This document shows, piece by piece, positions 1 to 64,000 of a stretch of 64,000 nucleotides of DNA. The stretch comes from Candidatus Cloacimonadales bacterium (GTDB taxonomy: Bacteria > Cloacimonadota > Cloacimonadia > Cloacimonadales > JAFGVF01). Within the stretch, counting starts at the first letter, position 1. Every line of letters starts with the position of its first letter. A program made the translations under genes and the position numbers. The DNA is taken from contig OY782781.1 in assembly GCA_963678315.1 (NCBI GenBank), positions 1,504,001 to 1,568,000 of the forward strand, written 5' to 3'. The notes beneath the pieces are model-generated. The model had not been told where the DNA came from. It worked only from the letters and a program-made list of their open reading frames with translations, and made no database searches.

Positions 1-384
1 GAAGTTAACTATCGTAAAGAGTGTAATGATTTTCAACAAGATGCCTTAGATGCTTTTGCAGATCATAGTAAAGGTAAGGCAATCTCTGATTCAAATATAA
101 AATCATTAAATAGAATTATTGAATTTGCTAAGGAAAATGATATTGATGTTGTTTTAACAAGAACACCAAAAACAAAAGAATATCTAGATTTACTTGATGA
201 AGAATACATAAAGGATATAAAATTGATTGTTAATAATCTTGTAGATAAAAATAATAATGTCATGTTTTATGATTATTCTCAGGATAGTAATTTTACCCAT
301 AAACACTTCTATGATTCAAATCATTTAAACACAGAAGGTGCTAAAATATTTTCTAAGCTTCTTTGGGATAGAATAAATTCTTGA
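1..384 (+). CDS. 3' part of SGNH/DltD-like hydrolase-fold protein (5'-truncated by window edge)
   Basis: Frame 1 is open from base 1 to TGA at 382-384 and ends ...FYDSNHLNTEGAKIFS..., a D-x-x-H-L-N-x-x-G motif of SGNH-like proteins. Not in the ORF track. Confidence 0.6.
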   Translation, partial: EVNYRKECNDFQQDALDAFADHSKGKAISDSNIKSLNRIIEFAKENDIDVVLTRTPKTKEYLDLLDEEYIKDIKLIVNNLVDKNNNVMFYDYSQDSNFTHKHFYDSNHLNTEGAKIFSKLLWDRINS

Positions 385-431
385 CTCATATATCCTTTGT
401 AATAAATTATAAAAAAAATTAGGATTAAAAA

Positions 432-1226
432 ATGTATAATAAAATATTAGATAGCTCACTTTTCTTTCTATTAGCAGGTCCTTGTGTAATAGAATCTGAA
501 AAAAGTGTTATGCAAATTGCAGAAGAATTAAAAGAGATAACCTCAAAACTTCAGATAGAATATGTCTTTAAGGCTTCTTATAAAAAAGCTAATAGAACAT
601 CTTTGGACTCATTTACTGGAGTCGGTATTGATGAGGGTATGAGAATTCTTGAAAAAGTAAAGAAAGAACTTGATTTACCTGTGGTTACAGATATACATGA
701 AGCGCATGAAGCATCTATTGTTGCTGATGTAGTGGATATTATTCAGATACCAGCTTTTTTATCAAGACAGACTGATTTATTGCTATCAGCTGGAAATACC
801 GGTAAGATTGTAAATATCAAAAAGGCTCAATTTATGGCTGGAGAAGATGTTGAGAGTGCAGCTGAAAAAGTAAAATCAACTGGTAACTCAAAAATTATGT
901 TAACAGAAAGAGGGACTTCTTTTGGCTACCATAATCTGGTAGTGGATTTTAGAAACTTTGCAATAATGAAAAGTATGGGATTACCGGTAATCTATGATGT
1001 AACCCATTCACTTCAACAGCCTTCAGTAGGCAAGATATCAGGAGGAACACCGCAATATGTTCCTATGATGGCTAAAGCAGCATTAGCTACGGGTATGGTT
1101 GATGGTTTGTTCTTAGAAACTCATCCAAACCCAGAAAAAGGGCTAAGTGATGCTAAGTCAATGTATCCACTAGCAAAGATGGAAAAACTATTAGAAGATT
1201 GTGTGAGAGTGTGGAATGCAAGATAA
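432..1226 (+). CDS. kdsA: KDO-8-phosphate synthase
   Basis: AGPCVIES, KASYKKANRTS, QIPAFLSRQTDLL and ERGTSFGY motifs. Confidence 0.97.
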   Translation: MYNKILDSSLFFLLAGPCVIESEKSVMQIAEELKEITSKLQIEYVFKASYKKANRTSLDSFTGVGIDEGMRILEKVKKELDLPVVTDIHEAHEASIVADVVDIIQIPAFLSRQTDLLLSAGNTGKIVNIKKAQFMAGEDVESAAEKVKSTGNSKIMLTERGTSFGYHNLVVDFRNFAIMKSMGLPVIYDVTHSLQQPSVGKISGGTPQYVPMMAKAALATGMVDGLFLETHPNPEKGLSDAKSMYPLAKMEKLLEDCVRVWNAR

Positions 1227-1779
1227 AATCAAAAATATAAAAATTGTCTGTTTCGATTGCGATGGAGTTTTGACAGATGGTAAGATTACATATATTCAGA
1301 CTAAAAGAGTTAATCATTTTGCAGATGATAATCATGGAACCGAGTTAGACATCTATGAACAAAAGAATTTCTCAGCAAGAGACGGAATGGGGATTATGTT
1401 CTTAAACTATGCAGGACTTATTCCTGCTGTGATTACAGGCAGAAGATCAGCTGTTCTTCAACAGAGATGTGAAGATTTAAAGATAAAGCATCTTCATCAA
1501 AAAATAAGCAATAAAGCTAAGAAGATGGAAGAAATCTTAGAAGAGTTAGGGCTGACTTGGGATAATGTTGCTTATATGGGAGATGACTGGAATGATTATC
1601 CAATGTTTAAGAGAGCAAGCTTTACAGCATGTCCTAATGATGCTGAGGATACTATTAAACCGCATGTCGATTTTATCTCTAAGTATAATGGGGGACAAGG
1701 GGCTGTAAGAGAATTTGTTAATTTAATCCTTATGGAAAAAGGTCTGTATGAAGAAACTGTTAAAAAGTTTGATATTTAG
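1216..1779 (+). CDS. kdsC: KDO-8-phosphate phosphatase (HAD family)
   Basis: FDCDGVLTDG, ITGR, YMGDDWND and GGQGAVREF motifs; follows kdsA. Confidence 0.93.
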   Translation: MQDKIKNIKIVCFDCDGVLTDGKITYIQTKRVNHFADDNHGTELDIYEQKNFSARDGMGIMFLNYAGLIPAVITGRRSAVLQQRCEDLKIKHLHQKISNKAKKMEEILEELGLTWDNVAYMGDDWNDYPMFKRASFTACPNDAEDTIKPHVDFISKYNGGQGAVREFVNLILMEKGLYEETVKKFDI

Positions 1780-2329
1780 TCTTCTTTTGCTATTACTAGC
1801 ATGTGAAACGACATCACAAGTAAATGAGACAACTTTTGATGAAAGCCTTCCTGATGAACAGAGCAAAGGTGTTTTTGTTAATAGGTATAATGGTGAAAAA
1901 CTTGAATTTAGTCTTAAAGCTAAGACAATAACAAGATACTATGCAAGCAGGAAGACTATTGCAGATTCAGTCTTTATTAGTAGTGTAGATGAAGAAACTG
2001 GAGTATTATCAACGATTTCATGCAATACTACAACTATAGATGACACTTCCAATTTGGTTAAAGGTGAAGGAAACGTAATTCTCAAATACGGTGATACGAG
2101 AACAATTAAAACAGAATTAGTTTTATGGGATAGAGCTAATGATAAAATAAGATGTCCTAGAGAAGTTGATTTTTGGGATGGCGATAATTATCTTCATGGT
2201 AATAAGCTAATTACGAATTCAAAACTTGAAGTAACAAAACTAGAAAACGTATCAGGAGAAGGAGTTGCAGATGAAAAGATGCTTGATGATTATTATGATC
2301 GTAGTGTGTCTAAACCTTCTACTAAGTAA
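1748..2329 (+). CDS. lptC: LPS export protein LptC-like lipoprotein
   Basis: Lipobox (LLLAC), beta-jellyroll-like sequence (KTELVLWD), position in kdsC-lptC-lptA-lptB order. Confidence 0.7.
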   Translation: MKKLLKSLIFSLLLLLLACETTSQVNETTFDESLPDEQSKGVFVNRYNGEKLEFSLKAKTITRYYASRKTIADSVFISSVDEETGVLSTISCNTTTIDDTSNLVKGEGNVILKYGDTRTIKTELVLWDRANDKIRCPREVDFWDGDNYLHGNKLITNSKLEVTKLENVSGEGVADEKMLDDYYDRSVSKPSTK

Positions 2330-3377
2330 TGAAATTCTAGATAACAAAAGTTATAAGATTATAAATTCGGATAAGGTTCTTGTAAATAAATCTTATGACA
2401 ATTATGTCATGAATCTGCAAGGAAATGTTCATTTCTTTTATGGAGACTTTGAATTTTATTGTGATAATGGGATAATTATCGAAGAAACAGAAACTGCCAA
2501 GATGATTGGTAATGTTACAGTATTACAGGATACCCTTAAGTTAGTTTCTGAGTTCGCTTTTTATGATAAAATTCATGAAGAAGTTAAATTGAAAGGCCAT
2601 GTTAAGGTTTATGAATATACACAGGAAGGAATTCTAAAGAGAGAGTTTAGAGCTGACTCCCTTAACTATCTTAAGAGAAAAGAAGAGTTTATAGCTAATA
2701 AGAATGTGGAAGCTTTTGAGTATTTTGAAAAATACCAAGCTAAGTGTGGTTATCTTGAATATCGAAGAAATGATGGATACGGGTTCATGAAGATTAATCC
2801 TGAAATTGAGAGTTTCAAGGATACAGTATTAATCAAATCTCAAAAAATGGAATATTTCGAAGATTTTTCTAAAATTGTTGCTTCATTTAATGTAGAAACA
2901 TCATTTCCAGATGCAGAAGTAAGCAGTGATTTCCTAATATATTATAGAGATGAACAGAAAGCTGTATTTTCAGGGAATCCTGAGCTTGAATCAGAGTTTG
3001 GTTCAGGTAAAGCTGAGACTTTCAACATATTTCTAGTAGAGAACAACATTGATAAAATTGAGTTTACCAATGATTGCTCTTTAAAGTTCTCTTTCAAAGA
3101 AGGAGAAGAACAGGATAATTGGCTTAAATCAGATGCTTTAACAATAGAGTTTGAAGACAAAAAGCCTAGTAATATGTTTGCTGAAGGAAGTGTTAGTTAT
3201 AGTATAATTTCAGAAGAAGAAAAACGCAAAAGTAAAGAATATTCTGAAAATAGGTCGAGTTCTGAATATATTGAAATTGTCTTTACCGATGATAATGAAC
3301 TAGCTGAATTAATACAAAAAGAAAAAATTAAAGGAACTTATTTATTTAAGTCAGCCCCCAAAAAAAGCACTGATTAA
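2265..3377 (+). CDS. LptA/OstA-like LPS transport periplasmic protein
   Basis: Signal peptide, repeated beta-jellyroll motifs (GNVHF, GNVTV, GNPEL), between lptC and lptB. Confidence 0.7.
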   Translation: MQMKRCLMIIMIVVCLNLLLSNEILDNKSYKIINSDKVLVNKSYDNYVMNLQGNVHFFYGDFEFYCDNGIIIEETETAKMIGNVTVLQDTLKLVSEFAFYDKIHEEVKLKGHVKVYEYTQEGILKREFRADSLNYLKRKEEFIANKNVEAFEYFEKYQAKCGYLEYRRNDGYGFMKINPEIESFKDTVLIKSQKMEYFEDFSKIVASFNVETSFPDAEVSSDFLIYYRDEQKAVFSGNPELESEFGSGKAETFNIFLVENNIDKIEFTNDCSLKFSFKEGEEQDNWLKSDALTIEFEDKKPSNMFAEGSVSYSIISEEEKRKSKEYSENRSSSEYIEIVFTDDNELAELIQKEKIKGTYLFKSAPKKSTD

Positions 3378-3508
3378 ATACATAATAAATTGATTATCTG
3401 GAAGATATGCTAAGTTATGTCTAAGGATTAGAAAGAAATTCTATGTTTTGGAAAAAAAATTGCTTAAATTCCTTGACAAGTTAGTAAAAGTTATGCAATA
3501 TTTAATCC

Positions 3509-4258
3509 ATGAATAATCAAAAAGATTCAATAAAAGCTAATAATTTAGTTAAAATATATGGTAAGAGAAGAGTTGTAAACGACTTAAGCTTAAACATCTC
3601 TCAAGGAGAAGTTGTAGGTATCTTAGGCCCCAATGGAGCTGGTAAAACTACTACTTTCTACATGATAATTGGTATTGCAAAGCCTAATCATGGAAAGGTT
3701 TTCTTCAATGATATTGAAATAACCAAGAAGCCTATGTATAAGCGTGCAAAGCTAGGTATAGGTTATCTTGCTCAAGCACCATCTATTTTTCATAAATTAA
3801 CAGTTGAACAGAACATTCTTGCAATTCTAGAAACAACAAAATATAATAAAAAAGATAAACGCAAGCTTCTAGACGAATATTTAGAAGAATTAAATCTTAC
3901 TAAAGTAGCCAAACAAAAAGCTTACACTCTTTCTGGAGGGGAGAGAAGAAAATTGGAAATTACTCGCTCTTTAGTAACTAAGCCTTCTTTTTTGTTTATG
4001 GATGAGCCTTTTGCAGGAGTTGATCCAATTTCAATCAATGATATCCAAGATATAATTCTTAAACTTAAGAATCGTAACATTGGTGTTATGATTACTGATC
4101 ATAATGTACAGGAAACTCTAAAAATTGTTGATAGAGCCTACATTACATTTGAAGGACAAATTATGGTTGAAGGAACAGCTCAAGAGTTAGTGAATGATAA
4201 GAAAGCAAGAGAGCTGTATTTAGGTGATAGATTTTTAAGCTCTTCAGTGGTGAGATAG
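3509..4258 (+). CDS. lptB: LPS export ABC transporter ATPase
   Basis: GPNGAGKTTTFY, LSGGERRKLEI, DEPFAGVDP and ITDHNV motifs. Confidence 0.97.
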   Translation: MNNQKDSIKANNLVKIYGKRRVVNDLSLNISQGEVVGILGPNGAGKTTTFYMIIGIAKPNHGKVFFNDIEITKKPMYKRAKLGIGYLAQAPSIFHKLTVEQNILAILETTKYNKKDKRKLLDEYLEELNLTKVAKQKAYTLSGGERRKLEITRSLVTKPSFLFMDEPFAGVDPISINDIQDIILKLKNRNIGVMITDHNVQETLKIVDRAYITFEGQIMVEGTAQELVNDKKARELYLGDRFLSSSVVR

Positions 4259-5719
4259 ATGTTAAGTCAAGAATTATCCATAAAACAGAAGCAGGAATTA
4301 GCACTTAAGCCTAAAATGCTTCAATCATTACAGATGTTAACTCTTCCTTTGATGGAATTAGAAATGCACATTAAAGAAGAGATAATGAAAAATCCACTTC
4401 TTGAAATGCGTACTGATGATGATTCTAATATCGAAAACGAGATTCCTAAAGATGAAGTTGTTGTAAATGAGAAGGAACTCGGAGAAGCTAACGACGAAGT
4501 CAAAAAAACTTTGGAAGAAGCTCAAGAATTGACGGAAATCTTAGATACTTGGAAAGAGTATCATCATATGACTAGTGGAAATAGAGATTATTCATATAAT
4601 AGGGATGATGATGACAGCATGACTTATGAAAAATACATGCAGACTCCCGAAGATAAAAATGCAGAGTATTTACTTCAGCTATATAGTTACAACATGACTG
4701 AAGATGAATATGATTTTGCAACTGATTTAATAGACTCTATAGATATTTATGGTTTTTTGAAGGATGATGATGTGGTTGCTTACACAGCCGATACTTATGA
4801 TATTCCACTTGCGAGGGCAGAAGAGGTTCATAATATTATTATGTCTTTAGAACCTCAAGGTCTAACTGCTAGGAATATCTCTGAGTGCTTGATCGCACAA
4901 CTTGATGATGAGCAACTTAAAAATCATGTACTAGTTGAAGTAATAAAGAACGATTTTCAAGATTTGATTCACAGACGTTATAATAAGATTGCTTCAAAAT
5001 ATCAAGTTTCAGTAGAATACATTGGATTTCTAAAAGAACAAATTGCAAAACTAGATCCTAAACCAGGTTTGAGAATGCTATCAAATTCGGAAAAGTATAT
5101 TACTCCAGATCTGGTTGTAAAGCAAATTGGTTATGAATTTGAAGTTATTGTGAATGATAAATATTCTCCAAACTTAGTGATAAATTCACGTTACCGAAGA
5201 ATGCTTAATTCATCAAGAGTTGATAAGGATACTGTACATTTTGTTCGAGATAAAATTAATGCTGCTAAATTCTTGATAAAATCTATGTATATGAGAGTAA
5301 GAACACTTGAAAGGGTTATGAAATCTATTATTAAGTATCAATACGATTTCTTTTATAACAGCTCAGGAATCATGGTTCCTTTGAACTACTCTTCTATTGC
5401 TGAAGATGTTGGAGTTAGCGAATCAACAATTTCTAGGGTTGTTAAAGATAAATATGTTGATACTCCTTTTGGAATATTTGCTCTTAAAAAGTTTTTTACT
5501 TCAACTGCAGGCAAAGATAGTAATTACGAATCAATTTCAAGACAAAGAGTTAAATCTGTAATATCAAAATATGTAGATTCTGAAGATAAGAATTCTCCAT
5601 ATACAGATCAACAATTGGTAAAGATGTTAAAAGATGATGGGCTAAACGTTTCACGTAGGATTGTAGCTAAATATAGAGATGAAATGAATATTTTAAATAG
5701 TAGATTAAGGAAAAAATAA
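4259..5719 (+). CDS. rpoN: RNA polymerase sigma-54 factor
   Basis: Q/L-rich region I, SESTISR helix-turn-helix, RpoN box SRRIVAKYR. Confidence 0.96.
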   Translation: MLSQELSIKQKQELALKPKMLQSLQMLTLPLMELEMHIKEEIMKNPLLEMRTDDDSNIENEIPKDEVVVNEKELGEANDEVKKTLEEAQELTEILDTWKEYHHMTSGNRDYSYNRDDDDSMTYEKYMQTPEDKNAEYLLQLYSYNMTEDEYDFATDLIDSIDIYGFLKDDDVVAYTADTYDIPLARAEEVHNIIMSLEPQGLTARNISECLIAQLDDEQLKNHVLVEVIKNDFQDLIHRRYNKIASKYQVSVEYIGFLKEQIAKLDPKPGLRMLSNSEKYITPDLVVKQIGYEFEVIVNDKYSPNLVINSRYRRMLNSSRVDKDTVHFVRDKINAAKFLIKSMYMRVRTLERVMKSIIKYQYDFFYNSSGIMVPLNYSSIAEDVGVSESTISRVVKDKYVDTPFGIFALKKFFTSTAGKDSNYESISRQRVKSVISKYVDSEDKNSPYTDQQLVKMLKDDGLNVSRRIVAKYRDEMNILNSRLRKK

Positions 5720-7116
5720 TGAGACATTTTAAAGTTGCTATAATCGGTGGTGGACCAGGTGGATATGTTACAGCGTTAAGATTAAATCAATATAATATAG
5801 AAACAGTTGTGTTTGAAAAAGAGCGTTTAGGTGGAGTGTGCCTTAATTGGGGTTGTATTCCAACAAAGACATTAGTTAAGAGCTCAGAATTATATAGTGA
5901 AATTCTACATGCTCAAGAATTTGGAATTAACCTAGAAAATCCAACAATTGATTTTGAGCAAGTTTATACTAGAAAAGATGGTGTTGTCGAAAAGCTTGTT
6001 GGTGGTATTGAATTCATGTTCAAGAAACTTAATCTGCCTCTAATAAACGATACTGTAACAAAAATATGTAAGAATGATAATCTTTTCACTATAGAATCTA
6101 AAACTGAGACTGTGACTGCAGATTATGTTATTCTTGCAACAGGTTCTCTTCCTACAGAACTTCCTTTTATGAAGTTTGATCATGACAAGATTATCTCATC
6201 AAAAGACATTTTACAGCTTAAAGAGCAACCAAAATCTCTAATAGTAGTTGGTGGGGGAGTTATAGGTTGTGAGTTTGCATCGATATTCAAACAATTAGGG
6301 ACAGATGTCACTATTGTAGAGTATTTACCTAGACTTCTTGCAGGAGAAGATGAGGAAATTTCCAAACGTGTGGGAATGGCTTTTAAACGCAAGAAAATGA
6401 AGCTTATATTAGGTAAAGGTGTTGAAAGCTATGAAGAAACTGAGAATGGTGTAAAAGTTAATGTTGCTGGTGGAAAGTGCATTGAAGCAGAAAAAGTGCT
6501 TGTAAGTGTAGGTAGAAGCCCTCGTTGCGATATTGAATTTGCTGGTTTTGAAGTTGAGAGAGATAGAGGGGCCATAGTTGTTGATGAATTTATGAAAACA
6601 GGTGTTGAGAATTTATTTGCAATTGGTGACCTTAACGGAAAACAACTTCTTGCTCATACAGCTTCAAAACAGGGACTCTTAGTTGCTTCCTTAATAAAGA
6701 GTGAACTTGAAGAAGAAGCGCATGATATTGAACCAATCATTTATGAAAATGTACCACGATGTACTTTTACTAATCCTGAAATAGCTTCTGTTGGACTTAC
6801 TGAAGAGCAAGCAAAAGAAAAATATGAAGAAATTTTAGTAGGAAAATTCCCTTATTCTGCAAGTGGAAAAGCAATGGGTATGGGTGATACTTTTGGCTTC
6901 TGTAAAACAGTTGCAGATAAGAAAACTGGTAGGATTGTTGGAATGCATATTATTGGGTTACAAGCATCTGAGCTTATTGCCCAAGCTTCTATTCTTATCG
7001 GTAAAGAAGCAGATGTTCATGATGTCGAAAAGATAGTTTTTGCTCATCCAACATTGTCTGAGATTGTTATGGAATCAATAGAAGACACAATTTCTTTGTC
7101 AGTACATAAAATTTAG
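5719..7116 (+). CDS. lpdA: Dihydrolipoyl dehydrogenase
   Basis: GGGPGGY, GGVCLNWGCIPTK, GGGVIGCE and HPTLSE motifs. Confidence 0.96.
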   Translation: MRHFKVAIIGGGPGGYVTALRLNQYNIETVVFEKERLGGVCLNWGCIPTKTLVKSSELYSEILHAQEFGINLENPTIDFEQVYTRKDGVVEKLVGGIEFMFKKLNLPLINDTVTKICKNDNLFTIESKTETVTADYVILATGSLPTELPFMKFDHDKIISSKDILQLKEQPKSLIVVGGGVIGCEFASIFKQLGTDVTIVEYLPRLLAGEDEEISKRVGMAFKRKKMKLILGKGVESYEETENGVKVNVAGGKCIEAEKVLVSVGRSPRCDIEFAGFEVERDRGAIVVDEFMKTGVENLFAIGDLNGKQLLAHTASKQGLLVASLIKSELEEEAHDIEPIIYENVPRCTFTNPEIASVGLTEEQAKEKYEEILVGKFPYSASGKAMGMGDTFGFCKTVADKKTGRIVGMHIIGLQASELIAQASILIGKEADVHDVEKIVFAHPTLSEIVMESIEDTISLSVHKI

Positions 7117-7145
7117 TTATAATATAAATATACTTTTGAGGTTGA

Positions 7146-8021
7146 ATGTCGATGAATAAATTAAGAAAACCAGAATGGTTAAAAGCTAATAGGCTAGGAA
7201 ATGAACAAGCTAATACTATAAGAAAGTATTTAGCAAAATTTAATTTACACACTGTGTGTAATTCAGCTAGATGTCCTAATCAGGGAGAGTGTTTTAACAG
7301 AGGCACTGCAACTTTCATGATATTGGGAGATGTTTGTACTCGCAACTGCAAATTCTGTGCAATTGATAAAACTAAAGAACTAGTAAATCCTGATCCTAAT
7401 GAGCCTAAAGCTATTGCAGAACTCTCAAAAGAACTTAACCTTAAACACATAGTAATTACAACTGTCACAAGAGATGATTTACCTGATGGTGGAGCTTCTC
7501 AATTTGTAAATGCAATAGATGAGATTAAAGCAATATGTGATAATAAAGTCACAATCGAAACTTTAATTTCAGATTTAGAGGGGAATTGGGATGCCTTGGA
7601 ATCAATTGTTCAAGCATGCCCAACAGTATTGAATCATAATGTCGAAACTATTAAGAAATTATACCCTGAAGTAAGACCTATGGCTAATTATGATAGGTCA
7701 CTTCAATTATTAAAGAAAGTGAAAGAACTCAATCCTGATATTATCACAAAGAGTGGGTTTATGGTCGGTTTAGGTGAGACTGAAGAAGAGGTCAAACACC
7801 TTCTAAACGATTTATATGCACATGGTGTTCAAATCGTTACAATTGGTCAGTATCTTCAACCTACTAAAGATCATCTTCCTGTTAAAGAGTATGTTCATCC
7901 TAATGTATTCGAGAAGTACAGAATTTATGGAGAAGAACTTGGCTTTATGTTTGTTGAATCAGGACCTTTAGTAAGAAGTTCTTATCACGCTGAAAGAGTA
8001 CAAAATTATATCACTAATTAG
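7146..8021 (+). CDS. lipA: Lipoyl synthase
   Basis: CNSARCPNQGEC, CTRNCKFC and RSSYHA motifs. Confidence 0.97.
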   Translation: MSMNKLRKPEWLKANRLGNEQANTIRKYLAKFNLHTVCNSARCPNQGECFNRGTATFMILGDVCTRNCKFCAIDKTKELVNPDPNEPKAIAELSKELNLKHIVITTVTRDDLPDGGASQFVNAIDEIKAICDNKVTIETLISDLEGNWDALESIVQACPTVLNHNVETIKKLYPEVRPMANYDRSLQLLKKVKELNPDIITKSGFMVGLGETEEEVKHLLNDLYAHGVQIVTIGQYLQPTKDHLPVKEYVHPNVFEKYRIYGEELGFMFVESGPLVRSSYHAERVQNYITN

Positions 8022-8029
8022 GAGGCTTT

Positions 8030-8569
8030 ATGCATATTACAATCACCGCACGCCATTTTGAACTAACCAATGCAATCAGAGACCACGTAGAAGATAGTTT
8101 ATTCAAACTAAAAAGATATTTTGATCATATCATTACTGTGCATGTGACATTGGCATTGGAGAATAGTCGAAATATATGTGAAATAAGTCTTCATGCTTCG
8201 AAATTCTCGCTTCAAAGTGATGGCGAGGCTATGGACATGTATATTGCTATTGATGAAACCATCGAAAAGATGGAAGCACAAATTAAGAAACTTAAAGATA
8301 AAGTAACAGATCACCACAAAAAAGGATTAAAAGATAACTTTGATCCATACTTCTCTAGAGCTCATTTGTATAAGAAAGGTAAAGATAGTGATGGACACAA
8401 ATTAGTTAAGACTAAAAGAGTAGTTCCAGATATCCTTACAGTAGATGAAGCTTTAGAACATTTTGAAGAAAAAGGTACAGATTACTTTATTTTCAAGAAT
8501 GTTGAAACAGATAGAATCAATGTTCTAGTTAAAAGAGATGACACTCATTTTAAACTTTTACAACCTTAA
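8030..8569 (+). CDS. raiA: Ribosome hibernation factor (long HPF/RaiA)
   Basis: MHITITARHFELT...DMYIAID...LKDK, plus C-terminal S30EA-like domain. Confidence 0.9.
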   Translation: MHITITARHFELTNAIRDHVEDSLFKLKRYFDHIITVHVTLALENSRNICEISLHASKFSLQSDGEAMDMYIAIDETIEKMEAQIKKLKDKVTDHHKKGLKDNFDPYFSRAHLYKKGKDSDGHKLVKTKRVVPDILTVDEALEHFEEKGTDYFIFKNVETDRINVLVKRDDTHFKLLQP

Positions 8570-8579
8570 AATATAATAT

Positions 8580-8609
8580 GTCAGGGCACATAAGTGTCCT
8601 GACTATTTT
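8580..8609 (+). terminator. Probable intrinsic terminator
   Basis: GTCAGGGCAC-ATAA-GTGTCCTGAC hairpin followed by TATTTT. Confidence 0.6.
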
Positions 8610-8618
8610 GGATAAACC

Positions 8619-9575
8619 ATGAAAGAGATAGCATTAAAGACGTTTTTCGAAAACAATAAGAGTCGATTTGCACTAAGTATAATTACAGAAGAAAAGACTT
8701 TAAACACAGTTATTACATCACCTTATATAAATAGGCCTGGTTTAGCCTTAGCTGGATTTCTTAATAGATTTGCTTCTGATAGAATTCAAGTGATTGGCGA
8801 AACTGAAGTTAGATATTTACACTCACTTTCAGAGAATCAGATTTATGAAAGGTTCAAACAGATTTTCACCTATAGTATTCCTTGCATAATAGTTTCTAAG
8901 GGGTTAACTCTCCCTTATATCGTTGAGTACTTGGCTAATGAAATGAATATTGCTATTTTTTCTTCAAGATTATCCACAATCAATCTATATCATTCTTTGT
9001 CTAAATACCTTAATCACCTATTTGCTCCAGAAATGTCAATTCATGCAACTCTTGTTGATGTTTATGGTGTTGGCATACTTCTAACAGGTAAGAGCGGAAT
9101 TGGTAAGAGTGAATGTGCATTAGATCTCGTTCATAGAGGGCACAGTCTTGTATCAGATGATACTGTCAAAATAACAGCCTTAGATGATACTTTGACTGGT
9201 AAACCAGCTAAAGACTTTGGTCACTTTATGGAAATTAGAGGTGTTGGATTAATTAATATTGAGAGAATGTTTGGAATTCAAAGAGTCAGACAGAAGCTCA
9301 AGATTGATATGCAAATTGAGTTAATGCCATGGCAAGAGAATATGGATTATGAAAGGGTTGGATTAGTAAATAATTACATTGATAGATTAGGAATTAATAT
9401 CCCTTTAATATATCTTCCGGTATCTCCTGGAAAGAATGTTTCTGTAATTGTTGAAGTGGCTGCAATGAATTATATATTAAAGACTTATGGCTATGATGCT
9501 GCCGAAGACTATACAAACAAAATACAAGAAGAGATTAAGCGTAAGACAATGATTAGAAAGATGTCTTCAAATTAA
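8619..9575 (+). CDS. hprK: HPr(Ser) kinase/phosphorylase
   Basis: NRPGLALAG, GKSGIGKSECALDL and HFMEIRGVGLI motifs. Confidence 0.97.
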   Translation: MKEIALKTFFENNKSRFALSIITEEKTLNTVITSPYINRPGLALAGFLNRFASDRIQVIGETEVRYLHSLSENQIYERFKQIFTYSIPCIIVSKGLTLPYIVEYLANEMNIAIFSSRLSTINLYHSLSKYLNHLFAPEMSIHATLVDVYGVGILLTGKSGIGKSECALDLVHRGHSLVSDDTVKITALDDTLTGKPAKDFGHFMEIRGVGLINIERMFGIQRVRQKLKIDMQIELMPWQENMDYERVGLVNNYIDRLGINIPLIYLPVSPGKNVSVIVEVAAMNYILKTYGYDAAEDYTNKIQEEIKRKTMIRKMSSN

Positions 9576-9614
9576 TCTATTTATTAACCATAATTATTAC
9601 ATAAGGTAAAAACT

Positions 9615-9884
9615 ATGATTGAAAAGACTATTCAAGTACAGAATAAACTTGGACTGCATGCTAGACCATCAGCTTTGTTAGTAAAAACAGCAACAAAGTT
9701 CCGTTCTGAGTTTCATATAGAAAAGGAAGGAATGAAAGTTAATGGCAAAAGTATCATGGGTGTTATGATGCTAGCTGCGGAGTGTGGTTCAGAATTATTA
9801 GTCATGATTGATGGACCAGATGAACAATATTTGCTTAAAGAAATAGAAGAGTTATTCGGGAATTTATTTGGTGAGTCAGAATGA
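9615..9884 (+). CDS. ptsH: Phosphocarrier protein HPr
   Basis: GLHARP (His15) and GKSIMG (Ser46). Confidence 0.95.
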   Translation: MIEKTIQVQNKLGLHARPSALLVKTATKFRSEFHIEKEGMKVNGKSIMGVMMLAAECGSELLVMIDGPDEQYLLKEIEELFGNLFGESE

Positions 9885-11584
9885 AAACATTACAAGGACT
9901 AGGAGTATCTCCTGGCATCGCAATTGGTAAAGCTAAAATAATCAAGCAGAGAAGGCTTGAGATAAAGAAAAGAGATATTGTCGAAGCAGATATAATAAAT
10001 GAAATCAGTAAGTTTGATACAACTATTGATAGTATCTTAAAAGAAACAGATAAGTTTATTGAATTCTATACGATAAGTAAAGAAGATAAGGATATTTTTG
10101 AATCCCATCAAATGATTCTTAAAGATCCAGAACTAAAAGTTGAAGTTGTTAATATTCTTAAATCTGAATTGATAGGGCTTGAACAAGCTATACACAAGCA
10201 TTTTAATAAAGTTTCTGATTACTTTAAAAGCCTTGATAATGATTTCTTTGCTCAAAAAGCAATAGATTATATAGATGTTAGTCATCGTATTCTAAATTTT
10301 TTAATTGGTAAGAAGGGCTTCAAGCAAAATCAATTATCGGCAGATGAAATACCAATATTTTATTCAACAACACCTACTCAGGTTGTGCAGATTTCTAAAG
10401 AAGGAGTAAGAGGATTCTATGTAGAAAAGGGTTCTGAGACTTCTCATAATTCAATTATTTCAAGGTCATTTGGATTGGGCTGTGTAGTAGGTATTCATAA
10501 CATTTTTGATGAACTTAATAACGGAGATTTGATTATTCTAGATGGTACTATAGGGCAAATTATCATTGAACCATCAGAAGAGATTATAATTGAATATCAA
10601 GAGAAGATTAAACAGTTTGAAAGGCACAATACTGAACTTCAAGAAATTATTGATACTCCTTTACCTAAAGTTGGAGGGCTAGATGTTAATTTAAGTATCA
10701 ATATTGAAATTCCTGAGGAAGTTGAATTTGCTAATAAACTGAATGTAGATGGTATTGGTTTGTTTAGAACAGAATTCATCTATATGGATAGAGATTCTCT
10801 TCCCACAGAAGAGGAACAATTTAAAATATATAAAGACCTAGCTATAAAAATGGATGGAAAGCCAATTGTTATAAGAACCTTTGATTTGGGTGGTGATAAA
10901 TTTGCTAACATTTTTACAATGGCTAAAGAAGCAAACCCATTTCTTGGAAACAGGGGACTTAGATTCTCACTAAGTAGGCCAAATATATTTAGGACTCAAA
11001 TTAATGCTATTTTAAGGGCAAGTGCTTATGGTAACATTAAGTTGATGTTCCCTATGGTTATTGGTGTATCTGACTTTTTAAAAGCAAAAAACTTTGTTAA
11101 AAAGGCAATTAACAATCTTCAGAGGAAGGGATACAAGGTTGACGAGAATATTGAAATAGGTGTGATGATAGAAATCCCTTCTGCTGCAATTTGTAGTAGA
11201 ACCCTTGCTCAGTATGTTGATTTCTTTAGTATTGGAACAAACGACTTAATTCAATATACCTTGTCTGTGGACAGAACAAATGATATATTAAATGATTATT
11301 ACATACCACACCATCCGGCTGTGTTAAGTTTAATTAAATTGACAGTTGAATCAGCTAAACAAGAGAATATTCCTGTTTCAGTTTGTGGAGCTATGGCTTC
11401 AAATTTGAAGTATATTAAATTACTACTAGCACTCGGCATTGATACTCTAAGTATCTCTCCTAGCGCTTTTTTGAATGTTAAGCAAGAGGTTATCTCTATG
11501 GAGCCTGAGAGTATAGAGGAATTTAAAGAGATTAATAACACAACAACACTTGAGAGAATAGTTGAACTTCTGGAGGAGAAATAA
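9881..11584 (+). CDS. ptsI: PTS enzyme I
   Basis: TSH phospho-His, GIGLFRTEF, IRTFDLGGDK, EANPFLG and SIGTNDLIQY motifs. Confidence 0.96.
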   Translation: MKTLQGLGVSPGIAIGKAKIIKQRRLEIKKRDIVEADIINEISKFDTTIDSILKETDKFIEFYTISKEDKDIFESHQMILKDPELKVEVVNILKSELIGLEQAIHKHFNKVSDYFKSLDNDFFAQKAIDYIDVSHRILNFLIGKKGFKQNQLSADEIPIFYSTTPTQVVQISKEGVRGFYVEKGSETSHNSIISRSFGLGCVVGIHNIFDELNNGDLIILDGTIGQIIIEPSEEIIIEYQEKIKQFERHNTELQEIIDTPLPKVGGLDVNLSINIEIPEEVEFANKLNVDGIGLFRTEFIYMDRDSLPTEEEQFKIYKDLAIKMDGKPIVIRTFDLGGDKFANIFTMAKEANPFLGNRGLRFSLSRPNIFRTQINAILRASAYGNIKLMFPMVIGVSDFLKAKNFVKKAINNLQRKGYKVDENIEIGVMIEIPSAAICSRTLAQYVDFFSIGTNDLIQYTLSVDRTNDILNDYYIPHHPAVLSLIKLTVESAKQENIPVSVCGAMASNLKYIKLLLALGIDTLSISPSAFLNVKQEVISMEPESIEEFKEINNTTTLERIVELLEEK

Positions 11585-12930
11585 TGAGTTTAAAGTTTAA
11601 GTTTGGTAATTTGTTTCAAAATGATTTTATTAAATCAGGGCTAAATGCAGATCTTTCTAAATATCAGAATATAGTTGAAAAAGCCCATAAATCTATCTTA
11701 GAACAGCGTGAAGAAGATATTCTAGGTTTCTATAACTTACCTGAAAAAGACACTGAAAGAATTAATAATTATATTCAAAAAGTGGGTTCAAAATTCGATA
11801 ATATGGTTGTCCTAGGTATTGGTGGTTCAGCTCTAGGAAATAAAGCTCTATATTCAGCTATGAAAAGCGAAGCAGGTTTTAAGAAGAAACTCTATGTCGT
11901 TGATAATGTTGATCCAACTTTACTTTACGATACTCTTAATCAAGTTGAATTAAATAAAACACTTTTTAACGTGATTACTAAATCAGGAACTACTGCTGAG
12001 ACTATGTCCGTGTTCTTGATAATTCTAAAGATTTTAAAAGAAGCTTTTCCTGATTCCTATAAAGAACATATTCTGGTTACAACTGATAAAGAGAAAGGAT
12101 TTCTACGTCAGTTAATCAATACAGAAGGATACTTTGATTTTATAGTTCCAGACAATGTAGGTGGCAGATTCTCAGTTTTAACTGATGTTGGTTTAGTTTC
12201 TTCTGCATTTGTTGGTTTAGATATTGATGAACTTCTTAAAGGTGCTGGAACAATGAGAGATTTATGCTCAACTACAGATCTAGCAAACAACCCAGCTTAT
12301 CTACTTGGATTAGTTCATTACCTCTACATGAAAGAAGGAAAGAATATTTCTGTTATGATGCCTTACTCAAACTCCTTGTATGATATGGCTGATTGGTATC
12401 GTCAATTATGGGCTGAATCTCTTGGTAAAAGATATAATCTTAATGGGGAAGAGGTCTTTGTTGGTCAGACTCCTGTGAAAGCACTAGGTACAACAGACCA
12501 ACATTCTCAAGTGCAACTTTATAGAGAAGGTCCTAATGATAAAGTCTTTACTTTCTTAGAAGTTGAAAGTTTTAAACATGATTTTGATATTCCTTTGATC
12601 TATCCAGAAAGACGTGAAGTGAACTATTTAGGCAACCAGCCAATATCCCGACTTCTTAATCAAGAACGTCTTGCTACTGAGATTGCATTATGTATGTCAG
12701 ATAGAGTTAATTGCAATATTATTTTCCCTGAAATCAATGAACAAAATCTAGGTGAATTTATCATGTTGTATGAAATAATGACTGTCTTCACTGGTGCACT
12801 TCTTGAAATCAATCCTTTAGATCAACCAGGTGTTGAGGATGGTAAAATAGCTACTTATGCTCTAATGGGAAAAGAAGGTTTTGATAGTGAAAGAGACGAT
12901 ATAAAAGTTTATACAGATGCTAAGAATTAG
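11584..12930 (+). CDS. pgi: Glucose-6-phosphate isomerase
   Basis: GIGGSALG, KSGTTAET, VGGRFSV, QLWAESLGK, DQHS and DQPGVE motifs. Confidence 0.96.
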   Translation: MSLKFKFGNLFQNDFIKSGLNADLSKYQNIVEKAHKSILEQREEDILGFYNLPEKDTERINNYIQKVGSKFDNMVVLGIGGSALGNKALYSAMKSEAGFKKKLYVVDNVDPTLLYDTLNQVELNKTLFNVITKSGTTAETMSVFLIILKILKEAFPDSYKEHILVTTDKEKGFLRQLINTEGYFDFIVPDNVGGRFSVLTDVGLVSSAFVGLDIDELLKGAGTMRDLCSTTDLANNPAYLLGLVHYLYMKEGKNISVMMPYSNSLYDMADWYRQLWAESLGKRYNLNGEEVFVGQTPVKALGTTDQHSQVQLYREGPNDKVFTFLEVESFKHDFDIPLIYPERREVNYLGNQPISRLLNQERLATEIALCMSDRVNCNIIFPEINEQNLGEFIMLYEIMTVFTGALLEINPLDQPGVEDGKIATYALMGKEGFDSERDDIKVYTDAKN

Positions 12931-12960
12931 TTGTTGATATTATACATTTAATCAAAGTTT

Positions 12961-12986
12961 AAGCCTGTTTTATAGCAGGCTTTTTT
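12961..12986. terminator. Terminator between convergent pgi and xer genes
   Basis: AAGCCTG-TTTTATAG-CAGGCTT followed by a T run. Confidence 0.7.
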
Positions 12987-13917
12987 ATTTATCCTTATCT
13001 TCATCTTTTTTATTGGCTCTTGATAGGGGGTGCAAGAGGTTAACAGTTTTTGTCAAATCGTTCATGGTCACATGTGTGTATATCTCGGTGGTAGAGAGAT
13101 TGGCATGACCTAACATCTCCTGGATTGCTCTTAAATCAGCTCCATTACTGAGCATATGGGTTGCAAAGGTGTGTCGTAAGGAATGTGGGGAATAGCCTTT
13201 TTGTTGTCCGACAAACATGATGTATTGCTTCAGAATATCACTAAGTTCTAACCTATCAAGTTGTTTTCCACTTTTTGATAGAAACAAGACATCTCCACTA
13301 AACTTTGATTCAAACCTATGTCTGATTGCTAGATAGTTTTCCATTGCTTCTTTGGCTTTGGAACCAATAGGAACCATTCTTGTTTTGTCTCCTTTTCCTA
13401 GAACTTTAACGACATTTCGTTGAAAATCAATTTTCTCTAATGTCAGTATGACCATCTCTGAAATTCTAAGTCCAGATGAATAGAATAGCTCAAGGATTGC
13501 TTTATTTCTAACCCCAAATTTACTAGTTAAATCAGGTAGACTTAGCATTAACTCCATATCTTCTTTTGAAAAGAATTTTGGTACTTTTTTCTCGAATTTT
13601 GGATTCTTCATTGTTATCGTAGGATTATTTGTAATAATACCTCTTTTGAGAGCAAACTTAAAGAAACCTTTTAGCGTTGTAACTTTGCGGGAAATAGATC
13701 TATTTACATTACCGTTGTTAGAAGACAATTCTCTGAGAAAATCTCTTATCATTCTTTTATCTATATCTTTTAAGGTAATTTCTGTACCAAAAGTATCTTC
13801 AATAAAGATAATAAATTGTCTTAAATCTCTTTCATAAGCATCAATTGTATTTTTGCTTTTGCCAGACACTTGTAATAGCTTAAGGTACTCGGTTTTAACA
13901 TCATTTAATTTATTCAT
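12985..13917 (-). CDS. xerC: Tyrosine recombinase XerC/XerD type
   Basis: RNKAILELFYSSGLRISE, GKGDKTR, HSLRHTFATH and LGHANLSTTEIYTHV motifs; XerC versus XerD not distinguishable with certainty. Confidence 0.8.
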   Translation of the reverse strand: MNKLNDVKTEYLKLLQVSGKSKNTIDAYERDLRQFIIFIEDTFGTEITLKDIDKRMIRDFLRELSSNNGNVNRSISRKVTTLKGFFKFALKRGIITNNPTITMKNPKFEKKVPKFFSKEDMELMLSLPDLTSKFGVRNKAILELFYSSGLRISEMVILTLEKIDFQRNVVKVLGKGDKTRMVPIGSKAKEAMENYLAIRHRFESKFSGDVLFLSKSGKQLDRLELSDILKQYIMFVGQQKGYSPHSLRHTFATHMLSNGADLRAIQEMLGHANLSTTEIYTHVTMNDLTKTVNLLHPLSRANKKDEDKDK

Positions 13918-13961
13918 AAGTTCACCTGTATAGATTGTTCAAATAGGGTTATTCTTGGCAA

Positions 13962-13990
13962 GAAAAAAAAGCCGATATATATCGGCTTTC
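13962..13990 (-). terminator. Intrinsic terminator of GNAT operon
   Basis: AAAGCCGATATATATCGGCTTT palindrome with an A run on + (U-tail on -). Confidence 0.7.
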
Positions 13991-14027
13991 TCGGATGTGA
14001 TTTAGATATATGAGAGGAGGAATTCCA

Positions 14028-15269
14028 TCAAAACCAATTATAGCTTACAGGCGTTGCTATGGTTTTGAACGGTAATTCAACACAATCAATATGTTTAATA
14101 TTTTTAATTCTTACTAAATTCATTTTAACTGCTGATTCTGTACTCAGACTACCCATCAATATCGAAGAAATTGTTGAGATGTCTGTTTCTAATCTCAAAT
14201 CAACATTGTTATCATCTATTTCAAATATAATTGAGTTGTGATCTGACGTCAACTTAAATCTTTCGTGTTTACAAGAAAAATTATCTGTTATGTCAAAAAC
14301 TAGAGTTAAATTGCTTTTTGTGAATATTCTATTTGCATGTTTCTTGAATATTTGAAGAGGATTTAGAAATTTGTACATCAGTCCAATCCCTGTTTTAGCA
14401 GATTGATGATAGACAGGATCGAACATTGTATCAGAATCATCAGCAGGATTATCAAAATAATGGTAAAAATCTTTATCAAAGCTTGCAATTTCAATGTATT
14501 TCACTTGGTCAGATTGTTTATTAAGGAAAGTAGAAATTTCCTGCCATCCTTCTATGCTTTTGTATTGGTATTCTTTCACTTGGAAATTATAACTTAGATT
14601 AGATGGTTGACTAGATTTAGAAAATTTAAATACAATATAGGCAATTATATCTCCATCTTTTTTAAAGGTAACAAATCTCATTTGAGGGCTGTTAAGCCAT
14701 TTGTTAAATTCCTTTTCTTGCTTCTTAAAAGCACCATTCTGTTTGCTTGCAATTTCTCTATTGTAAAAGTCAGTTATTTCTTTAGAATTATTAGCATCTG
14801 CAAAATTAATTTCACAATGTGATTCATAACGCCCAAATCTTGAAGGAGGAATTACATAATTATATTGCATACTTCCGAAACCGAAGCCCATCTTCTTATA
14901 GAAGTCAGCTCTAAATGGGTAAAGAACCAGTAGTTCAGCATTCTTTTCTGTATAATATTTATGAAAGAACTCGATAATATGTTTGCAGACCTTTTCTTTT
15001 TTATGTAAAAGATCAACAGCTACCATACCTATTCCACCAGCTTCAATAAAAGTCCCTCTGAAATTAACTTCATAATCGTAAGTAATAAAGCAAGCAACTT
15101 GTAAATCTTCCCTAAAAACTCCCCAAAACTCACTTTTATCATTATCTTTTAACAGCTTATTGAACCATTTCTCTGCTTGATCATAGCCAAGATTAAAAAC
15201 TGGATAAGCATTATTAATAATTCTATGTGTATGTTGAAAATCATCAACAGTTATTTTTCTAACATTCAT
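14028..15269 (-). CDS. Eis-like GNAT acetyltransferase
   Basis: GGIGMVAVD and LYPFRADFYKKMGFG motifs; SCP2-like C-terminus. Confidence 0.85.
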   Translation of the reverse strand: MNVRKITVDDFQHTHRIINNAYPVFNLGYDQAEKWFNKLLKDNDKSEFWGVFREDLQVACFITYDYEVNFRGTFIEAGGIGMVAVDLLHKKEKVCKHIIEFFHKYYTEKNAELLVLYPFRADFYKKMGFGFGSMQYNYVIPPSRFGRYESHCEINFADANNSKEITDFYNREIASKQNGAFKKQEKEFNKWLNSPQMRFVTFKKDGDIIAYIVFKFSKSSQPSNLSYNFQVKEYQYKSIEGWQEISTFLNKQSDQVKYIEIASFDKDFYHYFDNPADDSDTMFDPVYHQSAKTGIGLMYKFLNPLQIFKKHANRIFTKSNLTLVFDITDNFSCKHERFKLTSDHNSIIFEIDDNNVDLRLETDISTISSILMGSLSTESAVKMNLVRIKNIKHIDCVELPFKTIATPVSYNWF

Positions 15270-15967
15270 TATTTTACTCCCATAATTAAAACATTTCTTG
15301 CTGGTTCAAAACCATGTTCTATTATATGACCTTTTATCTGTTGACCCTCTTCTATTAATATATTGGGTAGCTTTTTAATTGCTATAATACTAGTTAACCT
15401 ATCAATAACTTTTACGTAGCTAACTATTACTTCTTCATTAAATTTATCTGCTGAATAATTATTATAAATCTTATGCTCTATTTTAGATAAATTTTGCTCA
15501 TTAACTAAAGCTATTAGCTGTTCTGATAAGAAAGTATCATCATGATGTTTACCTGAATATCTATCAAATTTTGCTGTCCAATGATGCAAAAGGATATGGG
15601 ACTTTTGAGAGTCAGTTTGGTCTTCATCTCTGCACATTTCGCTGATTATTAAAGTGCCTCCTCTTCTAAGAACACGTATAGCTTCAGATAAAACTAAGCT
15701 GGGATTCTCAAAATGATGTAGCGAGTTTGAGATAGATACTGTGTCATAACTTTCGTCCGAGAAAGGAAGATGATAAGCATTAAGATGTTTGAATGTTACC
15801 TTCTCATTATTGTTTCTCCTATTCGCTTCAGAAATCATCTTTTCATCATCATCTATACACACAAATGACTCAAAATTCTTATTTATTCCCTGAAGGTATT
15901 TAACAAACTGCCCTATACCCGTAGCAATATCCAATACCTTACCTAAATTAATTGTTTCAATATTCAT
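15269..15967 (-). CDS. Class I SAM-dependent methyltransferase
   Basis: VLDIATGIG, LPFSDESYD and EAIRVLRRGG motifs. Confidence 0.9.
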   Translation of the reverse strand: MNIETINLGKVLDIATGIGQFVKYLQGINKNFESFVCIDDDEKMISEANRRNNNEKVTFKHLNAYHLPFSDESYDTVSISNSLHHFENPSLVLSEAIRVLRRGGTLIISEMCRDEDQTDSQKSHILLHHWTAKFDRYSGKHHDDTFLSEQLIALVNEQNLSKIEHKIYNNYSADKFNEEVIVSYVKVIDRLTSIIAIKKLPNILIEEGQQIKGHIIEHGFEPARNVLIMGVK

Positions 15968-16014
15968 ATTTTCCCCTATTATAAGAACAGCTGATGATAT
16001 TTAATTCCAGTATC

Positions 16015-16155
16015 CTAATACCATATATGTTTTTCTTCTCTTTCTTTTAATAACTCTTGATCCACATTTTCTTTAGGATCATTTTTCTCATCTTTGTGGT
16101 ATAATCCCATCTTTTCTAACCACTCTAATGTTGTGTTTAATACTCCAAAGGTCAT
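16015..16155 (-). CDS. Small hypothetical protein (46 aa, MTFGVLNTTLEWLEKMG...)
   Basis: ATG at 16155 preceded by AGGAGG; open to TAG; upstream TTGACT-16-TATAAT at 16227-16200. Below the ORF-track cutoff. Confidence 0.55.
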   Translation of the reverse strand: MTFGVLNTTLEWLEKMGLYHKDEKNDPKENVDQELLKEREEKHIWY

Positions 16156-16293
16156 CCTTTCCTCCTTTATAGAATATCATTAACTGAACTCATGGTATAA
16201 TTATACAAGTTAAGAGTACAAAGTCAAGTATTTTTTTATTTTTTTATATTCCCTTCTTGTTACAGTCCATGCTTACTTATACCTTTAAGAAAA

Positions 16294-16520
16294 TAATGTC
16301 CGCAAAAATAAAAGAGATATTTCGCAAAAATAAACGAGAAAAATACTTACGACATCACAAGTAATATAATATTAAACTACAATTATCTTCAAAAGTTGGC
16401 AAAAATAAAAGAGATTTTTTTGTATAATTGTCTTAAAAAATGGAAATAATAAACGAGAAATTTATAATAAAATAGAAAAAAGTCCGCAAAAATAAAAGAG
16501 ATTTCTCATTTAATCTTGCG
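16294..16520 (+). repeat. Left-end array of ~18-bp putative transposase-binding sites
   Basis: CGCAAAAATAAA(A/C)GAGA(T/A) at ~16301, 16323, 16398, 16442 and 16485, plus an inverted copy at 16503-16520. Confidence 0.85.
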
Positions 16521-16534
16521 AACTTTTATAACTT

Positions 16535-17266
16535 TTACTGATTCATCTGCTCAGGGTCACTAGCATCAACCTTATGAAATTGGATAACGATTTTATAAGT
16601 TGTGCCTGAAGTAAGACCTGAGATAGCTATCTTATCAAGGTGCTCTTTAGTAGAGCTGTTATAGGTCTCAATTTGCTTATGTATCTTCACAGACCCATCA
16701 TTACAAGGGCTGTAAAAATCTGTTTCATCTTTATTGATCTGAATACTAATTCCAGTATCAATAGCCTCCTCCAATCCCGTAGAGAAGCCAGCATAAGCCT
16801 TTAAAGTACTCTCTGTAATATCTAGGGCATTCCCATCAGCTGTGTGTCTTAAAGAGTATTGAATGGTCATAGTCTCAAGAACATCTGTAAGTACCTGCTG
16901 AACATGACTACTACCATGCCTTATCTGACAAGAATAATGTTTATAATCAACACCTCTAGCGTGGTCATACATATCGTTCAAACTTCTAATCTGAGCAATA
17001 TCATCAGTTCCTACAATAGCAAGAAGCAGGTGTTCAAGGTCACCTCCCAGATTCATTTGTTCACTTAACTGAGAAAGAATATCGGCAGTAGTATGAGAAC
17101 CACCAGCTTTATGTTCATTTAGATCAGAGCCAATATCCTGGATACTATCATTATTAGCTTTCATATTAGCATCAATTGTATCGAAGTTATCATTAACATC
17201 ATTAGCCCATCCAGAGCTACCTTCACTAGGTTTAACAAGGTTATAGTTCGTAGTATTAGACATCAT
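16535..17266 (-). CDS. Putative tail fibre / receptor-binding protein
   Basis: N-terminal TTNYNLVKP...WANDVNDNFDTID resembles tail-fibre attachment segments; last gene of the tail operon. Confidence 0.5.
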   Translation of the reverse strand: MMSNTTNYNLVKPSEGSSGWANDVNDNFDTIDANMKANNDSIQDIGSDLNEHKAGGSHTTADILSQLSEQMNLGGDLEHLLLAIVGTDDIAQIRSLNDMYDHARGVDYKHYSCQIRHGSSHVQQVLTDVLETMTIQYSLRHTADGNALDITESTLKAYAGFSTGLEEAIDTGISIQINKDETDFYSPCNDGSVKIHKQIETYNSSTKEHLDKIAISGLTSGTTYKIVIQFHKVDASDPEQMNQ

Positions 17267-17274
17267 TTCCTCCT

Positions 17275-17733
17275 TTAGAATCCCCAGCTCAAACCCCAGT
17301 AATTACCGTAGCCAGGAGTGTCATCAAAGTTGATTGGCTCAAGTGTTTTATATATAGCTTTAAAGCTGTAAGATTGCTTAGTATTAAAGAATCTAGCATC
17401 ATCAGGAATCTTTGGTAGTTTATCGATTATAACTGGATATTGAAGAGTGTGAGTTAAGTAAGAGAACTCAAGATATAGCCTACTAGAATTTTTCAAGAAA
17501 GCTATTAGATCATCAAGTTCTTCAGGAGTAAAAACACTTTCACATTTAATAGTATCTTCATGATATGGATCTCTTTGTATAAGCTTTGTAGGGTCAAAAG
17601 CATTAGTTTTAGAGACTCTATATTTAATAGAAGGTTCAACATCAATTGCAGTATTCTCAATAACTTTCATATTTACAGAAGTAGAAAAATTAATCAATTT
17701 AATTGTTTGATTTATAATCATCATATCCTCCAT
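17275..17733 (-). CDS. Putative tail (distal tail-like) protein
   Basis: Position in tail operon; no recognised motif. Confidence 0.4.
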   Translation of the reverse strand: MEDMMIINQTIKLINFSTSVNMKVIENTAIDVEPSIKYRVSKTNAFDPTKLIQRDPYHEDTIKCESVFTPEELDDLIAFLKNSSRLYLEFSYLTHTLQYPVIIDKLPKIPDDARFFNTKQSYSFKAIYKTLEPINFDDTPGYGNYWGLSWGF

Positions 17734-19115
17734 AGAATTGCATTATATTCATCATTTATTATATCAATTTTAACTTCTACAACACGCATTTGAATCGAGT
17801 TTATATTTATCACATCATTTAAATGAATATCATCATTATTTATATCATCAATAGTAGCATCAAATTGAATAATACTGCTAAAGAAATCATTGTATTTATC
17901 TAGTAAGTATTCTTTTAAATAAGAAGCATTACCCTTCAGGGAATCAAGAACTGAAAGGTCTATATCACTAGGATTAAACCTTGTTTTAGTTAAAGAAGTT
18001 ACTCTATCGGTAACATCATTATATGTATAATTAGGGTAGCTATTTTTAATTATATTGAGCTTATTGTCTTCTGTCATAACCACACTCAAATTATAGATTA
18101 GAAGGTGGCTTTTAAGCATATCAAGGTAGCTCGTATTATCTTCAAATACTGCATAAAGCGGACATATATTGCCATTGAAGTATAATTTATGGTTAATAAT
18201 CCTAAGTTCTTGATATTCATCTAAATTAAGCCAAGAATCATCTTCATAATACTCAAGATCATTTCTCAAATCTGGGACATCATCGAGTGCATCAGAAATA
18301 CTATCATATAGTTTTGATAAAATCTCAGAATCTTTTCTAATAACATCAACACAGCTTTGGTTATATATCTCAACAACAGTTACAGTCCTTTGAATCTTGT
18401 ATCTTATTCTATTAGTGAACTCAGGGATTGCTCTCCAAACAATGCTTCTAAATTCTCTTCTAGTGCATCTATCTATTACATTATAATGATCATCAAAGAT
18501 ATTGTAAGAAGTATTCAAAAGACCTTCATCACAGATACTATTGCTAGTGATTGAAACAGGATTATATAGCATGAATTCCTGTTGAACATAGCTTGTCAAA
18601 TAGTCAGGATATTCAAGAAGTTCATTCCTTTTGAATTTGCTTCTAATCAAAGATCTAAAGGCATCCAAATAACAATCTCTACTGAATTTTGGTGTGATTG
18701 ATTTTTCTTGATCTAATTTTTTTAGTAAGAATTCATAGCTGTATGCTGTTAGAGAATACTGCTCTGAAGAATAGTCATATTTGATAGTATTTAGAGGCAA
18801 CACACCTTGGTATATTTTATTGCCATCTCTATTGACAACAATATCATAATAGCTTACATCTAAGTAAGTTGTGTGAGTGCCAAAGAGTGATATCAACCAG
18901 TCATCAGCAACTAACTCAATTGATGCCCTCTGTGCTTCTTGCATCATTTCGTTCAATAAAGGAAATTTCTTAGCTGAGAATTTTACACTTACTAAACCAT
19001 TGTCGCTGTTATATACTCTTGTCTCTAAGGAAGTACCAGCAACAGCCGAATAAAAAACAACTTCTATCATCTTACCACCTAGCCTTCTTTTTACTGCCAG
19101 ATTCACTTTTATCAT
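17721..19115 (-). CDS. Putative tail tip/hub protein (true start probably MIEVV, ~19070)
   Basis: Immediately downstream of the tape measure gene; beta-rich N-terminus. Confidence 0.45.
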   Translation of the reverse strand: MIKVNLAVKRRLGGKMIEVVFYSAVAGTSLETRVYNSDNGLVSVKFSAKKFPLLNEMMQEAQRASIELVADDWLISLFGTHTTYLDVSYYDIVVNRDGNKIYQGVLPLNTIKYDYSSEQYSLTAYSYEFLLKKLDQEKSITPKFSRDCYLDAFRSLIRSKFKRNELLEYPDYLTSYVQQEFMLYNPVSITSNSICDEGLLNTSYNIFDDHYNVIDRCTRREFRSIVWRAIPEFTNRIRYKIQRTVTVVEIYNQSCVDVIRKDSEILSKLYDSISDALDDVPDLRNDLEYYEDDSWLNLDEYQELRIINHKLYFNGNICPLYAVFEDNTSYLDMLKSHLLIYNLSVVMTEDNKLNIIKNSYPNYTYNDVTDRVTSLTKTRFNPSDIDLSVLDSLKGNASYLKEYLLDKYNDFFSSIIQFDATIDDINNDDIHLNDVININSIQMRVVEVKIDIINDEYNAILWRI

Positions 19116-21981
19116 TGATAAGTGTGTCTGTAGCTCTACCTACTACATCATCTGGATCTAGTGAAACTACTGCACTCATCTCTTTATTTTTCAATTCTCT
19201 AGTTAGGTTATCAACCCTTTCTATTAGCTTCTCCATCAGCCCAGAACCACCAGATACCGAGCCACCAGTAGCGTAAGCAAATCGTGGTACTGAAGGAACA
19301 GGACTAATTGAAATACTAGGAACATTAAATCCTTGTAAACGCTCTTTAATAGCTGATAATGGAGCATTGTTGATAAAGTCAAAGAAGCCAACCCCAAGCT
19401 CTCTTACACGTTGTTTTCTAGTGATATACTCATCACCTTCTAACTCTAAGACAACTCCACCATTTGCATGAGAAGGTCCTGCTAACAGGCCTGCATGGCC
19501 ACCAGTTTCAGCTTTTTGGTATTTAGTCTTTTCAATTCTTTTTACATTTATAAGTCCTGAAGCAATAGCAGCAGCTGCGGCTGCAGCTGCTAAAACAGGA
19601 GAGATACCTGCTAAAGATTTATAAGCAGCGTTAGCTGAAGCGAAAGTGTCAACAGTAGCTTGTGCCATTGCAAGAGCTTTCCATGTCTTAAAACCACTTT
19701 TACCAAATGAATTAGCTACAGTTGCTAGGTTGCCAAAGAAGTTTCTAGTATTCTTTATCCCTTTTTGAAATTCAGCTTCTTGCTTTTGAGTTTTCTGTTT
19801 GCTTATAACTTCAGTAACTCTCGCAATAGCCTGAGCTTTGGTTCTTTCTATCTCTTCTTCAGTCATTCCATTGGCTATTAAGCTCTCGTGCTTGCGTTCA
19901 AAGTACCTGTTTATAGCTCTAAGTTGTGAATTAAGCTGTGCCTGTAATGGATCTTCTTTTGCTAACTGCATTTGTTTAAACTCGAAAAAATCTTCTTCTT
20001 GCTGTCTCAATTTAGCATTCTTACTTCTAGTTTCTCTAGCTATTTCATGATTATGATTTCTAACTGCATCAATCTCTTTCTGTCTGTATGTCTCTCTAAT
20101 ATTGGAAAGAGTCTCTTCTGAAGCATTTAAATTCATTGCTTCTTGCAATTTGGCATCTCTTTCTATCTCAAGAGATTTCTTAATACGTTCCAACTCATTA
20201 TCTATCTTTGCTAAACTAAACTCGTTTTCTAAGGCTGTTAAAGAGACTATTCTCTGCTTTTCTTTAGCTTCATTCGCTATCCTTTCTTGTTCTTTTCTAG
20301 CTTCTTCAATTTGATTTCTTGCCTTTTCTCTTTCTGAAATATCATTTTCTAGTTGAAGTATCTGAGAATATAGCTCTTTCTTTCTCTCAAGCTTCTCCTC
20401 ATCTAATTCAGCAATAGCATCATACTCTTTTTTAGCTTCACTTAGTTTATGCTTGGCAAGCTCTATATCATTCATCAAAGCTAATTGGTCTTCGTTCTTC
20501 TTCCATTCATTAAAGATTTCTTCTGCTTCTTGCTTATTCTTATTATGCTCTGATATTTGCTTTTCTATTTCTTGATTTTGTTTTTCTAAAGCCTTTCTTT
20601 TAGCAATCAAATCAGAGATCTCTCTATTTTTCGCTGGTATATAAATATCTTGAGTTGAATCGTATTTCATTCTCCTCTTTTCATCTTGAGCTTTATTGAT
20701 AAGCTTTTCTAATCTCAATATCTCTTCTAGGTTCTTTTGCTTATCTGCTTCTAGGGTGTTTTTGTTAAATTCTTTAACTTCTTTATTATAGTCTTTTAAC
20801 TGCTCAGTACCCTCTGTTAACTTAGCATTCAATTCTTCTTGAGCATCTCCTAAATCTTCAGAAGATAAAGCCCAAGTACCAACACCAACTGCAGCAGCTA
20901 ATGCTAATGCTCCCCAGTTACCTGACAAAGCAGCTCCTATTGCTAGAGCTGTATTTAATGCTATCTGCTTAATCTTGATAGCAACTAAAGCAACTCCTAA
21001 AGCCATCAATCCTGCTACCATGGCTTTAGTTAACTCTGGATGTTTATTCATTAACTCAATAGCATTGCCTAACACAGAAACAAAAGGTCTCAATGCTGTT
21101 TTTAGCACATCTCCAAACTTCTCCTGGATATCACCTAATTGTGCTGATAGCTTTTCATAAGTTCCTACTCCTGATTTAGCTTGCTCTTTGGTCATCTCAA
21201 AACCATCGGCCATAGCTTTTTGTAATATTGCCATCTTCTCTGCTTCTGTTTCAGCAGTCCTAAGTGCAGGAATATATCTCTGTAATTGTGTATAATTACC
21301 CTCATAAGCTAACGCTATCCCCTTCAAAGCAGTCTCTTGGGATAATCCTACCTTCTCATACATTTTAGCTAAACCAATTGATCCTTGTAGAGATTCTTGC
21401 ATTTTCTCAGATGCTACTCCCATGTTAGTTGCAAGAGTAATAAGCATCATTGATTGTTCATCACCAACATTAGTAAGCTCTTGAGTTTTAACAGCAACTT
21501 GAATCAAATTTTGATAATATTCTTTAGAATATAAATTCTTTTGTTTTAAACTATTAATAAGATCTTGTTCTGCTATTTCCTGCTGATTACTAGCTGTAAC
21601 TAGACCACCTATTTTGTTAGCAACCATTGAATATACTTGAATCATCCCACTAAGAGCTAAACCAACCTGTGCAAGCTGACCTAATAATTGCTCTGAATTG
21701 AAATTAATAAAGAAATTCTTTTTGTCAGGAATCTCATCAACGCTCTCTTTAGCTTCTTCAGCTCCAGATACTGCTTCACTTGCATCTGCTGAAATAGTCG
21801 TCTCTACATCAGAAATGCCCTCCATTTCTCCTTCAAGATCAGCTATTTGAGATTCAGCATTACTGCTATCTATATCAATGTGGAAAGGTTTATTCAAAGC
21901 CTTTAAAATAGCATTGAGTTTAGATTCTAATATAACTAATGGCTTAGTATCTATAACTAACTTAAAATTCAAATCTGCCAT
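19072..21981 (-). CDS. Tail tape measure protein
   Basis: 969 aa, Ala/Leu-rich hydrophobic stretches, long coiled coil, C-terminal GPSHANGG and YATGG motifs. Confidence 0.88.
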   Translation of the reverse strand: MADLNFKLVIDTKPLVILESKLNAILKALNKPFHIDIDSSNAESQIADLEGEMEGISDVETTISADASEAVSGAEEAKESVDEIPDKKNFFINFNSEQLLGQLAQVGLALSGMIQVYSMVANKIGGLVTASNQQEIAEQDLINSLKQKNLYSKEYYQNLIQVAVKTQELTNVGDEQSMMLITLATNMGVASEKMQESLQGSIGLAKMYEKVGLSQETALKGIALAYEGNYTQLQRYIPALRTAETEAEKMAILQKAMADGFEMTKEQAKSGVGTYEKLSAQLGDIQEKFGDVLKTALRPFVSVLGNAIELMNKHPELTKAMVAGLMALGVALVAIKIKQIALNTALAIGAALSGNWGALALAAAVGVGTWALSSEDLGDAQEELNAKLTEGTEQLKDYNKEVKEFNKNTLEADKQKNLEEILRLEKLINKAQDEKRRMKYDSTQDIYIPAKNREISDLIAKRKALEKQNQEIEKQISEHNKNKQEAEEIFNEWKKNEDQLALMNDIELAKHKLSEAKKEYDAIAELDEEKLERKKELYSQILQLENDISEREKARNQIEEARKEQERIANEAKEKQRIVSLTALENEFSLAKIDNELERIKKSLEIERDAKLQEAMNLNASEETLSNIRETYRQKEIDAVRNHNHEIARETRSKNAKLRQQEEDFFEFKQMQLAKEDPLQAQLNSQLRAINRYFERKHESLIANGMTEEEIERTKAQAIARVTEVISKQKTQKQEAEFQKGIKNTRNFFGNLATVANSFGKSGFKTWKALAMAQATVDTFASANAAYKSLAGISPVLAAAAAAAAIASGLINVKRIEKTKYQKAETGGHAGLLAGPSHANGGVVLELEGDEYITRKQRVRELGVGFFDFINNAPLSAIKERLQGFNVPSISISPVPSVPRFAYATGGSVSGGSGLMEKLIERVDNLTRELKNKEMSAVVSLDPDDVVGRATDTLINDKSESGSKKKARW

Positions 21982-21999
21982 ATCTTCTTCCTCTTTCTC

Positions 22000-22427
22000 T
22001 TAACTGCTGTCTCTATCTTCACAGTACTTTGATAACAAGTATACTGCCTCATCAAGTTCAATATCTTCATCCCACAAACCTGTTTGCTTTAGTGAATAAA
22101 TGTAGTCTAAGAAGACGCTATCGTTTGCATACTCGCCTTTAGCATGTCCACTACTGATTTTGGCAAGAACTCTACTATATCTGTAAAAAAAGAAGAGATA
22201 ATCTCCTTTACTTCTGATAAGGGCATAGTCTCAAAATCAACTGAATCATTTCTTGTAATAGCTTGTAAAAACTCTATTAATTTGTTGTTATCAAGTAGTT
22301 CATTTAATAAACTTGATACTTTGATATCTTTATCAATAGAACCATCAATAACTAACCTTCCTAAACCAACTTCACTTAAAATTCTCTTAGTCTCTTTCAA
22401 TGTTTTTATGTTTGTATATACCTTCAT
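22000..22427 (-). CDS. Tail assembly chaperone G (22107-22427) with probable -1 frameshift product GT ending at 22000
   Basis: Directly upstream of the tape measure gene; T-TTT-TTT slippery site at 22191-22185; -1 frame open to TAA at 22002-22000. Confidence 0.7.
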
Positions 22428-22471
22428 TATTCCTCCAATCTTCCAGGTCAGCAGGCCTAAGCCTGCATCCC

Positions 22472-23239
22472 TTAGTAATTTTTGATTATAATCTCAGTCT
22501 TAGCTTTTACTTCTCCTGATAGAGAGTATTTTGTTTCAACTTCTGAAATCTCATAATCCTTATATAAGTCTCGTATATATGGATGATCATTATATGATAA
22601 GAGCCACTTTCCTTTCACCTGTCCAAGTACTTCTCTTAGTTCATCATGAAGATTAAACTCCTTTATATCATCTCTGATATAAACATCTTCCTTCTCATAA
22701 TAAGGAGGATCTAGATAGAAGAAGCTAAAGTCTCTATCATACTTTGTTATCACTTTCTCGAAACTTAAGTTATCAATAACAACATCTTGCAATCTCTCAG
22801 AAGCTTTCATCACCTTATCATAGTTAAACAAAGGAATCTTCTTCTTGCCACCTCTAACAGCAAAATGACTTGAAAGACTACCAAAAGAACATGCTAACTT
22901 GTAGTAGAAAAACACTGCCCTTTCTAGTTCTGTTCTAGGTCTCATTACTAAAAGATCTTTAAATATCTCTCTAGATGCTACATATTGATCTAATTCTTTA
23001 TGAAATGCGTCTGGATGAAACTTAATGTGTCTCCAGAAGTTAATCAAATCACCATTAATGTCATTAAAGACTTCTTTGTAATTTGGTTTCGAACTAATTC
23101 TCCAATCATGGGCATTACCACCCTTTGCAAATAAAATCCAACCTGCTCCACCAAATGGCTCACAGTAAATGTTGTGCTTAGGTATCAATGGAATAATCTG
23201 TTTCCTTAACAGTCTTTTTCCACCAACCCAACCAATTAT
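22472..23239 (-). CDS. DNA adenine methyltransferase (Dam/D12 class); start codon uncertain
   Basis: In-frame WVGGK upstream of the tracked TTG; EPFGGAG, NDINGDL, FYLDPPY and LLSYND motifs. Confidence 0.85.
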   Translation of the reverse strand: MIGWVGGKRLLRKQIIPLIPKHNIYCEPFGGAGWILFAKGGNAHDWRISSKPNYKEVFNDINGDLINFWRHIKFHPDAFHKELDQYVASREIFKDLLVMRPRTELERAVFFYYKLACSFGSLSSHFAVRGGKKKIPLFNYDKVMKASERLQDVVIDNLSFEKVITKYDRDFSFFYLDPPYYEKEDVYIRDDIKEFNLHDELREVLGQVKGKWLLSYNDHPYIRDLYKDYEISEVETKYSLSGEVKAKTEIIIKNY

Positions 23240-23269
23240 ACTACTTTGAAATGTCTTCTTTACCTCTTA

Positions 23270-23623
23270 TTATTTATTATACAACCAGGTTCTTACTCCT
23301 GGTTTTATATCTACATGAATAAAATCTTCACCTATCCCGAACCGTTCAAACCCAGCCATTACAAGAGCTATCAAGATTCTTCCTCTAGTCTCTTTATTTA
23401 CTGCTATATCTGCAGCCTTACCAAGCAAGTGCTGAGAATGACTTCCTCCACCTACTGTTTTATTATGAGCTTTACACCTACAGCCAGATGTTACTCTGAA
23501 TGGCACTTTTGCCATACTCCTAGCTCTATCTAACTTATACAAAAGCTCCTGGTCTATATCATCAAATCCACATCCACACTTGCATGCAAATTCACTCTTT
23601 CTAAAATACTTTGCCTTATACAT
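23270..23623 (-). CDS. Peptidase M15A-type endolysin
   Basis: EFACKCGCG, TSGCRC..HN..VGG, SQHLLGKAADI and FIHVD motifs. Confidence 0.88.
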   Translation of the reverse strand: MYKAKYFRKSEFACKCGCGFDDIDQELLYKLDRARSMAKVPFRVTSGCRCKAHNKTVGGGSHSQHLLGKAADIAVNKETRGRILIALVMAGFERFGIGEDFIHVDIKPGVRTWLYNK

Positions 23624-23738
23624 ATACCCTCTTTAATATAGGGGCAGACCTTACTTGCCTGCCCTTATTACTAATAGTTATAAATCTTTAATTTATCAGT
23701 GTTTATCTGTGATATCCGTGGCTTTATTCAATTATCCC

Positions 23739-24173
23739 TTAAAAAAGCTTCTTAGCCAAGCCACTAGCAAGTGCCTTTATCCCAGAAGTAGCAAGCCCAG
23801 TTCCTAAGTCTTTAAGCCATTTAGAACCATCTTTTTCTCCTGTCTTCTTAGCCTCTTTCGTGACTGTATTATATATAGATTGTACAGGATCATTAGTTGC
23901 TAGTTTCTTAGATAGTAATGCTAATTCTGCTTGAGAAGTGAACCTTCTAACATGCTTCTCTGCAATTTTCTTTGCATCTGCAGGATTAGTAGCTCTTGCT
24001 CCACCTGCTATAATACCTTCCAATATTGTGCTTATTGTAGGGTAAATTGAGTCAAATTTGATTACTTTCTTTCTTACTAAGTAAACAACAACTTGAATAA
24101 GAATTGTACCTAAAACTCCTAGTGTCATCATAAATTCAGGAATCTGAGTCCATTGTGTCCATAGTTCAGCCAT
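23739..24173 (-). CDS. Putative holin / membrane protein
   Basis: N-terminal transmembrane helix; directly upstream of the endolysin. Confidence 0.4.
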   Translation of the reverse strand: MAELWTQWTQIPEFMMTLGVLGTILIQVVVYLVRKKVIKFDSIYPTISTILEGIIAGGARATNPADAKKIAEKHVRRFTSQAELALLSKKLATNDPVQSIYNTVTKEAKKTGEKDGSKWLKDLGTGLATSGIKALASGLAKKLF

Positions 24174-24314
24174 CTATCCTCCGATTTATTTGGTACGCAA
24201 AACCCTTTAGTCCGGCTGCTGCCGGAATCTTGGTTGCCTTTTATTGTGTTGCATTCATCTTGAATGCGAGTCTTCATACTGGGAACGCTGGCTGCTAGCC
24301 GGCTTAATTCTTAA

Positions 24315-24509
24315 TTACCCCAATATCAACTTTATAGTACCAGCCACAACTGCTGATGTCATTACTCCGGTTATCCAAGTAAGCATGGTAAGCTTAGTCT
24401 CTATTCTGCTAATTCGCTCTAAAAGACCAGCTCTACCGTTGCCATATAATATCTTCTTAATGTTGCTTACTTCACTTTCTAGTATTTGGTGGTGCTCGCA
24501 TCTTTCCAT
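24315..24509 (-). CDS. Small coiled-coil protein with C-terminal TM helix (holin-like)
   Basis: LYGNG..GL..R...IE followed by a hydrophobic helix; in the lysis region. Confidence 0.5.
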   Translation of the reverse strand: MERCEHHQILESEVSNIKKILYGNGRAGLLERISRIETKLTMLTWITGVMTSAVVAGTIKLILG

Positions 24510-24517
24510 CGTTCAAC

Positions 24518-25063
24518 CTATACTCCTGATTTCTCAGGAATACCTTTGATAATGAAGTATTTATCCCCACTAGGACCTGAGTATTCTGTGGAAATTGTAG
24601 CGTTATAGAGTCCATTAAACTCATTAGATCGCTCATAACTCCATCTCAAACCATTGAAAATAAGAACATTTGATTTATCAGCTGACCATAATACTATCGT
24701 TCTTGCAATATCATTGAGTTCTGTTTCCAGAAAGTCCTTACGTTCTTGAGTAAGACCGATCAAAGTCAGCTCAACTGTGTTAGTTCTCTTACCTTCAATG
24801 ATATAGTTTGATGTCTTAAGCTTTTCAACCTTAGATTCTTCCTTACCAGGCTTTTCACCTAAATCAGACAGTTCATCAAAATTTGAATTTAAAAAAGCTT
24901 CAAATTCAGTCTGTCCAAGAATAACTTCAGGAGGTACATCTGCTAATGATCCAAATGCTCCATCGCCTATCCAACAAGAACCATGTCTAAATGATGCAAG
25001 TTGCTCATTAAAGTCTATTACTGGTCTATCTAAATTTGGTTTATTAGGTACTGTTCCAGCCAT
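24518..25063 (-). CDS. Probable major tail tube protein
   Basis: 181 aa, between capsid and tail chaperone/tape measure genes; beta-rich. Confidence 0.5.
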   Translation of the reverse strand: MAGTVPNKPNLDRPVIDFNEQLASFRHGSCWIGDGAFGSLADVPPEVILGQTEFEAFLNSNFDELSDLGEKPGKEESKVEKLKTSNYIIEGKRTNTVELTLIGLTQERKDFLETELNDIARTIVLWSADKSNVLIFNGLRWSYERSNEFNGLYNATISTEYSGPSGDKYFIIKGIPEKSGV

Positions 25064-25074
25064 AATCTACCTCC

Positions 25075-25986
25075 TTAGCTTGGGTCTGCTGTTGTTTTAT
25101 CAGAAATTTGATAAACCCAAGTATCTTCCAACTTAGCTCTACCAAAGGTTCTGTAAGGAACATATCTATCACTTGTTGCCAGGTCATTGGTACTTGATAG
25201 AGTTTCCATGAGTTGATTACCAAACATGAAGCAATATTCATGACCAAAGATAACAGGAGTAGAATCATTTTTAGCTGCTGTAGAATTAATAGCACCAGCC
25301 TTATCTACTTGAGGAATGTGATTTAAAAGAATCACATCAAAACCTAACAATCTACCAATGAAACCGTTAGGGATTGGCATCTTGCTTTGCTGTCCAATTT
25401 TATCAGCTGAAATAAACTGATCAATTTTATACAATTGACTTTCATGATCTGGACCGATAAAGCAGAATCTCTTGTCAGTAGGTGCTTTAGCTTTGTTGAG
25501 TTTAAGTCTAGCAGCAATGAAATCATCAATAGTGATTTTGTTAGCAGTAGTCGCATGACCAGCAAAGTCTAATTTCGCACCTGCAGGAATAGCTCCAATA
25601 AGAGCAGTTAAGATGTTGATATCTTCTTTTTCTAAGATATTGTTAGCACCATCAGCAGACTTCTCTTTCAAGGTCTTAACTGTTGTTTGAGCATCTAAAT
25701 CTCTTTGAACAAGAAATGGATTACCAACCTTTTGATCTACTGTTAAATCTTTAGAACCAGATGTAGAACCAGATGGAGCTTCAAACTCACCACCAACAGC
25801 CACTACTTGACCAGATTCAGTTGTAATATAAGGAACATGGATTGTCTTCAATCCTTTCTTTGCAAACTTAGAAACATCATATAGATAGCTCATTGCATAT
25901 CTAGTGTTTGTCTTCTTTCTCTTGATAGCATTAAGAGTCTCTGTAGTGACTAAATCACCATAAATAGTATTTGTAGCTTGTGCCAT
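25075..25986 (-). CDS. Major capsid protein
   Basis: Follows the Clp protease; ARLKLNKAKAP..KR and GFIGRLLGFDV resemble HK97-fold capsids; high-expression codon bias. Confidence 0.8.
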   Translation of the reverse strand: MAQATNTIYGDLVTTETLNAIKRKKTNTRYAMSYLYDVSKFAKKGLKTIHVPYITTESGQVVAVGGEFEAPSGSTSGSKDLTVDQKVGNPFLVQRDLDAQTTVKTLKEKSADGANNILEKEDINILTALIGAIPAGAKLDFAGHATTANKITIDDFIAARLKLNKAKAPTDKRFCFIGPDHESQLYKIDQFISADKIGQQSKMPIPNGFIGRLLGFDVILLNHIPQVDKAGAINSTAAKNDSTPVIFGHEYCFMFGNQLMETLSSTNDLATSDRYVPYRTFGRAKLEDTWVYQISDKTTADPS

Positions 25987-27047
25987 TATCTATTGTCCTC
26001 CATGTACTTGTTTTTGAGTCTTTCATACTCTTCAGGATTAGTCTTTAACAAGTTAGTAGCAGCTTCTGGATCTTCAATGAGCTTATCAAAAGTCATTTCT
26101 CCATTAGCTTCTGGATTACCTGAATTTGTGATATCAACTTCATTCAATAAAGCCTTGCTTTTTAATCCTTCATTTGCTTTAACAAACTCTTCAAAAAGAG
26201 TCTCTTCTTTAGCAATCAAAGTACTTGCAAAAGCCTTTTGAGAAGGTGCAATCTTACCTTCTGCAATTGCTTGAATAATCTTTGCTTCTCTTGCATCAGC
26301 AATTAGCTTCTCATTTTCTTTACGCAACACTTCATTCTCATCTGCAATCTTTGCAAATTTAGCATTAATAGCATCAATCTTAACAACTGCTTCAGTCTCT
26401 GATTTAACACCTAATGCCTTCAATATTTCTTCCATACTGCCCTCCATTGGATTTTGGTTGTTCTTTATAAAATTTAAATATTCTACGTTATCTTCAAATT
26501 GATTTACAAAATAGTTCTTAACAGGAACATTTGGAATAATGCTTGAGATAAACCCCTTATCTAAAGCATCTTGAGCAGAAAGCCAAGTCTCTTTATCCAT
26601 CAAGTCGCTTATCTCTTCTGCTGATAAATTACTATGACTAGCATAAATATTTACAAGTTGCTCTTTTATCTGATCTAACAAACCAGCAGTCTTCTTTAGT
26701 TCTTCAGAATCTCCTGTAATGCTAATTAATGGATTGTGAATCATATACATGCTGTTTTCTGACATCTCTACACTATCTCCAGCTAATGCTATAATTGATG
26801 CCATTGATGCTGCAATCCCTTCTATAATTGTTTTAACAGACCCAGAATGCCCTCTGAGTACATTGTATATTGCTAATCCATCAAAAACTTGCCCTCCTGG
26901 TGAGTTAAGATGCAAAATTATATCACCACTTATTGCTTTGATTTCCTTAGCAAAAGCCTTTGCTGTTGTTCCCCAAAAGCCTATCTCATCATAAATATAT
27001 ACATCAGTATGACTGGCTTGATTTACTATCTTATACCACTTTTTCAT
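25986..27047 (-). CDS. ClpP-type prohead protease with C-terminal scaffold
   Basis: IYDEIG, LNSPGG.VFDG.AIYN, GIAASMAS, MIHNP and ETWLSA motifs. Confidence 0.92.
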   Translation of the reverse strand: MKKWYKIVNQASHTDVYIYDEIGFWGTTAKAFAKEIKAISGDIILHLNSPGGQVFDGLAIYNVLRGHSGSVKTIIEGIAASMASIIALAGDSVEMSENSMYMIHNPLISITGDSEELKKTAGLLDQIKEQLVNIYASHSNLSAEEISDLMDKETWLSAQDALDKGFISSIIPNVPVKNYFVNQFEDNVEYLNFIKNNQNPMEGSMEEILKALGVKSETEAVVKIDAINAKFAKIADENEVLRKENEKLIADAREAKIIQAIAEGKIAPSQKAFASTLIAKEETLFEEFVKANEGLKSKALLNEVDITNSGNPEANGEMTFDKLIEDPEAATNLLKTNPEEYERLKNKYMEDNR

Positions 27048-27131
27048 AAAAGGCCCTCCTTTAATTATCCATTCTCCATTCTAAATTAACTAGTGCCACT
27101 ATATCATACTTATAATATAAAATCTTAAATC

Positions 27132-27148
27132 GTACTGATTTTCAGTAC
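27132..27148. promoter_or_regulatory. Palindrome in the divergent late intergenic region (candidate activator site)
   Basis: GTACTGA-TTT-TCAGTAC. Confidence 0.35.
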
Positions 27149-27327
27149 TTTTTTTAAGAAATTATCATTCTTATGTTATCATGACACTGACTGGGAACGC
27201 TCGGCTGCTAGCCGGCTCTTCAAAAACTGGGAACGCTCGGCTGCTAGCCGGCTCTTACTGGATTGCATTTATTCGAGAAAATGTGTTCAATCTTAGACAT
27301 AAAATAAAAAAATAAATAGGAGTCATA

Positions 27328-27735
27328 ATGCTAAACTTACTCTTCGAAAATCTTATAACGAAACTAAAAGATATGTCTGTAGAGACTAATGACACACCTC
27401 TCTTCAAACAGGTCGAACCCTACGAAGGTCAATTTGATAACATATCTGAATACCTTCTTCTCCCTCCATCTGCCTTTGTTGAACTGTCTGATGGTGGACC
27501 AAATCAAGAAGGACGTCAAAATACTCTCACATCATCAGTTGCAATCTATGTCACTACTGATCACATCAAAGGAAATAAACCTACTGCTATGTTTAATATC
27601 ATAGACCAACTTCGCAAACAGCTTAATAAACAATGTCTAGGCAATGGATTCTTAAAGTTTGATGGTTATCAAAGACTTGCTATCTTCCCAGGCTTTATTA
27701 CCTATCAGGTTAATTTTCAACATGAAGAAATGTAA
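27328..27735 (+). CDS. Mu gp37-like tail completion protein
   Basis: VEPYEGQF..PSAFV pattern; adjacent to gp36-like gene. Confidence 0.55.
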   Translation: MLNLLFENLITKLKDMSVETNDTPLFKQVEPYEGQFDNISEYLLLPPSAFVELSDGGPNQEGRQNTLTSSVAIYVTTDHIKGNKPTAMFNIIDQLRKQLNKQCLGNGFLKFDGYQRLAIFPGFITYQVNFQHEEM

Positions 27736-27810
27736 CATTTACTGGGAACGCTCGGCTGCTAGCCGGCTTCTTCATCCGTGGCTAAATAAAATTAAAAAAA
27801 GGAGCAAATT

Positions 27811-28191
27811 ATGTACGGAAATATTGACCAACTAAAATCCTCTTTCGGCTCTAAACAAGACCTCCTCCTTCAAGGAGTTACAGACCAAGAATTAACTGAG
27901 ATACTACAATCTCAATCAGATTATATCGATGGTTTCCTCCAGGTAAGGTACAATCTACCTTTAGAGAATTCTAACCCGATTATAAACAAGATTTGCATTG
28001 ATTTAAGCAAGGCAGAAACTTATAGAATGTACGCTTCTAATGACCTTCCTGATGCAATCAAATCACAAGAGAAACAAGCACTAAAAGATCTTCTCAGCAT
28101 TCAAAAAGGAAATTTACTTATTCTTCCTGAACAAGCAGATGAAGATGATATTGTTTCAAGACCAACATATTTTAAAGAGTGGTTACAATGA
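27811..28191 (+). CDS. Mu gp36-like (DUF1320) head-tail adaptor
   Basis: IDGFLQVRYNLPL...ICIDL...ALKDLLSIQKG pattern. Confidence 0.85.
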   Translation: MYGNIDQLKSSFGSKQDLLLQGVTDQELTEILQSQSDYIDGFLQVRYNLPLENSNPIINKICIDLSKAETYRMYASNDLPDAIKSQEKQALKDLLSIQKGNLLILPEQADEDDIVSRPTYFKEWLQ

Positions 28192-28676
28192 CAAAAGATA
28201 AGCTAATGAAGTCAATAGGAATATTGATTTCTAATAAGATAAAACAACGCATCAGGTCTGGTAAAGTACAGCCACAAACTAACAAGACCAATGGCAAGAA
28301 AACGCTCAATGAATCTGGCAGATTGTGGAGATCAATAACATATAAAATAAAAGGAAATACTATTATTGTAGGTACTAATGTTAAGTATGCAAAGATACAC
28401 CATTTTGGTGGCACTATCTTCCCTAAAAAAGCTAAGTATCTAGCAATCCCTTTAACTCCTGCAGCTAAAGTAAAGTCTCCGAGAGACTGGGAAAACACTT
28501 TTATAAAAAAAGGGATTATATTCAGAAATCTGGATAATGGCAATGTTGAAGCTCTGTATGCTTTAAAGAAGTCTGTTAAAATCCCTGCTAGACCTTACAT
28601 GTTCATTGATAACAAAGATAAAACTCTAATTCAAAATCAAATCATCAAATTCTATGAATCTAAAATTAAACAGTAG
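28179..28676 (+). CDS. Virion morphogenesis protein (Mu gpG-like)
   Basis: LNESGRLWRSI, VGTNVKYAKIHHFGG and IPARPYM motifs. Confidence 0.9.
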   Translation: MVTMTKDKLMKSIGILISNKIKQRIRSGKVQPQTNKTNGKKTLNESGRLWRSITYKIKGNTIIVGTNVKYAKIHHFGGTIFPKKAKYLAIPLTPAAKVKSPRDWENTFIKKGIIFRNLDNGNVEALYALKKSVKIPARPYMFIDNKDKTLIQNQIIKFYESKIKQ

Positions 28677-28765
28677 CTTGGGAGTGTAACCATCCCTGGT
28701 TACGCTATTATTCTCTTCTTATCTGTGTTATCCGTGGCAAAAAAAATAAACAAAGGAAGGCATTC

Positions 28766-29242
28766 ATGGCATATAAACGAGCTATCAAAGAACAAGCAAA
28801 ACAACTCTATGTTATCGAGGGTAAAAAGATAGATGTTATTGCTAATATCTTATCTGTACCAAGCCAAACCCTCTACAACTGGAAGACAAAATATGAATGG
28901 GATAGAGCTATTAAAACAGCTGGAAATATAGGCTTATCAATCGAACTAGTTAAAGGCTTACAAGATGAAATATCAAAAGCAATAGCTCAAGGTAAGCTTT
29001 CTGACCCTAAAACAGCCGATGCTCTCTGCAAATTAGTAGGCATAGTTGAAAAAGTAACACCCGGAAAGGTCATGCTTTCCAATATTTTCAACATGTTAGA
29101 GGATATTACTCACTGTATTCAACGCAAACTAGGAGATGATGTCTTTCTTAATCTCTGGGGTAAGTATCTACCAGAAATAGCTGAAGAATTAAGAAGCAAA
29201 TATTCTCCAGATAATACCCTTAGCAGGATGAACAATGACTAA
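28766..29242 (+). CDS. Terminase small subunit-like (DUF1804/HTH)
   Basis: AKQLYV...TLYNWK..YEWD helix-turn-helix; precedes the large terminase. Confidence 0.7.
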   Translation: MAYKRAIKEQAKQLYVIEGKKIDVIANILSVPSQTLYNWKTKYEWDRAIKTAGNIGLSIELVKGLQDEISKAIAQGKLSDPKTADALCKLVGIVEKVTPGKVMLSNIFNMLEDITHCIQRKLGDDVFLNLWGKYLPEIAEELRSKYSPDNTLSRMNND

Positions 29243-29350
29243 CACAGGGAACGCTGATCCGATGCATGTCCGGCTACTGCCGGATGCCGGCTCTCACTGG
29301 GAACGCTGGCTGCTAGCCGGCTTAACCTTAAACTAAAATAAGGATTAACT

Positions 29351-30853
29351 ATGTCTAAACAACTAACCAACAGAGAATTCGACAAATACGTTGAACAACT
29401 TGTCAAAACCATAAAAAAGCACACTACAGGCTTTCCCAATGATACAGCTCATAAACAGCGAATCAGAAAAGAAAAAGCTCTCAGCGATTTCCTCTTCTTT
29501 GCTAAAACTTATTTCCCTCATTACATCAGGGCTCAATTTGGAAAACCTCATAAGCAAATGCACGAGGAAACAGAGAAATTAGGACAAATAACAGCTATTG
29601 CTGGTTTTAGAGGTCTTGGTAAAACAACGCTTCTTTCTGTAATTAAACCTATGTGGAAGGCACTCAGAGAAGAGATTTTCTTTAACTGTAAGATTGCAAA
29701 GTCTGATGATAAAGCAAAAGAGAGAACTGCTGCCATCAGAGCTGAATTTATGCACAATGAGTGTATCAAACATGACTTCGGTTTACAGGTAAGGCCTAAC
29801 TCTTCTGATCTAGATTTTACTATTAAGACAGGTTGCCGTTTCTTAGCTATGGGATATAAAACAGGTGTTCGTGGTGTTATAAACATGACTCACAGACCTG
29901 ATTATATAGACATAGATGACTTAGAAGACCACAACTCTTTCAATGAAAGAATTGCTAAAGAAAAGCTTCAATTTGTTACAGAAGAAGCCTACGGTGCTTT
30001 AGAAGATGGACTTGGTTATGTTATCTGGCTTGGGAACTTAACTCATCAGAAATCAGCTCTAAATCTTTTCTATAAGTCAACTAAAACTGGTGAACTTGAA
30101 GGACGTAAGATGCTTATTATCAAAGTTGATGATGGCAATTTTAATCCTGCTTGGCCTGAAAAGCATACACGTGAAATGTTAATCAAAATCTACAAAACTA
30201 TTGGCAGATTTGGTTATGAACGTCACTTCCGGATGAATCCTCTAGTAGAAGGACTTAAATTCAAAGAAGCCTGGTTCAGATATTACTCCCCTGAAGATAT
30301 CGAAAATGTTACTTTTGATAAGATTGTTAACTATACTGACCCTTCACTTGGGGAAAAGAAAACAAGTGATTATAAGGCTTCAATGACTGTTGGTTACTAC
30401 AAAAAGAAGTACTATCTCCTTGAATGCTATATCAGAAAAGCATCTATCATTGATATGATTAAATATCTCTACTACATCCACTCTAAATACAACGCTCACA
30501 TGTATATGGAAGCCAACTTCTGGCAAAAAGTTCTCTGGGATTACATTCCTCAACTTGCTGAAGTATTTAAATACCTTCTTCCAGTAAGAGGTGTCATAAA
30601 TACAGAAAAGAAAGAACTCAGAATAGAACGCTTAGAACCTTACTTTGAGTGGGGTTGGCTACTATTCCCAATAATAGAAACACCGGAGATTGCACTTCTC
30701 AAAGACCAACTTCTCGGATTCCCAAACTATCCAAATGATGATGGTGGAGATGCTCTTGCAGGTGCTGTAAATGAACTCAAAAACGACTCTCAGGAGGAAA
30801 GCTATGAAACCATTGAAACTAAACTGGCAACTAAATTCTCAGATGTCTGGTAA
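29351..30853 (+). CDS. Terminase large subunit
   Basis: FRGLGKTT, RPDYIDIDDLED, DPSLG...SDYKA and DDGGDALAGA motifs. Confidence 0.9.
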   Translation: MSKQLTNREFDKYVEQLVKTIKKHTTGFPNDTAHKQRIRKEKALSDFLFFAKTYFPHYIRAQFGKPHKQMHEETEKLGQITAIAGFRGLGKTTLLSVIKPMWKALREEIFFNCKIAKSDDKAKERTAAIRAEFMHNECIKHDFGLQVRPNSSDLDFTIKTGCRFLAMGYKTGVRGVINMTHRPDYIDIDDLEDHNSFNERIAKEKLQFVTEEAYGALEDGLGYVIWLGNLTHQKSALNLFYKSTKTGELEGRKMLIIKVDDGNFNPAWPEKHTREMLIKIYKTIGRFGYERHFRMNPLVEGLKFKEAWFRYYSPEDIENVTFDKIVNYTDPSLGEKKTSDYKASMTVGYYKKKYYLLECYIRKASIIDMIKYLYYIHSKYNAHMYMEANFWQKVLWDYIPQLAEVFKYLLPVRGVINTEKKELRIERLEPYFEWGWLLFPIIETPEIALLKDQLLGFPNYPNDDGGDALAGAVNELKNDSQEESYETIETKLATKFSDVW

Positions 30854-30920
30854 CAGGAACACAGGCGTCTCTGCCTGTAACTCAACAAATCAACACCTAA
30901 ACAAATAAACAGAGGATAAA

Positions 30921-33419
30921 ATGAACTTAATAAATCTATTCAAAAAAACTAACACCACTATCCTGACCCAAACAAAGATTGAAGAAAGCAAGCCTCTCTG
31001 GACTACCAACGTGACTCCTGGAGAGATTGCTCTTGCTATGATAAAGAGCCACAACGGCTATCTTAGATACCTAAATAACCTCTATGATAAACTTTATAAG
31101 TATGATGATAATCTTGCAGGAGATACTGATGTTCGTATCGAAGCACTTAAATCAGCAAACTACATCTTACCTGAAGGTTTATCTAAACAACAAACTCATT
31201 TCTTTACTTCCTTCTTGGATAAATTCTTCACAACTCTAGTAGACCACACCCTAGAACTAAAACTAAGAGGAAACCTCTTCAAACAGATAGTTTTTGCTTT
31301 AGAAAACAACCTCTACACAATCGAAAAGTTCATATCTTACAAAAACCTCGATTTAAGGGCTGTAAATCATGAATTGGCATTCTATGTCAATGATGAGAAG
31401 AAAACACTCTCAGATGATAAATTTGTGCGTATTTTTAAAGATTCTGCTGTCTATGAGTCTATCATCAAATATTATGCCTTCTTTTCATTCGCTTTAAACA
31501 ATTGGGCATCTTTTATTGAAACCTACGGAAAGCCTATCAGAATTGGCAAATACAAACCAGGATCTACAAAAGATGAAGTTCGCAAGCTAAAAGAAATGAT
31601 TAAGAATCTTGGTTCTGATTTAGGAGCTGTTATCTCTGAAAATACTCTCATTGAATTTGCTGATTTTAAGAACGCTAGAGCTAATTCAGAGCTCTATGAC
31701 AACTTGCTTAACTTCTGTAAAAAAGCTATTTCCAAAAGAATACTAGGACAAACACTTACCACCAACACAGAAACAACAGGCTCTTATGCTCAAGCTAAAG
31801 TTCATGATATGGTGCGTAAAGATATCCTTCAAGCTGATCTAAGAGATTGCTCTAAATATATCAGCCAAATCTGTTCACGTCTAAACAGACTAAATTTCTC
31901 TGATAACGATATCAAAATTGAGCTCTCTCTCCCTGAACACATTGACCTATCTACTAAGATCACCATAGACACCCAACTCAACAATATCATTCAAATAGAA
32001 CCAGATTACTGGTACAATACCTATAACATCCCAATCCCTAAATCAGGTGCTAAACTTGTAACCACTGGGAACGCTCGGCTGCTAGCCGGCTCTTCAATTC
32101 CTCTCACTGGGAACGCTGGCATCCTTGCCGGCTCTTCAAACACTTTACCAGGAGGCACGTCAAATGACGTTCCCTTTCTACCTTCAGGAATAGTATTTTC
32201 TCAAAGCTATCTCAACAAAAGCAACAAAAAAGTCGCAAAAATAAACGAGAAATATCTCTCTAAACTGGACACCTTAGACAAAGCTAAAGATGCTTCTTTT
32301 CCAGGTGATCTATATTATTACTTCGGGAATGAGCTTTCCAAGCTGCTTCTAGCATCTTACTCCCAACAAAAAGTTCAGACCTATCGCAAAACCTCCAACA
32401 GAGAAGGCCTAGCCCCTGTGCTGGCATCAGATTCTTTCGATATTGACTGGAATCTCACAGACGTCAAAGCTCTCCATGCTTTCAGACAACAGGCCTTCCA
32501 AGTAGCTGGAGTTAATTGTGAAAACCTTAGACAGATGATAAAAGACCAAGCAGAAAAAGCCATTACTGAAGGTATTACATTTGCTGAATTTAGAGAAAAC
32601 CTCAAGCTGAATGGATTCGAAGCGGATAATCCTTATCATCTCAAGACCAACTTCGAAACAGCCATCAATGGTGCTAAATCTGCAGCCAAATGGCAAGACA
32701 TCCAGGAGTTAGAAGACATCTTTCCATATCTCAGGTATTTAACTATGAATGACGATGCTGTGCGAGAAGAACACAAAGCTTGGCATGGCTTAGTCTTACC
32801 AGTAAATGATCTCTTCTGGAATGAAAGCTATCCACCTAATGGTTACGGTTGTAGATGTGATGTTGAACAAATCACAGAGGATGAAGCCAAAGAATCAAAG
32901 CGTTTCGGAGATAAACCAGATCCAGAAACTAAAACCGATAATCACTTCAAAGGCAATCCAGGTAAAGACAATTCAATCTGGGGAAACTGGCTGAAAGAGC
33001 AGTCTTTAAAATCAACCGATCCTAGCGAGCTAAAGCTCAAAGACTGGTCAACCGTCAAAGGAACTAAAAAAGAGCCTGAAAAGCTTGTTTTTGCTAAAAC
33101 AGACGAGGCTAAAGACTATTTCAACGATAACATTGCTGGCTTAAATATAGATGTATGCAAATACCCTACTAATATCCCTGATTCACTCTTCAATAATATC
33201 AAAAGCAAACATCAAGATAAAATGTCTTTCATCAAACCAACTCTTGAGTCTCCTACAGAAGTCTGGACTGACTCCAACAACCACACCAACTACCTCAAGA
33301 AATACCCTTCAGGAACTTCTAAAATTGTTGTTAACATTGCAGGTGATGTTATAGAATTTGATATACCAGGAGAGAGTAAAATTGATATACTAAGAAAAGG
33401 GGATTGTGTGAAGAAGTAA
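30921..33419 (+). CDS. Portal (DUF935) fused to MuF head morphogenesis domain and an extra C-terminal domain
   Basis: WASFIETYGKP, ISKRILGQTLT and GSYAQAKVH (portal); YLRY..MND..VREEH...YPPNGYGCRC (MuF); TLESPTEVW in the tail. Confidence 0.88.
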   Translation: MNLINLFKKTNTTILTQTKIEESKPLWTTNVTPGEIALAMIKSHNGYLRYLNNLYDKLYKYDDNLAGDTDVRIEALKSANYILPEGLSKQQTHFFTSFLDKFFTTLVDHTLELKLRGNLFKQIVFALENNLYTIEKFISYKNLDLRAVNHELAFYVNDEKKTLSDDKFVRIFKDSAVYESIIKYYAFFSFALNNWASFIETYGKPIRIGKYKPGSTKDEVRKLKEMIKNLGSDLGAVISENTLIEFADFKNARANSELYDNLLNFCKKAISKRILGQTLTTNTETTGSYAQAKVHDMVRKDILQADLRDCSKYISQICSRLNRLNFSDNDIKIELSLPEHIDLSTKITIDTQLNNIIQIEPDYWYNTYNIPIPKSGAKLVTTGNARLLAGSSIPLTGNAGILAGSSNTLPGGTSNDVPFLPSGIVFSQSYLNKSNKKVAKINEKYLSKLDTLDKAKDASFPGDLYYYFGNELSKLLLASYSQQKVQTYRKTSNREGLAPVLASDSFDIDWNLTDVKALHAFRQQAFQVAGVNCENLRQMIKDQAEKAITEGITFAEFRENLKLNGFEADNPYHLKTNFETAINGAKSAAKWQDIQELEDIFPYLRYLTMNDDAVREEHKAWHGLVLPVNDLFWNESYPPNGYGCRCDVEQITEDEAKESKRFGDKPDPETKTDNHFKGNPGKDNSIWGNWLKEQSLKSTDPSELKLKDWSTVKGTKKEPEKLVFAKTDEAKDYFNDNIAGLNIDVCKYPTNIPDSLFNNIKSKHQDKMSFIKPTLESPTEVWTDSNNHTNYLKKYPSGTSKIVVNIAGDVIEFDIPGESKIDILRKGDCVKK

Positions 33420-33453
33420 AAAAAGAGAGAAGATTTGCTTCTCTCTTATCTAC

Positions 33454-34272
33454 TTATTTTCTACTAGATAATTTATGATAAAGTTCTAATATATCATTAA
33501 TTATAGCTATGTTTTTTTGATTACAATTTTTGGTTTTATTGATAATGTCAAAGAATTTTAATTGATAGTCAGTTTCCTGAATTGATTCAATATCACTGAT
33601 ATTTTTCATTGTCAACATTCCTTTTAAAGACTCTTTAATACCAATTAACTCTGATTTATAGTATCTACTCGAGTTCTCCTTATTTAATTTAACGCTTGTT
33701 TCAAGTGAATTTACCCACATTACCAGAGCAACTAGATAGTCTTTTTTTGTTTCAAAACTTAAACCTAAAGTTGAATATATCATATTAATTTCTATAAGTG
33801 TTTTATCATCATGCAGTTTTCTTAATTTATTAGCAGTCTCAAAATCCTTTGTTAATTTAGATATCTCCTCATCAGTTGTATCTTTTATCTCTTTAGGTAA
33901 CTTCCAGCCAACATACCAAGTGATAAACACAGTTAGAAAAACCCCAAAAATAGTAACAAACAAAGTATAAAACATATTAGTCTTTGCCAATTCATTAGAG
34001 AATATTGCTCTTTGTTCATCTAAATCATACTGTTTTAGAAGTAACAAATCAAGTTTAGCTCTTAGGGTATCATTCTCAGCAATTAGCACATCTACTTTTT
34101 CTCTAGTGCAGTAATCATCATAATTAATGTCTCTACTTTCTGTTACAGCAACATTTGTGTAATACTCATTTTCAGGATAAAATGTTCTTTTCCCAAGCAG
34201 AAAGAGCCCTACAATTATTAGCAATAGCACAACTAATGATAGCCCCCCAATCCAACTAGTAAGATTCTTCAC
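33454..34272 (-). CDS. Moron membrane protein (2 TM + coiled coil)
   Basis: Hydrophobic N-terminus, second TM FLTVFITWYVGWKLP; very AT-rich. The start may be a GTG. Confidence 0.7.
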   Translation of the reverse strand: MKNLTSWIGGLSLVVLLLIIVGLFLLGKRTFYPENEYYTNVAVTESRDINYDDYCTREKVDVLIAENDTLRAKLDLLLLKQYDLDEQRAIFSNELAKTNMFYTLFVTIFGVFLTVFITWYVGWKLPKEIKDTTDEEISKLTKDFETANKLRKLHDDKTLIEINMIYSTLGLSFETKKDYLVALVMWVNSLETSVKLNKENSSRYYKSELIGIKESLKGMLTMKNISDIESIQETDYQLKFFDIINKTKNCNQKNIAIINDILELYHKLSSRK

Positions 34273-34494
34273 ATATACCTCCTCAAATATTATGCTTCAT
34301 TAACATCATTGATATTTATATTGTCAATGCATTTTATATATCATTCCCTGAATAACATTAAAAAATAGAATTTAATATAGCAATGAAATAGTATATGTGA
34401 TACACTAAGAAAAGGGGATTGTTTTAAAAGTAATTTACTGGGAGTCAGTGCTGGTATCAATAAAGGGAGATGTGTGCTTTTCCCTTTTTATAAG

Positions 34495-35463
34495 TTAATC
34501 CCCAATTAGTCTTTGGATAATTCCTTTCTTCTTTTTCTTCTGTTTAATATGTTCATCTAATTCAACACTTCTTAGTTTCATATCTATTTGATCCCATAGT
34601 TTGATATTATTAGTTACAAGCTCTTTAAAACTATCTAATCCTTCGATTGTAGAAGACTTAATGTGATAGAGAAGATTTTTATAGTATGCTACTTCGTATT
34701 TATTTATTTCTAGTTCAATATTCCTACTCGTTAATAAGTCATCAGTTAAGTTTTCTATTCTTTTAATTAGACTCATCAAATTACTTTTTTCGTAATCAGA
34801 TATTTCTATATCTGTAAGATAACTAACCAAGGATGATAATTGAGAAATCACAATCAGCAACTCTGTTTTTTTTGACCCATATTTGTCAGTCATTTCATAA
34901 TAAAATTCATCAAAATGTTCATAGAAACTTGCTAACTGTAGCCATATAGTTTTTACTTCTTTTTGGTACATATCTCCTAAATCATCGATTTTAATTTGAA
35001 AATCATTTTTTGTGTTCACTATTTGCTTTATTGTGAATTTCTTAATCTCTTCGTTATGTTTGTTTACTTCATCTTTCATTTTATCTGGTAGTCTTAAACC
35101 AATAAACCATGTAAAAAAAATAGTTAGTACTGCTGATAAAACACCTGTTATCCACCAGAAAACAGACAAATATCTATCAAAATCATCTTTCAAATCATCA
35201 TATTCAATCTTATATAAATCCCTTTCAGTAGAAGATAGTACCTTTTGGGATTCAAGATATTTAATTCTTTTATCCTGCTGCTTAATGATAGATTGTAACT
35301 TATTTATTTCTTCAATATTACAAGCTTCAAGCTGCTTAAATCGCTCTTCAATATAAGTAATCTGTTTATCCGGTTCTAAGCCAAACAAACCACTAAACAC
35401 TAATATGAGAAAAACAACTATTTTAATTTTCATAAATAACCTCTTTAAATCTTTTCTAATCAA
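34495..35463 (-). CDS. Moron membrane protein, paralog of 33454-34272
   Basis: Signal/TM, coiled coil, TM VLTIFFTWFIGLRLP. Confidence 0.7.
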   Translation of the reverse strand: MIRKDLKRLFMKIKIVVFLILVFSGLFGLEPDKQITYIEERFKQLEACNIEEINKLQSIIKQQDKRIKYLESQKVLSSTERDLYKIEYDDLKDDFDRYLSVFWWITGVLSAVLTIFFTWFIGLRLPDKMKDEVNKHNEEIKKFTIKQIVNTKNDFQIKIDDLGDMYQKEVKTIWLQLASFYEHFDEFYYEMTDKYGSKKTELLIVISQLSSLVSYLTDIEISDYEKSNLMSLIKRIENLTDDLLTSRNIELEINKYEVAYYKNLLYHIKSSTIEGLDSFKELVTNNIKLWDQIDMKLRSVELDEHIKQKKKKKGIIQRLIGD

Positions 35464-35558
35464 AATTTATCAAAATGAAAGATAGCAAAAATCAAACAAG
35501 ATCTTTGGATCCCTTTTCACATGTTTAAAAAAATGTTAAAGGCATAAACACCTTTAAT

Positions 35559-36479
35559 CTATAATCTGTTCAATGTCATAGAATCAAAACCGTTTATTAA
35601 TTTTTCTCTTAATCTAATTAGTTTTTCTTTATGTTCTTGTGTTAATATACCTTCTCCCTCAGAAAGTATGAATTTAATTTTCTCATTTAATTCTAACAAT
35701 TCTAAAGTTGTAGCATCAAAATCTTTAGTCATTTCAAAATATATACCATCTATTAAGATCATAAAGTCATTTAGAATCTCACTAACCTCAGGATATATTT
35801 GAACAATATTTATAATAGGACGGTAGCTGTTTATTAGCAATTTAAGAGAATGTTTGAATCTTCGATTATTTAATTCGTTTTTTATTAGTGTAAAATTGCT
35901 GTGCATAATAAGTTGAGTTTGATAAAGTATGGTTTTTTTATTTTGATCTGATTTCTTATCAAAATTTTCATTCAATAGATTTTTATAGCTTTCAACTAAT
36001 TCATTTGATCTCCTTTCAATTTTCTTGTGTTCTCTTGTAACATAATATAACAATATTGTAATAACTATAGCAAAAATTCCTACTATCCAACTTAGTAAAT
36101 TAGACCACAATGTTCTATACTCAATAAATCTAAAATGCAAATTGTTTAAGTTACAGTGTAAAGAATCTAATTTAGAAATTGTATCTATTTGTTTATTTAA
36201 CTTAGAGTTATTTTTGTGATAAAGACTATCAAGTTCGACAACATAATTTAGTAGTATTTCATCTAGATTGTTTACTAATATTGAGTCTGTTTCAGAAGAG
36301 TTGATAAAAATTCTTTGAGACCTTAGATCATTTATTCCTTCTTTCAAAATATTTTGCTCAGAAGTTTTTGAAAAAGTATTGAAAAAAACAATAAACATCA
36401 GAGTAATATAGACTATGTTTGTAATCGTTTCAATAACAGATAATTTAGATGACTTAGGCTTCATATATTTCCCTTGCAA
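35559..36479 (-). CDS. Moron membrane protein (2 TM)
   Basis: Same topology as its neighbours; TM WIVGIFAIVITILLY. Confidence 0.65.
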   Translation of the reverse strand: MQGKYMKPKSSKLSVIETITNIVYITLMFIVFFNTFSKTSEQNILKEGINDLRSQRIFINSSETDSILVNNLDEILLNYVVELDSLYHKNNSKLNKQIDTISKLDSLHCNLNNLHFRFIEYRTLWSNLLSWIVGIFAIVITILLYYVTREHKKIERRSNELVESYKNLLNENFDKKSDQNKKTILYQTQLIMHSNFTLIKNELNNRRFKHSLKLLINSYRPIINIVQIYPEVSEILNDFMILIDGIYFEMTKDFDATTLELLELNEKIKFILSEGEGILTQEHKEKLIRLREKLINGFDSMTLNRL

Positions 36480-37047
36480 ACTGTAAATATTTTACTAATT
36501 TAATGATTTCTTTTAGTGTTACAGAATATGATAACTGTCCATAAATCTTTCTTTTCAATACTTCATAAATAATAGACATTTTTGATGATTTATATGAAAT
36601 ATAGTAAGCTACATATATTTCTTCAGAGCAGTTTTTAGAAATTACTATATACATTCCTATCATTGTCTTAGCAAGTTCTTCAGATAGGATTCCCTTTCGA
36701 GTTAGCCTTTTGATATATTTGGAGATATATACTATTTCTGTATAAAAATTTTTATACTCACGATAAGCCTTCTTATTTAAAACTCTTTCTAGAAATGCTA
36801 TAGCAATAGAATATTGATGAAAATCTTTGGTGTTAATGGCTGACACCCTAAAATCTGCAATGTAATCCTTAATTTTTGACTCTTGTGTTTTAATACTATC
36901 TGAAAAAAATTCTTTTCTATAAAACCTTTTTTGTTTATAATAAATCCATATTTTAACAAAAGATACTATTAAGAATAAAACATATACAATTATCATTACT
37001 TCTAATGACAAAGATTGTTTTAATGCTTCTACATATTTCTCTAACAT
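36454..37047 (-). CDS. Moron membrane protein (1 TM)
   Basis: N-terminal hydrophobic helix; overlaps the next gene. Confidence 0.6.
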   Translation of the reverse strand: MLEKYVEALKQSLSLEVMIIVYVLFLIVSFVKIWIYYKQKRFYRKEFFSDSIKTQESKIKDYIADFRVSAINTKDFHQYSIAIAFLERVLNKKAYREYKNFYTEIVYISKYIKRLTRKGILSEELAKTMIGMYIVISKNCSEEIYVAYYISYKSSKMSIIYEVLKRKIYGQLSYSVTLKEIIKLVKYLQFAREIYEA

Positions 37048-37462
37048 CTATTATCCTTATCTGAAAATCACATATTATTTATTTTTATCTTTTTCTTGAT
37101 ACAAGTATTAATTTATGTCAAGTTTTCTTCTCTTCTTGTATTTCATAGTCAGAGATTAAATCTTCTCGTGATTATCATCCCCTTAGTTTAGTTCCATTCA
37201 CCTACGACCTGCATTGCTACCTTTAATTTTCTTCTTTAAAATATCATACAAGTAGCTACTTACTTTTGACATATCACTGTTTTCAATATTAAAAGCTCTC
37301 AACTTAACTTGTTTATATTTTTTAGATATCTTTTCTCCTTTTCCCCTTGTTTATATTATAAATATTTATATCAAATTTTGTTGGTCAAGCTTTTTTTATT
37401 ATCTCGTGCTTACCATGGTCCCATTCTCAATAATCAATTATGCACTTATCCGTGGCTTCCTC

Positions 37463-37658
37463 TTATCTCCTAATTAAATAAGCCACAAACATCCTCTTAA
37501 CAATCGGATGCTTTAGTCTCTGGGCATAAGCCTCATTCTTAAATATCTTCAACTGATTAAAGAAGGCAATCCAATCTTCTTCAGTGTAGTTTTCCAGGAT
37601 CTCTTTCTCTTTAGCTTTAAATTCTTCATTTTTCTTTATCTCTTCAGGAGACAGCTCT
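37463..37658 (-). pseudogene. Duplicated 3' fragment of the 38298-38945 gene
   Basis: ~190 bp nearly identical to 38318-38511 (ELSPEEIKK...YLIRR), about 8 substitutions. Confidence 0.8.
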
Positions 37659-37839
37659 ATTTCATTAAATAGTTTGTGTGATGATTCTCTCAAAGTTGTC
37701 TGATATTACATTCTTGTAAATAATCTAATTAATTGCATTGTGAAATGGTTGAAAAAAAACTAGACATCCTTTTATGTATACTTTCTTATGTATTTAACTA
37801 ATATAATCTTATATTAAATCTAAGAAAGGAGGTAAGCTC

Positions 37840-37995
37840 ATGGATAAGTGGGAAATCTACAAAGATAACAAGAATGAGTGGCGTTGGAGAAGAACTTCTT
37901 CTAATGGTCGTATCGTTGGTGCATCGTCTCAAGGTTATACAAATAAATCAGATTGTATCAGCAATGCTCAAAGACATGGATATACAGGCAACTAA
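37840..37995 (+). CDS. YegP/DUF1508-family small protein (51 aa)
   Basis: MDKWEIYKDNKNEWRWRRTSSNGRIVGASSQGYTNKSDCISNAQRHGY; AGGAGG RBS; own terminator. Not in the ORF track. Confidence 0.85.
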   Translation: MDKWEIYKDNKNEWRWRRTSSNGRIVGASSQGYTNKSDCISNAQRHGYTGN

Positions 37996-38023
37996 TAGTT
38001 AGCTACCTGTATAAGTGATTAAC

Positions 38024-38062
38024 GCTCCAGTTTTATGTGACATCCAAAACTGGAGCTTTTTT
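38024..38062 (+). terminator. Intrinsic terminator of the YegP-like moron
   Basis: GCTCCAGTTTT...AAAACTGGAGC followed by TTTTTT. Confidence 0.8.
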
Positions 38063-38167
38063 ATTATTTGATAAATGTCAAACAACTGTCAATTATTTTT
38101 TTTCTTATCCTCAATCCCCTCTTGCATAAAATCATCAATTAATGCAGGAGGTTATTCAGCATCCCCT

Positions 38168-39120
38168 TTCGTGTTCTTAGTGTTTTTCGTGGTTCAATTC
38201 TTATTGGTGAAGATTCGTGCCATTTGTGGCTATCCTTTCTTCTTCGTGTAATTAGTGCAATTCGTGGATAGTCTCTTTTTATCTGCCTTTATCCGTGCTA
38301 TCCGTGGCTTTCTTCCTCTCTCCTAATTAAATAAGCTACAAACATCCTTTTAACAATCGGATGGTTTAGCCTCTGAGCATAAGCCTCATTCTTAAATATC
38401 TTCAGCTGATTAAAGAAGGCAATCCAATCTTCTTCAGTGTAGTTTTCTAGGATCTCTTTCTCTTTAGCTTTAAATTCTTCATTCTTCTTTATCTCTTCAG
38501 GAGACAGCTCTGGCTCTTTATAAGATGTATATCTCTGCTTCTCTTTACGTTTTCTGCTATTATATTCCTGCAAATACCCCTCAAATTTAGTCCCAAACAG
38601 AGTTTTAGGCCTAAGATACCTATGTTGATCTGTTGTCAGCCACTGAGCCGATTTTACATCAATAACCTGTTTAAATTCATCAACATTAAATCCATCATTA
38701 AGTCTGGCTCTGATGAGTGCTTTCGTATCGGAGGTGGAAGCTCTATATTCTTTACCGGTTACATGGTTCAAGTAGCCAATTATCTCAAGACATTTACTCT
38801 CAAAATCCTCTTTCGGACTCACCTTCTGTGCTTTTCCATACTTCTTTAACAACCTAAGCAAGAACTGCCTTTGCTTTTGCTCTAGCAGTTCTTTACCTAT
38901 CAAGTCTTTAGCTTCTAAATAAAGCTCTCTATTATCTTTCTTCATTCTCCATTATGCCTTTATCCGTGTTTATCTGTGCTATCCTTAGCTCTTTTTCTGC
39001 ATTCTTCTTATTAGTGTAGATTCGTGCCATTTGTGGCTATCCTTCCTTCTTCTTGGTGTAATTTGTGTAATTCGTGGATAGTCTCTTCTTATCTGCCTTT
39101 ATCCGTGCTATCTGTGGCTA
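38168..39120 (+). repeat. Clusters of 9-10-bp ATCCGTG/TTCGTG repeats; ~110-bp direct repeats at 38201-38310 and 39008-39120
   Basis: Direct sequence comparison; related clusters at ~23697, 27775, 28721, 37448 and 40316-40392. Confidence 0.8.
38298..38945 (-). CDS. Protein with conserved phage C-terminal (Phg_2220_C-like) domain
   Basis: IIGYLN..TGK.Y...LIRARLNDGF...VID.K..QW...YLRPKTLFGTKFEGYL. Confidence 0.8.
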   Translation of the reverse strand: MKKDNRELYLEAKDLIGKELLEQKQRQFLLRLLKKYGKAQKVSPKEDFESKCLEIIGYLNHVTGKEYRASTSDTKALIRARLNDGFNVDEFKQVIDVKSAQWLTTDQHRYLRPKTLFGTKFEGYLQEYNSRKRKEKQRYTSYKEPELSPEEIKKNEEFKAKEKEILENYTEEDWIAFFNQLKIFKNEAYAQRLNHPIVKRMFVAYLIRREEESHG

Positions 39121-39131
39121 AATCGTCACAA

Positions 39132-39518
39132 CTAAGAAACGCTTTCATAGTAAATAGCTCTTACATGCCAGTAATTCAACAAATACTTCTCGGCTACAAT
39201 GTTTATAGCACATTTAACACTATATCCTGAACCTCTTAGTTTTCTTATTTCTTTCTTGATATACTTATTGCGTTGCAATAGCCTATTCTTACTAGCTCCA
39301 AAATTCTCAACTCTCACTCCCAACTGCTTTATCTTACGATTAGGATAAATCTTATTATGAACAGTAATCCAAGCATTCGACATCTTAACCAAAGATCTTA
39401 ACAACTTCCTATTCTCGATTTGCTCTTCTAAGAAGGCTTTTCGTAAGGCACAATCAGCTTTAATAGTATAATTACACTTTGATGCTATCTTACATTTATT
39501 CTTTAATATACAATCCAT
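39132..39518 (-). CDS. Putative Mor/C-like transcriptional activator
   Basis: C-terminal RN..I......G......VAEKY.L....V..I.Y helix-turn-helix pattern. Confidence 0.45.
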   Translation of the reverse strand: MDCILKNKCKIASKCNYTIKADCALRKAFLEEQIENRKLLRSLVKMSNAWITVHNKIYPNRKIKQLGVRVENFGASKNRLLQRNKYIKKEIRKLRGSGYSVKCAINIVAEKYLLNYWHVRAIYYESVS

Positions 39519-39592
39519 TTTTCCTCACTAATTCCCCTCCCCAGGAGGAGTGCCATCCTAAGATGGCAGGGTGTGTCATTAACTCCTAACTC

Positions 39593-40213
39593 CTAAAGGC
39601 TTGCATAATTTACGTTAATCTTCTTCCAATCGATATATACTTTCACACCTTTGCCACGGTCTTCAGATATCTCTTCACGCTTATATACTTCGGTATAGGC
39701 TCTTTTATCTATCACTTTCATATTAGAAGTTATCAGATGAACTCCTTTTTGATATTCCTGGTCCTCAAAATCATAAGAACACAGTTTTTGTAGTTGTGAT
39801 TTTGATATTGAACCAGAAGATTTTACACTAAGAACATCTTTGAGAATAGTCTTGATTTTTCTGTTTAGATTAGGTTGAAGGTTTTCAACCCAATTAGCTA
39901 TCATTTGAATACCAGAAGAAACATTAGTATCAATTGCTACAATCTCAGCAAAACGTGTTTCAACTTTGATTTGCTCATCAAAGCTATAATCACTTGCAAA
40001 ACCATTCCAAACTTTAAGTCCTGATGCTTTAGCTTTACTATTCAAATAATTCTCAGTCAGCTTTCTCTCTTTAGCTTTTGCCTTCTCCATTTGTTCAGAG
40101 ATAGACTCTCTAATAGCCATTATTTCAGTTACATAATCATGTGCTTCTAATACTTCTTTCTTCAATAAATCTGCTCTAATCTTACCATCTTTCCCATTTA
40201 AATATCTTGCCAT
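39593..40213 (-). CDS. DUF3164-like Mu early protein (start MARYLN)
   Basis: GGAGG RBS before the ATG at 40213; position in the Mu early operon; C-terminal INVNYASL. Confidence 0.55.
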   Translation of the reverse strand: MARYLNGKDGKIRADLLKKEVLEAHDYVTEIMAIRESISEQMEKAKAKERKLTENYLNSKAKASGLKVWNGFASDYSFDEQIKVETRFAEIVAIDTNVSSGIQMIANWVENLQPNLNRKIKTILKDVLSVKSSGSISKSQLQKLCSYDFEDQEYQKGVHLITSNMKVIDKRAYTEVYKREEISEDRGKGVKVYIDWKKINVNYASL

Positions 40214-40313
40214 TTTATATTGCCTCCATTTCTTATTTTGGGTTGCATTCACCGTGTCCGGCAACTGCCTGATCTTGAATGCGATTCTTCTTAAAATTCT
40301 TCATTATCTTCCT

Positions 40314-40802
40314 TTATCCGTGTTTATCTGTGCCATCCGTGGCTATTCTCTCTTCTTTCGTGTCATTAGTGTCATTAGTGTAATTAGTGGATAAATACTT
40401 CCTCAACATCACTATAACTCCACTCTTCTGCCTGCTATCAAGTGCATTCCAATGTACTATCCCATAGCGTTTTCCTATGAACTTCCTGAATCTATCATTA
40501 CTCCATCCAAGCTCTCTTAACATGCTCCAGACAAAGTCTCCCTGCTTATCAAACTGACCAATCCCATACTTAGCTCGGTAATCCTGCATACTGGGAACGC
40601 TGGCCTCCGTGCCGGCATCAATTATGCTAAGTACCTCTTGCAATCCTCTAATACTAAGCTTCCTCAATGAATCACCATATCCCCAGCTAGCCAGATACTG
40701 ATGAAACTCCTCACTAGACCAACCTTTCTCACGCTTTACCTTTATCATGATTGTCTGTCTCAATGATTTAGCATATTGCTCTTGTTTAGCTGTCATTGCC
40801 AT
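40314..40802 (-). CDS. GemA/gp16-like regulatory protein
   Basis: SLRKLS..GL..VL and W....F..FI.KRYG...LD......VI.MLR patterns; contains an in-frame palindrome. Confidence 0.6.
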   Translation of the reverse strand: MAMTAKQEQYAKSLRQTIMIKVKREKGWSSEEFHQYLASWGYGDSLRKLSIRGLQEVLSIIDAGTEASVPSMQDYRAKYGIGQFDKQGDFVWSMLRELGWSNDRFRKFIGKRYGIVHWNALDSRQKSGVIVMLRKYLSTNYTNDTNDTKEERIATDGTDKHG

Positions 40803-41256
40803 AGTTAAACTCCTCTTCCGATATACCTAACTCGGCTAATCTTTTTCTCTTATATTCTTCAAATTTTGGGTACTCAGTCTTATTAGCCTTTCTCAGTTGT
40901 GTATAGTTTCCTCTCTCTTCCATCCTATAAACTGTCCGAGTACATACTCCTAGTTCATCAGCCTTAGCCTGTACTTCAGCCTCTCTAGAACCTTCCTTAT
41001 ACACTTTTTTTGTGTTTTTAGTGCTTTTTGTGGTTAGCTTCTTTTTCTTTATTGCCTTTGGATATACATACCTATATAGTTTAGGAGTACATCCATCTCC
41101 AGTTCTTACGATTTTCCCTTCTTTCAGATACTTTTTGAGTACTCTTTGGCAGCTGCTTTTAGCAACCCCAGTATCTTCAGTTACCTGAACTAAACTAAAT
41201 GGTCTTCGTATCTGAAATATGTAATTTCTTATTATTTGCTCATTATTGTTTATCAC
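40786..41256 (-). CDS. HTH DNA-binding early protein
   Basis: Winged-HTH-like N-terminus and ADELGVCTRTVYR helix-turn-helix. Confidence 0.6.
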   Translation of the reverse strand: MINNNEQIIRNYIFQIRRPFSLVQVTEDTGVAKSSCQRVLKKYLKEGKIVRTGDGCTPKLYRYVYPKAIKKKKLTTKSTKNTKKVYKEGSREAEVQAKADELGVCTRTVYRMEERGNYTQLRKANKTEYPKFEEYKRKRLAELGISEEEFNYGNDS

Positions 41257-41332
41257 TATTCACTCTCTTCTTACTTTCTTAGTGCAACCTACTAGTTGCT
41301 TTCCTACTATTCACTCTTAATTATGAACTAAA

Positions 41333-42082
41333 TTATAGTTCGTTAGCTGCCTCTATAATATCAGATACTTCTAGTTTAGTTATACCTTTTTGCTTGCCAA
41401 TATACTCAAATTCTTTGATTATGGATTCTAATTGGTGAAGAGATCCTTTAGCCTTGTTTGCCATCATGCCATAAACATCTTTAGAAGCTGCAACTTCCAT
41501 TGATGAAACGGCTACTCCTAGCATATCAGCTAGATTTGGTACTTCAAATTGACAGAAGTTAGAACATCTATTGAAAAAGTGTGCGTTATACTTTTCTAAT
41601 CGTGCTTTTGTATCTTCTTCACCAATCATCATAATTTTTGCACCAGCAATATCTCTAAAATCTCTAATCAACTCAAGAACCTGCCACTTATGATGTTGTA
41701 TTGCTAAATTGACTTCATCAAAAATGAATACATAAGGCTCTATATCTGGACTTTGATCCCTAAGAAAACTCAACTCTCCAAATAAATCTATACAAGCCTT
41801 TGCAAGTGTTGACGATGTTCCTTTAATAGTTGTCTCATTGCCTGTTAAAGCATAGTTCAAACTTCGATATACTTCAGCTAAAAAACTTCTAGCTGTATCC
41901 ATTGTTTCAATCCTGTAATATCCCCATCCAGGTTTAGCAAAACTCTTCTTAGCAAAATGACTCTTTCCTGTTCCTGGATAACCGTATACCAATATCAGGT
42001 CTGCTCCCTTCTTGGTTAGCATCTTCTTCATTACCTTCTGCAATCGCTTAACATTTGCAGTTTCAAATAATACACTTTTCAT
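41333..42082 (-). CDS. MuB-like AAA+ transposition ATPase
   Basis: GYPGTGKS Walker A, FIFDEV Walker B, LIRDFRD; follows the transposase. Confidence 0.88.
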   Translation of the reverse strand: MKSVLFETANVKRLQKVMKKMLTKKGADLILVYGYPGTGKSHFAKKSFAKPGWGYYRIETMDTARSFLAEVYRSLNYALTGNETTIKGTSSTLAKACIDLFGELSFLRDQSPDIEPYVFIFDEVNLAIQHHKWQVLELIRDFRDIAGAKIMMIGEEDTKARLEKYNAHFFNRCSNFCQFEVPNLADMLGVAVSSMEVAASKDVYGMMANKAKGSLHQLESIIKEFEYIGKQKGITKLEVSDIIEAANEL

Positions 42083-42146
42083 CTTAACTCCTTCTCTTAA
42101 CTATTGTTTCTCATTTTTAAATTTTCATTTTTCATTGCTTAATTAT

Positions 42147-44924
42147 CTACCCAATCCCTAACTTCTTAAATGCTTCTTCATATTCTCTGTTTTTATCTTC
42201 ATCAACATGCGTTTGCTTGGCTGATTCTATCATTTCATCTGTTACAACTGGCTCTTTATTAGAAGTATCTTCAACTAGCTTATTAGCTTCTGTGATAGCA
42301 TTATCTAGAATTGAATCATCAATTGTAACATCTTCAGCTTGTGCATTAATTTTAGTTCTACTTGGTTTACCCTTATGTAGATGTAGCTTAGAAGCGTGTT
42401 TTTGGTTATTTTGAATCCTCTCCTGATCATCAATTGTGTTCTCAGAAGATTCAGCTAAAGCTCTGTGCATTCCCTTAACTGATCTTACACCATCTAAAGC
42501 ACTATAAACACTTCTTCCTATCTTCTCTCTGTGTTTAGTCTCAATATAAGATGCCATATCATCACCAACTTGAAGGGCAGGATAGACTATCTTAGCTTTC
42601 TCTTCAAAAACTTCTCCAAACTCAGATGCTATAGTAACCTCTGTTATATCTCTTTCATCATAGAAATATTGAACCTGTCTATTCTGTAGAGCCATAAACA
42701 TAGGATGTGAGTAGTATATACCATTAACAAAAATCTCTCCTCGATTAACTTTAGCCATTGATGGGTAAGGAAACTTCATTATCATATCTAACTTCTCTTT
42801 ACTGGGAACGCTGGCATCCTTGCCGGCAAGCTCTTCTGCATAAGCTTCTAATGGAGACATACTCTCACCTTTGCCATTAGTTAAAACTGATCTTTTTCGG
42901 TTGTTCCAAATCTCGATAAACTGCTTTAATAGCTCTTCATATTGTTCCCAAGTTGGGATATACTTACCATATTTCTTGATTAACTTCTTATTAGTTAATT
43001 TAAGAACTTCAGGTCTCTTTTCTATTTTGTTACCTATCCATACAGGAAAGGCTTTCTCAAATTGACTTACACAGAATCCCCAAAATGGCTCTATCATCTT
43101 ACTTTCAGGGTTACCAGGTATCGTGAATGAATAACTTATCCCTAGATTTTTATATAAACCATTGTCTCCTCTAGCTATCATCTCAAGAGCCTTCTTTTTT
43201 GATGCAGTATTTCTTTTCTTACCTGCATAAAAGTGTGGAGTGTGATTAACATTCTTATAGCCAGATCCATTATCAACTCTAATCTGTGCTGGAACTCCAA
43301 AATGCTCAATCCCATCTCTAAGCGAAGTCCTAACTACATTTTGATTCTCAGCTATACATAATGCATGGCCTGTGATAACACCAGTTGCTATATCATACCA
43401 AGCTATCAGCTGTGGCCTCACTAAAAATCTTAGTGTAGGCTTGTGAGCATAAAAAGGTGAATAAATCAAGTTATTCATTGGATGACCATCACTCTCCCAG
43501 ATATCTCCAGGCATTGCATTATTAATCCTATGAACATGTGGTCTAATCGAATCCTTGTAAGCTTTCTTACCTTTAGCTCTAGCAACAGCCATAGCATCTT
43601 TTCTCGCCTCTGTGACAATATTTAACACCGTACGTGGTGATATTGGCATCTCTTGACCTACACAGGTAAACTCTTCTTCAATCAGTCTATATATCTCAGT
43701 TGATTTGATATCCCTGAAATCTACAGCTAACTTCTTAATCTTACTTTCAAGAGAACTAGAAACAACTTTCTTCCTTCCTGAAGATCCTTTCCTGTGCTCT
43801 AACAAACTAATTGGGTATTTAGTATTACCAGAATCTCTTAAAGCCTTTTCCCACTTCTTAATTGTCTTAATTGATATAGTTACTACATCAAGCTGTTTCA
43901 TAACATTAGAAAGTATTTCACGATTGTTAAGCTTTATCTCAAAATCTCTACCTGCTTTAGTTAATGATATTTTGTTAGCTTTAGCATAATCTCTAAACTT
44001 CAAGTACTCATCAACTATTGCCTTCTTATTCCAAGCTCTATTTTTCTCTTCACTTGTGTGTATCTCAAATTCTTGTTGTTCCTTAAGTAAAACTACACTC
44101 AAAGAGTTACTACTCTTCATGATCTCTGCTTGCCACTTCATCTGAACATCTTGAGTAAATCCATCAACCTTGATATAAGTCTTAAACTTGCTAACCTTGT
44201 CTGGCATGGTTACTGCAAATAACTCTTGTGAAGAAATCTTATTGTATATAGTTCTTCTTGAATATCCTGAAAGCCCAACTGCTCGATCTATCGGAATCCA
44301 CTTCAAAGAATTTTTCAGTTCCTTCTCATCAATCCACTCAGGAGTGTCCACTTTAAGAATGTCCACTTTAAGAATGTCCACTTTAGAAGTGTCCAGTTTA
44401 GCAATGTCCAGTTTATGAGATTGTTTTTCAGAATCAGAAGTGTCCAGTTTAGATAAATTTTCTTTTCTAGTTTCGTTAGATTTTGTAAATTGGACACCCT
44501 TTTTTCCAATGTCCAGTTTAGAATTATCTTTTTTAGCAATGTCCAATTTAGCTAAAGCACTATTTTTTAGCACTTTTCCTACTTTTTGGACATTACATTT
44601 AACGCTTTTTAATGTACTTTGCACAGCCGGCTGTGCAAAACCATGTCCACTTTGATGGCTTTTCTCATTTTCTGGGACAAAAAAATTAGGTTCATGAACT
44701 AAAGTGTCCAGTTTAGAAATCTCCTCTTTTGAAGAAATATTTCTCTCTTGAGAACAGCTTCCCTCAGAAGTGTCCAATTTAGAATCATACCACACAAGTA
44801 TAGTAGGACGACCAGGACCTACCTGTTCTTCTTTAGTCTTCCAGATCCCTTTCTTAATCTGCCTTCGAATAGTCTTAACTGACTTATCTAACCTGTCAGC
44901 CACTTCTTTAATTCTTAACCACAT
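42147..44924 (-). CDS. MuA-like DDE transposase
   Basis: N-terminal HTHs; WESDGH, RVDNGSGY and PESKMIE (DDE triad); Mu-transposase C-terminal beta domain. Confidence 0.92.
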   Translation of the reverse strand: MWLRIKEVADRLDKSVKTIRRQIKKGIWKTKEEQVGPGRPTILVWYDSKLDTSEGSCSQERNISSKEEISKLDTLVHEPNFFVPENEKSHQSGHGFAQPAVQSTLKSVKCNVQKVGKVLKNSALAKLDIAKKDNSKLDIGKKGVQFTKSNETRKENLSKLDTSDSEKQSHKLDIAKLDTSKVDILKVDILKVDTPEWIDEKELKNSLKWIPIDRAVGLSGYSRRTIYNKISSQELFAVTMPDKVSKFKTYIKVDGFTQDVQMKWQAEIMKSSNSLSVVLLKEQQEFEIHTSEEKNRAWNKKAIVDEYLKFRDYAKANKISLTKAGRDFEIKLNNREILSNVMKQLDVVTISIKTIKKWEKALRDSGNTKYPISLLEHRKGSSGRKKVVSSSLESKIKKLAVDFRDIKSTEIYRLIEEEFTCVGQEMPISPRTVLNIVTEARKDAMAVARAKGKKAYKDSIRPHVHRINNAMPGDIWESDGHPMNNLIYSPFYAHKPTLRFLVRPQLIAWYDIATGVITGHALCIAENQNVVRTSLRDGIEHFGVPAQIRVDNGSGYKNVNHTPHFYAGKKRNTASKKKALEMIARGDNGLYKNLGISYSFTIPGNPESKMIEPFWGFCVSQFEKAFPVWIGNKIEKRPEVLKLTNKKLIKKYGKYIPTWEQYEELLKQFIEIWNNRKRSVLTNGKGESMSPLEAYAEELAGKDASVPSKEKLDMIMKFPYPSMAKVNRGEIFVNGIYYSHPMFMALQNRQVQYFYDERDITEVTIASEFGEVFEEKAKIVYPALQVGDDMASYIETKHREKIGRSVYSALDGVRSVKGMHRALAESSENTIDDQERIQNNQKHASKLHLHKGKPSRTKINAQAEDVTIDDSILDNAITEANKLVEDTSNKEPVVTDEMIESAKQTHVDEDKNREYEEAFKKLGIG
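44345..44782 (+). repeat. TGTCCA(G/C/A)TTT array inside the transposase gene
   Basis: Direct copies at 44345, 44360, 44375, 44390, 44405, 44441, 44510, 44540, 44644, 44705 and 44771; inverted copies at 44487 and 44587. Confidence 0.9.
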
Positions 44925-45206
44925 AACTTAACCTCTTCTCTTCTGGGTACGCAATCATCCTGGTTGCCTCTTAATGGGTTGCATTCATCTTGAATGCGAT
45001 TCATCTCTTCGATTCCCCATCTAACCACTAAACCCATTGAACAAAGTAAGCAGTCCATCTTACTTATTATAAGGAGGAGGATTTGCCGTGATAGACTGCT
45101 TACAAGTATCAAAACTATACAATTCATTCTTCCTTCTCCTTCTTATTTTTTTAGCTATTAAATAGCCATAAGAGCCTGCACCACGCATGATGCAGGTTAC
45201 TTGTGG

Positions 45207-45473
45207 TTATTTATGGTTAGAGGTTACGTGTCCTAGGTTAGCATTATTTCCTTGACCATTTAGAGATGTTATTTTATCAATTGCCTTACTTATGGATTGA
45301 GCTTGTGACTTCAGCTTGCCGGCATTAATAGTCACTTGCTCTTCTTTATGCTCCAAATCATAGTTTTTAGCTCTTAAAACGGCATTATCCTGTACCAATT
45401 CACTTATCTTTCCACTAGCTATCAAATACTCTACTATTACTACTACTGATAATATTACTACTGCTGTTGTCAT
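45207..45473 (-). CDS. Phage early membrane-anchored coiled-coil protein (start MTTAVV)
   Basis: GAGGAG RBS upstream of the ATG at 45473; TM followed by coiled coil. Confidence 0.5.
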   Translation of the reverse strand: MTTAVVILSVVVIVEYLIASGKISELVQDNAVLRAKNYDLEHKEEQVTINAGKLKSQAQSISKAIDKITSLNGQGNNANLGHVTSNHK

Positions 45474-45561
45474 AGCTATTCTCCTCTTATATATTCTGCT
45501 ATCAAATCTGCTATCCTGAACACTACCCATATTACTGGAAGCACTATTAAAACTGTTATCA

Positions 45562-45843
45562 TCATTCACCTGCCACCAGCTTGTATTGTTCTTCTGATAT
45601 TGGTTCAACAAAGCTAGGTACTTTCTGGTTGCTAGAACTAGGTTTAAACACTATTCTCCTGGTATTTACGTTATATGATAGTAATGAATTACCTTCAAAT
45701 GTCATTGATAAGACTGCACTAATACCTTTAGGAATTGCATTGAAATTTAAATTCCTAAGTATAACTTTAAAATCTGCTGTAAATTGAGACTTTACTTCAG
45801 GATCGATAATTTCATAATGTATTGTTTTATTCATTACTTTCAT
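45562..45843 (-). CDS. Phage early hypothetical protein
   Basis: Operonic ORF. Confidence 0.5.
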   Translation of the reverse strand: MKVMNKTIHYEIIDPEVKSQFTADFKVILRNLNFNAIPKGISAVLSMTFEGNSLLSYNVNTRRIVFKPSSSNQKVPSFVEPISEEQYKLVAGE

Positions 45844-46060
45844 CCTCTGTTTTTAACTCATCTATCAAGTCTTCTAAGGAGTCATCATAGGAGTTGCCAC
45901 TACCGAGTAATTGATCTATTCCATACCTTCCGTATGATTCATAATTAGCTTCTGAATCTGTTCCTTTCACAGCCTCATCTATCAAATCTTTTGCTTCTTT
46001 TATTAATTCTTGTGCTTGTCTTATCAATTCAATTCTATCTGTATTACTTAATGAATTCAT
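45827..46060 (-). CDS. Phage early acidic hypothetical protein
   Basis: AGGAG RBS; operonic. Confidence 0.6.
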   Translation of the reverse strand: MNSLSNTDRIELIRQAQELIKEAKDLIDEAVKGTDSEANYESYGRYGIDQLLGSGNSYDDSLEDLIDELKTEDESNE

Positions 46061-46068
46061 TATTGCTC

Positions 46069-46344
46069 CTAATTACTTTTCTGTTTGTTCATTGCTGTTT
46101 GATTAAATTCAATTGCTTCTGTAGGTATTTTTCTAAATTCAGTTACCCAGTCTCCTAATAGATCCCAGATAACTCTTTCTATAGTCCTATTACTACGTTT
46201 CCTATTTACAATCTTAGTGATATAGCTTGTTGAATAATCACTATCTAACACCATGTTCACATGCTCAGTTAGTATCTCCTGAGTCATACAAAATGACGCT
46301 AAAGCTGATTTTATTTCTGCAGGTTTAAACTTCTGTTTTATCAT
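46069..46344 (-). CDS. Ner/Cro-like early regulator
   Basis: First early gene, divergent from the repressor; HTH-like MTQE.L...YSTSYITKIVNR. Confidence 0.6.
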   Translation of the reverse strand: MIKQKFKPAEIKSALASFCMTQEILTEHVNMVLDSDYSTSYITKIVNRKRSNRTIERVIWDLLGDWVTEFRKIPTEAIEFNQTAMNKQKSN

Positions 46345-46415
46345 TGTAACTCACTCCTATAAATTTTTTTTCTTGACCGTTGTAACCTTTCCGGGTTAAT
46401 GTCCGATATGTGACA

Positions 46416-46440
46416 ACATTGCTCCATTATGGAACAATGT
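46416..46440. promoter_or_regulatory. Candidate repressor operator
   Basis: ACATTGCTCCA-TTA-TGGAACAATGT imperfect palindrome between divergent ner-like and cI-like genes; half-site TGGAGCA at ~46460. Confidence 0.55.
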
Positions 46441-46473
46441 CAAGAAATAATTACCGTATTGGAGCATTAAATA

Positions 46474-47205
46474 GTGAAAGAAATTGCTAATAGACTTCGT
46501 AAAGTACGACAGGAACTTGATTTAACTCAACAACAATTTTGTGATAAAATTGAAGTTTCTAGAGGTACTTTTTCTAGATATGAGAGTGGATTACGTTCAC
46601 TTCCAGATGAAGTTAAACAAAAGCTGCTCCAATTTGGAGTCAATCTGCATTGGCTTCTTACTGGTAATGGTCCAATGTTCTTAAATCAAGAATCTACTAA
46701 ACCCAAAACTAAAGTTGAAGCAAATGTTGATAGATTACAACATTATATTGATTTAGGGAAAGCCCAAGCTCATCAAGATATTAGCTTAAATTCAGAAGAT
46801 GTTAACTATAGAACTCTACCTATTACAGGAGAAATAGCAGCAGGAAACCCTATTGAAATAAGAGATGTAGATCTCCTGGGTAAGATATTAGTCTCTGCTG
46901 ATATTATTGATGATATAGCTAACTTCTACTGCTTCAGAGTAAATGGATGGAGCATGAGTCCAGAGGTTCAACACGGTGATGTTGTTATTATTAACAAGAT
47001 CTACGACTGGGAAGACCTGGACAACCGTATTGTAGCTGTCAGAATAGATGATGGAGTTACTCTCAAGGTCCTTAAACTGGATCATGACAATCAATGCTCC
47101 TGGCTTATGCCTATTAATGATGACTACAAACCTATTCTCTTAAATGAATTCAGCACCGTGGTGGTTCTCGGTGTTATGGAATTCTTAATAAGATCGTATA
47201 AATAG
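46474..47205 (+). CDS. CI/LexA-type repressor (XRE HTH + S24 peptidase)
   Basis: RLRKVRQELDLTQQQF helix-turn-helix; IAAG cleavage site, GWSM (Ser) and TLK (Lys). Confidence 0.92.
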   Translation: MKEIANRLRKVRQELDLTQQQFCDKIEVSRGTFSRYESGLRSLPDEVKQKLLQFGVNLHWLLTGNGPMFLNQESTKPKTKVEANVDRLQHYIDLGKAQAHQDISLNSEDVNYRTLPITGEIAAGNPIEIRDVDLLGKILVSADIIDDIANFYCFRVNGWSMSPEVQHGDVVIINKIYDWEDLDNRIVAVRIDDGVTLKVLKLDHDNQCSWLMPINDDYKPILLNEFSTVVVLGVMEFLIRSYK

Positions 47206-47260
47206 CATACTATAAAAGTGTTTCCAAATGGTAACACTTATCTATCATAAAGGAGGAATT

Positions 47261-47446
47261 ATGAAGACTTTGACACGAATGAATTTAATGTTATCTATTG
47301 TACTTTATTCACTTTTTGCAGTAGGTGGAGTAAGAAACAACAAATGGCTAGAGGAAACAGATAATAGCGAGATTAGACTTACGGTATCATGCTCTTATGC
47401 CATAAATACCCAGATTGATTTCTTAATTCGTAAAGTACAGTTATAA
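47261..47446 (+). CDS. Small hypothetical membrane/secreted protein
   Basis: AGGAGG RBS before MKTLT; hydrophobic N-terminus. Confidence 0.35.
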   Translation: MKTLTRMNLMLSIVLYSLFAVGGVRNNKWLEETDNSEIRLTVSCSYAINTQIDFLIRKVQL

Positions 47447-47457
47447 TTGGTTGTACA

Positions 47458-48792
47458 ATGATTGAATTTAAAGATAAAGAAAACAGTTGTTTATTTCAGA
47501 ATCTACTATGGGATACAGTAAATAATATATTAGACATAACCCAAACAGCACCATTAATCTGTAAAACAAATAGAATGTATCAGGTTAAATTAAATCAATA
47601 TTTTTTTATGTTCTTCAAAAAATATGGAACTAAGAAAGGTGAAGGATATGAACTTTCAATCAACTCTAATTCACCAATAAAAATGACTTTTGATAAAATT
47701 AAGAGTCAACAAAGAGCAATAGACACAGCTCTAAAAAATTTACCTAATAGTATTTTTCTTAGTATTGTATCGCAGTATGATTACTTCTATGGAAATTTAC
47801 TTAGAATCATATATACTCTAAGTCCACAAAGGAGAAACCATATTGCTAAAACGATATCATTCACTGACCTTGAAAACTATGTGACCATCGAAGAAGCTAG
47901 AAACTCATTTATTCAGAAAGAGATTGATAAGTCATTAAGAGATAGTCATGAAAAACAATTAGAAACTTTAGGAAAACTGTTGGCAGATAAAGGTAAAGAT
48001 CATAATTTCTCAAGTTACAAAAGATGGACAGAATTCTTAGAAATCTTTGAAAGAAGGAATCTTATGGTGCATTGTGGAGGTAAAGTAAATAAGACCTACT
48101 TAAAAAACCACAAAAGTTTGTTTCCGGAGATTACAGAAGATACAACTCTTGAAATAAGTTTGGATTATTTAAGTAAATCAAGTGACATAATTCTTGATAT
48201 ATGTATCCAGCTAATTTTATTAAGTTGGAATGTAATAGAAGATATAGATAATCAAAATGTTATGCCTTCTGTTATGGTTGATTTATCTTATGGTTTAATG
48301 ATTGATAAACAATACCAGCTTATAATATATATATTAGAAAGTTATCTTCAAAACAAAAAATTCAAGATTGACGAAACTGAAAAATTCATTCTTACTATAA
48401 ACCTAGCTCAAGCTTATAAATGGAATGGACAAACAGAAAAAATGGGTTGTCTATTATCCAAGACTAACTGGGATACAAAGAAACTCCTACTCAGGTTTTC
48501 AGTACATGTACTTCGCGATGAGTTTAAAAAGGCGTTTGATTGCTTAAGAAAGATTAGTAAGATTGATGAAGATTTTAAGAAAAACGATTTACTTGAATGG
48601 CCTTTGTTCAAAGATTTACGCCAAGAAAGTGATTTCGGAGCTGTATTCAAGGAATGCTATAATGAAGACTACATTGATAACAAATACATCTTACAAAAAG
48701 AGGATTGTGAATTATTAAGCGAATTAGATGATATTGATGATAAACAAGTTAAACGTGATATTGAATTTGTAGAAAAAATTTTTCTCAAATAA
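47458..48792 (+). CDS. Hypothetical protein with HEPN-like RxxxxH motif and helical-repeat C-terminus
   Basis: EIFERRNLMVHCGG motif; INLAQAYKW helical segment. Confidence 0.6.
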   Translation: MIEFKDKENSCLFQNLLWDTVNNILDITQTAPLICKTNRMYQVKLNQYFFMFFKKYGTKKGEGYELSINSNSPIKMTFDKIKSQQRAIDTALKNLPNSIFLSIVSQYDYFYGNLLRIIYTLSPQRRNHIAKTISFTDLENYVTIEEARNSFIQKEIDKSLRDSHEKQLETLGKLLADKGKDHNFSSYKRWTEFLEIFERRNLMVHCGGKVNKTYLKNHKSLFPEITEDTTLEISLDYLSKSSDIILDICIQLILLSWNVIEDIDNQNVMPSVMVDLSYGLMIDKQYQLIIYILESYLQNKKFKIDETEKFILTINLAQAYKWNGQTEKMGCLLSKTNWDTKKLLLRFSVHVLRDEFKKAFDCLRKISKIDEDFKKNDLLEWPLFKDLRQESDFGAVFKECYNEDYIDNKYILQKEDCELLSELDDIDDKQVKRDIEFVEKIFLK

Positions 48793-48795
48793 TTT

Positions 48796-49028
48796 TTCTC
48801 GTTTATTCTTTCCATTTTAAAAGACCCAGCTTAGTTAAATTTCTCGTTTATTATTGCGAACTTTTAGCTAAACTAGGTCTTAATATTTTTTCTCGTTTAT
48901 TTCTGCGAAATTCTCAAAATTTCCACTTTTTTCTCATTTATTGTAAATGTCCATAAACCCCAACAAAGCCACTCACAACACAGCAGAACCCGTTTTTTAG
49001 TTTATCTCTTTTATTCTTACCCCCCTTA
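48796..49028 (-). repeat. Right-end array of putative transposase-binding sites
   Basis: TTCTCGTTTATT..TGCG-type copies at 48796, 48841, 48890, 48931 and 49004, inverted relative to the left end. Confidence 0.85.
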
Positions 49029-49210
49029 GAAAAGTAGTTTTTCTTAAAGGTTTAAGTGAAGACATAGGTTCTAGGGTATGCTATGTGTCTTCTTCCTTGT
49101 GGTATATGCAATAAGTCCCTCCATAAGGCAAGGGTAGGCAGACTAAGCTGACAATCTGCTGTTACTATCAAGCTAATAATTATGTTAGTAAAAAAAATAA
49201 TTTTATAAAA

Positions 49211-49238
49211 TTGACACTTTTAAGTGAAATTGTATAAT
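49211..49238 (+). promoter_or_regulatory. Sigma-70 consensus promoter
   Basis: TTGACA-16 nt-TATAAT upstream of the sensor gene. Confidence 0.6.
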
Positions 49239-49247
49239 ATACCATAA

Positions 49248-52200
49248 GTGATAGGTGGTGAAATGAATAAAACTAAGAAGATATACAAGTTGATAATTCT
49301 CATAATTGTAATGATGCTACCGCTTGTTTTAAATGCAAATGATATAGCACGAAAGCAAGTCATAGTTGTGCAATCATACAATAATCAATTTCCTTATGTA
49401 AGAGAGATACAAGATGGAATTAATAATGTATCTAAAACATATAAGAAATTTATGGATATTAACACAGTATACATAGATCTTGACAAGGAGGGTTTTAAAG
49501 AATCAGCCAGCAGATTGAAAATGTATTTATCTAATTTTTCGAGCATAGATGGGCTTATTGTAGTTGATTCACCTGCTTATGATGTCTTGACAAGCAATGA
49601 ATTTATATCTTTTAGAAATGTTCCGATTGTAATAGTTTCAAATGATGATATCAGACACTCCAACTATTCCTATTTCAAGAATACTATTCTTCTTAATGAA
49701 GAAGTATCAATTGGACCAACCTTATCCCTAGCTGTAAAGTTGTATCCACAGGCTAGAAATGTATATGTCTTAACAAACTCAAATTCAGAAGTTTATCATG
49801 GACAATATATGCAGATTGCAGAGTCTTTCAATGAAAGCTCTGAATACAATATTGAATTTGTTGATAATATGAAATATGAAGATTTTGTAAAATTTGTTGA
49901 TTCTATTAGGAATGAAAGTATAATAATTCTAGGATCTTATGAATTTTCTGATGGGAGTAGCAACTTTAATATTGAAATCCCTTTAAAGCTTCTGTCAAAC
50001 AACAAAAACAATAAAATATTTACAATATATAAGCATCATATTTTAGGAGATGTGATAGGTGGAAGTGCTGTAGATTTTAATTTTCTAGGGCAAGAATCAG
50101 TTAGATTAATAATGGAGTTAATTAGTAAAAGTTCAATAAAAAAGAGTTTTGATGTTGTATCTTTTAAAAATGAATATTATTTTAATAATGATGCCTTAAA
50201 GAAACTCAACATTTCAAGAGATAAGTTACCTCTTAAAAAAGAAATTATTGGTTTAAGCAACTGGAAAAAAGAGAAGACTAGTCCGATAATTATAATTATT
50301 TTAACAATCCTAATAATATTTAGTTTGCTTGTAACCATACTAGTTTTCCATTATAAAATTTCCTCCCTCAATCAGAAGAGAAGGAACAATAATATACTTG
50401 AAGTACTAAGATTTGTTTCCGAAAAACTATCATTAGGATTTTGGTGCTATAACAATAAGAAACAGAAGATCAAAAGCTCAAAATATTTATCTCAAATAAT
50501 AGACTTAAATGATTCTGGTGTTTATGGTATTGACGAAGTTAAGTCTTTTTTAGATAACTGTAAATTTGAAAGAAACAACATAGATGCTGTTACTGAACTC
50601 TTCACTAAGGGTGAACACGAAAGACCATTCACATATATTAATAAACAAGGTCTATCATACAATCTGACGAATTTCTGGAAAGTATTTGATGACACAGAGC
50701 ATATATTTGGTGTAGTGAAAAATAACCAATTAGATATTGATAAGAAAAACGAGTTAGATTATTATAAACAATATAAAATTGTTTTAATTGAAAACAGTAA
50801 TGATTGTATAATTATAACTAATTCAAAAGGTGGATTGCTTAATTATAATGATAGTGCACAGAAGCTTGTAAATAAGTTATTTCAGCTTTCCAATAGTAAT
50901 AAAGAAGATTCTACTATAATCGAAAACTTTTTGAAAACATACCTAAGTAAGTATATTCAAAGAGCTAAGTTTAAAAAGCAGATAAAAGATAGTTTCTATG
51001 TTGAGAGTATAAGTAATTTTCTTGAAGTTAGAATTACTACTTATGCAAGTAATTATGATAAAGAGATTATAATTATCATAAAAGAACAATTTACTCAGAC
51101 AAATTATACAAGTTTTCTCAACATAATTGATAAAAATAATGTGCAATCTTTACTTTCACAAAATATATCCTTCTGGGAATATAGCTATGCTTCAAAGGAG
51201 TTTGCCTTTAGTAAAAATGTGAAATATCTTTTAGATATTGAGACTAATATAGAGCAACTATCTAAAACAGAAATACTAAAAATTATCAATAGCAAAATAG
51301 GACATGAAGTATATAGCCAAATCCGTAGCCATATTGAAGATAATAAGAAGAACATTTATGTAAAAGCAGAGTATAAACCAAATAGTACTAGTATCCATTG
51401 GCTCAAAATAGTTGGTAAAAGAGTATTCAACTCAAATCTAAATTGTTATCTCATTGTTGGAATTATTGAGGATATAACAGAAACTGAGGAAATTAAGCAT
51501 AAGACTGAGCAAGTATTAGCTGAGTTAGATGAACGTGACGGAAAGATTAAAGAATTAAATAGCTCGATTGAATCAATTAAACAAGAGATAGAAAACAAAT
51601 ATTGTTCCAAGGTTGATAGGCTATTAACAGAGATTGAACATTTGAACTATATGGACGATTCAATACTAGATATTAAGACTGATTCGGTTATAAAGAAGTT
51701 GATTACTGGAATATATCATAAGGTTAACGAACCCATGAGTGTTCTCAACCTAGCGATGCAGTCTATTTATTTAGAGCTTGAAGATATATTTGTTAAACTA
51801 TATGAGCTGTCAGATAAATTATCAACAGATGAATGGGGACTTGTTTCTAGCTTATTTAAGGAAGTAATAAAGAGTCGTAATAAAGTAGATCCAGATGAAA
51901 GAATAGATGAAAATGAATTACTTGACAGTGAAACAATTATTGAGAATTCCTCTGCTGGTTCTTCAATCAGATTGTCTAATCTAATAGTACTACTAGGCTA
52001 TCAATCAAGGCTTAAAGAAATAAAATCACTCACGTCAAGTGTTCATAATATTGAGATATTTACATTGTTAGTTAATGCAAAGAATCTAATAAAACTCATA
52101 ACTTATAGTAAGTTTAGCTCTAAGAAGATAAATCATTCCCTTGATTCATTAAAACTCTTACAGAATGGGACATCTGATTTAAGATATGAAAAGAGGGATT

Positions 52201-52619
52201 TAATAAGTGATGTTAACTTCTTCCTCGAACAATATAGCTTCCCTTTATCGAATAGGTTTGAGTTAATTACTGATTTTCCTAAATCATTAGAGTTTAACTA
52301 TAGTCACCTTAATCTTAAACTAGTTTGGGAGTATTTGCTTGACTATATTCTAAATAAAGCACGAACTAAAAAACGGTTAACAATAAGTATTCAAGATGAA
52401 ATAAATGAAGTTCATGTTTCTATGGAACTAGGAAGTAGCAAAAATAAACAAGGGATTATGTTTGGAGAGGATAACGCTCTTACGATGTCTTTACAAAATT
52501 ATGATAAAATAGAACTTGATATCTTATTGGCAGAAAAGATAATTAATAAGCATAATGGCAAAATGAGATTATTTAGTAAGAATAATATGGATGTCATTGA
52601 AATTAGATTACCAAAATAG
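49248..52619 (+). CDS. Membrane sensor: periplasmic ABC-SBP-like domain, PAS domains, degenerate histidine-kinase module
   Basis: Signal peptide, VIGGS, TM, PAS-like repeats, GIYHKVNEPM H-box-like, KIINKHNGKM. Confidence 0.7.
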   Translation: MIGGEMNKTKKIYKLIILIIVMMLPLVLNANDIARKQVIVVQSYNNQFPYVREIQDGINNVSKTYKKFMDINTVYIDLDKEGFKESASRLKMYLSNFSSIDGLIVVDSPAYDVLTSNEFISFRNVPIVIVSNDDIRHSNYSYFKNTILLNEEVSIGPTLSLAVKLYPQARNVYVLTNSNSEVYHGQYMQIAESFNESSEYNIEFVDNMKYEDFVKFVDSIRNESIIILGSYEFSDGSSNFNIEIPLKLLSNNKNNKIFTIYKHHILGDVIGGSAVDFNFLGQESVRLIMELISKSSIKKSFDVVSFKNEYYFNNDALKKLNISRDKLPLKKEIIGLSNWKKEKTSPIIIIILTILIIFSLLVTILVFHYKISSLNQKRRNNNILEVLRFVSEKLSLGFWCYNNKKQKIKSSKYLSQIIDLNDSGVYGIDEVKSFLDNCKFERNNIDAVTELFTKGEHERPFTYINKQGLSYNLTNFWKVFDDTEHIFGVVKNNQLDIDKKNELDYYKQYKIVLIENSNDCIIITNSKGGLLNYNDSAQKLVNKLFQLSNSNKEDSTIIENFLKTYLSKYIQRAKFKKQIKDSFYVESISNFLEVRITTYASNYDKEIIIIIKEQFTQTNYTSFLNIIDKNNVQSLLSQNISFWEYSYASKEFAFSKNVKYLLDIETNIEQLSKTEILKIINSKIGHEVYSQIRSHIEDNKKNIYVKAEYKPNSTSIHWLKIVGKRVFNSNLNCYLIVGIIEDITETEEIKHKTEQVLAELDERDGKIKELNSSIESIKQEIENKYCSKVDRLLTEIEHLNYMDDSILDIKTDSVIKKLITGIYHKVNEPMSVLNLAMQSIYLELEDIFVKLYELSDKLSTDEWGLVSSLFKEVIKSRNKVDPDERIDENELLDSETIIENSSAGSSIRLSNLIVLLGYQSRLKEIKSLTSSVHNIEIFTLLVNAKNLIKLITYSKFSSKKINHSLDSLKLLQNGTSDLRYEKRDLISDVNFFLEQYSFPLSNRFELITDFPKSLEFNYSHLNLKLVWEYLLDYILNKARTKKRLTISIQDEINEVHVSMELGSSKNKQGIMFGEDNALTMSLQNYDKIELDILLAEKIINKHNGKMRLFSKNNMDVIEIRLPK

Positions 52620-52627
52620 GAGTATTA

Positions 52628-53473
52628 GTGCAGAATAATCATATTGTCATACTTAGCTCTAGATTATCACTAGCAAACTCACTGCAAATCTTTATTAACT
52701 CATTTTTTAAGAATAGTTTTATTTGTAACCACTTTACTAATGTTGCAAGTTTGGAAGTTTTCTTAAAAGGAATTGACACAGACAGTAAGATTGAATTCTT
52801 TTTTTGCTCTGAGATTATTGGAGATACTACTGGCTTAGAAATAGCTAAACGCTTTGAAAAATACCTAAAAGGAAGCTCAAAGATATTAATCTATACATCT
52901 CTTGAACTTGTAGATATAGTATATTCGCATAAGCTAGATAATATAGATTATTTTATCGAGGAACCACTTAGAGTTTCAGAAATAGTCAACCTAATGAGAA
53001 ACTTAATGTATCAAAATGAGCTAGAAGCAAAGTTGAATAAAGAGACAAAGAAGAGTCAAAACATAAAAGAATCTCTTTCTGTATTAAGAACTAAGTTTGA
53101 AAACAGAACTAGAAACATTGTTCAAATACTGGAAGCTTTTGATTCTATACTTTGGCGATTAAACCTTAACAATAGTCAGTTTGATGTTTTTACTTCCGAA
53201 GAAACAATCTATGGTTATGAAGCAGATTACTTTGATAGTTTGGATAAGTTTATAACCATAGTAGAGCCTGAGTATCATCAGACTATTATCCACAATCTCA
53301 AAGCTCTAAAAGTTAAAGAAAAAGATGTGGCAAGCTTAACAATCAATATACGAAGGAAAGACCAGTCTCTTGTGAAAGTAAAGATTCTAGGAAGAGTAGA
53401 AAGCTATTCTGATGAGGGTTTTCCAATAGATATTGTGGGTATTTTATCCATTGTGGAAGATATTATTAGCTAA
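52628..53473 (+). CDS. Receiver-like + PAS domain protein
   Basis: TGLEIAK, KILIYT and YFIEEP receiver remnants; C-terminal PAS (IRRKDQSLV.V...GRV). Confidence 0.6.
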   Translation: MQNNHIVILSSRLSLANSLQIFINSFFKNSFICNHFTNVASLEVFLKGIDTDSKIEFFFCSEIIGDTTGLEIAKRFEKYLKGSSKILIYTSLELVDIVYSHKLDNIDYFIEEPLRVSEIVNLMRNLMYQNELEAKLNKETKKSQNIKESLSVLRTKFENRTRNIVQILEAFDSILWRLNLNNSQFDVFTSEETIYGYEADYFDSLDKFITIVEPEYHQTIIHNLKALKVKEKDVASLTINIRRKDQSLVKVKILGRVESYSDEGFPIDIVGILSIVEDIIS

Positions 53474-53512
53474 CAATATTATGCTATTTCTACTCTTCTA
53501 TGAGATCTAGTT

Positions 53513-53755
53513 TTAAATATTAAGTAGTTTGTTAATCTTATTCTTATCAAAACCAACAACAACTCGGTTGTTAATCCATATTTGTGGAACTCCAGTTTTC
53601 CCACTCTTACTAACCATGTCTCTAAGAGCTCTCTGGTTTTTAGATACATCAATATCTTTGTAAGTAAAGCCCTTTTCTCTAATATACTGCTTTAGCTTTT
53701 TACACCAAGCACAAGTTGGAGTTGAGAATATTACGATTGAAATTCTCTTATTCAT
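53513..53755 (-). CDS. Glutaredoxin (NrdH/YruB-like)
   Basis: CAWC, GVPQI and VVGFD motifs. Confidence 0.9.
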   Translation of the reverse strand: MNKRISIVIFSTPTCAWCKKLKQYIREKGFTYKDIDVSKNQRALRDMVSKSGKTGVPQIWINNRVVVGFDKNKINKLLNI

Positions 53756-53766
53756 ACATTATCCTC

Positions 53767-54216
53767 TTATTCGAATATTAAATCAACTATACTCTCAAGT
53801 CCTCGTCTGTCATCATCATCAAATGAGTTAAGTTCTTTACTATCTACGTCTAATACTCCGATAATTGTATTGTCTTTTTTTATTGGAATAACGATTTCAG
53901 ATTTTGAGCGAGAGTCACAAGCAATATGACCTGGGAACTGTTCTACATCAGCAACAATCATAGCTTTTTCTTCATTTATGGTTGCCCAACAAACCCCTTG
54001 ATTCTTTTTTAAAACCATACAGGCTAATGGCCCCTGATAAGTAGTTACTGTAAGTTCACCTTCTTGTAAGAAGTAGAAACCTGTCCAGAAATAGTAGTCA
54101 AATTTATGATGAAGAAGAGCACATATTGAAGCCATTCTTGCCTGCGGATTACTAGTCTTGATAAATAATTCTTTAAGTTGCTTTTTAATTCTTTCATATC
54201 TTCTTATCTTCTTCAT
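53767..54216 (-). CDS. GAF protein (free Met-R-sulfoxide reductase-like)
   Basis: WTGFY, YQGPLAC, GVC, FPGHIACD, SEIVIP and GVLDVDS motifs. Confidence 0.88.
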   Translation of the reverse strand: MKKIRRYERIKKQLKELFIKTSNPQARMASICALLHHKFDYYFWTGFYFLQEGELTVTTYQGPLACMVLKKNQGVCWATINEEKAMIVADVEQFPGHIACDSRSKSEIVIPIKKDNTIIGVLDVDSKELNSFDDDDRRGLESIVDLIFE

Positions 54217-54228
54217 TGAAATGTCTCC

Positions 54229-55329
54229 TTAATCTACTACAGTATTTGTATTCATATTTTTTAAGAAATTAATGAGCTGATCTTGATTAGCAGATTTGCA
54301 ATTTCTTACATAAAAGCCAGAAGATGCTACTCCTGTATTGAGTGACTCTAAAGGACTTAATCCATTTAGGATACCATAGCAAAAGCCAGCATTGAAGTTG
54401 TCCCCAGCTCCGGTAGAAAGCTTTGGAGTTGGTGTAAAAGGACCATCAATCCATTGAGCATAATCTTTATGGCTACTTGAAGCACCTTTTATATCATGAA
54501 TAACACAGCTATATAAATCTAGTTTTTCTCTAATTGCACTTGCTCTGGCTGTTAAATCATCTTCTTTTATCTTAAGAATCTCTGCTATTAATCTAGATTC
54601 ATTAGTGTTGAGCCCAAGAATTGTCTTACTTACTTTAGCAATTTCTTGGATATAAAAAAGACCTTCACGTATATCTTGCTTATCTCTTTTAGTCGGATCT
54701 GCTAAATCAAAGAAGACAAATGGATTAGTCTTCAATTCTTTTAAAACTTCAGTAAAGCCTTCAATAATACTGTTCATCCCAAAAAGAGCAGTCCAGTTTG
54801 TAAAAGCAATTAAATCAGAATAGCCTGTGAGTTGTTTTATTTCTGCAATTGTACTTGCGTCGACAATATTTGCCCAGTTAACTTTAGACATTGAATCGGT
54901 TTTACCTAGCATAATTTTTCCATCATGAAATTCTAATGCATCAGTATGACCTGGTTCTGCAATTGATATAAAGTTACAGCATTTATCTATAAAATCTTGG
55001 AAAAGAGGATTTATGCTTTGTTCTCCCACAGCACCTATAAAGGTTAAAAAGTTACCTGTTTCAAGAAGAGCATTACCCATGATTGGGGCATTACCACCTA
55101 ACTTCTTCTGAATAGGCACTATTTCTATGTTTCCAGAAAGCCCTGCATAAGAGCCAATCCTTTTTGCGTAAGCTTCTATTGTATCAATTCTCTTGAATGA
55201 ATTTTGTGTTATTCTTTCATCAACTACATGACAAATCTCATCTATAAAACCGTCAAAACCTATCATTATTTTGTAACTATTTTCTAAGTTGCTTTCTAAC
55301 TTACTAATAATATTTTCTAATTTATTCAT
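54229..55329 (-). CDS. PfkB/ribokinase-like carbohydrate kinase
   Basis: GFDGFID, KLGGNAP and STGAGDNFNAGF motifs. Confidence 0.8.
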   Translation of the reverse strand: MNKLENIISKLESNLENSYKIMIGFDGFIDEICHVVDERITQNSFKRIDTIEAYAKRIGSYAGLSGNIEIVPIQKKLGGNAPIMGNALLETGNFLTFIGAVGEQSINPLFQDFIDKCCNFISIAEPGHTDALEFHDGKIMLGKTDSMSKVNWANIVDASTIAEIKQLTGYSDLIAFTNWTALFGMNSIIEGFTEVLKELKTNPFVFFDLADPTKRDKQDIREGLFYIQEIAKVSKTILGLNTNESRLIAEILKIKEDDLTARASAIREKLDLYSCVIHDIKGASSSHKDYAQWIDGPFTPTPKLSTGAGDNFNAGFCYGILNGLSPLESLNTGVASSGFYVRNCKSANQDQLINFLKNMNTNTVVD

Positions 55330-55402
55330 TTATAAACACACCTTTTACTTGACACTTTCTCAAAAACTAAGTTCTGATTATTAAAAAAAATAAGGAATAA
55401 GT

Positions 55403-56023
55403 ATGAAAAAGCTACAATATATATTTGAAATACTGGTTATTTTTATTGGGTTACCAATCCTAATGTATTATAATGCAATCCCGCTTCCAAGGTTATTAGT
55501 ATTATTATCTGTATTTATTTTAACTCTTATAATATCAATTAATCAGAAGTATTTAACTAAGTCCAGCTTTAATTTAAGAGTTGCTGATAAGAAGTACATC
55601 ATCTTTTCTTCTTTAGCATATTTAGGGACTTTTTGTCTTTTGGTTGCTTACTTACATTTCTTTAGAGCTGATTTACTCTTCAATATTATTAGGCATAAAC
55701 CAAAGCTAATATTTTTAATTATAGTTTTCTATCCTCTTGTATCAGCATTCCCCCAAGAAGTAATATATAGAACTTTTTTTATAAAAAGATATAAATCTCT
55801 TTTCAATACTAAGTGGCAGATGTTGTTAGTAAACACCCTACTTTTCTCATTTCTTCACATCATTTATGATAATTGGTATGCTATAATTCTCACTCTTGTA
55901 GGAGGATTTATCATGACATATAATTACTATAGAAATAAATCATTAATGCTTGTAACTATAGAACATTCTATTTTTGGACTAATTGTTTTTATTAGTGGAA
56001 TGGGGAAGTTCTTTTATGAGTAG
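55403..56023 (+). CDS. CPBP/CAAX family intramembrane protease
   Basis: Multi-TM; QEVIYR, FSFLH and EHSIFG motifs. Confidence 0.85.
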   Translation: MKKLQYIFEILVIFIGLPILMYYNAIPLPRLLVLLSVFILTLIISINQKYLTKSSFNLRVADKKYIIFSSLAYLGTFCLLVAYLHFFRADLLFNIIRHKPKLIFLIIVFYPLVSAFPQEVIYRTFFIKRYKSLFNTKWQMLLVNTLLFSFLHIIYDNWYAIILTLVGGFIMTYNYYRNKSLMLVTIEHSIFGLIVFISGMGKFFYE

Positions 56024-56125
56024 AACTACTTTCTAAGAGATTAAGAAAAGCATATTAGAAGCAGAATTTCTATGATTAAACTCAAGAAGCAGTGTTGAGG
56101 TTTTCTTGAATGTTTATCTAATTTA

Positions 56126-56178
56126 TTACTAGCCTCCTGCATTAAATCCACTATTAATGCAGGTGGCTAGTAATTTTT
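56126..56178 (+). terminator. Hairpin terminator
   Basis: TTACTAGCC.CCTGCATTAA...TTAATGCAGG.GGCTAGTAA followed by a T run. Confidence 0.65.
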
Positions 56179-56203
56179 TATTAAAGAATATGTAATTTAT
56201 GAT

Positions 56204-56229
56204 AAAAAAATGCCCCTCAATGAGGGGCA
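56204..56229 (-). terminator. Terminator of the C25 peptidase gene
   Basis: TGCCCCTCA-A-TGAGGGGCA with an A run on +. Confidence 0.7.
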
Positions 56230-56286
56230 ATATATTTAACTATAATATTAAAGTTAAATCAATATTTCTCGATTACGCTCGAGAGA

Positions 56287-59200
56287 TTATTTTAGCATTA
56301 TAGCTTTTCTTGTAGATTGGAACTCATCAGTGATTAATCTATAGAAGTAGATTCCTGATGAAACCTTTTGGTTATTGTCATCATTACCATTCCAAACAAC
56401 AGTATGATTACCTTTGTCTAATCTATCAGATACAAGAGTTTTAACTTTTTGACCTTTAACATTATAAACAATCATTGAAACTCTGCTATTATTCTTTAGT
56501 GAGAAGCTAATAGATGTTGAAGGGTTGAATGGATTAGGAATGTTTTGAGATAATGAATTAACTAAAGCATATTCAACTTCATTATCTGTTGTAACTTCAA
56601 CATGCCAAGTAGCACTTACAGTGAAAGATCCATCAGAAGCAAGACATTTAACAGTGTATTCAGCTGATTCAGTAAATACATAGTCAAGAGTGTCAGAAAC
56701 TTCACCGTCAACAACTTCATTGTCAATTTTCCATTGATAAGTAAGTTCACTATCGATATCTTCTACATCAACACCAAAAGCTACAGTATTACTTTCTGCA
56801 ACAAAATCTGATGTTTCAGGGAACTTATGAAGTAATCTAGGTCTATCATTAACAGGAGTAACTGTTACTAGCATTGATTCACTAATCACAGTATCATTAT
56901 AAGGATCTTGTGCTGAAACTGTGATAGCTTCTGTACCATTCCAGTTCTCAGCAGGGATAAGTGTAGCAATACCTTCTTCATCAACTTCTAAGGTGATGTT
57001 TTCTGATTCTGAAAGAGTGAATGTTAATTCATCATTGTTAGGATCTTTAAATACTGAGTATAAATCAATACCTGTATAATCATGGTCTTCTTCGAATGTT
57101 ACATCATTAAGTTCTGAGATAATAAATGGAGGTAACTGGCCAATTCTTGTTGTAATATAAAGAGCAAATTCATCTTCTAATGGATGACAAGCATCTGGGT
57201 ATTGGTTGTTATAAGTATATTCTAAACCAATAGTACCTGTGTGGTCTTCAATACCAACTGTAGCATATTCACCATGTGAGTTACCACCAGTAGCATCTAC
57301 ATTATTAATTTCTTTGTATTGGATTTTGATTGGAGCATCACCAGTTGCTGAGCCATAGAAATCAGGGTCATATAAAATAACTTGGAAAGTTTCTAAAGCA
57401 CTTGAACTGTACATGTTTTGCCAGTTTTCCCATTGAACAACAAAGTAGTGTTCACCTTGGTTATGTGATATCCATGTATGTGTTCCAGAAGTTTGTTTTA
57501 AATCATCCCAGAAAGGAGCAACCATTGGAGAAGCACCTAAAGGACCAGGAATTCTCCAGTTTCTAAAGGTAGATTGTTCAGTTTCACCAAAAGATAACCA
57601 ACCGTTAGAACAAATAGAAATTTGATCATATTCAATACCGTAGAATTTGAAAGTGAAAGGTAAGTCAACAGTTTCAACTTTCTCTTGATTAGCACCATTG
57701 TCGTTTAATTCAACTTCAGTACCAGTTCCACCTTCAGAAGGATCAAGTTCAATCCATTCATAAACAGGACATTCATCATATTCAGTATCATAAGAATCAT
57801 AGATAACATAACCATAAGCGTCTGTTCCGTAAGGGTCAGTTTCATTAGCGATACCAACTTGAACATTCATACCACAGAAAGTTTCATAATCACCATCGTT
57901 AACAGTAACTGTTAATGGAATCATATTTCCTGGTAAGAATTCATTGCTTGCAGTAATATTGAAACTTACATCTGCAGTTGCACCGATAGCTAATGCACCA
58001 AGAACAGCACTATCAGTATTAATAGTAACACGACTATCTGGTGATGATAATACAGCAGTACCATTAGCAAAGTCGCCAGTACCAATATTCTCTAAAGTAA
58101 TAGTAATATCTGAAGATGCACCTGGAGCAAAGTTTGAGTTTGCAACTGAAAGCTCATTAGATTGAACAGCTGGGCAGTGCATATCTAGATTAAATTGTCT
58201 TTTCCATGATTCACTATTTGTAGAAAGTTCAACAGTCATTGGAACAGTTTCATCAAAAGTAGTATTAGGTATAGTGATTTCAAATCTACTAGTTGTAGAA
58301 CCAGTTTGTGTTGCAGCAATATCTTCTAAGTCAACAATAGGTGTATCAACAATGATACCATTAACGAAAGAAGTAAGACTTGCTGAAATATTAACTAAGT
58401 CAGAAGAACCATTATTGATAGCTGTAACATCTATTTCATAGGTCTCGCCAGGAGTAACAAAGTCAACTTCTGTGTCATTATGATAAATAGTTACATCTTC
58501 AATATTTAGGTTTGCAGCATCTTGACCAAACATAACATCAAATTGCTTAACGAAGTAACCTTCTTTTGAAATAGTTAGTTTACCAGCACCTGTAGCATCA
58601 GCAGGGATATCAAAGAAGATTTGTCCCATTGAATTCATGTAGCCAGTGTAATAGTTTTCACCAATATTAAGTGTAACCCATGCATCTTCGAATGGAACGC
58701 CGTATTCATCAGCCATTACAGAGTATTGGTTAGCACCAGCAGGAACATTTTCAATTACTGTTGCTTGATAGTTGTTTGGATATTCTTTCCATACTCTTAA
58801 TGAAGAATCACCCATTAAGTTACAAATAGTAGAGAAGAATTGAACTCTTTCAGGTTTAGAAATATGATAAGCTTGCCATAAATAGTTTTTACCTCTATTT
58901 ACAGCTCCACCCATTGTCCAACCACCTTCAGAGAAGATATGACCAAAGATACCACCATTAAGGCAGTTATTAAATGTTGTATGAGTACCTGATGTTGCAA
59001 GACCAACTGAGCAAACACCACCAGTTTGGTTAGCAGAAGTACCTGCTCTTAAAAGAGCTTCAGTATTTGATGTACCTGAGTAGAAAGTACCTGTTGAACA
59101 TGTTAGAATAACAGTAATAGCAGGCATGTTAGCGTTTGTTAGAGCATTGATTTGTGATTCACCAAAGCCTTCCATACCGATCCAACCACGATAGTTAAAG

Positions 59201-60483
59201 TATAAAACACCATCGTTTAAACCAAATGGATTAGATGTACCATTAGAGATAACACTTGGGTCAAATGAATCAGCATAATATTCTGAGAATTCAAAGTCAT
59301 CATTATAGTCTGACATTATTTCTTTAACATATTTGTTAGTAATAATACATGATTGACCTGATGGTGATGTGTCACCAATTAAAAGTGCTCTATTAAAGTG
59401 TGTAGAATCAACTATTGTAGATTGCTTTTCAAAAATTACAGTCTTAGCAACTACAGTTGTTAACTGAGTTAAATTCTCTACAGAAAGTCTTCCAACAAAA
59501 ATATCTTCTAATTCATCATTACCTTCTAATTGAGCATAATAGTGATCTCCACCGCCACTGTAGCTTGTAGATAATTGATATACAGGAATAGAAGCTGAAC
59601 CAGATCCATCACCTACGAAAGTAACGTATGCAGGTGGATTTTCCCATGTATCATAAGCGTTTTGAATATAAGCTTTAATTGCTGATGTTGAAGAACCAGC
59701 TTCTGATGTGCTAGCAGTGTAAACTGTCCAACCTAGTTGTCTTCTCCAAGTGAAAAGGTTTTCTAGAACAGGACTACCATCAAAACTGCTATGATAAATA
59801 TAAAGAATTGTAGGGTTTTGGTAATCATCTCTAGTTGATTCTTGAGTGAAGTTTAAGATTGAACCAGCAAATAGTTCATCGAATTCTTTTGTTGGTTTAA
59901 TATTAGTATTTGTAACTTCATTTACACCAGGAGTGTTAACATCGAAGTTAACGGTAATGTTTGCTTTTTTAATAACTTGAAGTGTCTTTTGTGAGTCGTT
60001 ATATCTGAAAGGATTAAAGTTAATACTTACAACTCTTTTGTTTCTGATTACAGCAGGTTCACTGATAGCTGCAATTCTTGAAGGGTAAAAAACGTTTTTA
60101 GTATAAACACTTCTGTCAAAGGTAAGAGCTTGTTCTCTGTTTTCTCTGAATGGCTTAATGTGGATGTTTTTAATAGTTTCTTCTTCTAATACTTCAATCT
60201 CTAGTGTGGCTGTTCCATGATTAGGAATTTCGAGCATTGAAGAGTAAAATGGTAGTTCAGGTGATCCTACGTCGATTGTTACAGTTGGGACTTGAGTGCT
60301 AATGTAGTCTAATTTTGTAGCACCAATCATTTCTTGTTTAATTTCGAAGTCAGGGTTTTCAAATAAAATGTTTAGATCGGAGCGTGTTTGGTTTTCAACG
60401 TGGAATTGACCAAAAACGCTAATAGGAGCTAGCACAAGAACCATGCAAGCAATAACAAAAAAAAGGTTTTTTTTCTGATTCAT
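56287..60483 (-). CDS. Gingipain-like C25 cysteine peptidase with propeptide and C-terminal FlgD-Ig/secretion domain
   Basis: GSPELP, DHYYAQLEG.D...DIFVGRLS, CSTG, NLMGD; C-terminal QNIPNPFNPSTSISF...SSGIYFYRL. Confidence 0.88.
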   Translation of the reverse strand: MNQKKNLFFVIACMVLVLAPISVFGQFHVENQTRSDLNILFENPDFEIKQEMIGATKLDYISTQVPTVTIDVGSPELPFYSSMLEIPNHGTATLEIEVLEEETIKNIHIKPFRENREQALTFDRSVYTKNVFYPSRIAAISEPAVIRNKRVVSINFNPFRYNDSQKTLQVIKKANITVNFDVNTPGVNEVTNTNIKPTKEFDELFAGSILNFTQESTRDDYQNPTILYIYHSSFDGSPVLENLFTWRRQLGWTVYTASTSEAGSSTSAIKAYIQNAYDTWENPPAYVTFVGDGSGSASIPVYQLSTSYSGGGDHYYAQLEGNDELEDIFVGRLSVENLTQLTTVVAKTVIFEKQSTIVDSTHFNRALLIGDTSPSGQSCIITNKYVKEIMSDYNDDFEFSEYYADSFDPSVISNGTSNPFGLNDGVLYFNYRGWIGMEGFGESQINALTNANMPAITVILTCSTGTFYSGTSNTEALLRAGTSANQTGGVCSVGLATSGTHTTFNNCLNGGIFGHIFSEGGWTMGGAVNRGKNYLWQAYHISKPERVQFFSTICNLMGDSSLRVWKEYPNNYQATVIENVPAGANQYSVMADEYGVPFEDAWVTLNIGENYYTGYMNSMGQIFFDIPADATGAGKLTISKEGYFVKQFDVMFGQDAANLNIEDVTIYHNDTEVDFVTPGETYEIDVTAINNGSSDLVNISASLTSFVNGIIVDTPIVDLEDIAATQTGSTTSRFEITIPNTTFDETVPMTVELSTNSESWKRQFNLDMHCPAVQSNELSVANSNFAPGASSDITITLENIGTGDFANGTAVLSSPDSRVTINTDSAVLGALAIGATADVSFNITASNEFLPGNMIPLTVTVNDGDYETFCGMNVQVGIANETDPYGTDAYGYVIYDSYDTEYDECPVYEWIELDPSEGGTGTEVELNDNGANQEKVETVDLPFTFKFYGIEYDQISICSNGWLSFGETEQSTFRNWRIPGPLGASPMVAPFWDDLKQTSGTHTWISHNQGEHYFVVQWENWQNMYSSSALETFQVILYDPDFYGSATGDAPIKIQYKEINNVDATGGNSHGEYATVGIEDHTGTIGLEYTYNNQYPDACHPLEDEFALYITTRIGQLPPFIISELNDVTFEEDHDYTGIDLYSVFKDPNNDELTFTLSESENITLEVDEEGIATLIPAENWNGTEAITVSAQDPYNDTVISESMLVTVTPVNDRPRLLHKFPETSDFVAESNTVAFGVDVEDIDSELTYQWKIDNEVVDGEVSDTLDYVFTESAEYTVKCLASDGSFTVSATWHVEVTTDNEVEYALVNSLSQNIPNPFNPSTSISFSLKNNSRVSMIVYNVKGQKVKTLVSDRLDKGNHTVVWNGNDDNNQKVSSGIYFYRLITDEFQSTRKAIMLK

Positions 60484-60702
60484 ATAATACCTCTATTCTT
60501 CTTTTGTGTATATAAATCTGTGAAGTAAGAAATTAATCTTAATTCTGGGTTTCATGTAACACATTTACTACTTGTAATATTCGTTCCAAAACTTATATTT
60601 TCTTTGATAAAAGTTGTAAACAATGTTTATAGCTTTTAAGCCTATTTATTGGAATTAGTAAACGATATAGTCAATTAAATTGTTCTGTAAAAAGAATAAT
60701 AA

Positions 60703-61773
60703 TTATTGTTGATAGAGGAATTTATAGACTGCTGAAGTGTTGTTTTTAATTAATTGAATAAGAAGATTGTTATCAGGAAAATAGAGAGGACTTCCATCTG
60801 GGGTAATTGGTCCAACTTCTAAAGTGAAAACAAAAGTTCCGTGTTCACGATACAACCAATCTCTCAAATAACCATACTGCGAAGTGTAACCAGTGTAAAC
60901 TTCATACTTTTCCATACTATAAAGTCCGGGTAAATTGTTAACTAAATCCTTAGCTAAAGAGACAATCTTATCCCAGTCCTTAGATTTCTCTTCTACCCAA
61001 TTATAAGGAATGAAAACTAATTCGTTATAAGCGCCATTATAAGATGTATGATAGCTAAAGGCGTAATCGAAAGTTATTCTATTACAAAGAGATATAACTG
61101 ATTGAGTTTCATCTTCTGAAGCAGCTCCAGAGCCTTTGTAATAAGGGTTATCTGGATCATTTAAATCAGCAATTTCCCAGTTAGAAGGATAGTTTTTGTT
61201 CAAATCAACCCCGTCATACTCCAATTCAAATAGGCCATTTTCATTAGAATCAGTGTTGTTTTTTCTTTTCAGAGGATAGACACCATTGTTTACAATTTGA
61301 AAAGCTTCCGGATTTACTGTAGGCACAATCACAAAGTAGTACTTTTCTTTTAACTCTTTATACTCAGAAGAACTAGTAAGATCTTCTATGAATTTGATAG
61401 CGATTTCGACTCCTACAGGCTCTTCACCATGATGTTGTCCAATAATTAGAACTTTCTTGATGTCCTCAGCTATTTTTCTTTTTTCAAATGGCAAGTTGCT
61501 TGTATCTGCAAAAGAATGAATGTGCATGGCATAAATTGGTAATTTGTTATTTGTAGAATAACCAATTATCTCTAATTTGCTGTTAGATAGGTCTCTCGAA
61601 TGCAATTCTAACATTTCATCATCTAAATTATCCCAGCTATGGTAAGCTGTATCTAGAGGGTATTGATTAATCCCTTGTAGTAAAGAAAAAGAAAATATTA
61701 CAGCAAGCAGAAGAAGCTTATACATTAAGTTATCTGAAGATAGATTTTGCTTTGAATAATTCTGTATTATCAT
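60703..61773 (-). CDS. M14 zinc carboxypeptidase
   Basis: HHGEE, PTVNPE, RKN, GVDLNKNY, SYHT and FTLEV motifs. Confidence 0.88.
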   Translation of the reverse strand: MIIQNYSKQNLSSDNLMYKLLLLAVIFSFSLLQGINQYPLDTAYHSWDNLDDEMLELHSRDLSNSKLEIIGYSTNNKLPIYAMHIHSFADTSNLPFEKRKIAEDIKKVLIIGQHHGEEPVGVEIAIKFIEDLTSSSEYKELKEKYYFVIVPTVNPEAFQIVNNGVYPLKRKNNTDSNENGLFELEYDGVDLNKNYPSNWEIADLNDPDNPYYKGSGAASEDETQSVISLCNRITFDYAFSYHTSYNGAYNELVFIPYNWVEEKSKDWDKIVSLAKDLVNNLPGLYSMEKYEVYTGYTSQYGYLRDWLYREHGTFVFTLEVGPITPDGSPLYFPDNNLLIQLIKNNTSAVYKFLYQQ

Positions 61774-62488
61774 CTTTTCTTATTATTGAATGAGTGAATT
61801 CTTTAGCTGATAATTTACATGTTTCAATCTTTAGTTTATCTCCAAATCGTGCTTCCTTGATAAAATTAGAGTTAATTTCTACAAGGGGTGTATATTGATC
61901 TAAATAATCTGCGATAGAGTCAATCAACATATCTAAATATACAATATTGTTCATGTGCCCATTGATATCTATATCTGTGAATCTAACTTGTTTCTCAAAA
62001 GAATTCACAAGGTCATTTTCTTGAATAAGAACTTTATCTATTTTGTTGTTATAGAAATCATTATTGATTTTAGTCACTTCAGGAAGTCGTATCTTTGACA
62101 TAGGTATAATTCTTCTTTTTTCAAGGTTAATGATTACCCATTCTGTTTTTACTTTTACAAGCTCATTTTCTTTTTCATCAACGACTAAGAAATTTCTAAA
62201 AGCTGTAATTTTTGTAACATAAGAACACCATGTGTATACTTTAAACTTCTCTAAAGCATTAGGTAAACGAGTAATATTTATTAATTGTTTAGTAAGAACC
62301 CAAGCCCCATTTTGTGATTTTAAATCATCAAATCCTATTCCAAGAATTTCAGAATGCTTTGAAGCTAATTCTTGTAAGTATTTAAATATATCGGAGATTT
62401 TCATTGTTCTAAAATAACTAGTATTATAAGTTTCAACTTCATAGTTTCTTTCAAGAACTCCGGAACTATTCTTTAGCAAATCTAGCAT
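61730..62488 (-). CDS. Acyl-ACP thioesterase
   Basis: YLQELA..H, WVL and VRFTDIDINGHMNN motifs. Confidence 0.9.
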   Translation of the reverse strand: MLDLLKNSSGVLERNYEVETYNTSYFRTMKISDIFKYLQELASKHSEILGIGFDDLKSQNGAWVLTKQLINITRLPNALEKFKVYTWCSYVTKITAFRNFLVVDEKENELVKVKTEWVIINLEKRRIIPMSKIRLPEVTKINNDFYNNKIDKVLIQENDLVNSFEKQVRFTDIDINGHMNNIVYLDMLIDSIADYLDQYTPLVEINSNFIKEARFGDKLKIETCKLSAKEFTHSIIRKDDNTELFKAKSIFR

Positions 62489-63615
62489 TATTCCACCATC
62501 CAATCAATTAGTAATTGTTCCCAATAACTTGCATTTAAGTGTTTTAAACTAGTTAAGGAAATTCCAATTAATCTTACTTTTCTTTCAGTATTATAACTGT
62601 CAATCAAAAGTCTTCTCGCCTCCTTTTCAATCTTTCCTTTTTCATTAACAAATTCTCTCAAACTCACTGATCTTGTTAAAGTCTCAAAATTGCTGTATCT
62701 TAGTTTCAGAGTAATCGTTTTTATTTTAATGTTTTCTAGAATTATCTTAGAATGGAGTTTATTTACAATCTTTTCTAAATGTTTAAAAAGACTTGCTAAA
62801 TCACCAATATCATTATGGAAGGTAGATTCTTTACCTATGGATTTTCTGGTATGGGATGTGGCTACTTCTCTATTATCAATCCCTCTTACAAGATAGTAAT
62901 ATTGGAATCCGATTTTCCCAAAAGTATCCATTAACCAAGTAAGTTCTTTCTTTAGTAGATCTTTTCCAGTGAATATACCATGGTTTTTCATATTATTAGC
63001 AGTAGATTTTCCGATTCCATGGAATTTCTTTATGGGAAGATTAGAAAGAACTTCAATTGCTTTATCAGGCGTTATGACACATAATCCATCTGGTTTATTC
63101 ATATCTGAACCTATCTTAGCAAGAAACTTATTGTAAGAAACTCCTGCTGAGGCTGTTAGTCTGACTTCCTGTTTGATTCTTTCCCGTATCTTTTGGGCAA
63201 TTCTTGTAGCAGAAGGAATATCAAATTTATTCTCTGTTACATCTAAATATGCCTCATCTAAAGAAACAGGCTGTACTTTATCGGTGAATTCTCTGAAAAT
63301 ATTGAAGATTTGTTCCGTGGCTTCTTTGTAAGCTTCATATCTACCTCTCACAAATATTCCATGTGGACATAATTTATGGGCTGTTGTTGCTGGCATTGCT
63401 GAATGAATTCCATATTTTCTCGCTTCATAAGAACAAGTTGAAACAACTCCCCGTTCACCCACAGAACCTCCTACAATTACAGGTTTACCCCGTAATTCTG
63501 GAAAGTCTCTTTGCTCTATTGAGGCAAAGTAAGCATCCATATCAACATGGATTATTTTCCTAATTTTCTTCTCAATTTTTAGTGAATTCTCATTGTACAA
63601 AGTTCCAGTCTCCAT
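62488..63615 (-). CDS. dinB: DNA polymerase IV
   Basis: IIHVDMDAYFASIE, CSYEAR, SLDEAYLD, KFLAK..SD.NKPDG and RKSIGKE motifs. Confidence 0.97.
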   Translation of the reverse strand: METGTLYNENSLKIEKKIRKIIHVDMDAYFASIEQRDFPELRGKPVIVGGSVGERGVVSTCSYEARKYGIHSAMPATTAHKLCPHGIFVRGRYEAYKEATEQIFNIFREFTDKVQPVSLDEAYLDVTENKFDIPSATRIAQKIRERIKQEVRLTASAGVSYNKFLAKIGSDMNKPDGLCVITPDKAIEVLSNLPIKKFHGIGKSTANNMKNHGIFTGKDLLKKELTWLMDTFGKIGFQYYYLVRGIDNREVATSHTRKSIGKESTFHNDIGDLASLFKHLEKIVNKLHSKIILENIKIKTITLKLRYSNFETLTRSVSLREFVNEKGKIEKEARRLLIDSYNTERKVRLIGISLTSLKHLNASYWEQLLIDWMVE

Positions 63616-64000
63616 TTATTAAATTAACTAATACTTAATTTAGTAAAGATTAGTTACAAGTCAATTAATATTTTTTAATATGTAACTCCTCTTTCACAAG
63701 GTCTCTACATAACCGTAATAAGTTCACTCTTACTGGTCTCCTTGAAAAATCGGCTTTTTTTCAATGGGGCAAGTAAGGCAGAAGTGGAGAGTTAGGAATA
63801 ATGGAGTGTAAGCATCCACCGATAGTTTGAAGAAACTTCATGCTTACGCTAAGATGTTGTATTGTCCTGTAAAGACATATCACAACAAAGCCCATGATTT
63901 CAATCGAGGGTAATATGAGGGGAATTGAAAATGATAATTAGCATGTAGTATTTGTTGAATGAATGTTATATGTATTAAACAAAATAATAATAGATATGAG

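Follow-up and report, generated by a model that had tools for sequence, protein, structure and literature searches.

In phage Mu, the enhancer of transposition occupies the operator region (O1-O2) between the repressor gene and the early operon. The available extracts of PMC3562280 describe how this enhancer bridges to end-bound subunits via the I-alpha domain of MuA, and give three transposase sites for each Mu end. D3112-like phages have three 22-bp sites per end and KS10 has four terminal sites, according to the available portions of PMC4378225 and PMC2628397, respectively. At its centre, Mu carries a strong gyrase site (SGS), described in the extracts of PMC2837660 and PMC3562280 as required for efficient replication and thought to promote synapsis of the ends. 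Cis-immunity in Mu consists in the removal of MuB near transposase-bound ends; in vitro it left the centre of Mu unprotected, and the phage protects its own interior by another, MuB-dependent mechanism (PMC2837660, whose available portions describe no internal immunity site in Mu). Within the same portions of these papers (PMC2837660, PMC3562280, PMC4378225, PMC2628397), no internal transposase site is mentioned for Mu, D3112-like phages or KS10, and a search of the literature outside subscription journals found neither an internal transposase site nor an enhancer within a gene described for any transposable phage.

The locus considered here lies in a Mu-like transposable prophage of a Candidatus Cloacimonadales bacterium. 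The window, that is, the whole stretch of DNA that was analysed, comprises 64,000 nucleotides, and all coordinates refer to it. The prophage (16272..49060, about 32.8 kb, ends approximate) is delimited by terminal inverted repeats and by gene content assigned with Pfam and PHROGs, which includes a repressor (46474-47205, plus strand), transposase, MuB-like ATPase, GemA, DUF3164, terminase, portal-MuF, protease and capsid. The MuB-like ATPase gene (41333-42082, minus strand; PHROG 296 ‘DNA transposition protein’, E 3.5e-16; AAA_22, 31.1 bits) is the neighbour of the transposase gene. The source genome holds one copy of the prophage; in related genomes, full-size portal matches are found at four places in G007 (four matches) and twice each in G005 and G009. 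When the junctions were inspected by eye, no 5-bp direct repeat indicative of a target-site duplication was seen flanking the prophage, whose termini are approximate.

With the ends set at the inverted terminal repeats (16275-16293 and 49039-49057), the midpoint falls at about 32666. Clusters of candidate transposase sites are found at both ends and, as expected of a Mu-like phage, are inverted between them. The left-end cluster (16294..16527) contains six sites, with 30-nt windows starting at 16294, 16316, 16391, 16435 and 16478 on the plus strand and at 16498 on the minus strand; the right-end cluster (48791..49028, minus strand), at the repressor-side end, contains four, starting at 48791, 48836, 48885 and 48999. 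On their own matrix, the ten terminal sites score 26.5-38.8 bits.

One further site of this type (32227..32256, plus strand) lies near the middle of the prophage. The original prediction had pointed to a 20-mer, TCGCAAAAATAAACGAGAAA, shared exactly by 16322-16341 and 32233-32252, both on the plus strand. This is confirmed and proves stronger than first put, in that the 20-mer forms the core of a longer site, which extends over 30 nt: its flanks agree with the consensus too, the match to the right-end site at 48839-48865 is 24/27, and the sequence is of consensus grade across all 30 nt. With a matrix built from the ten terminal sites, the central one excluded, it scores 36.9 bits and ranks second among the 11, compared with 16.6 bits for the best-scoring site outside the prophage in the 2.99-Mb genome. 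Allowing up to three mismatches, the 20-mer has eight matches in the window (four at the left end, three at the right end and the central one; shuffled sequences give a mean of 0.01) and ten in the whole genome of 2,988,751 bases, nine of them in the prophage and one, with three mismatches, outside. At core position 12 the central site has C, the commonest variant in this phage (5/10 terminal sites). Like the MuA sites L1-L3 and R1-R3 and those of D3112-like phages and KS10, the family is made up of imperfect 20-30-nt repeats that occur in several copies at each end, inverted between the ends, and the central site matches the family consensus; it differs from all of these in lying 16 kb from either end rather than in a terminal cluster beside a cleavage site, in being single and within a structural gene, and in being paired with a second motif.

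That second motif is best understood from the transposase gene (42147..44924, minus strand), which encodes 925 aa with an N-terminal helix-turn-helix at residues 2-26 and a conserved body from residue 206. The protein matches PHROG 310 ‘transposase’ (E 2.6e-64, residues 206-919) and Pfam Mu-transpos_C (25.4 bits, cut-off 21.7); DDE_2 (19.2 bits) is below its cut-off of 23 and HTH_17 (26.7 bits) just below 27, and the match to the solved MuA core is weak (E 0.02). The 5' part of the gene contains a motif array (44340..44783, minus strand) of 11 direct units resembling [TC]TAAA[CGT]TGGACA[CT]T and one inverted unit at 44484. Situated at a distance of 4.3-4.7 kb from the repressor-side end, the array contains a 15-nt tandem run; its translation gives the KLDT, KLDI and KVDI repeats at transposase residues 47-195.

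Related phages have arrays of their own. The equivalent stretch of the transposase gene holds a lineage-specific array in all six relatives with a readable gene (G007b, whose region ends before the transposase gene, was excluded from this count). The motif is CAAWGTGCA in G005a and G007a, CAAYGTGCC in G005b, G009a and G009b, and GCGACAACC in G013; each relative has 4-12 matches to the search pattern, and in none of the six does an array-type unit occur outside the transposase-gene stretch. The relatives' motifs occupy two or three reading frames, the 12 units of G005a being spread over all three (by arithmetic), and the synonymous GCA/GCC change that separates the two array types in the tandem units is found again at three homologous scattered units. 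Motifs in several frames together with concerted synonymous change indicate that the array acts at the level of DNA, and it may be an enhancer-like element, presumably read by the N-terminal helix-turn-helix of the transposase. Array type follows transposase type, a trivial linkage since the array is inside the transposase gene. As in Mu, there is a cluster of repeated short motifs away from the ends and a transposase with an extra N-terminal helix-turn-helix; in contrast to the Mu enhancer, the array is within transposase coding sequence, and the array-matrix scan found no unit of at least 12 bits in the repressor-early intergenic region (46345-46473).

A single array-type unit, TCTAAACTGGACAC (32259..32272, plus strand), stands beside the central end-type site, encodes SKLDT and scores 18.3 bits on the array matrix. 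The 13-mer CTAAACTGGACAC at 32260-32272 (plus strand) had been described as the exact reverse complement of a transposase-gene repeat, seven bases from the end-type motif. Both the 7-nt gap and the identity are correct: the reverse complement occurs exactly at 44389, 44440 and 44704, and with one mismatch each at 44509 and 44770. The exact match to the array is in fact 14 nt long (32259-32272), and 19 of 22 positions agree with the copy at 44440-44461. The orientation of the unit relative to the end-type site is the same as that of the array relative to the right-end sites. Outside the prophage, the whole genome contains no exact copy of the 13-mer and three copies with one mismatch; in the array-matrix scan, which covered less than the whole genome, the only other hit of at least 12 bits outside the array was one of 12.1 bits at 57759, also outside the prophage. 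From the genome counts of the 13-mer and the matrix scan, the rate with up to one mismatch comes to about 5e-7 for each position on each strand, which gives an expectation of about 6e-5 occurrences no more than 30 nt away from the central site (arithmetic). The whole-genome count proposed earlier as a check thus finds both motifs very rare in host DNA, which means that their adjacency is not chance. No other place in the genome has the two motifs contiguously, and we know of no Mu counterpart of a single enhancer-type unit adjoining an end-type site.

Judged by where else they occur, both motifs belong to classes otherwise confined to the expected sites of a Mu-type transposase, namely the terminal repeats and the in-gene array. 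We tentatively favour, at somewhat less than an even chance, the reading that the central pair is a lineage-specific accessory transposase-binding site inside the portal-MuF coding sequence. The end-type half, a consensus-grade copy of the terminal (att-type) site, would presumably be read by the end-binding domains of the transposase, and the array-type half 7 nt away would supply one enhancer-like unit for the N-terminal helix-turn-helix. Located 16 kb away from both ends, transposase bound there would most plausibly have an accessory role in cis. It might mark the centre as ‘self’, extending MuB clearing, and hence immunity, to where end-bound transposase reaches least; alternatively, it might give the distant ends a meeting point. 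In the first case the pair would be similar to the cis-immunity determinants of Mu, Tn3 and Tn7, as a putative transposase-binding sequence acting in cis on the surrounding DNA.

For comparison with related phages, six distinct related prophages with the same end motif were used. Three others (G004, G012 and G033) were unscored because their flanks showed no cluster of matches to this end motif, and G001, G010, G016, G021, G022, G036, G043, G048 and G056 were left out, most of their matches being weak, partial or on short contigs. None of the six has an end-type site at the homologous place, so the expectation of a conserved central copy fails. Four of the six have no internal end-type site anywhere. 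In the other two, G007 (both copies) and G005b, an internal site of consensus grade lies elsewhere: it is intergenic, is oriented the other way, is displaced from the centre by 3.8 kb and has no array unit beside it, and its base at core position 12 is T, the commonest variant in its own phage. Internal sites thus recur in this phage group, and the role of the central site must be dispensable for this phage type, given its absence from the helix in all six and the absence of any internal site in four.

These counts bear directly on the possibility that the pair is a conserved central architectural element of the phage family, a counterpart of the Mu SGS that is required for end pairing. The pair is indeed about 0.41 kb from the midpoint, in agreement with the 0.4 kb originally given, and the proposed role of the SGS in pairing the ends offers a precedent. 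So central a position has a chance of about 2.6% (0.86 of 32.8 kb, arithmetic), for a feature noticed post hoc. The SGS, however, is a gyrase site and nothing here suggests gyrase, and an element missing from six of six relatives of the same architecture, with the two alternative internal sites well off centre, cannot be a conserved organiser of synapsis of that kind. We regard this explanation as highly improbable. Of the transposase-bound central site first proposed, what stands is the membership of both motifs in transposase-site classes and their rarity in the host; the conserved synapsis organiser does not.

The coding context of the pair has to be considered as well. The portal-MuF fusion gene (30921..33419, plus strand) encodes 832 aa with Portal_Mu at residues 53-370 and Phage_Mu_F at residues 539-648; the tail (749-807) resembles PBECR2 at a score under the Pfam cut-off. 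Residues 438-451, VAKINEKYLSKLDT, correspond to the pair. The pair had been placed in the linker between portal and MuF, and it is between the two Pfam domains (residues 370-539), but outside the variable, repeat-bearing part: the segment that holds it aligns across relatives as an amphipathic helix, just after the variable part. Just upstream, within that variable part, two copies of a GC-rich repeat found throughout the host genome (32061..32144, plus strand) are read through in frame. This repeat has 53 matches in the host genome and further matches in six related genomes, and the number of host repeats in the linker differs between two strains.

Several other origins for the pair were considered and rejected. 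A run of six A residues followed by G just before the site, with stops within the pair in both other frames (by eye), raised the idea of a programmed frameshift; the run is out of phase for a classic heptamer and absent from relatives, and the idea was dropped for these reasons. A relic of self-insertion or a nested phage end was discarded because the segment is at most one residue longer than in relatives and no terminal-like sequence is seen by eye upstream of the site. Matches of 87-89% to 32227-32263 in G011 belong to a paralogous host intergenic element and not to part of a prophage.

The main rival to the accessory-site reading is that the pair is a neutral by-product. An already end-like, lysine-rich helix would have been converted from a terminal site by short-patch gene conversion or template switching, and the SKLDT unit would have come from a second accident of this kind or from substitutions; any binding by the transposase would then be without consequence or selection. 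Since the helix is lysine-rich and its DNA A-rich, sequences close to the A-rich end consensus can readily arise: one of them, ATAAGAGAGAAAAT, is present in G033 at the homologous place in the helix, several end-type hits with 3-4 mismatches occur inside every prophage examined, and such near-matches are common in the lysine-rich coding DNA of these phages. The site is lineage-specific, the exact tract shared with the 16322 site ends sharply at 20 nt, and the linker evidently tolerates foreign in-frame DNA, as the strain-to-strain difference in host repeats illustrates. Codon usage shows no sign of constraint at the DNA level, since a third-position GC of 7/14 over the 14 codons of the pair is unremarkable, a level reached by 22.6% of windows in the gene. 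On the other hand, the genome has no contiguous donor, so that one copying event from within it cannot account for the pair; two independent events 7 nt apart, from two donor loci, would be needed. The flanks of the central site match the consensus rather than the presumed donor, and, compared with the flank of the 16322 site, its 5' flank (AAAAAGTC) agrees better with the other sites, so the central site is not a plain copy of the one at 16322. The internal site of G007 and G005b, moreover, is kept within about 55 nt of conserved sequence, on either side of which the flanks are unrelated.

The conservation of the encoded peptide in a close strain also speaks against a by-product, although weakly. 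In a strain found by protein search, portal-MuF (protein P0003) is 90% identical overall and the 24-residue peptide around the pair is unchanged; with a divergence of about 4% in alignable residues, 14 residues would all remain unchanged with a probability of about 0.5 (arithmetic), and hence this is weak evidence. Taking both sides together, we consider the neutral explanation a serious possibility, if a somewhat doubtful one.

Returning to the accessory-site reading, it presupposes that the transposase is what recognizes the motifs. They might instead be read by some other factor, for example a promoter-side regulator of end-type sequences, or the LSKLDT peptide might matter at the protein level. 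The internal site in G007 and G005b directly abuts a TTGAC hexamer, which could be a -35 box, upstream of accessory genes; no promoter-like hexamer pair is found at the central site or immediately 3' of it. Of the 11 direct array units in the present phage, 10 share a reading frame (arithmetic) and encode K-L/V-D-T/I, and LSKLDT is common to portal-MuF and the array copy at 44440. Against a role for the peptide in general are the frames and concerted synonymous changes of the relatives' arrays described above, and the terminal copies of the 20-mer, which are non-coding. We judge this pair of alternatives decidedly unlikely.

Wider searches returned few sequences comparable with the locus. The portal-MuF protein has one 42%-identical locus in viral contigs (L041) and one locus in metagenome contigs (L062); at the DNA level, the gene has no match in 50,697 phage records, and a degenerate pattern for the pair has no match in the viral contigs. 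A pattern of two adjacent array units gave 68 loci in species-representative genomes, 67 of them single and one, in an unrelated Polyangiales record, triple. Not one of the 68 has more than two end-type cores in addition to the two array units, so this array type is shared by no other species among those representatives. Seven sequencing runs from five studies match, among which X3 contains 0.99 of the sampled words, so that it may represent the sample of origin. When X4, X6, X7 and X3 are compared with 32150-49100, none of the differences listed is inside 32233-32272, where coverage was seen for one X7 contig only; over 32150-32493, that contig has 10 other letters and 2 gaps.

A broader proposal, which we think unlikely, is that this group of low-GC Mu-like phages writes transposition control into coding DNA. 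The enhancer-like array would double as the flexible linker of the transposase, with a specificity that changes between lineages, and in the present phage a composite third loading site would have been selected in portal-MuF at the midpoint, protecting the interior from self-insertion or helping to pair ends 33 kb apart, for which Mu relies on its gyrase site.

If the central site is bound and effective, it would be the first transposase-loading site to be described in the interior of a transposable phage, and would offer a simple and testable answer to the old question of how these phages spare 30-40 kb of their own DNA from their own non-specific transposition. If it is a by-product, it would still show that an exact match to a cis-acting site can come about in a short stretch of coding sequence. 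The side result from the transposase genes may matter more: lineage-specific arrays with concerted synonymous change suggest where the enhancer of these phages may lie, and provide natural specificity variants for its study.

Spanning roughly 16272-49060 of the window is a Mu-like transposable prophage of ~32.8 kb, delimited by a pair of inverted terminal repeats (16275-16293 and 49039-49057). A 5-bp target duplication was not found by eye at its junctions (16260-16300 and 49030-49070), where the exact termini are approximate. The early operon runs leftwards from the right end on the minus strand, with genes for a Mu-type transposase of 925 aa (42147-44924), a MuB-like ATPase (41333-42082), GemA and DUF3164; an S24/HTH repressor gene (46474-47205, plus strand) is divergent from it. 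The small and large terminase genes form a plus-strand block with the portal-MuF fusion (832 aa, 30921-33419), and protease, capsid and tail genes follow towards the left end on the minus strand. This three-block layout with a fused portal-MuF is also seen in relatives, which likewise retain the direction of the terminase-portal block (27328-33419), opposite to that of the early and head-tail blocks. A two-way terminator-like hairpin (33423-33447) marks where that block meets the early operon. Direct repeats in the early region, of 211 nt (93%; 37457-37667 and 38310-38520) and 73 nt (93%; 38237-38309 and 39047-39119), suggest recent duplication of a gene cassette. A 49-nt repeat (88%) stands immediately 5' of the start codon of the transposase gene (44957-45005) and in the head-gene region (24227-24275), and one of ~35 nt (TTTATCCGTG..TATC.GTGGCT; 23690-23726, 38276-38312, 38957-38993 and 40311-40347), just upstream of several minus-strand genes, may be a promoter or regulator site shared by middle or late genes.

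The portal-MuF gene carries an end-type site (32227-32256, plus strand) next to a unit of the type repeated inside the transposase gene. As the original prediction had it, the 20-mer of the left-end site occurs exactly at both 16322 and 32233. The left end holds six copies of its repeat family and the right end four, in inverted orientation relative to those on the left. On a 30-nt matrix made from these ten terminal sites only, leaving the central site out, the latter scores 36.9 bits and the terminal sites 26.5-38.8; the rest of the 2,988,751-base genome reaches at most 16.6 bits. Its flanks are closer to the family consensus (AAAAGTYC 5' of the core, AAAT 3') than are those of the 16322 site. 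The exact transposase-gene repeat claimed beside it is also present: the 13-mer belongs to a 14-nt exact unit (32259-32272, plus strand), and 19 of 22 positions agree with the copy at 44440-44461. Scored on a matrix derived from the transposase gene's 11 direct units, this unit gets 18.3 bits; elsewhere in the 64-kb window, outside the array, a single further match attains the 12-bit threshold, with 12.1 bits, and it lies beyond the prophage at 57759. Outside the prophage, the whole genome holds no exact copy of the 13-mer and three with one mismatch. By our arithmetic, ~6e-5 such matches would be expected within 30 nt of the central end-type site. The pair is genuine, and chance does not account for it. 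A likeness to 32227-32263 in genome G011 (87-89%; locus L049 at ~1514, minus strand, and L056 at ~1507, plus strand) was rejected; it belongs to a paralogous host intergenic element that lies outside any prophage, and whose A-rich DNA probably resembles the site by chance.

In the transposase, residues 47-195 consist of K-L/V-D-T/I repeats, encoded by 11 direct units and one inverted unit of approximately TAAA[CGT]TGGACA[CT]T (44340-44783). The equivalent stretch in relatives carries CAAWGTGCA (prophage regions G005a and G007a), CAAYGTGCC (G005b, G009a and G009b) or GCGACAACC (G013). Pattern searches gave 4-12 matches per phage, all within this 5' part of the transposase genes (loci L022, L023, L026, L030, L031 and L037) and none elsewhere in the 40 kb examined. 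By our count, the 12 units of G005a are spread over three reading frames and those of G009a over two. Three homologous scattered units retain an alanine, GCA versus GCC between types, the same difference as between the tandem units of the two types. Since the units occupy several frames and change synonymously in concert, the arrays are DNA-level elements, of which the repeats in the peptide seem to be a by-product. The conserved transposase body (family 310 of the phage protein database PHROG) begins only at residue 206, and thus the N-terminal helix-turn-helix and the array-coded stretch make up an extra module. MuA domain I-alpha and its partner, the Mu enhancer (PMC3562280), offer a parallel from which we infer that the array may be an enhancer-like element read by the transposase N-terminal domain. 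Array type tracks transposase type, not repressor type, which is of little weight as evidence because the array sits within the transposase gene. In the accessible portions of the literature searched, we found no description of an enhancer within a transposase gene; the array is a candidate for one embedded in coding DNA.

The pair codes for VAKINEKYLSKLDT, residues 438-451 of portal-MuF. It does lie in the portal-MuF linker, as proposed, between two Pfam domains, but not in the variable first part, where host repeats are translated in frame; it falls in the second part, which is alignable across relatives with hydrophobic spacing retained (KKVAKINEKYLSKLDTLDKAKDASFPGDLY here versus KELKKIKSQ-IKEAKSFKDIENMSYPKDLY in genus-g2 relatives). 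Since the pair sits in this aligned part, and length there differs from relatives by one residue, it is pre-existing coding DNA that was rewritten, not an insertion. In a closer strain (homologue P0003, 90% identical overall), the peptide around the pair is exactly retained and host repeats have been gained and lost in frame in the linker. The GC-rich host repeat involved has an 11-nt core, CTGGGAACGCT, with 109 genome copies against 0.24 expected; it makes up the 14 aa lost and 38 aa gained in P0003, and the same linker in relatives holds it or other hairpin repeats. Nine copies lie in the prophage (32061-32144, and from ~24278, 27187, 27223, 27738, 29296, 40587 and 42801), at 7.5x the genome density and all on the plus strand irrespective of gene direction; four are translated in frame, of which the portal-MuF linker holds two and the GemA and transposase genes one each. 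The portal-MuF C-terminal tail (residues 749-807; 33165-33341) resembles the PBECR2 phage nuclease domain at 25.6 bits, just below the 27.1 cut-off, and precomputed annotations give PF18810 for relatives' proteins.

Of 61 related genomes, 17, its own among them, gave matches to the portal-MuF protein; for ten such matches, spread over seven genomes, we fetched the surrounding 40 kb, or less where the contig was shorter. The end-motif family recurs where expected in seven regions (G005a, G005b, G007a, G007b, G009a, G009b and G013), although the G007b contig ends before the right-hand sites; G004, G012 and G033, with no clustered match at the flanks, were left out of scoring. G007a and G007b have the same sites in the same places and count as one phage, which leaves six distinct ones. 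An end-type site with at most two mismatches to the 16-nt core is absent from the portal and MuF genes of all six, and their DNA for the homologous helix is unlike the central site. This comparison had been named in advance as a test of a central organiser of the prophage, and with no central copy in relatives a conserved organiser is very improbable. Two of the six have a consensus-grade internal site elsewhere (G007, L026:3478-3493; G005b, L023:16515-16530), intergenic, on the other strand and ~5.5 kb past the portal start. It lies in a ~55 nt block common to both, with unrelated flanks on both sides, and directly adjoins a TTGAC hexamer that lies 5' of accessory genes. At core position 12, internal sites, the central one included, have the commonest variant of their own phage. 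G009a and G009b lack G007's site despite sharing its downstream gene and the sequence just upstream of that gene. These internal sites could be promoters under control of the end-binding factor, or recombination junctions.

Our leading, though tentative, reading is that the central pair is a putative accessory transposase-binding site under selection. Both motifs are consensus-grade and otherwise confined to places where the transposase is expected to act, and a contiguous donor of both was not found in the genome; selection for binding explains this simply. A neutral by-product is somewhat doubtful yet a serious possibility, given that this phage family can do without the site and that near-matches are frequent in A-rich, lysine-coding DNA, but accidents explain badly two motif classes 7 nt apart without such a donor. 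Another binding protein, or a shared peptide, could also lie behind the motifs, an explanation we consider unlikely. In the portions of the literature available to our search, descriptions of transposase sites in Mu-like phages place them at the ends only. If the selected site is functional, we favour a role in marking the phage interior as self over one in synapsis, because synapsis requires a defined geometry, which one site alone does not provide, and because end-dependent cis-immunity left the centre of Mu unprotected in vitro (PMC2837660).
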